Shown: positions 1 through 64,000 of the stretch, in pieces | How the letters are laid out: each line of letters begins with the position of its first letter | Numbering within the stretch: position 1 is the stretch's first letter | Sequence record: NZ_CP067423.1 | Origin: a plasmid | Direction: 5' to 3' (one strand) | Length of the DNA stretch: 64,000 nt | Made by a program: the position numbers and the translations under genes | Notes under the pieces: model-generated | The model's database searches: none | The model's input: only the letters and a program-made list of their open reading frames with translations | What the model was told of the DNA's origin: nothing

Positions 1-1004
1 TAGAAGTTGTCCGCCAAGCCGTCGACGTTGCGTTCAAACTGGCTATCCGTGCTGCCGTCCCAGGCCGAGGCTCCGGTGCCGCCGGCCACCCGGTTGTTTT
101 CGATGGTGTTGTTCCGGCTGGTGATCGAGCCCGGCATATGGCTGTTCTGGCCGTTGCTGATACCACCGCTGATGTTGTTGCCCTCGATGCGGTTGTTCTC
201 GGCCGAGACCACCCGCACGTCGCCCCGGATGTCGTTGCCGGTGACGACGCTGTTCTCCGCCTCGTTATCCTGGAACTCGTCGGGGAACTGGTCCATCCGA
301 TTCAGCCGGCTGTTACCGTAGCCACCGACCGACACCGCCGTGTCGGCATCAATGTCGATGGTGTTGTTCACCAGCTGCACGCCGTCGCTGCCGGCCTTCC
401 AGGTGATGCCTGCGAATCCGGCCTTGCCTTTGATCGTATTCCCTTCGTATCGGACGTTCCTGACCGAGACGTTGTCGATGGCCTCCTGGCGCCAGTGGCC
501 GTCGATCGTATTGCCGGCCACCAGGACGGACTGCTGGTCGGTCGGGCTCATGTTGAACAGTTTGAAGCCGTCCTGCCCTTCGCCGGTAATCAGGTTGTTG
601 GTGACCTTGAGGTTACCGATGTTCCCGTAAGACCCCCACAGCTTGAAGCCGCCGACGTCACCGCCGCTTGGTGCGTCGGCGATCACGTGGAAACCGTCGA
701 TCTCCACGTTGGTGATGCGGTTGGCCTGCACGGCGGCCTGGTTGCGGCTGCCCCGGATCACCGCGGCACCTTTGCCGTCGACAGAGAAGATTCGAATGGG
801 TGCGCCCGGATCGCCGTGCAGGTTGCTCAGGTCCAGGCTGCCGTTATAGGTGCCGCTGTAGACGGCGACGGTGTCGCCCGCCCTGGCCGAACGGATCTTG
901 GCCTCCAGGTTGTCTCCCGGCCTGACCTCGATCGTGGCAGCCAGCGCCGGTGTGCCGAGCACCGTTCCCGCAAGCAACATCCCCGCGAAAACTCCTCGCC
1001 ACAT
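1..1004 (-). CDS. secreted right-handed parallel beta-helix repeat protein (N-terminal part; C-terminus lies beyond window start)
   Basis: Minus-strand frame is open from ATG at 1004-1002 to the window edge. Signal-peptide-like N-terminus MWRGVFAGMLLAGTVLGTPALAA. Repeated NNxIxGN/NxIxG beta-helix-like motifs. The ATG overlaps the stop of the upstream 93-aa ORF (TGATG) and is preceded by AAAGGAGAG. Confidence 0.6.
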   Translation of the reverse strand, partial: MWRGVFAGMLLAGTVLGTPALAATIEVRPGDNLEAKIRSARAGDTVAVYSGTYNGSLDLSNLHGDPGAPIRIFSVDGKGAAVIRGSRNQAAVQANRITNVEIDGFHVIADAPSGGDVGGFKLWGSYGNIGNLKVTNNLITGEGQDGFKLFNMSPTDQQSVLVAGNTIDGHWRQEAIDNVSVRNVRYEGNTIKGKAGFAGITWKAGSDGVQLVNNTIDIDADTAVSVGGYGNSRLNRMDQFPDEFQDNEAENSVVTGNDIRGDVRVVSAENNRIEGNNISGGISNGQNSHMPGSITSRNNTIENNRVAGGTGASAWDGSTDSQFERNVDGLADNF

Positions 1005-1285
1005 CACACCTCTCCTTTGTGCCGTATACAGGATATGAGAGATCCCATAATTGCCCGCCCCGCATAGCCCACCGCGATCAGCGCTCCACCGAGGCTCACC
1101 AGCAGCGTCAATGACCGCCACGGCTGGGGCAGGTCGGCGGTTAACCACCTGACCAGCGGCACCCCTTCGGTCAGGATCAGGACCCCGATGCCGAGAAGGG
1201 CCAGGGAGCCGGCGACGCCGATGGCCAACCCGGGAAGCAGGTAAACCATGGACCGTTTCAGGATCTCGGCGGGATACCCGTTCAT
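1004..1285 (-). CDS. small membrane protein (93 aa, two predicted TM helices), translationally coupled between trbE and the beta-helix gene
   Basis: ORF with two hydrophobic segments. Its start overlaps the trbE stop (ATGA) and its stop overlaps the downstream start. Confidence 0.45.
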   Translation of the reverse strand: MNGYPAEILKRSMVYLLPGLAIGVAGSLALLGIGVLILTEGVPLVRWLTADLPQPWRSLTLLVSLGGALIAVGYAGRAIMGSLISCIRHKGEV

Positions 1286-3735
1286 TCTGCGGCCCTCAGT
1301 ATGGTTTCGGGTTCATCGCCCAGGAGCGGACCGACGTCGACGCCGTGCTCTGCCATCCAACTGGTCAGGAAGTCGCCGCCCCGGCGCTCGACCTGGCGGG
1401 CGTGCTGGTAATGGTGATCGTCGGTCTGGAGCACCATGGCCGAGGCGATCGGGGAGCCGAGGTCGAAGGTCACCACCGCTTTCCCGACGCCGGGCCGGTG
1501 GACGAAGTATTCACCGGCCTGCGCCATGCCAGCGATCACCTCGGCATCGTGCTGGCTCAGTTTCAGCTCTCCCAGGACCTGCAGACCCTCGGTGGTGGTC
1601 ACCGCGGTGTCCTGCACGTAGATTTGGGTCGGGCACGAATTGAGGATGATGTGCGAGATGTCCGACCTGGACAGGTCGAGGACCGACTGGGTGGCGAAGA
1701 CAACCTGGGTCTTGAGCTTGCGGTATGTCCGGAGACCCCAGCCAAGCCCCTTCACGAACCCGCCCGCGACATAGGCACTGGCCTCGTCGAGCTGGAGCAT
1801 CAGCGGCCGGCGCGAGCTGGACAGCCGCATGATGTGCCGCCACAGGTAGGAGATCAGGGCCGGCGCCGCCACGGCCTCGTCGTCGTCCGTGATGGCTGAA
1901 AGTTCAAAGTTGATCCAGTCGGCCTCGTAACTGCGATTGTCAACGGCATCGAAGATGTAGCCGAGCGGACCGTCGTGAGTGTAGATCCGCATCGCCTTGG
2001 CCGCGTCCTCCGACGGCACGTTCAGGCAGAACGTTGTCATGGTCCGGTCGTCCGGTGGCATCCGCGCCATGATCCGGAGCGCAGCGTCGACTGCCTGGGA
2101 GATGTCGGAGTTGTCGGCCGCGGCGCCGATCTGCTGGCGGATGCGCGCCAGCGTCCAGGAATGCGCCCAGGCTCTGTCGGTAGGCTTGTCGATCTGGCGG
2201 TAAGGCTGCACGCCGCAACCCTGCTCGCCGATGTTGAAGGTCACCCCACCAACCAGCTTGGCCGCGACATAGCCGGAGCGGCCGGACTCGACCCGCATGA
2301 CACGACCACCGGGGACGGCGGTGATGTGCCCGAGGCCCAGGGCATTGAGACCTGATGTTTTGCCGCCGCCCGTGCCGCCGCACAGGAAGCAGTGCCGGGT
2401 GGCCCCGTCGATGTGCAGCGACAACGCGAACCGGCTGGTCGAGCTGGTCCGGCCATGGAGGAGGATCGGACTCTTGGTTGACCCTAGATCTCCGGCCCAG
2501 GCCTTGGTCAGCGGCGCGGTGACCGCGGCGGCCAGCAGGTTGACGCCGGGTCGCACGAAGTCGACGTCGGTCTTGCCGGGGATCGCCCCCAGGACGCAGT
2601 CGTGAGTCGTCAGGTCGTTGATCTCGACCCCGAACCCGTGGTCGAGCAGGAATTCCTCAATCTTGCCGGCCTGCGTCTTCGCCTCGCCCCGGTCCTCGTG
2701 GTAGACCAGGACGTTGTCCGTGGTCTGGCACCGGAGCACGCCGCCCCGCTGCAACTCCAGCAGCATGGCGTCGGTTTCCTCCAGGGTGACGGTCGCAGCC
2801 TTGTTGTTCAGCGGGCTCAACGCATCCTTCTGGAACTGGCGCATCACCTGGAGCAGCATGCTTTCCTGGGTCAGCGCCGCCTTGCGGACCAGCCACTCCA
2901 GCTCACGCACGGACTCGGCCTTGGACTGGGTCCGGATACGCTTAACCCGACGGATGCGGTAGCCCAGCTCGGACAGGCCGTTGAACGTGTCGTTACCGAA
3001 GTCCAGGGCGCCGGCTTCTATGCTCCGCGGATAGGTGTTGATCTGGACGGACCGCACGTTGAGGCGGTTGTGCTCATGACCCAGCCACAGCGGGCGACCG
3101 CCGGTCAGGGGGCTGTCGATCAGCTGCGGCGCCAGGAACTCGTAAGGATCGATCGAGATCGGCCTGTCGTTGACGGAGATGGTCGACCGCAGGTACGTGG
3201 CTAGGTCATCGCCTTCCAGAACCTCCGCCCCCACGAAGCGCAGGAGTGCGGCCATCCGGTCCACCGACCGGACGTAGTCGTCGAACATCGGGCCGTAATC
3301 GCCCCGGGTCTCGCCCGGCTCCGGCAACAGCAGGGCATTACGCAGCCTCACCGCCAGCCCGGCCGGTGGATTGTGCCGTACGGAAACATAATGCCGGCTG
3401 CCGAAGTGAGTGCCGTCGCCATGCACCGCGGTCCGGTCGATACCGTAGAGGCGGGCCGCTCGGTTCTCCGTCGTCTGAACCTGGATACCAGGGAGCGGAC
3501 CACGCCGCTCCTCGACCCAGATCCACTTTCCACCGCCCAGGGTCTGCAAGGCCACCGCGAACCGGGCAGCATGGCGCAAACGCTGCTCATCGCTGGCCGT
3601 GGACAGGTCCGGTGGTGCCAGTGCCATGGCCATCAGCCAGCCGAACTGGCTGCACGCCACGACGCGCGGCCGACCCGCATGCGGCAGCATGGTCAGCCAG
3701 GGCACCTCGTCGCGCAGGTAACGCTTCCTTGTCAT
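1282..3735 (-). CDS. trbE: conjugal transfer ATPase TrbE (VirB4 family)
   Basis: 817-aa protein with Walker A CGGTGGGKTSG and overall VirB4/TrbE-like sequence. Start at MTRKRY (ATG 3735-3733), 1 nt after the trbD stop. Confidence 0.9.
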   Translation of the reverse strand: MTRKRYLRDEVPWLTMLPHAGRPRVVACSQFGWLMAMALAPPDLSTASDEQRLRHAARFAVALQTLGGGKWIWVEERRGPLPGIQVQTTENRAARLYGIDRTAVHGDGTHFGSRHYVSVRHNPPAGLAVRLRNALLLPEPGETRGDYGPMFDDYVRSVDRMAALLRFVGAEVLEGDDLATYLRSTISVNDRPISIDPYEFLAPQLIDSPLTGGRPLWLGHEHNRLNVRSVQINTYPRSIEAGALDFGNDTFNGLSELGYRIRRVKRIRTQSKAESVRELEWLVRKAALTQESMLLQVMRQFQKDALSPLNNKAATVTLEETDAMLLELQRGGVLRCQTTDNVLVYHEDRGEAKTQAGKIEEFLLDHGFGVEINDLTTHDCVLGAIPGKTDVDFVRPGVNLLAAAVTAPLTKAWAGDLGSTKSPILLHGRTSSTSRFALSLHIDGATRHCFLCGGTGGGKTSGLNALGLGHITAVPGGRVMRVESGRSGYVAAKLVGGVTFNIGEQGCGVQPYRQIDKPTDRAWAHSWTLARIRQQIGAAADNSDISQAVDAALRIMARMPPDDRTMTTFCLNVPSEDAAKAMRIYTHDGPLGYIFDAVDNRSYEADWINFELSAITDDDEAVAAPALISYLWRHIMRLSSSRRPLMLQLDEASAYVAGGFVKGLGWGLRTYRKLKTQVVFATQSVLDLSRSDISHIILNSCPTQIYVQDTAVTTTEGLQVLGELKLSQHDAEVIAGMAQAGEYFVHRPGVGKAVVTFDLGSPIASAMVLQTDDHHYQHARQVERRGGDFLTSWMAEHGVDVGPLLGDEPETILRAAE

Positions 3736-3736
3736 G

Positions 3737-4042
3737 TCAGGTCTCCAAGTCAGTGCGACGGCGCAGAGCGCGCACGGCAAAGCGCAAGAGGTTTTCCTGA
3801 TAGAAGGGATTGTCCTTGGCCAGCATGACGCCGCCGTACCACATCGCGCCCGTGCCCAGGCACAGCACGACGATCACGGAGATGATGTTCCGGCCGCTGG
3901 GGGTGACGGCATACATCGTGAAAACCGTCCCGCAGATCCACCACAGGGCGATTACCAGGACCGTCGAGAGTCGGCAGCTCCCCGGCATGTAAGGATGCTG
4001 TCCACTCCGTCGGATCTCGATGCCGTAATCCAGCGACGCCAT
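3737..4042 (-). CDS. trbD: conjugal transfer protein TrbD (VirB3-like)
   Basis: 101-aa membrane protein lying between the trbC and trbE genes in the canonical trb order. Confidence 0.75.
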   Translation of the reverse strand: MASLDYGIEIRRSGQHPYMPGSCRLSTVLVIALWWICGTVFTMYAVTPSGRNIISVIVVLCLGTGAMWYGGVMLAKDNPFYQENLLRFAVRALRRRTDLET

Positions 4043-4344
4043 CAGGCCCCGCCGAGGCCCAGGACGTATTCGGCCAGCAGCGGCACGCCACCGATGAAGG
4101 CGCCGATCGCGGCACCGACGATGGCCTTGCCGATGCCGCGGCCGGGATCTCCGACCATGGCACCGAGCAGGGCGCCGATGATGGCCAGGCCGACAATCAT
4201 CAACCCGACGTTCTGGATCATGAAGTCCCAGATGTCCTGGGTGAACGTCTCGATGCCGTTGGCAGGGATCTGCGCCAGGGCAGGGCCGGCGAAAGCAGTC
4301 AGGCCCAGGACGATGGCGGCGGAAAGGGACTGGTTCGTCTTCAT
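4042..4344 (-). CDS. trbC: conjugal pilin TrbC (VirB2-like)
   Basis: 100-aa protein with a signal peptide (AFAGPALA) and a Gly/Ala-rich hydrophobic core typical of VirB2/TrbC pilins. ATGA overlap with trbB. Confidence 0.75.
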   Translation of the reverse strand: MKTNQSLSAAIVLGLTAFAGPALAQIPANGIETFTQDIWDFMIQNVGLMIVGLAIIGALLGAMVGDPGRGIGKAIVGAAIGAFIGGVPLLAEYVLGLGGA

Positions 4345-5420
4345 TGGATCAACTCCGAAGAAGAATTGCCGGATATATTATAGCCTGTATTGAGTTGATG
4401 GGGGACATCAACACGGGTCAGTCTGTAACCTGTGGTTTCATCGCAGCCACCGGGCCGGAACACCCCGACGATGTCGCGGCCACCACCCGCCCGGCGCCTA
4501 ATCCAAATGATGCGCTGCAGGGTCTTCATCAGCACGCGACGCTGCGGCACCGGGTCGATGCCGGCCTGCGCCACCATCTGCTCGATGCGGTCAAAGAAAT
4601 CGGCCGGGTTGCTTGCGTGCAATGTCACCAACCCGCCGGTATGGCCGGTGTACTGGGCCATGATGAAAACCCAGAGCACGCCATCGCGGGCTTCGCCGAG
4701 GATGATGCGGTCAGGCCGGCAGCGCAGCGCATCCTTCAGAAGATCCGCCATGTCCAGGCCGATGCTGGACAGGCGCAGCACGTCGGCCACGCACGGAAAC
4801 TGCATCTCCGGCGTATCCTCCAGCGTGACCAGACGATCCGGCTGCACCGCCGGATGATTGGCCATGCTGGTCAGGAGACTGGTCTTGCCGCTGCCGGTCT
4901 CGCCGAACACCGCGACTGTCAGCTTGTTCGCCAAGGCCGCGGCGATGCAGTCCATGGTCGGCAGGCCCTGGCCGATCGTGTCGGTCTCCTCTTGGGCGAA
5001 GTGGACCTCGCGACCCGCGATCGGCGCCACGCCGTCGGCGACGTAGTCCCCAAAAGACCGGATGGTCCTGGGCAGGAAGCGGAGAACCACATAAGGGCCA
5101 CCCACGGCTCGGGGCGGGATGCCGCCCTGGAACCGGATCTGCCCGGGAAGATCGGCGGCGAAGCTCAACCGTCCCCTGCCCTCGGCCACGATGCCGGCGA
5201 AGCGCGCGGCCAGGGTCACGATCTGCTGGCGCCGGTCAGCATCAAACTGGGTCTCAAGCCGGCGCTTGCCGACGGAGCCATAGACGAAGGCTCGACCATC
5301 CGGGTTGATGGCGATGTCCTCGGTACCGGCCTGCGCTGCCAGGGTCTGGATTTCGGCGCCCAGAGCATTGTTCAGCAGGCGTTCGGCCTCGCCCCGCTCA
5401 CGATCGGAAAGCGGGATCAT
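4341..5420 (-). CDS. trbB: conjugal transfer ATPase TrbB (VirB11 family)
   Basis: 359-aa protein with Walker A GETGSGKTS and VirB11/TrbB-like sequence. Confidence 0.85.
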   Translation of the reverse strand: MIPLSDRERGEAERLLNNALGAEIQTLAAQAGTEDIAINPDGRAFVYGSVGKRRLETQFDADRRQQIVTLAARFAGIVAEGRGRLSFAADLPGQIRFQGGIPPRAVGGPYVVLRFLPRTIRSFGDYVADGVAPIAGREVHFAQEETDTIGQGLPTMDCIAAALANKLTVAVFGETGSGKTSLLTSMANHPAVQPDRLVTLEDTPEMQFPCVADVLRLSSIGLDMADLLKDALRCRPDRIILGEARDGVLWVFIMAQYTGHTGGLVTLHASNPADFFDRIEQMVAQAGIDPVPQRRVLMKTLQRIIWIRRRAGGGRDIVGVFRPGGCDETTGYRLTRVDVPHQLNTGYNISGNSSSELIQ

Positions 5421-5833
5421 TTTGCCGCCTCCATTTTCTGGACGAGATCCTGCACCTGGCGCACGTGATCGGCCTGGGTGACGGGATGCTGCTCCGGCGG
5501 CAGGTAGCGCAGCCGTGTCTCGAAGTTGGCGATTGCCAGCAGGGTGCGGATCTGGTGAGCCATGCGGTCGATCTGTCCGCGCATCTCGACCAGGGTGGCG
5601 GCGACCGCGTCCGACTGATCGGCAGCCGCGTCAACCTTGCCCATGGCGATGTTGATGCACTGCTCGACGATGGCGTTGCGCGACCACTTGCCTTGCATCT
5701 GCGCCTCGATCCAGGCGTCCTGCTCCTCGGCGAACAGCACCTCCCGGGCCTTCCGGCCGACGTAGCGGTTGCCCCTCGGGCGTCGTGCCCGGCGCTCTGC
5801 CGCCGTCGCGAGTACATTCGTGTCCATCATCAC
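5417..5833 (-). CDS. small hypothetical protein between traG and trbB (possible RHH/TrbA-like regulator)
   Basis: 138-aa ORF tightly coupled to both neighbours (ATGA overlaps at each end). No recognisable catalytic motif. Confidence 0.4.
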   Translation of the reverse strand: MMMDTNVLATAAERRARRPRGNRYVGRKAREVLFAEEQDAWIEAQMQGKWSRNAIVEQCINIAMGKVDAAADQSDAVAATLVEMRGQIDRMAHQIRTLLAIANFETRLRYLPPEQHPVTQADHVRQVQDLVQKMEAAK

Positions 5834-5834
5834 C

Positions 5835-7439
5835 TCACATCATCAGCGGAACATCGTCGGCCGGTATCGGGGTTGGTGTCTGGATGGGCTCGGGCACGGG
5901 GTCTGGTTTTGCCGCCGGCTTCACCGGCACCTTGGCCTTGAACCTCTTGTTCTTCTTCTCCTCGGCCTTCCCGGGCTCAGGTGCTGGACCCCGTACCGAC
6001 GGTTCCTCGAAGCAAATGGCGTCCCACAGGTTTCGGGCACCCACCTCGAGCGGCAGATCCAGGAAGGCACCCTTGTCGTCGCGCACCGGCAGGAACTCGA
6101 CGTCTAGCGGTAACCAGGACCTTGGCGCTGGGTTGACCAGCGAGCGCCAGCTGCTCAGCGGCGGCCGGCTGACTTTGATCGGCTTGGTGTAGCCGCAGAC
6201 CAGGACGTCGTCCTCCGACAGCCGCAACACCGCCTCGGTCGGCAGGATCGGCTTGCGCACCCGGGACCGTGTCAGCCCGGCGCCCCGGCGCTCGCCGCCG
6301 GCGCCGTAACTGGCGTTGTCGGACTCTGCGGTGACCTCGACGAAACCGATCGCCTTCGACAGCTTCTCGGCCTCGCCGCTGTCGAACGGGCGCAGGGCGA
6401 CCAGCCGGCTATTGTTGAAGATCAGCGACTTCTCGCCGTAGATCACCGCCAGAACGCCGTCGGACTGGGCGCCCAGCATGGCCCGGCAGTGGTAGGAGCG
6501 CATGTCGGCCATGGCGCCCTCGATGGCGTCGACCTTGCCGAACCGGTTGAACTCGTCAAGCGCGAAAAGCATGCAGTGACGCTTCCACCGGGCACCGATC
6601 CTGTCCTGGTGCCCCATGATCGCGTTCAGGATCTGTGACGTCATCATGCGGACCAGCGGCGCCAGCCTGGCCGAGTGCTCCGGCGGCAGATGCAGGTTCA
6701 GCAGCACCGGGTTCGGCCCGCACATCAGGTCTTCCGGCGAGAACTCGCACGACGATGTTGCAGAGTCGACGCACGGGTCGGCGTAGACGTTCAGATAGCT
6801 ATCTATCGTTGCCAGGATGCTACCGACGTAGCGTTCGTTGTTGTTCTGCCAGATCTTCCGGGCCGCACTGGCGATCTCCTCGCGGAGGATCGGGTTCGGG
6901 TGCTGCTGGCGCATCATCCGGTCGCCGCCCTCCCGGCCGGTGGCGTGGAAGCGCCGCAAGCCGCCCAGGTTCCGTTCCTTCGGGTCGCCGAAGTTGGCCA
7001 GGAACATCATCTCGGCCGTGGCGAGCGCCTTGGCGTTCTCGTCCCAGATCGGCTCTTTTGCCTGGCTCGTGTCGGTATGCGGGAGCAGGGCAGCGAGGTT
7101 CTGGAACCCGGCGATCTGATCCACTCCAGTTCCGACGCGGGCCATGGGATTGTACCTGACGCTGTCCGGCAGGGTCGGCGCGAACAGCAGGTTATGCCGC
7201 CACCGGCTGGAACCCTGGAGCAGCAGCCAAAAGTCACCCTTGCGGTCATGCACGATGGCGCTGCCCCGCCAGGTCCGCATCAGCGTCGGCAGGAAGAACG
7301 AGGCGGTCTTGCCCGACCCTGTCGGACCGGTAACCCGAACATGCATCTGGTGCCGGTCAATCAGCAGGCGCCCGTCTGCCGTCGCTCCGACGGTGATCCC
7401 GCCAGGGTCGGCTATCACCGGCCGGTTCTCGAAATCCAT
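5835..7439 (-). CDS. traG: type IV coupling protein TraG/VirD4, main body (N-terminal TM segment appears to lie in another frame, 7415-7690)
   Basis: Walker A VTGPTGSGKTAS. Similarity to VirD4 begins at MDFENRP (ATG 7439-7437, preceded by GAGGGG). The ATPase motif sits only about 40 aa from this start, so the usual N-terminal membrane domain is missing from this frame. Confidence 0.8.
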   Translation of the reverse strand: MDFENRPVIADPGGITVGATADGRLLIDRHQMHVRVTGPTGSGKTASFFLPTLMRTWRGSAIVHDRKGDFWLLLQGSSRWRHNLLFAPTLPDSVRYNPMARVGTGVDQIAGFQNLAALLPHTDTSQAKEPIWDENAKALATAEMMFLANFGDPKERNLGGLRRFHATGREGGDRMMRQQHPNPILREEIASAARKIWQNNNERYVGSILATIDSYLNVYADPCVDSATSSCEFSPEDLMCGPNPVLLNLHLPPEHSARLAPLVRMMTSQILNAIMGHQDRIGARWKRHCMLFALDEFNRFGKVDAIEGAMADMRSYHCRAMLGAQSDGVLAVIYGEKSLIFNNSRLVALRPFDSGEAEKLSKAIGFVEVTAESDNASYGAGGERRGAGLTRSRVRKPILPTEAVLRLSEDDVLVCGYTKPIKVSRPPLSSWRSLVNPAPRSWLPLDVEFLPVRDDKGAFLDLPLEVGARNLWDAICFEEPSVRGPAPEPGKAEEKKNKRFKAKVPVKPAAKPDPVPEPIQTPTPIPADDVPLMM

Positions 7440-7690
7440 CTCGAGATTCCCCTCTTCATCGGTTTGATCAGCCCGAACTGCACCAGGTCGGCCTCGGTTG
7501 CCCAGGCCGCCTCGACCTGGTCCTCCGTGCCCCGCATTCGCGGATTGAGCAGCCGGCTGGTGATCCGGGTGGCGGCGATCTTCACGACCACGACGAGACC
7601 GACCATGCCGACCAGCAGCCCCAGCCCGGCCGGAACGAACCACCATTCATGCTGGGCGACCTGCGCCCAGACCCACCATTCGCGGATCAC
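7415..7690 (-). pseudogene. traG: traG 5' segment in a different frame (probable frameshift or sequencing error); encodes one TM helix plus a VirD4-like juxtamembrane motif
   Basis: GTG at 7690-7688 overlaps the relaxase stop (GTGA). Translation VIREWWVWAQVAQHEWWFVPAGLGLLVGMVGLVVVV...NPRMRGTEDQVEAAWATEADLVQFGLIKP resembles the TraG/VirD4 N-terminus (TM helix followed by a conserved segment). It ends 25 nt inside the traG main ORF. Confidence 0.45.
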
Positions 7691-8463
7691 TCCAGCCCTC
7701 CCTCTCGGCCGTGCGACCGCCCGGCCTGGCGGACCGGCACGCCGGTGTTCGGGTCCAGCCCCATCTGCTGCCGGCGCTCCTGGACCGCCTTGCACTTCGC
7801 GTCCGGGTCGACTCCGCGCTCTGCCCGGTATCCCAGATGCTGGGTCGCAACCTCCCTCGCCCTGGCCCGGAGGCCATGCGAGACGTACCCACTCGACAGG
7901 CGTAAATTCCTGTCTTCCACCCTGGCCCGCATCACCACGTGAGTGTGCGGATGGTCGGTGTCCCAGTGCTGGACGGCCATCCATTCGAGCTTCACGCCGC
8001 GCCGCTGTTCGTCCTCGGTCAGCAGATCCTTTTCCACCTTGCCCATGACCTCGCGGGTGTAGGCCTCCAGGTCGAGCCGGTGTCCTTCCTCCGGGGAGAG
8101 GATGAATTTGTAGTACCTGTTGTCCTCGCCCCAGCCATGGACCTGGGCAAACATCTCATCCCGGGTCGCCGGATTGCCGTCTTGGTCGATCCCCTTCAGT
8201 TCGCCCTCGCGGGTGATGTACCTGATGTTGTCCCGAAGCGACCGTTTGAACGCGGGCTGCCCGTTGTGCGCCGCCCGGTACTTCACCTTGACCATGACCC
8301 GCTGCGCGAACCGCCCAGGCTTGACGGTCCACCGACCGCGCACCGTGACGCCCGTCGCCGGCATCGGCACCCGGCGCACCGCCTGGGCCTCTGGCGTCTT
8401 GTGATGGCGCACAGGTCGTAGTTGCAGCCCGGCCGGGCGGCCCAGCGTCACCGGAGCTCGCAT
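7687..8463 (-). CDS. conjugative relaxase, N-terminal nuclease domain (RlxS/VirD2-like, MOB family); short and possibly C-terminally truncated
   Basis: Arg-rich N-terminus, motif I with candidate catalytic Tyr (RDNIRYITREGE) and histidine triad HWDTDHPHTHVVM. The ORF extends upstream to 8544 and the true start is uncertain. Confidence 0.6.
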   Translation of the reverse strand: MRAPVTLGRPAGLQLRPVRHHKTPEAQAVRRVPMPATGVTVRGRWTVKPGRFAQRVMVKVKYRAAHNGQPAFKRSLRDNIRYITREGELKGIDQDGNPATRDEMFAQVHGWGEDNRYYKFILSPEEGHRLDLEAYTREVMGKVEKDLLTEDEQRRGVKLEWMAVQHWDTDHPHTHVVMRARVEDRNLRLSSGYVSHGLRARAREVATQHLGYRAERGVDPDAKCKAVQERRQQMGLDPNTGVPVRQAGRSHGREGGLE

Positions 8464-8879
8464 CAGCGGCGCCTCGGCAACCGGCGCCGCCTCCTCGATC
8501 CGATCCCGTCCATTCACTCCCTCCCCGAGAATGATATACATCATATCCCAATTTCACGGCAGAACGAAGCCCGGTACAGACCGGAGCACGACCCGGAACA
8601 TCTCCGGATGTCCGGAGCAGCAGATCCGGCGCAGGATTGCGTAGAAGATCAAAGGTTTATCATGGCTCCCGTAGGGAGTTATCTTGCACCCCCGCTTCGC
8701 ACCCCTGATCCGGCGTTGCCCGGTCCCCTTTCGACCAGAGGGCCTAAAGATGTCACAGGGCGCCTATGGCTGTGCGATCGGTAATCCAGGGCCGGAAGAG
8801 CTGTCTCGTCGCAGGAAGCGCCCTCCACTGCGAGAGGGGCCACTGAGCTCCCGACGCCGAACTCATGGACAATTATGAG

Positions 8880-9460
8880 TAGCGGGAAACTTCCGTCAGA
8901 ATGGCTGAGGTCCCGCGTGTCGGATTTGCCGGAGCGATGATGTACGCTGCGGCCGCTGTGGCTGTCCGGCGTTTTACGATTTGGAGAGAGTTGCTCGACG
9001 TCGCTTGCAGGAGAACTTGCCGGCGTTTCTCTGGAGCACCTTGCGGATTTAACATTACCAGCAGTCGATACTGAGTATAATTAACATTACCGCATTGTGC
9101 TGAACTCTCACATCTATAGGCAGGGTCATTCACATCAGCATGTCTATCGATATCACTGGGGCAGATTGCCAGCCGACGGACCCTGTTCAAGCTTCAGCCA
9201 TACTATGTAGCGTGGTATGTAGAAAAGGCTCGAAGTTGGGATTGTTGGGCCGGTGAATCCGTAGAGCTTACAGCTCGGAGGCCTTGCATGTGTTGATTGA
9301 TGTAATCGACCTTGCCCATCTGATGATGCCGGTCCTGCGTCAGATGAACAGCACCGACAGGCAGAAAGCTGCCGACGACAAGGATCATAATCCTGATTAC
9401 GCTGAACAGGCATGGTTTTGGGTGGGGCCGATACTCGTCAGTTTCAGCAAGCCAACCACG
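8880..9460. other. AT-rich non-coding island upstream of the relaxase gene (candidate oriT region)
   Basis: Local GC is far below the window average. Short direct repeats (AACATTACC twice). No convincing ORF. Confidence 0.3.
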
Positions 9461-9686
9461 TTTGTTACCTGTGTTGCCCGGTTAGCTGGACGCGCCCTCG
9501 GCGAACGGGCGGGTGAAGCCGACGCCTCTCGCAGGCGGACCAGTACTGCGCCGGACAACACGGCCCGCGCGGTAGCGGGTTGTGAATATAGAGGGCAGGC
9601 AGGACGCTGACGGATGATCCGGATCCGGGCAGACATGCGCCTCAAACCGGGTCAAACCGGGACGGGAGCAGTTCCGGTTGAGAGGA

Positions 9687-10673
9687 TCAGTGCGCTGTCG
9701 GTCTGCCGAAGACGGCATCGACACTGTCGGCCTCAAGCACCGCATCGATCCAGGTATCCAGCTGGTCCGCATCAGCCGCCAATAACCGGGCACGGTAAAG
9801 CTCCGGAACACCGTGGAAGCGTCGCTCGAGCAGCCGGAGCAGGGTCTCGGCTTTGCCCTCGATGCGTCCCTGTTTGCGTTCCTGCGCCATGACCGACATC
9901 ACCGCCTCCCTCTGCTCATCCGGCGCCCGGGCCAGCGCCCCCTCGATCGCCCGCCGGTCGACCGCATCGTACGCCCAGTTGATATATATGAACGCACTGA
10001 CCAGGATTCCGCTACCCAGCAGATCGTCGACCGCCGCCAGCACCGCCGCCCCCTGCCCGTCGGGCCGATGGCTGTACTTCAGCACCCGCAGCCCGCCGCG
10101 CGCCACCCGCTGGTCGGACAGCCGCTCGTCCGGCACCCGTCCGAGGTCGAGCAGGGCGTAGCGGAAGTCTGGCAGATAGAGCCGCAATGCCGGACATGCT
10201 GCCACCGTCTCGCCGAACGACAGCGGCACGGTCCACTCCCGGGCACCATGGTAGATCACCAGCGGCACGATCGGCGGGCGCTCGCTGCCGGCCACCCCGC
10301 CCTGCTCCAGCCGTTGCCGGTCCAGCCGGCGCCAGATCTCGGCCAGGTAGCCCAGCAGCTGGACCCCGACCTCCGGGTCCGGCGCGCTCTTGTGCTCCAG
10401 CAGCACGTAGATGTAGAGCTCGCCGCCGTCCAGGGTCCGAGCCCGGTAGAGCCGGTCGGCCTGGCTGTGGCGCAGGTGGGCCGCGACGAAGTGGGCATCG
10501 AGCAGCTCCGGCGCCTCCGGCGCCAGCAGTGCCGCCACCTCGGCCGGCAGGTGTTCGCGCAGCACGGCCGCGGCCACGCCGGGCTCGTCCATCAGCGCCC
10601 GGAAGAAGGCATCGTGGGTGACCGGGAGATTGGGCACGGACGGGCGGCTCCTGAGTGTCGGAGGTCGGATCAT
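9687..10673 (-). CDS. Rpn-family recombination-promoting nuclease / putative transposase (YhgA-like, PD-(D/E)XK)
   Basis: 328-aa protein from ATG 10673-10671. Family-typical sequence (LYIYVLLEHKS...PLVIYHG) and Rpn-like C-terminal tail. Confidence 0.7.
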   Translation of the reverse strand: MIRPPTLRSRPSVPNLPVTHDAFFRALMDEPGVAAAVLREHLPAEVAALLAPEAPELLDAHFVAAHLRHSQADRLYRARTLDGGELYIYVLLEHKSAPDPEVGVQLLGYLAEIWRRLDRQRLEQGGVAGSERPPIVPLVIYHGAREWTVPLSFGETVAACPALRLYLPDFRYALLDLGRVPDERLSDQRVARGGLRVLKYSHRPDGQGAAVLAAVDDLLGSGILVSAFIYINWAYDAVDRRAIEGALARAPDEQREAVMSVMAQERKQGRIEGKAETLLRLLERRFHGVPELYRARLLAADADQLDTWIDAVLEADSVDAVFGRPTAH

Positions 10674-11219
10674 GCCGCGCCGGCACCAGCCACGCCAGCC
10701 GGATTTCTCACCGGTCCCACAGTGCCGGTGAGGCATCATGGACCTGACCCTCGTTCCCGTACCCGCTTCGTGGCTCTTTCCACAGACACGTGATATGCCT
10801 TCGGTTCGGAGCGTACCTCTTTCAATTTCATGCGTAGACGACGAGGGTGTGAGTGACGCCACCTGATCAGCACCGATCAAGATCCCGGAACAGGTTCCCG
10901 GCTGGCCGCAAGCCATCCCAACACGGCGGCGGTCGTACGGGCGGCGGCGGCAGTGCCCTGGCGAAGCACGCCCGCTACCTGGAGCTTGCCCAGCTGGCCA
11001 GGACCGCCGGCGACGAGGTCGCGGCGCAGCATAACCTTCAGCATGCCGAGCACTGGTACCGCACGGCGATGGCCGACCGGCGAACCGGGAGCGATGCCCC
11101 GGCGGCGGTCGATGGCGGGATCCTTGCCGACTGAGGCGCGGCCGGAGCGCTGCCGGCGCAAGACCGGCCCAAGGGCGCGGACCCCGCTTCTTTCTCACAA
11201 ACCCTGTGGGCCTTCTGAC

Positions 11220-11630
11220 ATGACACCGGGCGGACAGGACGGGCGGGACGTGCAGGGACCGGAGACGGCCGACTGGCGTGCCGGATCCTACAATATCATC
11301 ACCGCCGCCGGCCGGCTCGAAGTCGAGGGCATCGTGCGGTCGCCGTTCGGCATCGACGAGCGCGCCGACGGCGAGCCTGGATCCCGGAGCTGGGCGGTGA
11401 CCCACCTGCCCTCCGGGCTGGCCATAGTCACCCGGATCCGGGCGTGGGCGGTGGCGCTGGCGTTCACGGACCGGATCGCCGGGCTGGCCGACTGGACCGC
11501 CCGGGATATCGCCGCCACGCCCGAGCTGAGGGAGCAGGTCCGCATCGCCCTGGACCGGACCTATGACGATTTCCAGGCGGGCCGCCTGTCCGCCGATCCG
11601 GACAACAGGCCGAAGACTTCCGCTTCCTGA
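11220..11630 (+). CDS. hypothetical protein (136 aa)
   Basis: ATG at 11220 in an open frame with no homopolymeric bias. Confidence 0.3.
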   Translation: MTPGGQDGRDVQGPETADWRAGSYNIITAAGRLEVEGIVRSPFGIDERADGEPGSRSWAVTHLPSGLAIVTRIRAWAVALAFTDRIAGLADWTARDIAATPELREQVRIALDRTYDDFQAGRLSADPDNRPKTSAS

Positions 11631-11839
11631 TGCCGTCGGGTCGCCCGGATCCCCCGCCCGGCGCACGCTCCATTCCGGGGCGCCGGCTGTGGCGAGTGTA
11701 GCCCGGGTGCAACCCCACCCGTGAATTCGCATCATGGATGCGGGCCGGCGAGCGCGTTTGCCTTGTCACCCGGCCGAGCCAGTGGCAAGGGGAAAGGACC
11801 TGCCGATGGGGGCAGCCTATTCGAGGGGGATTTGCAGTC

Positions 11840-12118
11840 ATGAACCAGGCGGAACTGATCGCCGCCGTCGCGGAGCGCGCCGGCCTGACCAAGGCGGATG
11901 CCGGAAAAGCCGTCGAGGCGCTGGTCGCCACGGTCACCGACGCGCTGAAGCGGGGCGACGAGGTGCGCATCGCCGGTTTCGGCAGCTTCGCGATCTCCGA
12001 GCGCGCGGAGCGCCAGGGCCGCAATCCCCAGACCGGCGCGCAGATCACCATCGCGGCGTCCCGGGCCGCCAGGTTCACCGCCGGCAAGGCGGTCAAGGAC
12101 GCGCTCAACGGCGGCTGA
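11840..12118 (+). CDS. hup: HU family DNA-binding protein
   Basis: 92-aa protein MNQAELIAAVAERAGLTKADAGKAVEALV...RIAGFGSFAISERAERQGRNPQTG with an HU/IHF signature. RBS GAGGGGGA. Confidence 0.85.
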   Translation: MNQAELIAAVAERAGLTKADAGKAVEALVATVTDALKRGDEVRIAGFGSFAISERAERQGRNPQTGAQITIAASRAARFTAGKAVKDALNGG

Positions 12119-12235
12119 CCGGGCGGGCACAGCCCCTCCGGAGCAGCCGGGGATAGGGTAAGGATCTCCATGGATCGTGTCCAGGCCCGCGCCGAGTACT
12201 GGCAGGCGTCGTCCGGCACTACCATCGCGGGACCG

Positions 12236-13249
12236 TCACGTCAGCGGGGCCGCGGCCCCGCTGACCGATGCCGTCTCCTTGTTGAAGTCGAGGATGACGT
12301 CATAGCCTTGGTCGACATCGACGCGGTGGGCGAACTGGAAGTCGTCGCGGCCGTATCCTCCAGTCATGGTCTGGTTGCCCACCCAGCCCTCCAGGTAGTC
12401 ATGCCCGTCGCCGCCCCGGACGGTCATGTTGCCGCTCGCGGAGACGTAGGCGGAATTGGCGCCCGAGACGATGTTCAATTCCTCGAAGCCCCACACGCTG
12501 GACCACCAGTAGCCGCTGGGCTCAACATGATCTCCCACGACGCCGAGGCTGCCGCCCCACTGGCTGGAGTTGCTGGTTGCGCTCAGGTAGATCTGTCCTG
12601 CCTGATCCTGGCCGAACGCGCCGCGGACATCGACATTCAGGATGTCGCGCCCGGCGCCGCCGTCCAGGATGCCGGTGCTGGGAGGCTCCACGGCGTCCTG
12701 CGCAGTCCAGGAGATGGCGGTGAAGTTGAAAGTGTCGTTGCCGACCCCGCCCTGGGCGTCGTCCAGGCCGTCCACATAGAGGGTATCATTGCCGTCCCCG
12801 CCACGCAGCCGGTCGGCTCCTAAGTCACCGCGTAGCAGATCGTTGCCGATGCCGCCGTCCAGATAGTCGTTACCGTCGCCGCCCCACAGATCATCGTCAT
12901 TGGCGCCGCCGAACAGGGCATCCACACCCTTGTCACCGCGCAGGCGGTCATTGCCGTTGTCCCCGTAGAGACCGTCGGCGCCGTCGCCGCCGACGATGTA
13001 GTCAGCGCCGTTACCGCCGCGCAGGGTGTCGTCTCCCGCTTCGCCCCACAGGGCGTCGATCCCATCACCGCCCGTGAGGGTGTCGTTCCCGGTGCCGCCG
13101 TACAGTCCGTCGTCTCCGGTTCCGCCGTCCAGGATGTCATTGCCGCCTTGGCCGCGCAGGGTGTCGTTGCCCCCATTGCCCTTTGCGTTGTCGGCACTAG
13201 AGGTGCCGCTCCACGTGTTAGCGGCAGAAGTGCCATTGTAAGTTGCCAT
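12236..13249 (-). CDS. RTX / hemolysin-type calcium-binding repeat protein
   Basis: Many GGxGxDxL nonapeptide repeats ([24 protein letters not shown] and similar). Confidence 0.8.
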
Positions 13250-13724
13250 TGAACTAAATCCTGCCCTTGGTGATCTGTTATTAGATGTGAGTACAGATTT
13301 ATACCACCTGAAGTATAAGTTAACAGAATCAATGAGATAGTATCGAAAGAGATACTGTTGCGTGGTAACATAAGCACGAAGGACAACAATACAGAAATAG
13401 TGATAAATTTTACGCGCATTATTTCGCTAAAGGGCGATATCGATTGTCGGTTGAATTAGCAGCCACGATCCGAAGTATTCTATTATTTTCAATGCATTGT
13501 ATTTTCCGAGCTTTTGCTGTATGAAACCGGCCGTTTTCCGATAGGCTGTTCAGAGGCTCACTTGATCGATTTTGGACTAGAGACCGCTACGGCGTTATCC
13601 TCAAGCACAGTGCCCTACGGCGCGCACCCCGCCATGCGCTTCCTCCACCATACTGAGCTGCACTTTCTAAGTTTCACATAATAAAACCGTAAAAATAGGC
13701 CATATACCTGCACGGAGGCTGTTC

Positions 13725-14888
13725 ATGCACCTGGGGCACCTGTTCCTTCTAGGTTCCATTGTTCTCGCTCCTGTCCCGGCACTCGCCGTCCCAAACTACA
13801 CCATCACCGATCTCGGCACGCTCCCCGGCGGTAGAGGCAGCGGCGGTTTCGATATCAACAATAACGGCCAGGTGACAGGGACCAGCGGGACCTCTACGGG
13901 CCCCCGTGCGTTCCTGTGGGACTCGGAGACCGGCATGCGGGACCTCGGGTCACTTGCCGGAAACGGCGGCGTCAGCCAAGCCTTTGGCATCAACGACAAC
14001 GGGCAAGTCACAGGGTTCAGCACCAACGCAGACGATAGCCAACGTGCGTTCCTGTGGGACAGTGCCACCGGCATGCGGGACCTCGGTACAGGCGGCGGCG
14101 GCGAGAATGAGATAAGCGATGGTGCCGACATCAACAACAGCGGCCAGGTGACAGGAGCCAGCAACTTCGGCCCGAGCATCGTCAATGCGTTCGTGTGGGA
14201 CCCGGAAACCGGCATGCGGAGCATCGGCGCGTTAAGCGAGGAGTTTCCCGGCATCAGCATCGGCTCCGGCATCAACGACAGCGGCCAAGTGACGGGAAGC
14301 AGCACCATTGGGGAAACCGGCAACCATGCGTTCCTATGGGACCCGCTGACCGGTATGCAGGATCTTGGCACGCTCGCGGGACCGACTGGCCGGGCGAACA
14401 GCTTCGGCGATGATATCAACGATAGAGGCCAGGTGACGGGAGGCAGCGGCACCGGTGTAGGCGTCTTCAATGCGTTCCTGTGGGACCCAACCACCGGCAT
14501 GCAGGACTTAGGCGCCCTCGCCGAAGGGGTCTTCAACGCCGGCCGGGGCATCAACAACAGCGGCCAGGTGACGGGACAAAGCACTACTGCGGACAGCGTC
14601 GACCGTGCTTTCCTGTGGGATGGCACGGGCTTGGTCGACCTGAACGACCTGATCCCTCCGGGATCGGGATGGACCCTCCAGAGTGGAGAAGGGATCAACG
14701 ACGCCGGGCAGATCACTGGTTTCGGCATCAATCCCAGTGGCCAAGGCCGTGCCTTCCTGCTGACGCCGGTCACGGTCGCGGAGGTCCCGGAACCGGGAAC
14801 GCTGGTACTGATCGCCGTCGGAGGCATTGGATTGGGCTTGGCGCGGCATCGTAGGCGCCAATACGATTATCGCACGATCCAAAGGTGA
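13725..14888 (+). CDS. HAF-repeat extracellular protein with C-terminal PEP-CTERM sorting signal
   Basis: Signal peptide. About nine repeats of roughly 42 aa (AFLWD..TGMRDLG...GINDNGQVTG, including a literal HAF). C-terminus VPEPGTLVLIAVGGIGLGLARHRRR. Confidence 0.8.
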   Translation: MHLGHLFLLGSIVLAPVPALAVPNYTITDLGTLPGGRGSGGFDINNNGQVTGTSGTSTGPRAFLWDSETGMRDLGSLAGNGGVSQAFGINDNGQVTGFSTNADDSQRAFLWDSATGMRDLGTGGGGENEISDGADINNSGQVTGASNFGPSIVNAFVWDPETGMRSIGALSEEFPGISIGSGINDSGQVTGSSTIGETGNHAFLWDPLTGMQDLGTLAGPTGRANSFGDDINDRGQVTGGSGTGVGVFNAFLWDPTTGMQDLGALAEGVFNAGRGINNSGQVTGQSTTADSVDRAFLWDGTGLVDLNDLIPPGSGWTLQSGEGINDAGQITGFGINPSGQGRAFLLTPVTVAEVPEPGTLVLIAVGGIGLGLARHRRRQYDYRTIQR

Positions 14889-14994
14889 CACAGCCTGTCC
14901 GAAACCCACCATTTTCCAACAGATGGGGAAGAACCTCTCCGGCGCCGGAAGACTTCTGAACCGACCGGCGCCGGTTACGCTGCTCGATACACGA

Positions 14995-15522
14995 TCAGCT
15001 CAAGCCGGACCGCGACTCTGCATCAAGGCGGGCAAGGCTTTCACCCAGCACGAGAAGGCTGACACCCAGGAGCGCCACATCCTTGATCAGGAACTGGCCG
15101 GTGGCGTTAAGCCACGGAAAGCCGCCCAGGGGGCCTTCCCAGATCGGCAACGCCAACATGGTGGAGACGGTGACGGCAAAGGTCAGTGTGCCGAGTGCCC
15201 CGGCAACGACACCCGCGCGCGCCGACCAGGGCGAGGCAGTGAACAGCGCCGCGGTGACGAGTTCGACGACGCCGAGCAGGTACGCCGCGCCCGCCTCGCC
15301 GAAGACGGGGTAGAGCCAGGCAAGCCAGGGTGTCCCGCCGATGAGCGGCTTGAGCGCGTCGATCTCGACCTGGGTGAACTTCAGGATGCCGATCAGGAAG
15401 AGCGGCAGGACGACACCGGCGAGGGCCACGCCCCGGCCGGTGACCGTGAGGCGGCTGGGCAGTTCCGTCCGAGAGAGAAAGGCGGCCACGCCAGCGGCGG
15501 AGTAAGCGGGATTGTTCGACAT
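14995..15522 (-). CDS. DUF417/YkgB-like inner membrane protein
   Basis: 175-aa polytopic membrane protein. Confidence 0.55.
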   Translation of the reverse strand: MSNNPAYSAAGVAAFLSRTELPSRLTVTGRGVALAGVVLPLFLIGILKFTQVEIDALKPLIGGTPWLAWLYPVFGEAGAAYLLGVVELVTAALFTASPWSARAGVVAGALGTLTFAVTVSTMLALPIWEGPLGGFPWLNATGQFLIKDVALLGVSLLVLGESLARLDAESRSGLS

Positions 15523-15543
15523 AGTGTCCCGTTTCAGAAGTTT

Positions 15544-16638
15544 CTAATCACATTTGGTCTGAACATTGATGGTTCGGCGGCAGAACCGTTCGATACAGGC
15601 AAGAATGTCGTCGGCGGACTTTGTCCACCGAAAGGGCTTGGGATCAGCATTACGGTCGTCGATGTAGGCGGTGATCGCCGCCTCCAAGGCCTCGGTTGAG
15701 CGGTGCACGCCGCGCCGGATCTGCTGGTCGGTGAGGAGCCCGAAGAAGCGCTCGACCTGATTGATCCAGGATGCCGAGGTCGGAGTGAAATGGACATGCC
15801 AGCGCGGCCGCTTGGCGAACCAGTCGCGGATCAGCTTGGTCTTGTGGGAGGAGGCGTTGTCCATCACGACGTGGATGTCCAGGTCGGCCGGCACGTTACG
15901 CTCGACCTCGTCCAGGAACTTGCGGAACTCCGCTGCCCGATGACGCGGCATGCACCGGCCAATCACTGTCCCTGCTTTCACGTCCAGCGCGGCGAACAAG
16001 GACGTGGTGCCGTGGCGTTCGTAGTCGTGAGTGCGCCGCTCGATCTGCCCTGGGCGCAGAGGAAGCAGTGGCTGGGTTCGGTCAAGGGCCTGGATCTGCG
16101 TCTTTTCATCCACGCACAGCACCAGCGCACGCTCCGGCGGGGCCAAGTAAAGGCCGACGATGTCTCTGACCTTTTCGACGAACAGCGGGTCGGTAGAGAG
16201 CTTGAAGGTCTCGCTGCGGTGGGGTTGCAGGGAGAAAGCCCGCCAGATGCGATGCACGCTGGAGGCCGACAGGCCGGAAGCCCTGGCCAGCGAGCGCGTG
16301 CTCCAGTGAGTGGCGGTGGGCGGCAGTGCCTCCAAGGTCGTCGTCACCACCTCGGCGACCTTGTTGTCGCCGATCTTCCGCGGCGCGCCCGGACGGGGTT
16401 CCTCCGCCAAGCCGTCCAGCCGCCGCTCGGCAAAACGCTTGCGCCATGTCGCCACCGTCAGGCGGGTGATGTTGAGCCGGTCGGCAATGGCAACGTTGCT
16501 CAGACCCTCCGCCGAAAGCAGAACAATCTGCGCCCGTATCGCATCCGCCCGGGCGGTCTTCCGGCGGCGCGCCCGCGCCTCCAGTTCGTTCCGCTCTGCC
16601 TCGTTCAGGTTAATGTGAACCGCGGCTCCCCAGGCCAT
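15544..16638 (-). CDS. IS630 family transposase
   Basis: 364-aa protein with an N-terminal HTH and IS630/Tc1-like DDE region (VDEKTQIQAL...VMDNASSHKT). Confidence 0.9.
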   Translation of the reverse strand: MAWGAAVHINLNEAERNELEARARRRKTARADAIRAQIVLLSAEGLSNVAIADRLNITRLTVATWRKRFAERRLDGLAEEPRPGAPRKIGDNKVAEVVTTTLEALPPTATHWSTRSLARASGLSASSVHRIWRAFSLQPHRSETFKLSTDPLFVEKVRDIVGLYLAPPERALVLCVDEKTQIQALDRTQPLLPLRPGQIERRTHDYERHGTTSLFAALDVKAGTVIGRCMPRHRAAEFRKFLDEVERNVPADLDIHVVMDNASSHKTKLIRDWFAKRPRWHVHFTPTSASWINQVERFFGLLTDQQIRRGVHRSTEALEAAITAYIDDRNADPKPFRWTKSADDILACIERFCRRTINVQTKCD

Positions 16639-16733
16639 GCCAACCTCCCAAATCCGGTATTGGGAAAGTGAATCACGGCACCAGAATCATGTATAGTTAT
16701 TTCTGAAGCGGGACAATAGGTCCCTCCATGCAT

Positions 16734-16793
16734 TTATATGCGTGAAGCATATAACAGGAATGGGGGATTGATGTCTATGCGTTGCGCATATAA
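16734..16793. promoter_or_regulatory. inverted repeat TTATATGCG-N42-CGCATATAA just upstream of the marR-like gene (possible operator)
   Basis: 9-bp perfect inverted arms in a lower-GC stretch 10 nt before the ATG at 16803. Confidence 0.25.
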
Positions 16794-16802
16794 TTTTGAC
16801 GC

Positions 16803-17324
16803 ATGACCAATGACAGAACTGCCAACATCGTCGGTGCACTCGCCCTGGCCGTCGTCGACACCCTGCTCCGCGAAGCCCAGGCCGCGGCGCCGGAGCCGGG
16901 ACCCGCCGCGGCCGCCATATCGCTGCTTGCCCACGATCCGGGCATGTCGATCGACCGGCTGCGGCGCGCACTCGGTCTGTCGCATCCCGGTGCGGTTCGT
17001 CTGGTCGACCGCCTGGTGGCGGATGGGGCCGTGGTCCGGGAAGTCTCTGATCGCGACCGTCGTGCCGTCGCACTTCACTTGACCGAAGCGGGCCGAAGGA
17101 CCTGCGCGAACATTCGGGGCGCGCGGCTGCACAGCCTCACGAAGGTGCTCGATTTGCTTGATGCGGACGAACGCGCCACTCTGGGCATGCTGACCGAGAA
17201 GCTGCTGCGCGGACTCGTTGGGACCGAGGACCAGGCCTACTCGGTCTGCCGGCTCTGCGACGAGAGCGTGTGCGCGGACTGCCCCGCCGCCAGCGCATTG
17301 GGGCCCCCCAACGCGATCGGCTGA
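16803..17324 (+). CDS. MarR family transcriptional regulator
   Basis: 173-aa protein with a winged HTH (MSIDRLRRALGLSHPGAVRLVDRLVADGAVVREVSDRDRRAVALHLTEAGR). Confidence 0.8.
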   Translation: MTNDRTANIVGALALAVVDTLLREAQAAAPEPGPAAAAISLLAHDPGMSIDRLRRALGLSHPGAVRLVDRLVADGAVVREVSDRDRRAVALHLTEAGRRTCANIRGARLHSLTKVLDLLDADERATLGMLTEKLLRGLVGTEDQAYSVCRLCDESVCADCPAASALGPPNAIG

Positions 17325-17763
17325 AATTTCCGGGGCGAGATCTTTTCTCTACCCTCTGCGAGAACCTGTTCTGTCCCGGCGACTGTTGGACAGGTGGTGA
17401 GTCGTCTCTATCGCTCGCGGTCAGTGTCGCTCAGATCCATCGCGGCGATTTCCATGCCTACCCCCAGTTCCCGGAGCTGCGTGGACACGTGCAGGAGCAG
17501 AGCGGGGTGGCCGCCGGTCTCGGCGAGGCCGACCATGGCCAGGATTTCGTTGAGGACATAGGGAATGAGACGCGTCTCCATCCGTAGACAACAGGCGCGA
17601 AGCACCTTGTTTCCCGCGCTTCTGATCACTGGCGTTTCCCGCGCCTTTCGCGAGCGCCGCGAGTTCGGACCGGGTGGACAACGCTGCATGCCGGGCCAGG
17701 CTTGTGGGAGCTGGTCTGGTGCCAGATCCGGATCTGGGATGTCGGCGTGAACCGGCTCCCCAA

Positions 17764-18957
17764 TCAGGGTTCGTCAGGTGCTGGTCCGTCGGCTCCATCA
17801 CCGGGCGGGAACGGCTTCTCGCCCCGGGCGATGCGGTCGAGCAGGCGGCGTACCCCGCGGGTCCGCTCGTCGGCCGCCGCGACCAGCCGGTCCAGGGCGT
17901 CGAAGTCGAAGCTCACCGGCGCCAGCCGCGCGGGTTCGACCGGATCCGCGTCCGGCCGCACCGCGACTTCCGCGGGGTCGGTCGCCAGTTCCGCGAACGG
18001 CGGGGTCAGCACCCGCCTGGGCCGGCCCCGCGGTCCGCCCCGGGCCCGGCGCCGGGCGGCGGTGGTCTCGGCGCGGATCGGCAGCAGGCGCTTGAGGCCG
18101 TAGAGCCGGCGTGCGCCCCGCCCGGCCCGGCCGGTCACCTCGGCGGCGACCTCGAGCCCGACCAGCGCGTCCAGCATCCGCGACGCGCCCTCGACCGAGC
18201 AGCCCAGCGCGTCGGCCAGGGCCGAGACGCTGAGCAGCGGCGAGGCGGCCAGCAGGTCGACCGCCGCCGGCAGCCGGGAGTTGGACCGGCCGCCGGCGCG
18301 CCGGTCGACCCGGTTGCGGGCCTCGCGCCACTCCCGCTCCATCGTCAGCAGCAGGTCACGGCCGTCGGCGGCCTCGCGCAGGACCGCCTCGAGGAAGCGC
18401 ACCGTGAACCCGTCGGGATCGGCGGCACCCGCCCGCAGCGCGTCGCCCCCGGTGACGGCGGCCAGCAGGTGGATGGTGGTCCCGCGCTCACGCAGGTACA
18501 GCGGCACGGCGGCGCGGATTGCCGGCCGGCTGCCCTGCCCGGCCAGCCACTCCAGCATGCCCAGCGCGGCGGCGACCAGGGCCGGCCGGTCGCGGCCGCT
18601 GGCGCGCAGGCTGTCCAGGGCGGCGTCGCGCAGGGCCGCCTGCCCGGCATCGGGCGCCGCCAGCCACCCCCGCAGGCCGACCGCGTGGTTCAGCCCGGTG
18701 ATCTCCCGGCCGCGGTCGATCGGCGGCGCGGCGGGATCGGTCCGGAGCGGCAGGCCGTGCAGGTGGGCGGCCAGGCGGTAGGGATCGACCTTGTGGCCGT
18801 CCGCCCCGGCGTGGCGACACGCGGCGTCGAGGCCGCTCCAGACGGCCCAGGCCGGCCGCAGCGGGGTGTCGGCCAGGGCGGCGTCTAGGCGGCCGACGGC
18901 GGTGGCGGCGGCTTCGAGCGCCCCGGCGACCGGGCCCGCGACGAACAGTTCGGCCAT
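17764..18957 (-). CDS. conserved hypothetical protein, paralog A (HTH-containing; the other copy is at 60434-61612)
   Basis: 397-aa protein from ATG 18957-18955 (RBS GAGGAGAGAG). About 75-80% identical to the 60434-61612 product. HTH-like segment LSVSALADALGCSVEGASRMLDAL. Confidence 0.6.
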   Translation of the reverse strand: MAELFVAGPVAGALEAAATAVGRLDAALADTPLRPAWAVWSGLDAACRHAGADGHKVDPYRLAAHLHGLPLRTDPAAPPIDRGREITGLNHAVGLRGWLAAPDAGQAALRDAALDSLRASGRDRPALVAAALGMLEWLAGQGSRPAIRAAVPLYLRERGTTIHLLAAVTGGDALRAGAADPDGFTVRFLEAVLREAADGRDLLLTMEREWREARNRVDRRAGGRSNSRLPAAVDLLAASPLLSVSALADALGCSVEGASRMLDALVGLEVAAEVTGRAGRGARRLYGLKRLLPIRAETTAARRRARGGPRGRPRRVLTPPFAELATDPAEVAVRPDADPVEPARLAPVSFDFDALDRLVAAADERTRGVRRLLDRIARGEKPFPPGDGADGPAPDEP

Positions 18958-19105
18958 TCCTGCTCTCTCCTCATCGACCGGGATCCGGCACGGCTCCGGG
19001 AATCGGGCAGCGTCCTTGTATAAGAACTTCCTTGTCATATCAATTGAGTAGACAAGAAATTCTACCGTAACCGCATTTAACTTGATAGTCCGCTGATTTC
19101 CGTCT

Positions 19106-19156
19106 GCCACGTCGTCATGTCCGATAATGTTCAATTATCGGACATGACGACGTGGC
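19106..19156. promoter_or_regulatory. perfect 23-bp inverted repeat with 5-nt loop (core TCCGATAAT/ATTATCGGA) upstream of paralog A
   Basis: GCCACGTCGTCATGTCCGATAAT-GTTCA-ATTATCGGACATGACGACGTGGC. A related palindrome precedes paralog B at 61756-61787. Confidence 0.5.
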
Positions 19157-19890
19157 GGCCAATGTCGTTGTCGGTCAGTTCGTGAGAAAAGCCGGATTCT
19201 GCGCGGTTGGGCACCCTGTCAGGCCCTGTTTTGCAGACCGGATCATGCTAAATGTTTTGAGCCGTTCATGCGAAAAGCCCGCCACCCGGACGCGGGGCAT
19301 CACCGCACGCTGTTGAAAAACAAGCCTTTTTCCAAAAAGGAAGCTTGAGGACGTAGCCCGTCCAGGGACCTGACTGTTGCCCGACATCCCGCCGCATCAT
19401 GACGCCGAAACGCCCTCGCGGTTCATCTCGTCCCGATCGGCCAGTCCCCACCGGCAGCAGGGGCACACCGGGCATCACCACCGCCGTGACGCTTAGGTAT
19501 TTCACCAAACGGCCATTTGTTGGCAGCTGCGAGTTTGGTAAAATGGTTGAAGACGCCGCCTGCGGCTCTGACCTACAGTGTCGCTGCTGGGCGGTTCAGT
19601 GGATTCGGCCTGTTTCCTGCACTTTATTGGCTAAACCCAGCCGATTTGCGGGGTGGATCGCTGGAACTGCTGGACGGTTCCGTACAGCGCTCGCTGGCCC
19701 GTTTCGCCGCCGGTCTCCGCTCACGTCATCCTCTCTTCCCCATCAGAAGCCGTGCGTGCCCGCATCGTCAGAACGTCCCCCTGCACGCGGGGTGTAAAGA
19801 AAGTGGCGTGTAACGAAACGACCGTTTCCTTCCGTGTTCCTGAACTTTACAAAGGGGGTGGACGACACTCTTACGGCTTGGGGAAACACT

Positions 19891-20775
19891 ATGGCGCTCA
19901 TCGGCTATGCCCGCGTTTCGACCGACGAGCAGACCACTGCCGCCCAAATGGACGCGCTGCGCGCCGCCGGCTGCACGGAAGTCTTCGAGGAGAAGGCTTC
20001 CGGCGCCTCCCGCGCCCGGCCGGAGCTGGCGCGAGCCCTAGCCCGTATTGGTCGCGGCGACACGCTGGTTATCTGGAAGCTGGACCGGCTTGGCCGCTCC
20101 CTGTCGCACCTGCTGGAGGTGATCGAGGATCTGCGCGACCGCGGCTCTCACTTCCGCTGCCTGACCAGCCCGATCGATACCGCCAGCCCGCACGGGACGC
20201 TGGTGCTCCAGATGCTGGGCGCCGTAGCGGAGTACGAGCGCTCGCTCATCCGCGAGCGGACACGGGCCGGGCTTAAGGCGGCCAAGGCGCGGGGCAGGGT
20301 CGGGGGTAACCCCAAGCTCAAACGGGGCGACAATGCAGCGGCGCGGCGTCTGGCCGACCGGCAGCGGCAGCTGTATCTGCTGGACTTGACCCGCACGGCC
20401 GAGGAGTGGTTGCCCACCGTACGGCGGCTGCGGCCGGTGCGCTCCTGGGCAGCGGTGACTCGTGCCGTGAACGCCAAGCTGCCGCCCGCCCGCCACTGGA
20501 CGGTCGAGCGCCTGCGCCGCGCCGTGCGCACCTTCGTCGCGGAAGGACTGGCGGAGCGGATGCTGTTGGACAAGGTGCCGTCGGTCCGCGGCGACGATCG
20601 GCTTATGGTGCTGGTCGCCGGCATCGCCCGGGCGAATCCGAAGCTGTCGCTGCGCGCCATTGGGGCCCAGTTGGAGGCGATGCGCGAGACCACGCCGCGG
20701 GGTGGCCGCACCTGGGCGGCTGGGTCGGTCAAAAGCCTGCTGGATCGCGCCCGTGCTCAAGGGTTGCTGGCCGTA
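19891..20775 (+). CDS. serine recombinase (resolvase/invertase family with long C-terminal extension), 3' end replaced by an ISAzo13 insertion
   Basis: N-terminus MALIGYARVSTDEQ with catalytic Ser and GDTLVIWKLDRLGRS. The ORF runs into the IS terminal repeat; the last 24 codons are IS-derived. Confidence 0.75.
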
Positions 20776-22100
20776 AGGAGACGCGCAGGAATAATTAAGA
20801 CATATTGGTGTGATGTTTCCGGTGTAGGCTATGATCTTCGCTGGTGATTGCCATATCGGGCGGCATGATTGATGAGCATGCGATACGAGAGCGGTACGAG
20901 GCGATCCGGGACCAGTTGGACGAGCGTGGACGACGCCTGTTTGCGGCGGCTGAGGCAAGGTCTGCGGGACGCGGTGGGGTGGTGGCCGTGTCGCGGGCAA
21001 CCGGTCTGGCGCGCGGCACCGTCGAGCGGGGGCTGAAGGATCTTGACCAGCCAGCGCCGCCCGGCGGGCGTGTCCGCCGGGCCGGGAGCGGGCGGCGGCG
21101 CCTGACAGCCAAGGATCCAACGCTGCTGGAGGACCTGCGTCGCCTGGTCGAGCCGGTCACGCTCGGAGACCCGATGAGACCGCTGCTGTGGGTCTCCAAG
21201 AGCCACGTCAAGCTGGCCAAAGCACTGCAGAAGATGGGTCACGCGGTCAGCCCGAATACGGTGCGCAAGCTGTTGCACCAGCTCGGCTATGGCCGCCGGG
21301 CCAATCGCAAGGCCAATGATGGACGCCAGCATGCCGACCGTGACGCTCAGTTCGAGCACATCAATGCCCGGGTCCTGGCCTTTCAGGCCGAGGATCAGCC
21401 GGTGATCTCGGTCGACACCAAGAAGAAGGAGCTGGTCGGTAACTACACCAACAAGGGCACCGAGTACCGCCCCGAAGGCCAGCCACGGCGGACCGAAGTT
21501 CATGACTTCGAGAACAAGGACCTCGGCAAGGTCGTGCCCTACGGCGTCTACGATCTGGCCGACAACAGCGGCTGGGTCAGCCTCGGCGTGACCAGCGACA
21601 CCGCCGAGTTCGCGGTCAACGCCATCCGCTCCTGGTTCGACAACAAAGGTCGCGACCTCTATCCCGCGGCCTCCCGGCTGATGATCACGGCCGACTGCGG
21701 CGGCTCCAATGGAGCTCGCGTGCGGCTGTGGAAGCGTGAGCTTCAGGACCTGGCCGACCAGACCGGGCTGACGATCTCGGTGTGCCACTTCCCGCCCGGA
21801 ACCTCGAAGTGGAACAGGATCGAGCATCGCCTTTTCTGCCATATCACGCAAAACTGGCGTGGCCATCCCTTGACCAGCCGCCTGGCCGTGATCGAACTGA
21901 TCGCCGCTACCACCACAACGACCGGCCTGACGGTCGAGTGCGAACTGGACACCAACACTTACCAGAAGGGTGTCAAGGTCACCGCCGCTGAAATGGCCAC
22001 CCTCAACATTGAGCGCGACGGCTTTCATCCGGAATGGAACTACACCATCGCGCCGCGCCACATACCTCATAACTGATCCAGTTATTTATGCGCGTCTCCT
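20776..22100 (+). mobile_element. ISAzo13-family insertion sequence (about 1.3 kb)
   Basis: Terminal inverted repeats AGGAGACGCGCA at 20776-20787 and 22089-22100 (reverse complement). It encloses one transposase gene. Both flanking genes (recombinase and tniQ) lose their 3' ends to it. Confidence 0.7.
20865..22076 (+). CDS. ISAzo13-family DDE transposase
   Basis: Motif ISVDTKKKELVGNYTNKG and the overall ISAzo13-type layout. Confidence 0.75.
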   Translation: MIDEHAIRERYEAIRDQLDERGRRLFAAAEARSAGRGGVVAVSRATGLARGTVERGLKDLDQPAPPGGRVRRAGSGRRRLTAKDPTLLEDLRRLVEPVTLGDPMRPLLWVSKSHVKLAKALQKMGHAVSPNTVRKLLHQLGYGRRANRKANDGRQHADRDAQFEHINARVLAFQAEDQPVISVDTKKKELVGNYTNKGTEYRPEGQPRRTEVHDFENKDLGKVVPYGVYDLADNSGWVSLGVTSDTAEFAVNAIRSWFDNKGRDLYPAASRLMITADCGGSNGARVRLWKRELQDLADQTGLTISVCHFPPGTSKWNRIEHRLFCHITQNWRGHPLTSRLAVIELIAATTTTTGLTVECELDTNTYQKGVKVTAAEMATLNIERDGFHPEWNYTIAPRHIPHN

Positions 22101-23050
22101 AAGTCCGCCCCCGGTGTCAGCATCAGAGCCATCGGACCTTCCATCCAATCCGTGACGAGCGATTGCGCATAATCGATGGCAAGCGCCGCGACCAACATCA
22201 CTTGCACCTTATGGGCATGGCTCAGGAACTCATAGGGAAGTTCCCGCACGGCTCCCCAGGGCTGGCGGAACCCGGCCTCGGTCCAGAGATCGGCAACCCG
22301 GTTTCCCAACGCCGAGGTGTCCTGGGCGAAGCGGCACACCTCCTCCAGGGCGGCGCGCAGCAGCCGGACCCAGGTTCCGCCCTCGATCATGGTATGCGTC
22401 AAGGCGACGGAGCCGCGCGTGACCGCCTCCAGGGTCAAGGTGTCCAGCCGCACAAGCGAGGCGTCGGGGCGGCCCCGGGCGATTGCCGGCGCGGTCGGCA
22501 TCCAGCCGCGCCCCGGCCAGACAAGGACCCGGCGCAGGAAGGTGCCATGCCGGGGGCAGGTGAGCATCCAGGGGAGATCCCAGATGAACCGCCGATAGGG
22601 GAGCGGATCCTCTTCGAGGCACCCGACGCAGCCCCATTGACCGATCCATTGCGTGTCGATCCAGGGCGCAGTCTCCTTGCGCGCACCCGGCCGCCCGAGC
22701 CTTGTCAGCAGCCCGAACCGGTCGATGCAGTGTGCAAGATTGGCTTGCGGAAAGGCGAAACCGTCCAGCAGTACCGGCACCAGCGACACCGGCGTCATGG
22801 CTCGGATCGTCTCAAACGAATAGCCTGTTTTGTCCGACAACCATGCCAGATCATCTGCCTGTGGCGCGGCACCGGCGAGCGGCCACCCACCGGTCAGACG
22901 GTGGTGACGTCCGAGAAGCTCCACAATCACCAAGCCATAGACGCTGGCCATGCGCTGCAGCCAACTCGTCAGGATCTCTCCTGGCAGAGGCGGCGGAACG
23001 ACCGGCCAGGGACCAGGTGCGTCGCGGTCCTCGGCCGGATCTGCCTTCAC
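22082..23050 (-). CDS. tniQ: TniQ (TnsD-like) transposition target-selection protein, 3' end truncated by ISAzo13
   Basis: N-terminal PPLPGEILTSWLQRMASVYGL TniQ signature. GTG start overlaps the tniB stop (GTGA). The last codons lie inside the IS terminal repeat. Confidence 0.7.
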   Translation of the reverse strand: MKADPAEDRDAPGPWPVVPPPLPGEILTSWLQRMASVYGLVIVELLGRHHRLTGGWPLAGAAPQADDLAWLSDKTGYSFETIRAMTPVSLVPVLLDGFAFPQANLAHCIDRFGLLTRLGRPGARKETAPWIDTQWIGQWGCVGCLEEDPLPYRRFIWDLPWMLTCPRHGTFLRRVLVWPGRGWMPTAPAIARGRPDASLVRLDTLTLEAVTRGSVALTHTMIEGGTWVRLLRAALEEVCRFAQDTSALGNRVADLWTEAGFRQPWGAVRELPYEFLSHAHKVQVMLVAALAIDYAQSLVTDWMEGPMALMLTPGADLGDAHK

Positions 23051-23919
23051 GATGGCGCCGGAGCCTGGCAATGCTGCAGGACATCCGCGGCGGTGATGCG
23101 CTCCTCGCCGGAGCGGATTGCGTGGATGCCCAGCTCCGCCAAGGTGCCGAACACAGTGGCGGCGACGCCGTCGCCGTGGGTGGCCAGCGCCTTGACCGCG
23201 CGCACGGTCATCACCGAGGGGCGGCGCAGGGGCAGCCACCGCAGCACGCTGCCAACCAACGTGTCGAACTCCGGTCCTGGGTCCCAGCACGGCAGCTCGA
23301 CCGAGCGGAACCGGCGCGCCAGCTGGCGGTCATGGAACAGCGCCTCGCGGGCATCGCGCGTGCCGAACAAGGCCAGTGGGACTTGAAGCGTATTGGAGAG
23401 ATGCCGGATCACGGCCAGCATCGTCCGCTGCTGCCGCACCGAGCCCAGCAGCATGTTATGCGCCTCGTCCACCAGGATCTGCCGGACGCCGATCATGCGG
23501 TAAAGCTGGATCACCCGGTCTGCCAGGCGTGGAACCGGCGATCTGGTCGCGGCCGGCGGCGTCCCGATCGCAGCCAACAGGGCCTCGTAGAACCAGCGCA
23601 CGTCGCAGACCGGGGGCATCTCCACAGCGACGACCGGTGTCCGGCGGATGCCGGCCGCCAGGTCGGCCACGATAGGATGCTGCCGCAGATGCCGGTGCAG
23701 GATCGTGGTCTTGCCTTGGCCGGGGTCTCCCCAGACCAGCAGGTTAGGGGCAGCGACGGCTCCGGCCCCGGCCAGTTGCTCCTCCATGAGATCAAGCACC
23801 TGCCGACAGCGTGGGTATTCCATGAACCACCGCCGTCGCATCCACGCAATCCGCTCAACGTCCGGAAGCCGGGCCGTATCGTGTGCCTCCGGCGTCAGAT
23901 GCCCGTAGCCATCAGCCAT
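23047..23919 (-). CDS. tniB: TniB AAA+ ATPase (Tn402/Tn5053-type transposition)
   Basis: Walker A GDPGQGKTT and Walker B ILVDEAHN. Confidence 0.85.
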   Translation of the reverse strand: MADGYGHLTPEAHDTARLPDVERIAWMRRRWFMEYPRCRQVLDLMEEQLAGAGAVAAPNLLVWGDPGQGKTTILHRHLRQHPIVADLAAGIRRTPVVAVEMPPVCDVRWFYEALLAAIGTPPAATRSPVPRLADRVIQLYRMIGVRQILVDEAHNMLLGSVRQQRTMLAVIRHLSNTLQVPLALFGTRDAREALFHDRQLARRFRSVELPCWDPGPEFDTLVGSVLRWLPLRRPSVMTVRAVKALATHGDGVAATVFGTLAELGIHAIRSGEERITAADVLQHCQAPAPS

Positions 23920-25564
23920 CGCCAGAATCCGCCTCGTAGTACGGCAGCAGGAGCGGTGCATCCTCATCCACATCGGCGTCCGGCGCGGAGCACCCGATGG
24001 CAGGGAACAGCAGATCGCGCATCGGCCGCGCACCACTGCGAGCGAGTGCCAGTCTCGCTTTCCGACTGCGGCCGCGCGCTTCCTCCAGCGTTTTGCGCCG
24101 GGCGAGGATCATGTCGAACACCATCCCCTCATCCACGCCGGCACGGCCCTGCCGCCGCAAGACGCGGACCGCGGCGCGGTGCTCCCACAGCGAAATGGCG
24201 GGACGGCGCAGATTGCGGTACGCGACTTGAAGATAGCCGCCGGCTGCCCCGCGGACATGCACCTGGGCCAGGTTGGCCGGGTCATAGTGCACCATGACCT
24301 TTCGGCGGTCGTGCAGCAGCGGCAGCAGGGCGTCATGCCAGTAGCGGATTCCAAACATGTGGATGCCGTCGCGCTGCACCGTCCGCTCCTGCCAGGGCAG
24401 GAAGTCGTAATGGAACTCCCGCAGGTCGGGCGGCAAGCGCGGGGTCGCGCCGGCAGTCAGTTCCCGCCATCGGGCGATTGGTGCCGTGGCGATCGCGCTG
24501 TGGAAGCTGGCGTTGTGTTCGAGAATGATGCTCGCCACCATCCACTCGATCTCGGTGATGGTGAGGCAGGCGTTGCCCTCGGCGTCGTAGGCGCCGCGCT
24601 CCTGGATATTGGAGAAGGTCGAGCCGTCCAGGAGGTGCAGCTCCTGCGAGAGATGGCCGAGACGCCGCTCGACATGGCCGCCGAAGTGCGGCCGCCGCAC
24701 CGGCCTGTGCCGAACGGCGATACCGTAATCCTCGCAGGCACGGGTAAAGGCGCGCGAGTGGAATTCCTTGCCGTTGTCGACATGGATGGTCTCGGGCAGG
24801 CCGCAGACCGGCCAAGCAGCTGGCAGCTTCCGGTCCTCCAGCCACGCTCCCTTGTCCATGACGGCGTGCAGCAGGCAACAGGCGACACTTGTGGCCGAGG
24901 GAGGATCGAAGGTGAGATGGAAGCCTGCATACATCCGCGAGCAGACGTCGATGGCGAGCGTGATGAAGGGGCGCCCGATAGGCTCCAGCGTCTCCGGCTC
25001 GACGGCGATAACGTCGGCCGGCGTGTGGTCGACCTGCAGCAATTCCAGCGGCCGCTCCGCCCGACAGGCGCCCAGCACCGGATCAAAGGCGTCGGCGGCT
25101 GCTTTGGGGCCGTGCCGCCGCCGTGTGCTCTCGCGGCGGCTGATGCTCGCCAGGCGCTTGGTGACGGTCTCTCGGTCGGGAGCGGGGAGCGCGGCGGCGT
25201 GGCAGCGCGCCTGGATGTCGCGGGTGAGCTTGGCCTTGCTTGGGCGCAGTTGCTGCAGATAGTTGTTCTGGATTTCGTCGGCGACGATCGCTTCGACCTG
25301 CGGGTCAAGATGTCGGCCGCCTGGGCTTGGACCCGGACGACGGGGCAGGAGTGACCGCGTCCGCGGATCCGCCCTGTAGACACGCAGCAGGCGATACAGG
25401 TAGCCGAGGCTGATCGCCAATTCCTCAGCCGCGGCGGACGCCAGCTCGATGCTCGGGCCGGACCTTTCGGCCTGTTGGATGAGACGCCGCAGGACAGCTT
25501 CCCGTGCTCGCGCCACCGCCCAGTGGTCGTCATCGGCTTGGTCCGGGGCGGGCGGGTGCTTCAC
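23912..25564 (-). CDS. tniA: TniA/TnsB-like Mu-type DDE transposase
   Basis: 550-aa protein with an rve-type core (LQVDHTPADV...HVDNGKEF) and a Mu-transposase C-terminal region. Confidence 0.85.
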   Translation of the reverse strand: MKHPPAPDQADDDHWAVARAREAVLRRLIQQAERSGPSIELASAAAEELAISLGYLYRLLRVYRADPRTRSLLPRRPGPSPGGRHLDPQVEAIVADEIQNNYLQQLRPSKAKLTRDIQARCHAAALPAPDRETVTKRLASISRRESTRRRHGPKAAADAFDPVLGACRAERPLELLQVDHTPADVIAVEPETLEPIGRPFITLAIDVCSRMYAGFHLTFDPPSATSVACCLLHAVMDKGAWLEDRKLPAAWPVCGLPETIHVDNGKEFHSRAFTRACEDYGIAVRHRPVRRPHFGGHVERRLGHLSQELHLLDGSTFSNIQERGAYDAEGNACLTITEIEWMVASIILEHNASFHSAIATAPIARWRELTAGATPRLPPDLREFHYDFLPWQERTVQRDGIHMFGIRYWHDALLPLLHDRRKVMVHYDPANLAQVHVRGAAGGYLQVAYRNLRRPAISLWEHRAAVRVLRRQGRAGVDEGMVFDMILARRKTLEEARGRSRKARLALARSGARPMRDLLFPAIGCSAPDADVDEDAPLLLPYYEADSGDG

Positions 25565-25756
25565 GTCGTCTCACCGGATCTGTCCAGCAGGAGTGAACAG
25601 ATCCATCCCACGGTTCCACCGAACCGCCCAGCAGGGCATTGTGTGTAAGCCTTGGGAGCCCTCAGCTCCTGTTGAACTCAACTATCCAGCAGTGACAGCC
25701 GTGGAGCCGTGCTGCGGCCGGAACCCAGGGCGAAACAGTACAAAGGAGCAGGGATC

Positions 25757-26476
25757 ATGGCCATCGTCGGGTATGCGCGCGTCTCCACCGAGGACCAGTC
25801 GACCGAGGCGCAGATCCTCGACCTCAGAAAGTTCGGCTGTACCGAGATCTTCCGGGAAAACGCCTCGGGTGCTGACCGCGAGCGCCCGCAGCTAAAGGCC
25901 GTCCTGAGCCGGGTCAGGAAGGGCGATACCCTGGTCGTCGTGCGCATCGACCGCCTGGCCCGCTCGCTTGCCCATCTGCTGGACGTCATCGACACCCTGG
26001 AGCGCAGGGACGTGGCCTTCAAGTCACTGGGCGACCCGATCGACACCGGCAGCCCGCAGGGCAAGTTCACCCTGCAGATCCTCGGCGCGGTGGCGGAGTT
26101 CGAACGCTCCCTGATCCGCGAGCGCACCAAGGCCGGCGTGCGGGCCGCCAAGGCGATCGGCAAGAAACCGGGTAACCCCGGCCTGATTGCCAAAGACCCG
26201 CTCTCCCGGCGCCGCGTCGCCCGGGCTCGGGATGATCGCCTGACCGAGCGGGTCATCGCCGGCGCCGACGAGTTCCTTCCCATTGTGCAACGTCTTCGGC
26301 CCGGCCACCCCTGGGACCGTGTCGTGGATGTCCTCAACACGGCGGTGAAGAAGCGCCCCGGCGACAATCCGGCGCCGTGGACGCGCGATGCGCTGATCCG
26401 CGCGGTGCGCCGTCTGGTCGCCGACGGCCTGGCCGATCCCGGCGTGCTGAAAGCCGCCCCGCGCCGCTCCAGAAAG
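25757..26476 (+). CDS. serine recombinase (paralog of 19891-20775), 3' end truncated by IS26-like insertion
   Basis: MAIVGYARVSTEDQ with catalytic Ser. Same architecture as the first recombinase but about 70 aa shorter; the reading frame runs into the IS left end at 26477. Confidence 0.75.
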
Positions 26477-27445
26477 GGGTTTTGTCAGATCTCAGGGCAG
26501 CTTGCCGAGAGCGCTTGCAGCGGATAGGTTCCCGAGCCCATTTTGAGAGATCAAGAGAGCCGCCATGGACTGCCCGCACTGCCGCTCGTCGGCGACTACG
26601 GAGCGGGAGGGGCGAACGGTTCATGGCTTCCGGCGGTTTCGGTGCCGGGATTGTGGGCGGCGGTTCAACGAGCGGACCGGCACGGCGCTGAACCGGGTCC
26701 AGGTCCCGACGGACATCGTGTTTCTCGTGGTCTTCTGGAGATTGCGCTACAAGCTGAGCCTGCGTGATCTGGCGGAGATGTTCCTGATCCGGGGCATCGT
26801 GTTCACCCACGAGGCGGTGCGAGATTGGGAAGCCAAACTGGCGCCACTGCTCAGTGAGGGCCTACGTAAGCGGCGGGCTGGCAAAGCCGGCCGCTGCTGG
26901 CACGTCGACGAGACGTATCTCAAAGTCGCCGGCAAATGGTGCTATCTCTACCGGGCGATCGATCGCGACGGTAACCTGGTCGACGTCTACCTCAGCAAAA
27001 GCCGCGACATGGCAGCGGCCAAGGCTTTCCTTCGTTCCGCCAGGTCGGTCACCCAGGTCGAGCCCGAGCAGGTCACAACCGACGGCCATACCAGCTACCC
27101 TAAGGCCATAACCGACGAACTCGGCACGGACGTCGATCACCGCACCAGTCAGTACAAAAACAACGTGATCGAGCAGAATCACCGGAGCATAAAAGCACGC
27201 TATCGACCGATGCGCGGCTTCAAGAATTTTGATGCGGCTCATCGCTTCTGCCGCGCCTTCGACGAGGTCCACAACTTCCTGCGATCGGCCAGCTACATCA
27301 ACCAGAACGTCTCCCTCGCCCGCCGCCGGACCATCCACGTGCAGCGGGTGGCCGCGTTGCGGGATCTGATCTCCGTCGCATAATACAGCTTCTGGTAGTC
27401 AGACGCTTGTTCAATGCTCAACTTGCCCCGAAAGCTGACAGATCC
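26477..27445 (+). mobile_element. IS6 family (IS26-like) insertion sequence, copy 1 (969 bp)
   Basis: Identical over its full length to 35158-36126. Imperfect terminal inverted repeats GGTTTTGTCAGATCTCAGGGCAGCTTG / GGATCTGTCAGCTTTCGGGGCAAGTTG (reverse complement). Confidence 0.85.
26565..27383 (+). CDS. IS6 family transposase
   Basis: 272-aa protein with a zinc finger (CPHC...CRDC) and an IS6 DDE domain. Confidence 0.9.
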   Translation: MDCPHCRSSATTEREGRTVHGFRRFRCRDCGRRFNERTGTALNRVQVPTDIVFLVVFWRLRYKLSLRDLAEMFLIRGIVFTHEAVRDWEAKLAPLLSEGLRKRRAGKAGRCWHVDETYLKVAGKWCYLYRAIDRDGNLVDVYLSKSRDMAAAKAFLRSARSVTQVEPEQVTTDGHTSYPKAITDELGTDVDHRTSQYKNNVIEQNHRSIKARYRPMRGFKNFDAAHRFCRAFDEVHNFLRSASYINQNVSLARRRTIHVQRVAALRDLISVA

Positions 27446-27625
27446 GCCAGCGGCGCAGACCGGCGATCTCCATGGCGCGCAGCCCGGCCTTGACCGAAAG
27501 CAAGACCACGACCTTGTCGCGGTGCGGGTAGCGCCGGCGCTCATCGCACCAGCGCAGCATGGCCGCGACCGCGGTGTCGGTCAGGATCTTCGCCTGCTTG
27601 CCCGCCATGTGACAGCATTCCCAAG

Positions 27626-30600
27626 TCAAACCACGCCCGTATGATCACCGGACCCGCTCCTGCCGTCAAGGGGGCGAAGTCTTTGGAATCGCACGTTTTT
27701 CCGCATGTGCGCTTTTTCCGCAACTCGACACCTAAAAGTACCTATTTGCCGAGTGGCGGTTTTGATTTCGGCCACCAGCCGCTCAGCCGTACGCCGCGAC
27801 GTGGCGATATGAGGCACCTGTTCGGCCAGGAACGCAGCCGACAGCGGCAGCACTCCCCATTCGTTCCTGGCATGGGCGATCAGCCGTTCGACGGCGGTTC
27901 CGCCGTCCAGCAGCTCGTTCAGGGTCAGCAGGGTATCGACCTCAATGCCCGGCAGCGGCAGGTTGCTCAGGATGAACACCTCGCGGTCGGCACGGCCATG
28001 GATCAGGCGCAGTCGATCGAGGGCCTGGGCCATGCCGCGCTCGCGTTTGGCTTCGGTGCAGACCTGCACACGATGGTCGTCGTGCTCGTACACCCCCACC
28101 GGCACCGCCGGGCCGTGGCGCATGCGGTGACAGCGGGTTACCCTCCGGTACCGGCCAGTCAGGTTCAGAGGGATAGGGTCATCACAGTGTATCGCGCGGG
28201 CCTGCTGTTCGGCGGCACTCGCCGACATTTCCTCGCGGCCCAGCAGCACCACGGCATCGTAGTGCTTCCACGCGTCGATGCCCAGGATGGCGCCGTAGTG
28301 TGTCCAGGTGGCGCCGCCGAACTCGACCGACACCGGGATCTTGCCGGACCCTTCACCGGTAAATGCGGTACGTACCGGCTTGTTGGTCACCACCAGCACC
28401 TTCCCGCCTTTGGCCTTGCGTGAAATCCAGGCCAGGATGCGGGCGCGAAGGGCCTGGGTGTGCTCGACCTGCCGGTCAGTCGGCGTGCTGAACACCGCCT
28501 CCGGAGCGATGTAGGATTTCGCCAGCGTGGCGTTCCTGATCTGGGTAACCCGACCCAGGCGCCGTGCCATGATCTCGCGTCCGGCCAGATTGGAGCCGAA
28601 CAGGATGCGGTTGGTGGCGAGGTCGGCGTCGGCATCGATAATCAGGAGCGGAATGCCCTTCGGCACGGCCTTGGGCGCTGAGTGGCGATGCAGGTGGAGG
28701 TCACCGTCGCGGTAGCTGACGCCGTGGGCGATGTCGCGCGGGTGGCGCAGCTCGCGGGCGAGCTGGCGAACGATGCGGCCGACGATTTTGCCCTGGTGAA
28801 GTTTAAGCTTTTCCGTAACTTCCTCGATGGCCTTGTCCGACATAGCCGGAGAAATATCCGGCCCGATATCGGTTGGCTCGGCCCAGCGTGCCAGGGTGTC
28901 GAGCTGCTTCCTGTTGAGTTTTGCGTCCCGGATCGCAGCCAGCATGGGGGCACCGCTGGTAATAGCAACCAGCAGGCGGGCACCCAGCGCGGCGGCATCG
29001 TCCTGTTCGTTGGTCAGGGCTGCGCTCTGGTAGGTTGCCGGTTCGGCCAGAAGGGCGGCGCCAACCGTTGCCGAGGTCAGCAGCGTCCGGGTCGAATCCT
29101 CGTCGATAACGGCCAGATCTGCGGCCGGAAATCCGAGCGGCTTGCCCAGGGTAAGGTGGTCATGGACGAACAGGTGCAGGCCGGCACCCTGGTTCAGATA
29201 GTTGTTGATGTACTCGCACCCCTTGAAGTGGGGGCACATGGTGTCGCCGCGCATGCACAGGGCTGAGAACACGGAGGGCACTTTGCCGGCCAGCTTGCGG
29301 GCGGTCCGATGCCGGACGCAGGGCGCATTGCCGATTTCCGCTTCGTGGTCGCGGCCACGGTGGAGCACGACCAGTGGCGCTGGCCAGACATCCCTGGTCA
29401 GGTCCTTCATGGCGCTTTCGAAGCCGCGCGCCAGGGCAACGGTTGGAAAGAAGCCGTGAAACTGGCGGTTCCAGAGCTTCGGGTGGCGCAGGTAGGCTTC
29501 CCGCACGCCTGACGATTTGCCGAGACCAGCAGCGGCGGCAAGCTGGAGCCGGGGCGGGCGCTTCAGGTCGATGCCGGGATAAGTGCGGGCAACGGCCCGA
29601 TCGATGGTGCGCCTGGCATCCCGCTTGTCACGGGCGGACATGCCATCGGTAATGAAGGCATCGCACTGATCCCTGGTATAGTCGCAAGCCTCCAGCCAGC
29701 GTTCGGCCTGTGTCATCCAGTCTTCCAGCAGGATCTGGAGTTCGGCGTACGCGGTGGTGGCATCCACCGTCGTTGCCGGCCAGTGCGGCACCGGTTTGGG
29801 GGAGGTATCGGTGTTGGTCGACTTATCGGGGGTGGGGCTGCTGGGCGGCAGCACCGGCACGGCGCCGTCCAGCATGGCGCGCACGGCATCGAGGCCCTGG
29901 GTGCGCAACAGGTCGTTGGCGTCCTTTACGTCGGCGGGTGGACGGGCGATCCAGACGTTACAGCCGGCAGCGGCCAGCACCTTGCACGTTTCGGCAAGAG
30001 ACTTCGCGGCCCTGCTGTCCGGGGAATCGTTCTGGGCGGCAATGACGATGCGGCGCTCTGCCGGTACCGAGTCGACCAGGCGCTTCAAGCCACCGAAGGC
30101 AACGCCAACCATGGCGTCGGGTCGGGCGGCATACAAAGTGATGCCATCCTCCGGACCTTCGCCGCAGATCACGTCACCGTCGCCATCGGACAGCCAACCG
30201 ATGGCATGGTTGAGGCTGAGGGAGCCAGCTGACAGCTTGGCGACACCATCGCGCTTGTCGCCATCGGCCTTGAGGCGAACAGCCTGGAAGCCGTGAACCT
30301 TGCCGGTCAGATCGGTTGCCGATATTAGAAGCGCGGGTGCGGTGGTGTAGGAATCCGGCTTTGCCTTATGGCCGGAGTGGAAGCGAATGCGGCCGGTACG
30401 CTCGAGAGTATCAACTACATCGGCCGGAATGCCACGGAACTTCACCAGATAGGTTTCGGCAAGGGTGCCGGTGATGCTCCTGGCAGCAGCCCACTGCTGG
30501 CTGGCGAAGATGGACGGATCAGCTTCGTGCTGGGTCGGCTTCGCCTTGCGCTGGGCGATCACCGGAAATTGGACACGCTCTTTCAGGGCATGTTCCAGGG

Positions 30601-30880
30601 CGTCGATGAATCCCATGCCGGTTTGATGCTGGATCAGGGCGATCATGTCGCCCTTGGTGCCAGCCTCCCAGTCAACCCAGGTGCCGGCATGCTTGCTGGC
30701 GAAGTTGACCTTCAGGCTTCCTTTGGCACCGAATCGGGCGTGGGTGCTGGTAATGCTGGTCGGCTTGCCGTGGTACTCGGCGGCGATTTCAAGGGCACGG
30801 TCGGCAATGCGGCGGCGTTGTTCGTCAGTTACGCGCGCAGGATCGCCTTCCGCCCTGATCGAGCGGTTGGGGTATCCCAT
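27626..30880 (-). CDS. large Toprim-domain primase-like protein (plasmid/ICE primase-helicase-type multidomain protein)
   Basis: 1084-aa protein from ATG 30880-30878. Toprim-like region (ICGEGPEDGITLYAA...IVIAAQNDSPDS...DANDLL). The long C-terminal region is uncharacterised. Confidence 0.55.
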   Translation of the reverse strand: MGYPNRSIRAEGDPARVTDEQRRRIADRALEIAAEYHGKPTSITSTHARFGAKGSLKVNFASKHAGTWVDWEAGTKGDMIALIQHQTGMGFIDALEHALKERVQFPVIAQRKAKPTQHEADPSIFASQQWAAARSITGTLAETYLVKFRGIPADVVDTLERTGRIRFHSGHKAKPDSYTTAPALLISATDLTGKVHGFQAVRLKADGDKRDGVAKLSAGSLSLNHAIGWLSDGDGDVICGEGPEDGITLYAARPDAMVGVAFGGLKRLVDSVPAERRIVIAAQNDSPDSRAAKSLAETCKVLAAAGCNVWIARPPADVKDANDLLRTQGLDAVRAMLDGAVPVLPPSSPTPDKSTNTDTSPKPVPHWPATTVDATTAYAELQILLEDWMTQAERWLEACDYTRDQCDAFITDGMSARDKRDARRTIDRAVARTYPGIDLKRPPRLQLAAAAGLGKSSGVREAYLRHPKLWNRQFHGFFPTVALARGFESAMKDLTRDVWPAPLVVLHRGRDHEAEIGNAPCVRHRTARKLAGKVPSVFSALCMRGDTMCPHFKGCEYINNYLNQGAGLHLFVHDHLTLGKPLGFPAADLAVIDEDSTRTLLTSATVGAALLAEPATYQSAALTNEQDDAAALGARLLVAITSGAPMLAAIRDAKLNRKQLDTLARWAEPTDIGPDISPAMSDKAIEEVTEKLKLHQGKIVGRIVRQLARELRHPRDIAHGVSYRDGDLHLHRHSAPKAVPKGIPLLIIDADADLATNRILFGSNLAGREIMARRLGRVTQIRNATLAKSYIAPEAVFSTPTDRQVEHTQALRARILAWISRKAKGGKVLVVTNKPVRTAFTGEGSGKIPVSVEFGGATWTHYGAILGIDAWKHYDAVVLLGREEMSASAAEQQARAIHCDDPIPLNLTGRYRRVTRCHRMRHGPAVPVGVYEHDDHRVQVCTEAKRERGMAQALDRLRLIHGRADREVFILSNLPLPGIEVDTLLTLNELLDGGTAVERLIAHARNEWGVLPLSAAFLAEQVPHIATSRRTAERLVAEIKTATRQIGTFRCRVAEKAHMRKNVRFQRLRPLDGRSGSGDHTGVV

Positions 30881-30893
30881 GTCAGATTCCGCG

Positions 30894-31379
30894 TCACTGT
30901 GCGGAGACGATGAGACGTACCTGTCCGGTGATGCCGGCCGTGCGTTCTGCGCCACGGGCAGCTTTGCGCCAGTCGATATAGCCCAGTTCGACTAGCAGAT
31001 TATACACCCGGAAGATCGCGGCCTTGGTCACGCCAAGCCGGCGCGACAGGTAATCCGGATCGGTGACAATCTGGCCGTCATCTGCGGGGTGGATAGCACC
31101 GGTTTCGTCGGCGTGATGGCTCATCACGCCAATGGCATGGAGAGCGGTGGCGGATGTGATTCGCGGATCGATCATTGCGCGCAAGGCGACGTTGGCAACA
31201 GCCATCGGGATGGATCTCCCTTGGTCAGCCAGATAGCCGCTTGCATCAACCACGTCGCGTCGTCCATGATTCGACTCGAAATTCGAGTCGACCTTGAAAT
31301 TGGACACTATAACGATTATAGTGTCTGGAGACGCTGGCTGAGGCATTCGGTCCTTAGCTGACGGAGTAGCAAAGTCCAT
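30894..31379 (-). CDS. hypothetical winged-helix DNA-binding protein
   Basis: C-terminal wHTH-like segment (LSRRLGVTKAAIFRVYNLLVELGYIDWRK). The ORF extends to 31517 and the start is uncertain. Confidence 0.4.
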   Translation of the reverse strand: MDFATPSAKDRMPQPASPDTIIVIVSNFKVDSNFESNHGRRDVVDASGYLADQGRSIPMAVANVALRAMIDPRITSATALHAIGVMSHHADETGAIHPADDGQIVTDPDYLSRRLGVTKAAIFRVYNLLVELGYIDWRKAARGAERTAGITGQVRLIVSAQ

Positions 31380-31748
31380 TGATCCTGGGCGCTGAAACCA
31401 TGGGATCGATGGCGGCGAAAAATGACTGAGGGCGGCACTGTGTGGTAGCGGTGTCGCCCTTAGTCGTGTCAAGTATGTTACTCTCTGGCTGGTTGCGGGA
31501 CAACACCTTTTTTTCACTACATCATTTAGACCGTGAAAAAGCCCACGCGATAGATTGGGTAGGGATCGGCCTCCTGTGACAGGAGCGACGCATTAAATTG
31601 GCTTATCGGATATGAGGAGCCGCTTCATGCATCGCCTCTGCTTTCACAGTGCCGATGCAAACATGTGGAGTGACCTTCCGGTTCTTCTTTTGAATAGTTG
31701 CTCCACGGAGAACCGACGGACCCTGCGGAGGCTGACGGAATTCGAAGC

Positions 31749-33959
31749 TCAGGTTGCGTGTTCCCGCTGAGCCACCGGACCAGCGGCCTCGAGGTCTTCC
31801 GGCAGGTAGTGCGCGAGCCGGCTGATCTGCTCGGCGGTGACGGCGCGGGAGAACAGCCAGCCCTGGAGGTGATCGCAGCCGGCCCGGCGCATCAGCTCGG
31901 CCTGCCTTTCGGTCTCGACGCCTTCGGCCACGACCTGCATGTCGAGGGCGCGGGCGACGGCGACGCTGGCCTGCACCAGCGCCTGGGCGGTGGCGCTGTC
32001 GACGGCATCGACGATCATCGAGCGGTCGAGCTTCAGCTTGTCGAAGCGGAACTGGCGCAAAAACCCGATGCTGGCGTAGCCGGTGCCGAAATCGTCGAGC
32101 GCCACCGTGACGCCGAGCCGCTTCAGCTGGTCCAGCACCCGCTCCGCGACATCGGGCGAACCGACCAGGTAGGTTTCCGTGATCTCCAGCTCCAAACGCG
32201 CTGGCGGGAAGCCGGTCTCGGCCAGGATGCCGGCCAGCGAAGCGGGGAAACCAGGATTGCGCAGCTGCGCCGCCGAAACGTTGACAGCTACCTTCAGATC
32301 CGGCCAGGTCAGCGCCTCGGCGCAGGCGCGCTGGAGGACAAACAGGCCGAGCGCGTCGATCAGCCCGCTCTCCTCGGCGATCGGCACGAACTCGGCCGGA
32401 CTGACCACGCCCAGCACCGGGCTGGTCCAGCGCAGCAGCGCCTCGACGCTCGACACCGCCCGGTCGCGCGCCCGCACCAGCGGCTGATAGACCACTGTCA
32501 GGCCCTGATCGGTCAGCAGGCTGGCCCGCAGCTCGGTCTCAATCCGGTGAGCCTTCTGCCGGGCCTGGTCAAGTGCGGCGTCGAAGACGCACAGGCGCAT
32601 CCTGCCGGCGTGCTTGGCGGCGTACATCGCGACGTCGGCCCGGCGGATCAGCTCCTCCGTGCTCAGCTCGCCGCGCCGGCGGTCGGCGAAACCGATGCTG
32701 GCGCCGATCAGAACGGTGCGCTCGCCCAGATGGAAGGGAGCGGCGAGACGATCGAGCAGGAGGGCGGCCACCGCCCGGGCGCGTGCCGGCGCCTCGCCGC
32801 CGGTGAAGACCAGGGCGAACTCGTCGCCGCCCAGCCGGGCGATGAACCCGGCCGGCCCGGCGAGCTCGCGCAGCAGGCGGGCCACCGCCAGGATCAGCTC
32901 GTCGCCGACGCCGTGGCCGTAGCAGTCGTTGACGCCCTTGAAGCCATCGAGATCGAGCAGCAGCAGCACGGTCGCGTCTTTGGCCTGGTCGAGCTCGACG
33001 AGCAGGGAGCGTCGGTTAGGCAGGCCGCTGAGCCCGTCGACCAGGGCCTGCCGGGCCAGCGAGACGAGCGAGCCCAGCCCCTGTGCGGCAACAAACCACA
33101 GCAGACCGGCGGTGATCGTGAGCGCGCCGAGCACCGACGGCAGGGCCGTGCGCAGCGCCTCGAGGCCGGGCTCGGCGCGCCGCCACGACAGCGTCCCGAT
33201 CGCCTCCCCGAGGCTGTCCCGCAGGGTCAGGGCGCTGCGATCCGAAGCCGGAGGACCGGGCCTGAGATCCTCGACCAGCAGCGTGTTCGCCATTTCGTCG
33301 AGCATCGGCTGGGACAGCTGCTGGGAGAACACCAGCCGGTGCGGGTGATCGCCGGCAATCCGCTGCGCCAGGGCCGGCGAGGTTGGAACGATGTTGGCGA
33401 TGCCGATGATGGCCGGTCCGGCATCGGTCCGGACCAGGCCGCCGACCGGCTCGGTACCCCGGGGATCGAGGGTGGCGAGCAGCGCATCGAGAGCGGGGCC
33501 GTAGAGCGACGCCGCCGACTGCATTGTCGGCTGTCCTCCGGCAAAACCGCTGATCGTGGCATCCCCGGCATTGAGGATGAACATGCTGTCGTAGTTGTGG
33601 CCCTCGCCGGTCAGGATGCCCCAGGTGCGTTCGACGAAGTCGAGGTCCAGCGGCCCGTAGATGGCCCGCACCGCGTCATCCCAGTAGCCGTTGTCGCCGG
33701 CCTGGGCGGCGATGCGCCGGAAGGTCAGCTCGAGGCTTGCACCGACGGCCTGCACCGCCCGCTCCTGATCGATCCGGTTGGCTTCCCGCGCCGTGTGGAT
33801 CAGGCTGTAGGCCAGCACCGCAGCGAACAGCAGAAACAGGACCAGCGGCGGCAGCAGAACGCGTCGCCGTTCCGCACCCAGTACTATGGATCGAGAAAAG
33901 GCCGGCCTCGAAGCGCACAGGCCATCCCGGGAGCGTTTGTTCTGGTGAAGGCGCATCAT
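31749..33959 (-). CDS. membrane-bound sensor diguanylate cyclase/phosphodiesterase (GGDEF-EAL)
   Basis: N-terminal TM segments flanking a periplasmic sensor region. GGDEF motif (RLGGDEFAL) and EAL motif (EALLRW...DDFGTGYAS). Confidence 0.85.
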   Translation of the reverse strand: MMRLHQNKRSRDGLCASRPAFSRSIVLGAERRRVLLPPLVLFLLFAAVLAYSLIHTAREANRIDQERAVQAVGASLELTFRRIAAQAGDNGYWDDAVRAIYGPLDLDFVERTWGILTGEGHNYDSMFILNAGDATISGFAGGQPTMQSAASLYGPALDALLATLDPRGTEPVGGLVRTDAGPAIIGIANIVPTSPALAQRIAGDHPHRLVFSQQLSQPMLDEMANTLLVEDLRPGPPASDRSALTLRDSLGEAIGTLSWRRAEPGLEALRTALPSVLGALTITAGLLWFVAAQGLGSLVSLARQALVDGLSGLPNRRSLLVELDQAKDATVLLLLDLDGFKGVNDCYGHGVGDELILAVARLLRELAGPAGFIARLGGDEFALVFTGGEAPARARAVAALLLDRLAAPFHLGERTVLIGASIGFADRRRGELSTEELIRRADVAMYAAKHAGRMRLCVFDAALDQARQKAHRIETELRASLLTDQGLTVVYQPLVRARDRAVSSVEALLRWTSPVLGVVSPAEFVPIAEESGLIDALGLFVLQRACAEALTWPDLKVAVNVSAAQLRNPGFPASLAGILAETGFPPARLELEITETYLVGSPDVAERVLDQLKRLGVTVALDDFGTGYASIGFLRQFRFDKLKLDRSMIVDAVDSATAQALVQASVAVARALDMQVVAEGVETERQAELMRRAGCDHLQGWLFSRAVTAEQISRLAHYLPEDLEAAGPVAQREHAT

Positions 33960-34099
33960 TTACTCAGCTATATTTTTTGAAGGCAGTTATGTTTATGGTG
34001 GAGAAAGGGAGCGATCTCGGCTTCAGCGGCAGTGTTGACATCAGGGCCTGCAAGTCATCCTGAACTCCAGTCCCGGCGCACTTTCCATGAATACTGATA

Positions 34100-34930
34100 A
34101 AGATAGATTTATGGACGATTAAGGCATCCGTGCGTGGTGTATGACGCACGGGCTATGGCGGAAACTGGGTGATGAGGAGATGAGGGAGGCGGCGTATCGA
34201 GATAGGTGCTTGAAGCCTGCCTGAACCTCCAGAGGGGCGATACGCCATGAACGAGGATAGCAGCATTGTCCGGTTTCGCCAGCCCGACACAATCGACGAT
34301 CTCCTGACGGCCTTCACCCTCTATGAACACATCTCCCATGCATGGACAAAGGAGCCACAACGGTTCAACCTCAATCCGCTCCACCAAATGCCGGGATTAA
34401 ACATCTAGCTTTGAAAGGTCGCCGGTTCGAAACCTGGACCGAGATCGAGCAGGCCGTTGAACGCGCCACCGCCTACTGGAATGAGCACAAGCATTCCTCC
34501 ATCTGGAGACGCTGACGGCACCACCGCCAAGCCCGCCGTCTCGGTGTTGCCACCTTCCCAGCAATCTCACTGATTGAGCGGATGTACCACTAAGGCACCC
34601 ACATCTTAATTTTTAGAAATCAGGCGTCTATTGGGGTTACGGAACTTTAATGATGATCAGGAGGTAAAAGAAACGGCATTCATGAGATAAATATCGGCAG
34701 GACTTAAATACATCGTTATTACAGCTTGTGACAAATTTTCTTGAAGTTGAGCAAATCAAACAATCAATGTGCTGCCTCATCTCTAATCATACGATATGAT
34801 CATGATGGAAAAATCGTATAAGCTTTACAATAGATGAAACTAAAACAAAAAATAATGCTGAAAAATATCTTATCTTTTATGTAAATTACTTGCCTATCTG
34901 CCGTGATTGTTCGTTTTATAGATCGACAAC
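34100..34930. other. AT-rich island (about 40-45% GC) with IS-remnant fragments
   Basis: Strong compositional contrast with the surroundings and no intact ORF. It contains the IS3/rve tail fragment at 34411-34515. Confidence 0.5.
34411..34515 (+). pseudogene. remnant of an IS3/IS481-type (rve integrase) transposase C-terminus
   Basis: Translation LKGRRFETWTEIEQAVERATAYWNEHKHSSIWRR* resembles the conserved tail of rve-type transposases. Confidence 0.3.
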
Positions 34931-34939
34931 TTTTGAGAG

Positions 34940-35157
34940 GTGGCGAGCATGGATGAGGTTCATCCCCGAATTCGGTCGCTTGTTGAACTGTGGCAGCTGA
35001 GGTGCGGGCCGGACGACATCCCTTGGCGCAGTGACCTCAGCGTTTTCGCGCTGAAGCCGTGGCTGGGCTGCCTGACCATCTTTGAGGAAATCGAGAAGGG
35101 CAGCGATTATCTCGTTCGCCTCGATGGTCAGGGCGTTGTCGAATTGACCGGCGCCGA
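34940..35157 (+). pseudogene. 5' fragment of a PAS-like sensory domain gene truncated by IS26-like copy 2
   Basis: The frame MASMDEVHPRIRSLVELWQLRCGPDDIPWRSDLSVFALKPWLGCLTIFEEIEKGSDYLVRLDGQGVVELTG runs directly into the IS left end at 35158. Confidence 0.4.
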
Positions 35158-36126
35158 GGGTTTTGTCAGATCTCAGGGCAGCTTGCCGAGAGCGCTTGCA
35201 GCGGATAGGTTCCCGAGCCCATTTTGAGAGATCAAGAGAGCCGCCATGGACTGCCCGCACTGCCGCTCGTCGGCGACTACGGAGCGGGAGGGGCGAACGG
35301 TTCATGGCTTCCGGCGGTTTCGGTGCCGGGATTGTGGGCGGCGGTTCAACGAGCGGACCGGCACGGCGCTGAACCGGGTCCAGGTCCCGACGGACATCGT
35401 GTTTCTCGTGGTCTTCTGGAGATTGCGCTACAAGCTGAGCCTGCGTGATCTGGCGGAGATGTTCCTGATCCGGGGCATCGTGTTCACCCACGAGGCGGTG
35501 CGAGATTGGGAAGCCAAACTGGCGCCACTGCTCAGTGAGGGCCTACGTAAGCGGCGGGCTGGCAAAGCCGGCCGCTGCTGGCACGTCGACGAGACGTATC
35601 TCAAAGTCGCCGGCAAATGGTGCTATCTCTACCGGGCGATCGATCGCGACGGTAACCTGGTCGACGTCTACCTCAGCAAAAGCCGCGACATGGCAGCGGC
35701 CAAGGCTTTCCTTCGTTCCGCCAGGTCGGTCACCCAGGTCGAGCCCGAGCAGGTCACAACCGACGGCCATACCAGCTACCCTAAGGCCATAACCGACGAA
35801 CTCGGCACGGACGTCGATCACCGCACCAGTCAGTACAAAAACAACGTGATCGAGCAGAATCACCGGAGCATAAAAGCACGCTATCGACCGATGCGCGGCT
35901 TCAAGAATTTTGATGCGGCTCATCGCTTCTGCCGCGCCTTCGACGAGGTCCACAACTTCCTGCGATCGGCCAGCTACATCAACCAGAACGTCTCCCTCGC
36001 CCGCCGCCGGACCATCCACGTGCAGCGGGTGGCCGCGTTGCGGGATCTGATCTCCGTCGCATAATACAGCTTCTGGTAGTCAGACGCTTGTTCAATGCTC
36101 AACTTGCCCCGAAAGCTGACAGATCC
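35158..36126 (+). mobile_element. IS6 family (IS26-like) insertion sequence, copy 2
   Basis: Identical to copy 1 over 969 bp. Confidence 0.85.
35246..36064 (+). CDS. IS6 family transposase (copy 2)
   Basis: Identical to 26565-27383. Confidence 0.9.
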   Translation: MDCPHCRSSATTEREGRTVHGFRRFRCRDCGRRFNERTGTALNRVQVPTDIVFLVVFWRLRYKLSLRDLAEMFLIRGIVFTHEAVRDWEAKLAPLLSEGLRKRRAGKAGRCWHVDETYLKVAGKWCYLYRAIDRDGNLVDVYLSKSRDMAAAKAFLRSARSVTQVEPEQVTTDGHTSYPKAITDELGTDVDHRTSQYKNNVIEQNHRSIKARYRPMRGFKNFDAAHRFCRAFDEVHNFLRSASYINQNVSLARRRTIHVQRVAALRDLISVA

Positions 36127-36543
36127 CGCGAGAGCTGGTCGGCTGGGAACGCCGGATGGGCTTGGACGATGGTCTCGGCCTTGTCGGCGCCACGCGTCCG
36201 CGAGAGCTTCCAGAACTGGTATCGCGCCGACAATCCGCAAAGCCCGGCGCAGATCTACAAGGATATGACGGTCGAGACAAATTTCGTCCGATGGGAGCCG
36301 ATCTGCCCGGTCGAGAAAGCCTGCATCGCCGACGGCCCTCCCGCCTATCGCGTCTGGTTCGACCGGGTCGAGACGCTGCCGGACGGCAAGCCGATGCCAC
36401 CGGTTCGCTATGCCGCGACAGTCGCGATCAAGCGGAACGTCGAACTTCCACAGGACAGGATCTGGCAGCGCTGGACCTTCAACGCCCCGCAGATCCAGGT
36501 CATCGAGTACGCAGGCGCCCAGCGCGAAGGAGTCAGCAGGTGA
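36127..36543 (+). pseudogene. virB8: virB8 3' fragment (5' part removed by the IS26-like insertion)
   Basis: The frame is open from the IS junction. VirB8-like periplasmic region (FQNWYRADNPQSPAQIYKDMTVETNFVRWEP...). Its TGA stop overlaps the virB9 ATG. Confidence 0.5.
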
Positions 36544-37562
36544 TGAACAAAGCACCCCGGATCGGCTCGATGGCAGCCGTGGCACTGGCACTGATGTCCT
36601 CGGCCGCCACCGCCGCCGAAGTGCCGCAGCCGTGCGGGCCCGATCCGCGTGAGCGCTGCATCGCCTACGATCCGAGCCAGATCATCAGCCTGTTCCTGGT
36701 GCCCGGCGCCACGACCACTCTTCAGTTGCCTGACAATGAAGTCGTCTACAGCGTCGGCACATCGGATAACGAGATCATCAGCGGCAGGCCGCCGGTCGAA
36801 CGGGTCGCCACCGGCCAGTCCGCCACCGCCGACGACAATCTTCAGATTCATATGCCGGGCTCCGACGCCAACCCGTCAAAGTTCCTGATGGTCAAGGCGC
36901 TGCGCCACCTCGAGCCGCAGCCGTTCACCGTCATCGGCGTGTGGACGAACCCGGTCACCGGCAAGCAGGACCATCGTCGCCATTCCTTCGAACTCAGCAC
37001 CATCCCCGGCGGTCCGCAGACGCCTGACACCTTCTTCTCCGTCGTCTTCTCCGACCCCGTCGCTGCGAAGATCCTCAAGGAAGCCGAGCGGAAGGAGCGC
37101 CAGAAGCTCTGGCAGGAAAAGCAGGAGAAGCTCCAGGCACAGGCCGTGGCCGACCGGCTGACGCAGGTTCAGCAGTCCGTCCTCGCCCACAACGTAGCCT
37201 ATGACGGCCAGGGCACCGACGCCGACCGCATCGCCCTGGCGCCGACGGCGCCGGTCGGGCTGGATGCGATGTGGGACGATGGCCAGCGCACGTATCTGCG
37301 CTATCCCGGAAACCGCCCCGTGCCCCTGGCCTACCAGGTCATGCCCGATAGTTCGGAATCCGTTATCGGTCAGAGCACCGTGGTCGACTCAGCGACCAAG
37401 GGCAGCCTGCTGATCATCCACGGCGTCGTGCCGATGCTCCGGCTGCGCGACGGCAACTCCGTGCTCTGCATCACGAACAACGCCTATGACCCGGTGGGAC
37501 ACCGGACCGGAACCGGTACTGTCGACCCCGGCGTCTTGCGCCAAGTCAGGAGTGGGTCGTAA
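36543..37562 (+). CDS. virB9: VirB9/TrbG family T4SS outer-membrane core protein
   Basis: Signal peptide MNKAPRIGSMAAVALALMSSAATAA and a VirB9/CagX-like sequence. TAATG overlap with virB10. Confidence 0.8.
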   Translation: MNKAPRIGSMAAVALALMSSAATAAEVPQPCGPDPRERCIAYDPSQIISLFLVPGATTTLQLPDNEVVYSVGTSDNEIISGRPPVERVATGQSATADDNLQIHMPGSDANPSKFLMVKALRHLEPQPFTVIGVWTNPVTGKQDHRRHSFELSTIPGGPQTPDTFFSVVFSDPVAAKILKEAERKERQKLWQEKQEKLQAQAVADRLTQVQQSVLAHNVAYDGQGTDADRIALAPTAPVGLDAMWDDGQRTYLRYPGNRPVPLAYQVMPDSSESVIGQSTVVDSATKGSLLIIHGVVPMLRLRDGNSVLCITNNAYDPVGHRTGTGTVDPGVLRQVRSGS

Positions 37563-38677
37563 TGCTCGGGAACACCATCACTCCGCAGACCGACGCCACG
37601 ACGTCGCAGATCGCCGGACCCAGGGAGAGCAGGAAGAAGAAACTCGGCAAGGCGCTGCTCGGCACCATCACCATCATCGCCGCCGGCTGGTTCATCCTGA
37701 CCGACAGCCCGCCGCCGCCGGTCGAAGCCGACCGCAGCACCGTCGCCCGCAACGGTGAGATCGGCAGCGCCTTCGCGCCGATCCCGCCATCAGCTCCATC
37801 GGCAACGCCGACCACCACGAAGCCGCCCCTGCCGCCGGCAAGGCCGACAGGCACGGGCATGCCGAGCGTGCCCACCATCCTGGCTCGACCTGTCGTTCGG
37901 CCGCCGATCTCGGCACTGCAGACGAGTGGAGGACTCAAGACCGCCGCCGCGAATCCCACTGCACCGACGTCGTCTACCGCAGGCGGCGTCGAAAGCATCT
38001 CCGCCATGAACGGCGGCGGCGGTAGTGATCGGCTGGACGAAGGCCTCGAGGCAGGACGCGACGGCGGTACGGTTTCCGCAACGATGCTGCCGGACCGCAA
38101 CCTGTTCATGACAATGGGGACGCCGATCCCCTGCATTCTGGAGCAGCCGATCAACACGCAGGTTCCCGGCCCCTTCCGGTGCAAGGTTCGCGGACCGGTC
38201 TACAGCACGTCCGGCGCGGTGCCGCTGCTGGACGATGGCACCTGGGCGTTCGGGCGCGTCGCTCAGCACCTGGAGCGCGGGATGGATCGCGCGTTCGCCG
38301 TGGTCACCCGGCTGGAGACACCGCAGGGCTGTCTGATCAAGTTGCGGGCCTCACTGGGCGACCAGCTTGGAACCCCCGGCATCGACGGTGAGGTCGACAC
38401 CCACTTCTTCGAGCGGTTCCGCGGCGTCGCCATGATCGCCCTGCTCGATGCCGCCGGTCAGGCCGCCGCGATCGGCGCGTCTAACGCCATTGGCGCCGAC
38501 AGCGGCATCTCGTTCAACCAGTTCCAGAGCGGCAGCAAGAACCTCGCCCAGGGCAGCTACGGCGACGACATCGACATCCCCCCGACTCTCCGCCGGGCCC
38601 AGGCGGCGCAGGTGCTGATCATGGCGATGGACGACATCGACATGCGGCCGTGCTTCTCGCTGACGATGGCCCGCTAA
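37562..38677 (+). CDS. virB10: VirB10/TrbI family T4SS protein
   Basis: N-terminal TM helix, Pro-rich linker and a conserved VirB10 C-terminal domain. Confidence 0.85.
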   Translation: MLGNTITPQTDATTSQIAGPRESRKKKLGKALLGTITIIAAGWFILTDSPPPPVEADRSTVARNGEIGSAFAPIPPSAPSATPTTTKPPLPPARPTGTGMPSVPTILARPVVRPPISALQTSGGLKTAAANPTAPTSSTAGGVESISAMNGGGGSDRLDEGLEAGRDGGTVSATMLPDRNLFMTMGTPIPCILEQPINTQVPGPFRCKVRGPVYSTSGAVPLLDDGTWAFGRVAQHLERGMDRAFAVVTRLETPQGCLIKLRASLGDQLGTPGIDGEVDTHFFERFRGVAMIALLDAAGQAAAIGASNAIGADSGISFNQFQSGSKNLAQGSYGDDIDIPPTLRRAQAAQVLIMAMDDIDMRPCFSLTMAR

Positions 38678-38700
38678 CCCGATCACCAAAGGACACGGAC

Positions 38701-39738
38701 ATGAACCACCAACACGCGGCCCTTCCCCTGCTCGACTTCGCCCTCACACCGTTCGCCGAGTTCATGGCCGACGACATGGTCGAGGACATCATCATGAATC
38801 GGCCCAATGAAGTGTTCGTCCGGCGCGGGGCGACGACCACGCGCCACGAGGTCGCGGTTGACTTCGTCGATCAGCAGGGTATCGCCATCCTGGCCGCCGC
38901 CATCAAGGGCCAGAACGTGGGCAAGGCGACGCCGCTGCTGTCCTGTGATCTGCCCGGCGGTACCCGCCTGCAGGCCGTGCTGCCGCCCTGCGTCAACGAC
39001 GGCACCGTGGCGCTGGCCATCAGGCGGGCGAAGAAGACGTCACCGACGCTCGACCAGCTCGCCGCCGGCGGTATCTTCTCCGGTGTCGAGCCGCTGCGGG
39101 ATGGCCTCTCCCGCGACACGGAAGCCCTGGTCGCCCTCTACCACGAGGCATGCCGCGCCACCGGGCCCGATGAACGCCATCACGCCTGGACCGCCTTCCT
39201 GCGTGCCACCATGAAAGCCCGCATGACGCATGTCCTGTGCGGCGAGGTCGGGTCCGGCAAGACCTTCTTCGGCATGGGGCTGGCCAACGAGATCCCGCTG
39301 GACGACCGGCTGGTCACGGTTCAGGACAGCGACGAATGGAGCGCCCTACCCCACCGGAACCGTACCGATCTGTTCTACAGCAAAGGCGGTCAGGGAGCCG
39401 CCAACGTCACACCGAATGATCTGGTTGAGGCATCGCTGCGGCTGGCCATGCGGTGGTTGCTGCTCCAGGAGCTGCGCGGCGCTGAAGCCTTCTCGTTCCT
39501 GCGGGCCCGCCGCTCCGGACATCCCGGCCTGACCACCTGCCACGCCTCCAGCACGCGCGAGGTCTTCCCAACGCTGGCGCTGATGGTCAAGCAGGCACCG
39601 GCCGCCTCCAGCGTCGAGCTGCCCGACATCGAGGCGTCACTGAAGAGCCTGATCGACGTCGTGGTTCACTTCCACCGGCCCGAGGGACGCTTCGCCGTTT
39701 CCGAAGTATGGTTCCGGTATGCGGAGGCCGCAGCATGA
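38701..39738 (+). CDS. virB11: VirB11 family T4SS ATPase
   Basis: Walker A GEVGSGKTF. ATG at 38701. Confidence 0.85.
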   Translation: MNHQHAALPLLDFALTPFAEFMADDMVEDIIMNRPNEVFVRRGATTTRHEVAVDFVDQQGIAILAAAIKGQNVGKATPLLSCDLPGGTRLQAVLPPCVNDGTVALAIRRAKKTSPTLDQLAAGGIFSGVEPLRDGLSRDTEALVALYHEACRATGPDERHHAWTAFLRATMKARMTHVLCGEVGSGKTFFGMGLANEIPLDDRLVTVQDSDEWSALPHRNRTDLFYSKGGQGAANVTPNDLVEASLRLAMRWLLLQELRGAEAFSFLRARRSGHPGLTTCHASSTREVFPTLALMVKQAPAASSVELPDIEASLKSLIDVVVHFHRPEGRFAVSEVWFRYAEAAA

Positions 39739-48580: not shown

Positions 48581-48643
48581 AGCGAGGAAGGCTTAGCGGA
48601 GGAAGATGAGGAGGCAGCTTGAGTAGTGCGGACGCCAAGCGGC

Positions 48644-49627
48644 TCAAGGAGTTTCGGATTCCGGGAAACCCCCGTCATCTAGTTCAGGAACTGCCGCATA
48701 GGCGGGAATGCGGCTAAGTTCCAAAGCGTTGAAGAAGAAGACGCGCCAGTCACGTAGCGCCGTGCGTCCTCTCGGCGTCGGTGCTTTTGGATCCACCAAA
48801 ACGCCAAGGCGACGCGGGTCCCTCGGGTCAACGAGCATGACACCGTACTCGGGCAGTGGCGACTTTTTCTTGGCAAGAGCGAGGATATCCCGCTTGAAAT
48901 ATTTCAGGTCTTCCGGTCCTTGGCCGTAACCGACGCGCCGCCGCAGCTTCTCCAGGCCCATCTTAAAGCCCCGCTGCTTGCCGCAATGCGCCCGGGCAAT
49001 CTCGTAAAGGCGCTTTTCGAGGGGACCGAGATCGAAGTACCTGCTGTCGTAAGTGAGGATACGGCCGTCCTTTACCACAGCTCGATACAGCCAACTGCAC
49101 ACTGTAACCTTGACAGCCCGCAATACCTTCTCGCCCTTACGGTTGCGAGCGTAGCGCATCTTGTACTCGGAGATCCAAGAAAACCCTGAGTCTTCACCCT
49201 CGCCGCCGGTCTCGATGTTCGTTTTGACCTGTGTAGACTTCAGCCGCATCAGAGATTCTTCGAGGCGCTCATAGGCACTACCCCCAGGCTCCCGCTTGAC
49301 CACGCGGAACAGGTCGGCGGCCGTGAACGTCATCTCAGTCCCGACAACTTCCCCTCGATTAGCTTTATCCTGCATAAGGCTCACAAGATAGATAAGAATT
49401 TCCTTGTCCCACATGTTAGCAACACCATGCTCGGGTGTGCCGTAAACTTCTATGCGGACCGTACCATCATCGTAGGTAGGGAGACGCTGGGTCTTTTGTC
49501 GGCCAAGGCCAAAAAAGGACCAGACCATCAGAGTACGGTCGTTCTTTACTCGGCCACCCATTGGCGAGTCGAAGAGGTCCATCTGAAAGTCTCCAGTAAT
49601 CTCAGATTTTGTAACTGCTCGCTCCAT
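48644..49627 (-). CDS. repA: plasmid replication initiator protein (RepA-type, iteron-binding)
   Basis: 327-aa protein from ATG 49627-49625 with a perfect AGGAGGA RBS. N-terminus MERAVTKSEITGDFQMDLFD. Iterons lie downstream and inverted iteron copies lie in its promoter. Confidence 0.75.
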   Translation of the reverse strand: MERAVTKSEITGDFQMDLFDSPMGGRVKNDRTLMVWSFFGLGRQKTQRLPTYDDGTVRIEVYGTPEHGVANMWDKEILIYLVSLMQDKANRGEVVGTEMTFTAADLFRVVKREPGGSAYERLEESLMRLKSTQVKTNIETGGEGEDSGFSWISEYKMRYARNRKGEKVLRAVKVTVCSWLYRAVVKDGRILTYDSRYFDLGPLEKRLYEIARAHCGKQRGFKMGLEKLRRRVGYGQGPEDLKYFKRDILALAKKKSPLPEYGVMLVDPRDPRRLGVLVDPKAPTPRGRTALRDWRVFFFNALELSRIPAYAAVPELDDGGFPESETP

Positions 49628-49711
49628 AAGTCCTCCTAGACTACATCCTTGATCAAGGAGGCAACCTATGGCAAGTGCGATCCGCAGAAGGTGATTTAAA
49701 CGACGTTCCAA

Positions 49712-49802
49712 GGTGAGGCAAACGACGGGGACCCATATTACGGACAGCACTTATAGAAGCTCTGTCCCCTCTAGTCACCGACAGCTCGTCGTTTGCCTCA
49801 CC
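49712..49802. promoter_or_regulatory. inverted pair of iteron-like sequences in the rep promoter (autoregulatory operator)
   Basis: GGTGAGGCAAACGACGG (49712-49728) and CTCGTCGTTTGCCTCACC (49785-49802) in opposite orientation, flanking a 56-bp spacer. Confidence 0.55.
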
Positions 49803-49922
49803 TTCTAGATGCCGTGATGGGCCTCCAGCGGGAGTTGGCTGGTTGGGCGGCTGCCCCTCAGAGTGATGGTATGAGAAGCGGGATCCAAGTTGATCGGCCC
49901 CAAGCATCATCGGAGGACAGCC

Positions 49923-50893
49923 ATGGATTACTATGCCTGGAACGACGTTTCGTTGGAACAGAGCAGCGTGTGCGTGGTGGATCCCACGGGCAGGATCGTG
50001 TGCGAAGCCAAGGTGGCAAGCGAGCTGGAGGCGCTGGTCTGCTTCTTCGGCCAGCTCAGCATGCGGGTAACGCGCATCGGGCTGGAGGCTGGTCCCCTAT
50101 CACAATGACTGCATGCCAGGCTGAGCGGAGCGGGTTTGGAAACGGTGCTGCTGGAGACCCGGCACGTCAAGGCGGCGCCGTCGGCAATGATCGGCAAGAC
50201 CGACCGCAAAGATGCCCGCGACATCGCCCACCTGCTGCGCATGAGCTGGTTCCGGCCGGTCCATCGCAAATCGGCCGATGCCCAAGAGCTGCGCGCCCTG
50301 GTGGTCGGGCGCAAGCTCCTGCAGAGCAAGTTGGGCGATGTCGAGTCCAGCATCTGCGGCATTCTGCGCGGCTTCGGGCAGAAGGTCGGCGAGGTGAGCA
50401 AGGGGCGCTTTGCGGCGCGGGTCGAGGAGCTGATCGCCGGGCATGCGTCTGCACTGACAGGTGCTGGCAATCGTGGGGACCGATGACGTCTGCCGGCGAC
50501 TGATGACGGTGCCCGGTGTCGGACCGCTGGTCGCGGTGACTTTCAAACGCGACCGTGGACGATCCGGCGCGCTTCACCTCATCCAAGGCAGTGGGGGCGC
50601 ACTTCGGGCTGACACCCAAAAAGTATTAGTCCGGCGAAACCGATGTGACGGGTGGTGTCAGTAAAGTCGGTGACGCCATGATTCGGACCGTCCTGTACGA
50701 GGCAACCAACGTGCTACTGAGCCGGACGCCACGCTTTTCGACACTGAAGCGTTGGCTCCTGGACGTCGCTAGGCGCCACGGCGTGAAGCGGGCGAAGGTC
50801 GCCCTGGCGAGGAAGCTCGCGACCGTGTTGCACCGCATGTGGGTCGATGGCAGCGAGTTCCGCTGGGGTAAGGAGACGCCGGTGGCCGCATAA
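49923..50893 (+). pseudogene. IS110 family transposase gene broken into four frames (frameshifted pseudogene)
   Basis: Consecutive ORFs carry IS110 N-terminal (MDYYAWNDVSLEQSSVCVVDPTGRIV...), middle (PGVGPLVAVTF) and C-terminal (VLLSRTPRFSTLKRWLLDVARRHGVKRAKVALARKLATVLHRMWVDGSEF) segments. Confidence 0.7.
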
Positions 50894-51193
50894 GCGGACC
50901 ACTAGGTAACAGTTTGAGGCCGGAAGGGGCTTGCCTCGGTGAGGCCCCGTCGCCGGGACGCGGAAACCAATGAGGTCGGGAGTAATGCTGTGGAAGTCCT
51001 GGTTGAGGTGAACTACGCGCCTTAGATTGTCCCGCTGGCTTCCCTTATCTGACTACATGGTGTGGCAGCCGCAGTGCTGACCACGGACGGAAGCGTGAGG
51101 CCGGCGATGAGACAGTCACTCGAGGGCTTGACGTCCGACGGCCCATTACGGACGCCTTATTAAGCCTAATTGCCAAAGCAGGATACCAAGCCC

Positions 51194-51209
51194 ATGCAAC
51201 GTTGCATGA
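51194..51209. promoter_or_regulatory. parS-like palindrome CATGCAACGTTGCATG upstream of parA
   Basis: 16-bp perfect palindrome. An identical core recurs at 53169-53186 just after parB. Confidence 0.5.
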
Positions 51210-51297
51210 TTGCATCACTAACCAATACGAAACCGTCAACCCGTTGACAGTATGGCGTGTATGTGCATCATTCCATGTACATGACTGATTAGGGGAC

Positions 51298-52350
51298 ATG
51301 ATGGCTGACACCATACCTGGCGATGACCTACGCCAGTACCGGGCGAGCCGAGGATGGGAGCAGCCGCAACTCGCGGCCCACCTCAACGAGGTTCTAGGGC
51401 GACGCTACGATAAAGCTCGTATTAGCAGGTGGGAAAGTGGCGCCGAACGTATTCCTCAAATCGTAGCACAGGCTATCCGGGCGGAACAACCTCCCGCAGG
51501 GGGAGGCATTCCCACTGCTCGAAACTTAGCCCCTGCCCTAACATTGGCTGTCAGTTTACAAAAAGGCGGCGTTGCCAAAACGACCACATCCGTCAACGTC
51601 GCATACCTGCTGGCTAAGAAAGGATTTCGGGTACTCCTAGTAGACGGAGATCCCCAGGGTTCGGCAACAACGAATCTTGGAGAGGACGCGCATGGTTTGG
51701 AACTGAAAAAGAAGACGCTGACAACCTTGCTCGACTCCCGGTCAGACTTGCCGACCAGGGAAGCGATCACGCCTGTCTGCGAGGGTTTGTTTGATCTGAT
51801 CGCGTCCAGCATTGCTTTGTCAGAAATCGAGGTCAGCCTGATGTCTGATCCGACATCGAGCCTGGCTCTCCGAGAGAAACTGTCAGAAGTGTCCAGCGAT
51901 TACGATTTCATCGTGATTGACACACCACCAAACTTGGGCCTCTTGACTGCCAGTGCTCTTGGGGCCGCAGATCTTGTTCTTATCCCAAGTCAGACCGAAC
52001 AGTTGAGCTTGATGGGTATTCCGCTGCTGTTGCGCGCGATCGACCGCACCAAGCGCCGTATCAACCGCAATCTTCAAGTGCTTGGAATCTTGCCGACGCA
52101 TTACGACCCACGCACGGTCGTCGACAAGGCAATGTTGGCTGAACTCCGGACGATTGCCGAGCGGCATGGCGTTGAACTGTTCGAACCCATCAGTCGCGCG
52201 GTTGCGTATAAAGAGTCCGTTCTTGCCGGTAAGCCGGCCCTGGAGAGAACACCGGACGTGGCTGGCAATGAAAGCTTTCGGCGCATTGCTGATCGACTGG
52301 TTGAAATCGCCGAGACCCGTGCGAAGGAGTATGCGCATGAGCCGGTCTAA
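51298..52350 (+). CDS. parA: ParA partition ATPase (type Ia, with N-terminal HTH extension)
   Basis: N-terminal HTH, Walker A KGGVAKTTTSVN, and the rest of the ParA/Soj architecture. TTGACA at 51244-51249 lies upstream. Confidence 0.9.
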   Translation: MMADTIPGDDLRQYRASRGWEQPQLAAHLNEVLGRRYDKARISRWESGAERIPQIVAQAIRAEQPPAGGGIPTARNLAPALTLAVSLQKGGVAKTTTSVNVAYLLAKKGFRVLLVDGDPQGSATTNLGEDAHGLELKKKTLTTLLDSRSDLPTREAITPVCEGLFDLIASSIALSEIEVSLMSDPTSSLALREKLSEVSSDYDFIVIDTPPNLGLLTASALGAADLVLIPSQTEQLSLMGIPLLLRAIDRTKRRINRNLQVLGILPTHYDPRTVVDKAMLAELRTIAERHGVELFEPISRAVAYKESVLAGKPALERTPDVAGNESFRRIADRLVEIAETRAKEYAHEPV

Positions 52351-53164
52351 GTCTGACCTTACCAATAACCGTGGTGCGCTGACGCGGGAAACAGGACGAG
52401 TTGCGTTGTTCGGAACATCCGAGGACAGCGAGTACCTGATGCTTGATCTAGATCAGGTTCAAACCAACCCGAACCAGCCTCGCAAGTACTTCGATGAGGA
52501 TAGCCTGAACGGACTGGCAAGCTCAATTGCCGAGCGCGGCGTTCTTCAACCAATCCTGGTCAAGGAAATAGAGCGCGGTGTCTTTGAGATCATCGCGGGT
52601 GAACGCCGGTGGCGCGCATCCAAGATAGCTGGAAAAACTCAGATCCCCTCGCTTGTCGTCAAGACAGATGACGCCACCTTGCTTGCTGTTCTGGAGAACC
52701 TGCAGCGCGAAGACTTGGACGCGGTCGAGACTGCTCAGGCATTAGCAACGCTTATCAAAAGCTACAAATCCACGCATGAAAGCCTGGGGAGATTACTTGG
52801 CAAAAGTCAGACCTATGTGACACGGACGCTTCACATCCTGGATCTTCATAAAACGATTCTAGTAGAGTATCAGAACAACCGCCATGTCGCGATGACGATG
52901 CTGGCCGAACTGGCTTCCATTGAGGATCCGGACGAACAGCTTCGTCTTTGGGAAAAGGCTAAATCCGGCCTTTCGGTTGCAGGGGTCCGGGAGATGAAGC
53001 AGGGCAGGGCGCCTGCCGTCGACAAGACGAACCGGTTCACCAAGGCGACAATGCGCTTCACCAAGGATCTGGTTCTCATAAGAGAGCAAGGGGGGGCTCT
53101 TGAGCAGGATCAGCGAGAGTTGCTGTTACGTTTGCGCGATGAGATCAATGCTCTGTTGACATGA
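52331..53164 (+). CDS. parB: ParB partition protein
   Basis: ParB/Spo0J N-terminal box (GVLQPILVKEIERGVFEIIAGERRWRA). GAAGGAG RBS. Overlaps the parA 3' end by 20 nt. Confidence 0.85.
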   Translation: MRMSRSKSDLTNNRGALTRETGRVALFGTSEDSEYLMLDLDQVQTNPNQPRKYFDEDSLNGLASSIAERGVLQPILVKEIERGVFEIIAGERRWRASKIAGKTQIPSLVVKTDDATLLAVLENLQREDLDAVETAQALATLIKSYKSTHESLGRLLGKSQTYVTRTLHILDLHKTILVEYQNNRHVAMTMLAELASIEDPDEQLRLWEKAKSGLSVAGVREMKQGRAPAVDKTNRFTKATMRFTKDLVLIREQGGALEQDQRELLLRLRDEINALLT

Positions 53165-53168
53165 TCGT

Positions 53169-53186
53169 TCATGCAACGTTGCATGA
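53169..53186. promoter_or_regulatory. parS-like palindrome TCATGCAACGTTGCATGA immediately downstream of parB
   Basis: 18-bp perfect palindrome sharing the 16-bp core with 51194-51209. Confidence 0.5.
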
Positions 53187-53210
53187 TGGAGGCTGATCAG
53201 AGGCTGTCTG

Positions 53211-54487
53211 CTCTAGCAGGCTGCGGAAAAACGCGGATTGACGCCGCAAGTGTTCGAGATGTTTAACAGGGGCATCTGAAGGTCAACACTCTGGAGTGGA
53301 TCCGAGTTGAGCAGTTTGGGCAATCGGATCAAATCGTAGGCTGTTGCGGTCAACTGGAACCGCCACCCGACCCGCGCGGTGCCACGCAGCTTGGTCTTGG
53401 CCATCAGGCCGACCGTCTTGATCCAGCCGAAGCCCTCCTCGATGCGTTTGCGGATGACCTGGCTGATGGCATAACCAGGGTGGCGAGTGACGCGGCCATC
53501 GATGGCGGAGCGCCGGTTGCTGATGTTCCGGGCGACGTGGGGCGTTGCGTTGAGGCTGCGCAGTTCGGCGACGAAGGCGGCCGTGTCGTAGTTCTTGTCG
53601 GCGCCAACCGTGATCCGGTGCCGGCCGGTCATGGCTCCGATCATGTCGCCCGCCGCGTCCCGTTCGGCGGTGCCGGTAGCCAGCGTCAGCCGGGTATCGA
53701 CGAACAGGCCATGGCGGTTTTCCATCCGGGTATGCCCCAGGAAGCAGAGCTTGGCCTCCTTGCCCTTGCCTTTCCGGTAAAGCCGGGCCTCCGGATCAAT
53801 GGTCGAGGCATGAGTGGCGTTTGATCGGACTTCCCCATGAAAATCAACTTCGGCGTTGCGGTCGCCCTCGACGGGGGGCGGGGCATCGCCACCGGAACCT
53901 GGCTGGGCCTCCTCATCCGGCTTGCGCTTGAAGCTCTTTATCGACGCCCAGGCCTCGACCATGGTGCCGTCCACGGTGAAGTGATCCTGCGACAGCAGGG
54001 CCCGAACCTGCGGCAGGTTCAGCACGCGGTCCATGAACTTGGCAGAAATCTCGCCCCTCAGCAGCCGCTCGCGGTTCTTGGTGAAGACCGTGACATCCCA
54101 AACCGGCGCGTCGATCGCCAGTCCGACGAACCAGCGGAACAGCAAGTTGTAGCCAAGCTGCTCCATGAGCTGGCGCTCCGAGCGCACCGAATAGAACGCT
54201 TGCAACAGCAGCGCCCGCAACAGCTTCTCGGGCGGCACCGAAGGACGCCCGGTCGCCGCATACAAGACGTCGAACTCCCTGGACAAGCCCTTCAACGCTT
54301 CATCCACGATCGCTCGGATGGTTCGCAGTGGATGGTCGGGCGGGACGCGCGTCTCGCAACTGACGTAAGCGAACGCAGCTTCACCATGATCGTCATACCC
54401 ACGCATCGTCACCTCCGAAAAGGACAACGCGTTAACTATAATCCACACATCACCCCAAAGATGACGTTTTTCCGCAGCCTGCTAGAG
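53211..54487 (-). mobile_element. IS5/IS1182-family insertion sequence (about 1.28 kb) with 23-bp perfect terminal inverted repeats
   Basis: CTCTAGCAGGCTGCGGAAAAACG at 53211-53233, with its reverse complement at 54465-54487. Confidence 0.75.
53213..54406 (-). CDS. IS5/IS1182-family DDE transposase
   Basis: 397-aa protein with N-terminus MRGYDDHGEAAFAYV..., conserved GRPSVPPEKLLRALLLQAFYSVRSERQL and a DDE region. Confidence 0.75.
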   Translation of the reverse strand: MRGYDDHGEAAFAYVSCETRVPPDHPLRTIRAIVDEALKGLSREFDVLYAATGRPSVPPEKLLRALLLQAFYSVRSERQLMEQLGYNLLFRWFVGLAIDAPVWDVTVFTKNRERLLRGEISAKFMDRVLNLPQVRALLSQDHFTVDGTMVEAWASIKSFKRKPDEEAQPGSGGDAPPPVEGDRNAEVDFHGEVRSNATHASTIDPEARLYRKGKGKEAKLCFLGHTRMENRHGLFVDTRLTLATGTAERDAAGDMIGAMTGRHRITVGADKNYDTAAFVAELRSLNATPHVARNISNRRSAIDGRVTRHPGYAISQVIRKRIEEGFGWIKTVGLMAKTKLRGTARVGWRFQLTATAYDLIRLPKLLNSDPLQSVDLQMPLLNISNTCGVNPRFSAAC

Positions 54488-54770
54488 GGTTCTGTCAGGT
54501 TTTGGGGCCAGTTGCGCAGCAGGCAGGCATCTAATTACCAGAAGCTGTTTTATGCGGCAGAGATCAGGTCCCGCAGCGCAGCCACGCGCTGGACGTGGAT
54601 GACCCGTCGACTGGCAAGCGAAACCGTTTGGTTGATGTAGGTAGCCGGGTGCAGGAAGTCGCGGATTTCGTCGAATGCGCGGCAGAGGCGATGAGCCGCA
54701 TCAAAATTCTTGAAGCCGCGCATTAGCCGGTGGCGTCCTTTTATGCCCCGGTGATTTTGTTCGATCACGT
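54488..54770 (-). pseudogene. remnant of a second, divergent IS6-family element (terminal inverted repeat plus last 72 codons of the transposase)
   Basis: Terminal repeat GGTTCTGTCAGGTTTTGGGGCCAGTTG at 54488, followed by a transposase C-terminus (IEQNHRGIKGRHRLMRGFKNFDAAHRLCRAFDEIRDF...) about 75% identical to the IS26-like copies. Confidence 0.7.
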
Positions 54771-54852
54771 TGTTTTTATACTGGCTGGTGCAGTGGTCAG
54801 CGTGTTGCAGGGAGGAGGAAGAGGTAGAGGAGGCCCCATTCCCCGCTGATGA

Positions 54853-55635
54853 TCAGGCGACGCGGACGGAGTCCGGGCGTCCAAGGTCGAGCATTCGGTT
54901 GAGGACCTGGGCGGCGATGGTGACCTCGGTGGCCCTGGCCTCGTCGCTATGGAAGCACAGCCCGTCACCGATGACCTGCTTCCAGCGCGCGAACAGTCCC
55001 TCGACTTTGGCCCTCTGATTATAGCCGCTGTCCCGCTGCCAGGCCATCCGCCCCCTGTCGGCGATTGCCTGGATGTGGCGGTCGCGCTGAGTGGGGTTGG
55101 TGTCGGCCGTGGCGCTTAGCACGGCATCGGCGTGGGGTGGAACGATCACCTTCGCGTCCGGATGACGCTCGTCCAGGGCGGTGTACACGCCGGTTCTGTC
55201 ATAGCCGCCGTCGCCCAGGAAGAGATCGACCGGTTCGGCGATCCGGTCGAGCAGGGGCTCGACCTGAGAGGCGTCATCGACGTCATGTTCGGTCAGGATG
55301 GACGCGACGATCCGGCCGGTCACCGCGTCGAAGCCGATGTTCAGCTTGCGCCACAAGCGCCGCCTGCTGGTACCGTGTTTCCCGGCCAGCCATTCGCCCG
55401 GGCCGCCCAGCTTCAGGCCCGAACTATCGACCATCAGGTGGATCGGACCACCGGTCGGGCGGGGCTGCGCCGGCAGTTCCAGGCCGAGCAACTGGAGGAT
55501 CGAGCCGATCAGCTCCTCGGTCTGACGCAGCGCCAGAGCTGTCGTAATGGCGAGGTCGGAGTAGTGCTGCTGACCGCCCGGCGTGGTGCGTAGCGCTGCT
55601 TTCCAGGCGGCGATCGCATCATCCGTGAACCACAT
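54853..55635 (-). CDS. IS5-family (DDE_Tnp_1-type) transposase, possibly partial
   Basis: 260-aa protein with a DDE motif region (LMVDSSGLK...FLGDGGYD...). Confidence 0.65.
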   Translation of the reverse strand: MWFTDDAIAAWKAALRTTPGGQQHYSDLAITTALALRQTEELIGSILQLLGLELPAQPRPTGGPIHLMVDSSGLKLGGPGEWLAGKHGTSRRRLWRKLNIGFDAVTGRIVASILTEHDVDDASQVEPLLDRIAEPVDLFLGDGGYDRTGVYTALDERHPDAKVIVPPHADAVLSATADTNPTQRDRHIQAIADRGRMAWQRDSGYNQRAKVEGLFARWKQVIGDGLCFHSDEARATEVTIAAQVLNRMLDLGRPDSVRVA

Positions 55636-55837
55636 GGTTAGACTGTCCCGTTGCCGCAGTGCCTCCCCGGTAAACGCGCACAGTTTTACGAGCGATGCCT
55701 CCGGCTTTTCTCATAAACGCTGCAGATACCTGGGTCATCCGGGCGAGGTGCGAGTGGAACCCACGACGGATTTTCCAGCTGATTTCACGGATGAGGGAAC
55801 CGGGAGAATGACACGGCGCTGATCAGACTCCGGGTTT

Positions 55838-56545
55838 TCAGGAACCCGCAAGCTGGATGGGAGTGGAGGGATAAACCACCGGAAACCGGCTGTGATGACG
55901 CAGCCAATCGGCCGCCACGGGTGAGAGCCAGGTGGTCATCTGCTCGATGTTTGTGTAATGCCTGGGCAGGTTCCAGTTGATGATCGGTTCATGGTGCGCC
56001 ACCCGGTTGCGGATCACCCGGATCGGAGTCAGCGGACCTGCCAGCGCTTTGCGCGTCAATCCCTTGCCATCTTCCCGCCGCGCCGCTTTGTGCAGGACGG
56101 TTTGCCAAAGATTTTCATACGGCTTGTTGAGCATGGCCGTCCAGAACCCGAAGGTGAGCGACGCCACGACACGACCGGGGGTGATGGGCTTGCCCTCGGC
56201 CTGCAGGCCGGCCCTGGCTTTGGCCAGCTGCTCCCGCTGGTGCTCCACTGAGATCAGGCCCGGATCGTCGAACCAGTATTCCCCCCGCTCGTCGCTCAGT
56301 ACGGCATGAAACCGGTTCCGCAGCGCCACTTCCAGCATCTGCATGGGCGTATAGAGCGCTTCTGACAGCGCGGTGTTGAGCGCATAGAGTTCAAAGGCCT
56401 TCTCCCGGTCGCCGCCCGCCCACGCCAGATAGCGGCCGAAGCGTTCGGTGGACAGCAGCTCGTCCAGCTGGTTCTCGGAGGCTTTCCGGAAGGGATCAGG
56501 CACTTGCAACGACACCTTCTTTAGTTTACATATCTCTACGTACAC
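55838..56545 (-). CDS. Abi-like protein (Abi_2/AbiD-AbiF family, HEPN-type abortive infection)
   Basis: 235-aa protein with the family-typical motif RNRVAHHEPIINWNL. Confidence 0.55.
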   Translation of the reverse strand: MYVEICKLKKVSLQVPDPFRKASENQLDELLSTERFGRYLAWAGGDREKAFELYALNTALSEALYTPMQMLEVALRNRFHAVLSDERGEYWFDDPGLISVEHQREQLAKARAGLQAEGKPITPGRVVASLTFGFWTAMLNKPYENLWQTVLHKAARREDGKGLTRKALAGPLTPIRVIRNRVAHHEPIINWNLPRHYTNIEQMTTWLSPVAADWLRHHSRFPVVYPSTPIQLAGS

Positions 56546-56763
56546 CCCGGTAGCGTCTCTGCGAAAGCATGCGCCCGGGGTAAATTTTTTCCGGCGTATC
56601 AGCGATCATCCGATCGCGCAATCGTTCTGCATGGACATCAAAGCTTTCCGGTAACGAGCCTGCGACTGTGATTCGGCTTCCAACCTTGTATCCGTTCCGT
56701 CCAATACTGCTGCATTGATTGACTTTGGAAATCTATATCTGGAGCGGGGTCACAATCAGCGCC

Positions 56764-56866
56764 CAATGCCGTTCAGTTAAGGGCTTCAGGCTGTTGACGA
56801 GCAGAAGGATCTGCTCACAGCAGGAGGCACGGCGATGGCTTTTACGCCCTTAACTGAACGGCATTG
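56764..56866. repeat. 103-bp structured element: 21-bp perfect inverted repeats (CAATGCCGTTCAGTTAAGGGC) enclosing a second palindrome GAGCAGAAGGATCTGCTC
   Basis: Arms at 56764-56784 and 56846-56866. Located in the intergenic region between the Abi-like gene and mucR. Confidence 0.5.
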
Positions 56867-57078
56867 AATCAGCGCCGATCGTGACCCCGCCTTTTTGACA
56901 GATTTCGCAGCTTTATCATAGTGATAACGCCTATTGTGCTGTGCCCAATGTTCGAAGCTGATTGACACGGCACAGAAACGCTCTCGATGGCCCGGTTTGA
57001 AGTGCCGCTGCCGGGCCGGCATTCTGTCCCGGCGCTGGCGCCGGGCCAGCGCCTTACCCGACAGTTGGAGAAAGTTCG

Positions 57079-57552
57079 ATGAACCCCAGCAGCTCCACCG
57101 TTTCTTCCGAAGAGATGGTCGCCTTGACCAGCCGAATCACTGCCGCCTACCTGCGGGGCAACATCCTGCCGGCTGCCGACATCCCAAGCGTGATCGGCAT
57201 CGCTCACGGTTCGCTCCTGCAGCTCGTTCAACCGGCGCCGCCGCCGCAGCAGCAGGAAATCCTGAAGCCGGCGGTGCTGATCCGTAAATCCGTCACGGCC
57301 GAGTACATCGTCTGCCTGGAGGACGGCAGAAAGCTGAAAATGCTCAAGCGTCATCTGATGGCGACCTACGGCATGACGCCGGACCAGTACCGGGCCAGAT
57401 GGAACCTGCCGGTGGACTACCCGATGGTGGCACCCGCTTATGCCGGGAGGCGCAGCGACCTTGCCAAGGCAAGCGGCCTGGGCAGGCGCCGACCGGAACC
57501 CGAACCGGTTCCCGTCCCGAAAAAGCGCGGCCGTCCAAAAGCGACGACCTGA
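57079..57552 (+). CDS. mucR: MucR/Ros family zinc-finger transcriptional regulator
   Basis: Signature YIVCLEDGRKLKMLKRHLMATYGMTPDQYRARWNLPVDYPMVAPAY. Confidence 0.85.
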   Translation: MNPSSSTVSSEEMVALTSRITAAYLRGNILPAADIPSVIGIAHGSLLQLVQPAPPPQQQEILKPAVLIRKSVTAEYIVCLEDGRKLKMLKRHLMATYGMTPDQYRARWNLPVDYPMVAPAYAGRRSDLAKASGLGRRRPEPEPVPVPKKRGRPKATT

Positions 57553-57603
57553 TCCTTCGCACCTCGGCTTCACGCACCGGTGATGACCGGGACATTGCCG
57601 TCG

Positions 57604-64000: not shown

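Follow-up and report, generated by a model that had tools for sequence, protein, structure and literature searches.

The 64-kb window, by which we mean the whole stretch of plasmid DNA analysed (64,000 nucleotides), carries two copies of a conserved companion gene, both on the minus strand. Copy 1 (17764-18957) is an open reading frame of 397 aa with a GC3 of 0.88, and copy 2 (60434-61612) encodes 392 aa. About 150 bp from each copy lies a palindrome of the form TCCGATAA-N7/8-TTATCGGA, and the divergent partner is a serine recombinase at copy 1 and a tyrosine recombinase at copy 2. Pfam domains agree with the first-pass annotation on this pairing, and its estimate that the two products are 75-80% identical is close to the measured value of 77% (303 of 392 positions in a gap-free alignment). 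In a tree of companion genes, copy 1 is the sister of the pTT6-1 gene, whose product is 94% identical in amino acid sequence, and copy 2 clusters with genes from S. aerolata and from metagenomes. Because the copies belong to different clades, they are not the product of a recent local duplication. The same clades and the 77% identity speak against the recent tandem-like duplication that had been named at the outset as grounds for doubting a functional pairing.

The wider setting is crowded with IS elements, Tn5053-like genes and conjugation remnants, and an Rfam scan of the entire window matched no family. The Skermanella context downstream of the companion gene includes a MucR/Ros regulator (57079-57552, plus strand; Pfam ROS_MUCR) and a gene for a 504-aa hypothetical protein (57604-59118, minus strand) whose conservation is seen by tblastn. 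By the same search, both genes adjoin the companion gene in the related loci L001, L004 and L007, and MucR adjoins it without the 504-aa protein in L005, L023, L024 and L026.

The partner of copy 2 is an IntA-like tyrosine recombinase (61939-63006, plus strand; 355 aa from the longest open reading frame) with Phage_integrase and Phage_int_SAM_1 matches. It consists of a SAM-like core-binding domain and a catalytic domain, and an arm-binding domain is absent. The catalytic set is complete (R183, K222, H303-x-x-R306, H329 and Y338), and in an alignment of the enzymes from the window, p42a, pRlvC, Falsirhodobacter and pTT6-1, the R, K, HxxR, H and Y residues are invariant. Its identity is 90-93% to the recombinases of L004, L026 and L047 and 44% to the pTT6-1 integrase.

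At copy 1, a tyrosine recombinase is absent within the window. The serine recombinase found there (19891-20847, plus strand) belongs to an open reading frame that opens at 19834, with the ATG at 19891 as its likely start, roughly 735 bp from the palindrome. It matches the Pfam Resolvase domain (PF00239, E 1.5e-46 over aa 23-155), contains the catalytic YARVST motif and is 88% identical over 294 aa to a recombinase of A. lipoferum 4B. Native sequence stops near 20774, and the last 11 or so codons are replaced by the end of an ISAzo13 element. The transposase of this element (20844-22076, plus strand; Pfam DDE_Tnp_ISAZ013, E 2e-134) is 98.6% identical to a copy in S. mucosa, and the element is an insertion that abuts the recombinase gene and lies outside the module.

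The two palindromes stand out from the rest of the window: TCCGATAA followed within 0 to 20 nucleotides by TTATCGGA has just two occurrences in 64 kb, where 100 shuffles give an expectation of 0.00. At copy 1 the site (19106-19156) has arms of 23 nt (19106-19128 and 19134-19156), 100% complementary and 5 nt apart, as the first-pass annotation had reported. At copy 2 the site (61755-61788) reads TAACTTCCGATAA-CGCCCCCT-TTATCGGAAGTTA in a 13+8+13 arrangement; its arms (61755-61767 and 61776-61788, 8 nt apart) are 13 nt long, one more than the 12 first given. The core of the copy 2 site (61760-61783) has exact TCCGATAA/TTATCGGA arms around a centre of 8 bp. We set aside the idea that the two sites are the ends of an excisable 42.6-kb segment because their spacers differ in both sequence and length.

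The core of the copy 1 site (19120-19142), TCCGATAA-TGTTCAA-TTATCGGA, has exact arms and the 8+7+8 geometry of attA, the recombination site of IntA in Rhizobium etli CFN42. attA is a 23-bp sequence, TCCGATAAGCATTACTTATCGGA, consisting of two palindrome arms and a divergent central region (PMC4928290). IntA is a tyrosine recombinase that makes and resolves plasmid cointegrates, catalysing both integration and excision, and the 23-bp duplex is its experimentally defined minimal site, sufficient for recombination (PMC4928290). On p42a the att sequence occupies 2595-2617, 108 bp upstream of an integrase that, adjoining the site, is likely to be IntA itself. Recombination of this type governs the fusion of large plasmids, their joint conjugative travel and their separation, and the symbiotic plasmid of R. 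etli depends on it for transfer.

The window shares with the IntA system of p42a and p42d an identical core (TCCGATAA, a centre of about 7 bp, TTATCGGA), a site placed about 100-190 bp upstream of a tyrosine recombinase, a location on an alphaproteobacterial plasmid and the full set of conserved catalytic residues. The arm extension ACTTCCGATAA is common to the p42a site and copy 2. The enzyme at 61939-63006 aligns over its full length with the integrase beside the p42a att, with 28.8% identity over 309 aa (E 9e-18), and the two have an N-terminal NTxRA..D..WC motif in common. By alignment, they clearly belong to one superfamily but to separate lineages. At 28-29% identity, shared use of the site is argued from the site itself and not from orthology. 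Other differences are the 8-bp spacer of copy 2, the host family, which is Azospirillaceae here, and the surroundings of the p42a site, which has no annotated DUF1403 or pseudo-Fic neighbour and faces instead a divergent gene for a 95-aa hypothetical protein. The known function of the IntA system is the reversible cointegration and resolution of large plasmids. In its sequence, then, the palindrome is an att core already known for tyrosine recombinases of the IntA type, and not a novel regulatory site belonging to the hypothetical protein.

To place these two loci among their relatives, we surveyed about 35 relatives of the window companion gene from isolates and metagenomes. In about 23 of the 35 loci, the companion gene is divergent from a tyrosine or serine recombinase, which bears out the earlier opinion that the architecture does not arise by chance. 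Of the 11 loci with a tyrosine partner, 10 have the palindrome and one (L043) has a variant of it. Of the 12 loci with a serine partner, 10 have either a decayed palindrome or none. In the tree of companion genes, members paired with tyrosine and with serine recombinases are intermixed, and so far as these loci indicate, the palindrome tracks the tyrosine recombinase, not the companion gene. The triad of gene, palindrome and recombinase proposed in the first-pass annotation is thus recovered in relatives with tyrosine partners and mostly lost in those with serine partners. A perfect att accompanies a serine recombinase in copy 1 and L031, and it is found with no recombinase within 2.6-3 kb in L021 and L024. 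A recombinase neighbour is absent in distant Acetobacteraceae relatives and in L021 and L033.

Spacer length among the loci ranges from 5 to 8 bp. The distance from att to the companion gene is fixed, at 146-165 bp in the window family and 78-81 bp in loci of the DUF1403 family described below. The recombinase gene lies at no such constant distance from the att: the interval runs from 22 to about 650 bp. Toxin-antitoxin genes may intervene between the att and the recombinase gene. The 8-bp arm sequence is kept across plasmids of Skermanella, Rhizobium, Rhodobacterales and Shewanella, and the copy-1-type site CATGTCCGATAAT...ATTATCGGACATG occurs in 51 plasmids; a megablast of the copy 2 att region against plasmids matched nothing. 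Outside copy 1, long arms are seen in L058, where they reach 21 nt.

The AT-rich region between the att and copy 1 (18958-19105, minus strand) is homologous in all Skermanella-clade loci, as judged from 14 aligned upstream regions. It presumably contains the promoter and leader and may also act as accessory or operator DNA. The upstream regions of the two copies align with each other, including a GGAAGT[T/G]CTT..CAAG block, so their homology, asserted in the first reading, stands. The identification of that block as a promoter is more tentative: consensus scans of both intergenic regions were uninformative, with one weak promoter-like match each and zero terminators.

Comparison of the related loci shows that homology switches partner exactly at the att, where the changeover falls between proximal arm and spacer. 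In its coding sequence (95%) and proximal flank (79% over 18958-19105), copy 1 matches L001, with identity of about 60% past the att. On the other side it matches L031, in the spacer (6 of 7 positions) and the distal flank (80%). L031 in turn matches L024 in the coding sequence (92%) but not distally (50-59%). On these breakpoints, the recombinase side of copy 1 is one that has been exchanged for a serine-recombinase cassette, with the switch point inside the att. A recent one-event hybrid, which might have explained the 23-nt arms, was rejected as the sole explanation because the combination of a serine-type flank with an att, whether the att is intact or decayed, is old and is shared by L031, L005, L023 and L002.

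The cassette has conserved features of its own. A non-coding element (19163-19306) begins 7 bp past the att palindrome and is 94% identical in L002, 86% in L005 and 76% in the Azospirillum locus L012; it is present also in L023 and L031. Farther along, an inverted repeat, TTCACCAAAC-N22-GTTTGGTAAA (19499-19544), is conserved in L002, L013, L023 and L031 and is a candidate crossover site for the serine recombinase. The palindrome itself does not suit that role, given that the cassette was swapped in and that most serine-paired loci are without the palindrome.

In the companion protein of copy 1, a degenerate Fic domain (approximately aa 9-220) is followed by a winged helix (229-296), then by a disordered linker, rich in Arg, that contains an AT-hook-like RGRP motif, and finally by a C-terminal helix (352-377). 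An AF2 model of copy 1 (pLDDT 84) resembles SoFic (3ZCN, 3EQX) and the M. marinum Fic protein 7CB8 over the full-length fold, a Fic core and then a winged helix (Foldseek E 3e-6 to 6e-5, about 360 columns, TM about 0.55), and a profile of the family matches 7cb8 in hmmsearch with an E of 6e-9. Unlike in Fic/Fido enzymes, however, the HPFx[D/E]GN[G/K]R motif has degenerated to L-[EDA]-W-L-A-G-Q-G-S-R. At the corresponding position copy 1 has MLEWLAGQGSRPAIR and copy 2 has MLAWLAGQGSRPAIR, with no conserved His. The companion is a Fic fold lacking the catalytic His and fused to a winged helix.

The first guess at a family, a DUF1612 or HTH_DUF4172-type protein, came near in that DUF1612 was earlier described as a remote Fic-like domain with a winged helix (PMC2686095), but the relevant cut-offs are missed. 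PF07756 (DUF1612) matched none of 45 family members. The two copies score 40.4 and 31.7 bits against NF040876 (RHE_PE00001; cut-off 250), in the C-terminal part only, and 19.4 and 20.1 bits against HTH_13 (PF11972; cut-off 26.1). RHE_PE00001, the canonical DUF1612 protein, follows repC on p42e with no att and no recombinase, so the triad does not extend to the DUF1612/RHE_PE00001 family. The nearest family at the profile level is DUF1403. Although the window proteins have no Pfam match to DUF1403 (PF07183), hhalign aligns their family with three DUF1403 sequences in global mode at 97.3% probability (E 6e-11, 273 columns), and the winged-helix recognition region, including GRxxxRxYGL, is common to both. 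This profile similarity supports a place for the companion family as a relative within the DUF1403 superfamily, short of DUF1403 membership.

DUF1403 genes turn out to have the same surroundings. On plasmids of Rhizobiales and Rhodobacterales, where the module is known from annotation only, a copy-1-type att, CATGTCCGATAA...TTATCGGACATG, lies between a DUF1403-ScpB pair and a tyrosine recombinase with 61-63% identity to that of pTT6-1, the partner of the copy 1 orthologue. This DUF1403-linked recombinase is found in 717 plasmid records. The triad with att was present in all 5 records sampled from the 717-record ranking as well as in L057 and L058, and the DUF1403-att-tyrosine recombinase triad stood beside repABC in 8 of 8 loci inspected. 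The two families therefore share a homologous divergent companion gene, the winged-helix end GRxxxRxYGL and a fixed distance from att to start codon. They differ in what follows: DUF1403 proteins are about 320 aa long, end at the winged helix and precede an ScpB-like gene, whereas the window family has a tail of about 110 aa (RGRP linker and helix), no ScpB, and then the 504-aa protein and/or MucR. Serine-recombinase partners were seen in the window family only. Literature searches found no paper on DUF1403, nothing relevant to repABC with multimer resolution, tyrosine recombinases and ScpB, and, in full text, only unrelated primer matches to TCCGATAA.

The layout of the site recalls two well-studied systems. 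Cre-loxP of phage P1, a plasmid or replicon resolution system, has 13-bp inverted arms around an 8-bp asymmetric spacer beside the recombinase gene, as does copy 2, but there is no sequence relationship. Tn3 and gamma-delta use a serine resolvase whose res has three subsites, and at res the Tn3 enzyme acts also as a regulator. The att, like res, is intergenic between divergent genes and so can double as an operator. It differs from res in being a single core for a tyrosine enzyme, and its operator role here is by analogy.

Taken together, these comparisons make it probable that both loci belong to the IntA/att type of plasmid module for site-specific recombination. The att core would comprise two 8-bp recombinase-binding arms, TCCGATAA and TTATCGGA, extended to 11-13 bp, with strand exchange taking place in the central 7-8 bp. 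At copy 2, the Xer-like tyrosine recombinase at 61939-63006 would be the cognate enzyme and, by analogy with R. etli IntA, would recombine att with att, fusing replicons that have a compatible site and resolving fusions or multimers. We infer from the same analogy that the recombinase is active in this organism. Bound at the att, it probably also regulates both divergent genes, as Tn3 resolvase does at res. Copy 1 would be the outcome of an exchange at the att, with the companion gene and the proximal att half derived from a pTT6-1-like tyrosine module, and the spacer and all distal DNA from a serine-recombinase cassette that presumably has its own site. The companion would serve this module as a DNA-binding regulator or architectural accessory. 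Several points count against the IntA/att reading: the low identity (28-29%) to the p42a integrase, a copy 2 spacer of 8 bp in place of 7, a spacer range of 5-8 bp among loci that is unusual for one recombinase family, and an att whose distance is constant from the companion gene but not from the recombinase gene.

The strongest alternative is that the palindrome is primarily an operator for a dimer of the winged-helix companion, which would autoregulate and control the recombinase promoter, recombination being incidental or absent. In all lineages the palindrome is set at a constant distance from the start codon of the companion gene, regardless of what stands opposite. It is perfect not only in the serine-paired copy 1 and L031 but also in L021 and L024, where no recombinase lies close by. 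Both the fixed distance and the perfect att without a tyrosine recombinase suit a companion-bound operator equally well. Arm variants also follow companion-gene clades, and the recognition region of the winged helix is conserved with DUF1403. However, the same 23-bp sequence is the defined minimal site of IntA, and the p42a site has an integrase but no companion gene alongside. Close companion genes (L010 and L016 versus L013, L034 and L020) have the site or not depending on the type of recombinase they are paired with, tyrosine or serine, and the site has decayed in L005, L023 and L002 despite an intact gene. Homology breakpoints fall inside the palindrome, and the spacing between half-sites has a 3-bp range that a rigid dimer would not easily accommodate. 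We therefore consider an exclusive operator unlikely; that judgement covers the exclusive form, and a dual role as att and operator is possible.

It is far less probable that the palindrome works as a hairpin or cruciform, such as a leader RNA stem-loop, an insulator of transcription or a single-strand substrate that folds, in place of a protein site on duplex DNA. The arms are long (23 nt at copy 1, 21 nt in L058) and co-vary to keep complementarity around a loop that varies in length (5-8) and sequence, but structure alone needs no such conservation of the 8-bp arm sequence as extends from Skermanella to Shewanella plasmids. There is also no U-tract, terminator call or Rfam match, and a duplex 23-mer suffices for IntA recombination (PMC4928290). 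Least credible of all is chance or recent duplication with the recombinases as mere mobile-element clutter: the window is dense in such elements and some relatives have no recombinase beside the gene, but the copies are 77% identical and in different clades, the divergent pairing recurs in about 23 independent loci and in the homologous DUF1403 system on many plasmids, and the differing flanks argue against the loci being copies of one mobile element.

As a plasmid recombination system, then, the IntA/att-type module is of a known kind; what is new here is a variant with a conserved, uncharacterised companion gene. The IntA att sequence now extends to Azospirillaceae megaplasmids, and the site comparisons show it to be common to at least three tyrosine-recombinase lineages that are mutually 28-44% identical. 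Its natural variants, in arms and spacers, could be of use for the IntA-based genome-engineering tool. The mosaics that switch partner inside the att appear to be genomic evidence for the shuffling of plasmid segments between replicons. The companion gene, at its fixed distance from the att, lies beside replication genes of Ti, symbiosis and roseobacter plasmids, and the comparison offers a testable hypothesis for DUF1403 and related proteins. Tentatively, and with less confidence than we place in the module itself, we suggest that the pseudo-Fic/winged-helix proteins of the DUF1403 superfamily may be dedicated partners of plasmid recombinases, binding at or beside the att and setting the timing or direction of recombination. 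Such a partner might choose between cointegration and resolution or act as a topological filter, and if it can work with recombinases of both the tyrosine and the serine type, the repeated partner swaps would be accounted for. If this is true, these proteins would form a novel class of accessory or regulatory factors for recombination that have a dead enzyme fold as their scaffold and occur on Ti, symbiosis and roseobacter plasmids in their hundreds.

The window is an IS-rich stretch of plasmid (GC 64%) whose closest likeness is to Skermanella megaplasmids. It holds two related companion genes on the minus strand, copy 1 (17764-18957, an ORF of 397 aa) and copy 2 (60434-61612, 392 aa), whose products align without gaps at 77% identity. 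Upstream of each lies a palindrome based on TCCGATAA...TTATCGGA, which occurs twice in the whole window against zero expected. The perfect 23-nt arms at copy 1 stand 5 nt apart (19106-19128 and 19134-19156). At copy 2 the arms, given as 12 nt in the first-pass annotation, measure 13 nt and stand 8 nt apart (61755-61767 and 61776-61788). Divergent from copy 1 is the ORF 19834-20847, a serine recombinase that probably starts at 19891, and from copy 2 a tyrosine recombinase (61939-63006). The original description of the two genes and their partners was otherwise accurate. Local duplication is contradicted by the tree of companion proteins, in which the copies occupy separate clades. Perfect arms have been extended independently, to 23 nt at 19106-19156 and to 21 nt in the Falsirhodobacter locus L058 (about 3495-3540); the extensions are unrelated, and arms at most other sites span 11-13 nt.

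The palindrome is an already known type of site. A blastn search with the copy-1 site gave intergenic matches in 51 plasmids, from Agrobacterium, Rhizobium, Methylocystis, Rhodobacterales and even Shewanella. There, it has a DUF1403-ScpB operon on one side and, on the other, a tyrosine recombinase 61-63% identical to the pTT6-1 enzyme, the partner of the copy-1 orthologue. The att site of IntA, a Rhizobium etli tyrosine recombinase, is TCCGATAAGCATTACTTATCGGA; its 23 bp are described as two palindrome arms plus a central region that diverges (PMC4928290). By themselves these 23 bp let attA recombine with attA or with attD, in either direction, and they underlie p42a cointegration with the symbiotic plasmid (PMC4928290; PMC3224233). 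A 382-aa integrase on p42a has TCCGATAAGCAGTACTTATCGGA 108 bp upstream and shares 28-30% identity with the window and pTT6-1 recombinases; all of these enzymes have the N-terminal motif NTxRA..D..WC as well as the catalytic residues R, K, HxxR, H and Y. Together, the att match and the shared residues indicate that the window palindromes are IntA-type att sites. Copy 1 matches the 8+7+8 geometry of IntA att exactly, the 13+8+13 geometry of copy 2 resembles loxP, and spacers range from 5 to 8 bp across loci. In R. leguminosarum pRlvC (L057, 3551-6185), two tandem tyrosine recombinases lie downstream of one att, the first of the DUF1403-associated type and the second 79% identical to the integrase adjoining the p42a att (presumed IntA). 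One att may therefore be used by two distant recombinase lineages.

We surveyed window-family genes in 13 loci from genomes, 33 from metagenomes and in annotated plasmids. The divergent pairing recurs across these loci, and the architecture is, as first proposed, a real and conserved recombination module. The divergent partner is a tyrosine recombinase at copy 2, L001, L004, L006, L008, L009, L010, L016, L026, L043 and L047, and a serine recombinase at copy 1, L005, L007, L012, L013, L020, L031, L034, L041, L042, L045 and L051; some loci, Acetobacteraceae plasmids among them, have neither type. Because both kinds of pairing are intermixed in the Skermanella and Azospirillum clades of the companion-protein tree, the partner must have been swapped repeatedly. 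In a scored search the palindrome was intact throughout the tyrosine-paired loci (L043 has a variant, TACTACCCAYAA-N6). Of the 12 serine-paired loci, only copy 1 and L031 keep it; in the other 10 it is decayed or at background level.

Comparing loci on either side of att revealed mosaics, evidence of past recombination at these sites. Copy 1 and L001 agree at 95% in the companion CDS and 79% in the proximal (companion-side) flank, but at 2/7 spacer positions and at an unrelated level (~60%) in the distal (recombinase-side) flank. Against L031, copy 1 scores 78% in the CDS, 56% proximally, 6/7 in the spacer and 80% distally. L031 and L024 agree at 92% in the CDS, 71% proximally and 50-59% distally, with unscored spacers (TTGAATA vs TTCAAGA). 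The best-matching partner changes between spacer and proximal arm, which would be the trace expected from crossing-over at a tyrosine-recombinase core. By this switch, copy 1 is a pTT6-1-like companion gene and half-att joined to a serine-recombinase cassette.

Two non-coding elements mark that cassette: a conserved stretch of ~140 bp (19163-19306), which begins 7 bp from the palindrome and contains the direct repeat GTTCGTGAGAAAAGCC / GTTCATGCGAAAAGCC, and an inverted repeat of two 10-nt arms around a 22-nt spacer, TTCACCAAAC-N22-GTTTGGTAAA (19499-19544). Both are kept specifically in serine-paired loci (L002, L005, L012, L013, L023 and L031), Azospirillum included. They probably belong to the site on which the serine recombinase itself acts and, as far as we could tell, are undescribed. 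This recombinase shares 88% identity with its A. lipoferum 4B counterpart, whereas the adjoining companion genes share only about 40-45%, which shows that the cassette moves independently. An ISAzo13 element (20775-22076), 98.6% identical to an S. mucosa copy, is inserted at the 3' end of this recombinase gene, whose final ~11 codons it replaces.

Curated models barely touch the companion proteins: HTH_13 gives 19-20 bits (cut-off 26.1), and the RHE_PE00001 model 40 bits (cut-off 250), in the C-terminal part only. An AlphaFold model built on 45 relatives (pLDDT 84) places an all-helical domain at aa 9-220 and a winged helix at 229-296, followed by a disordered linker, rich in Arg and containing RGRP, and by a terminal helix. 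In Foldseek, Fic proteins whose C-terminus likewise forms a winged helix match over the full length (E 3e-6; SoFic 3ZCN/3EQX and M. marinum 7CB8), and the family profile matches 7CB8 by sequence (E 6e-9). Opposite the Fic motif HPFTDGNGR in the profile alignment, the family has L-E/A-W-L-A-G-Q-G-S-R, without the catalytic His. Fold and motif together identify the protein as a Fic domain that is inactive, with a DNA-binding domain attached. DUF1612, the family first suggested, is a remote Fic-like domain with a winged helix (Kinch et al., PMC2686095). Because PF07756 matches none of the 45 relatives, the window family is a sister of DUF1612 and not a member. It has 107 close relatives and, when clustered at 50%, about 790 representatives; within the plasmid collection they are mostly on Rhodospirillales plasmids.

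The DUF1403 version of the tyrosine recombinase occurs in 717 plasmid records. Its module (ScpB, DUF1403, att, recombinase, sometimes with an interposed toxin-antitoxin pair) was seen in 5/5 records sampled across the ranking, plus L057 and L058, and adjoins repABC in sampled records. In a profile comparison DUF1403, for which our literature search found no paper, appears homologous to window-family residues 1-287 (97.3%, E 6e-11), and GRxxxRxYGL ends the winged helix in both. Homology and shared layout argue that the triad is old and widespread. The canonical DUF1612 gene RHE_PE00001 of R. etli p42e is reported to be essential (PMC9022086). It lies directly after repC (L063, 176-1312), and that locus has no att or recombinase. 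Related proteins in Acetobacter plasmids are likewise near repC, and the superfamily seems to be associated generally with regions for plasmid maintenance.

The evidence best supports an IntA-like cointegration/resolution module with att in the divergent promoter region. The distance from att to the companion start codon is fixed (146-165 bp in the window family, 78-81 bp for DUF1403), the recombinase gene lies anywhere between 22 and about 650 bp from att, and att is intact at L021 and L024, which have no recombinase nearby. From these spacings and sites we argue that att may double as an operator, as Tn3 res does. The same observations keep alive the alternative that the companion protein itself binds the palindrome.

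Some 3-4 kb away from the copy-1 att are Tn5053/Tn402-like transposition genes (22082-26527; TniB 23047-24036, Mu-type TniA 23912-25564, resolvase 25709-26527). TniB/TniQ/TniA are immediately beside att modules in pRlvC, Methylocystis pGW6_2, Nitrobacter plasmid 2 and a metagenome contig (L057 1-1760; L060 3761-7032; L067 1-1026; L021/L022 6940-7116). This family targets plasmid resolution sites ('res hunters'), so its position would fit modules that are resolution loci. Two direct, 100% identical 969-bp IS6-family copies with a 272-aa transposase (26476-27444 and 35157-36125) enclose about 7.7 kb encoding a 1109-aa Toprim/DUF7146 protein and a CHASE4-GGDEF-EAL protein, a composite-transposon-like arrangement. 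In Skermanella loci the companion gene is followed directly by genes for a MucR/Ros regulator and for a protein of 504 aa that matches nothing in Pfam (57079-59118), conserved at copy 2, L001, L004, L007 and L002; L005, L023, L024 and L026 have MucR only, and copy 1 has a MarR gene (16803-17324) instead. Both may belong to the companion gene's functional block. Two separate conjugation sets (1282-8544 and 37562-41510), with a VirB11-like ATPase, T4SS coupling protein, relaxase fragment and TrbI, suggest that the region was pieced together from at least two conjugative plasmids or elements.

What is new is the presence of IntA-type att in Azospirillaceae, its apparent use by several distant recombinase lineages, serine recombinases as alternative partners of the companion gene, and a conserved, uncharacterised pseudo-Fic/winged-helix companion with a link to DUF1403.
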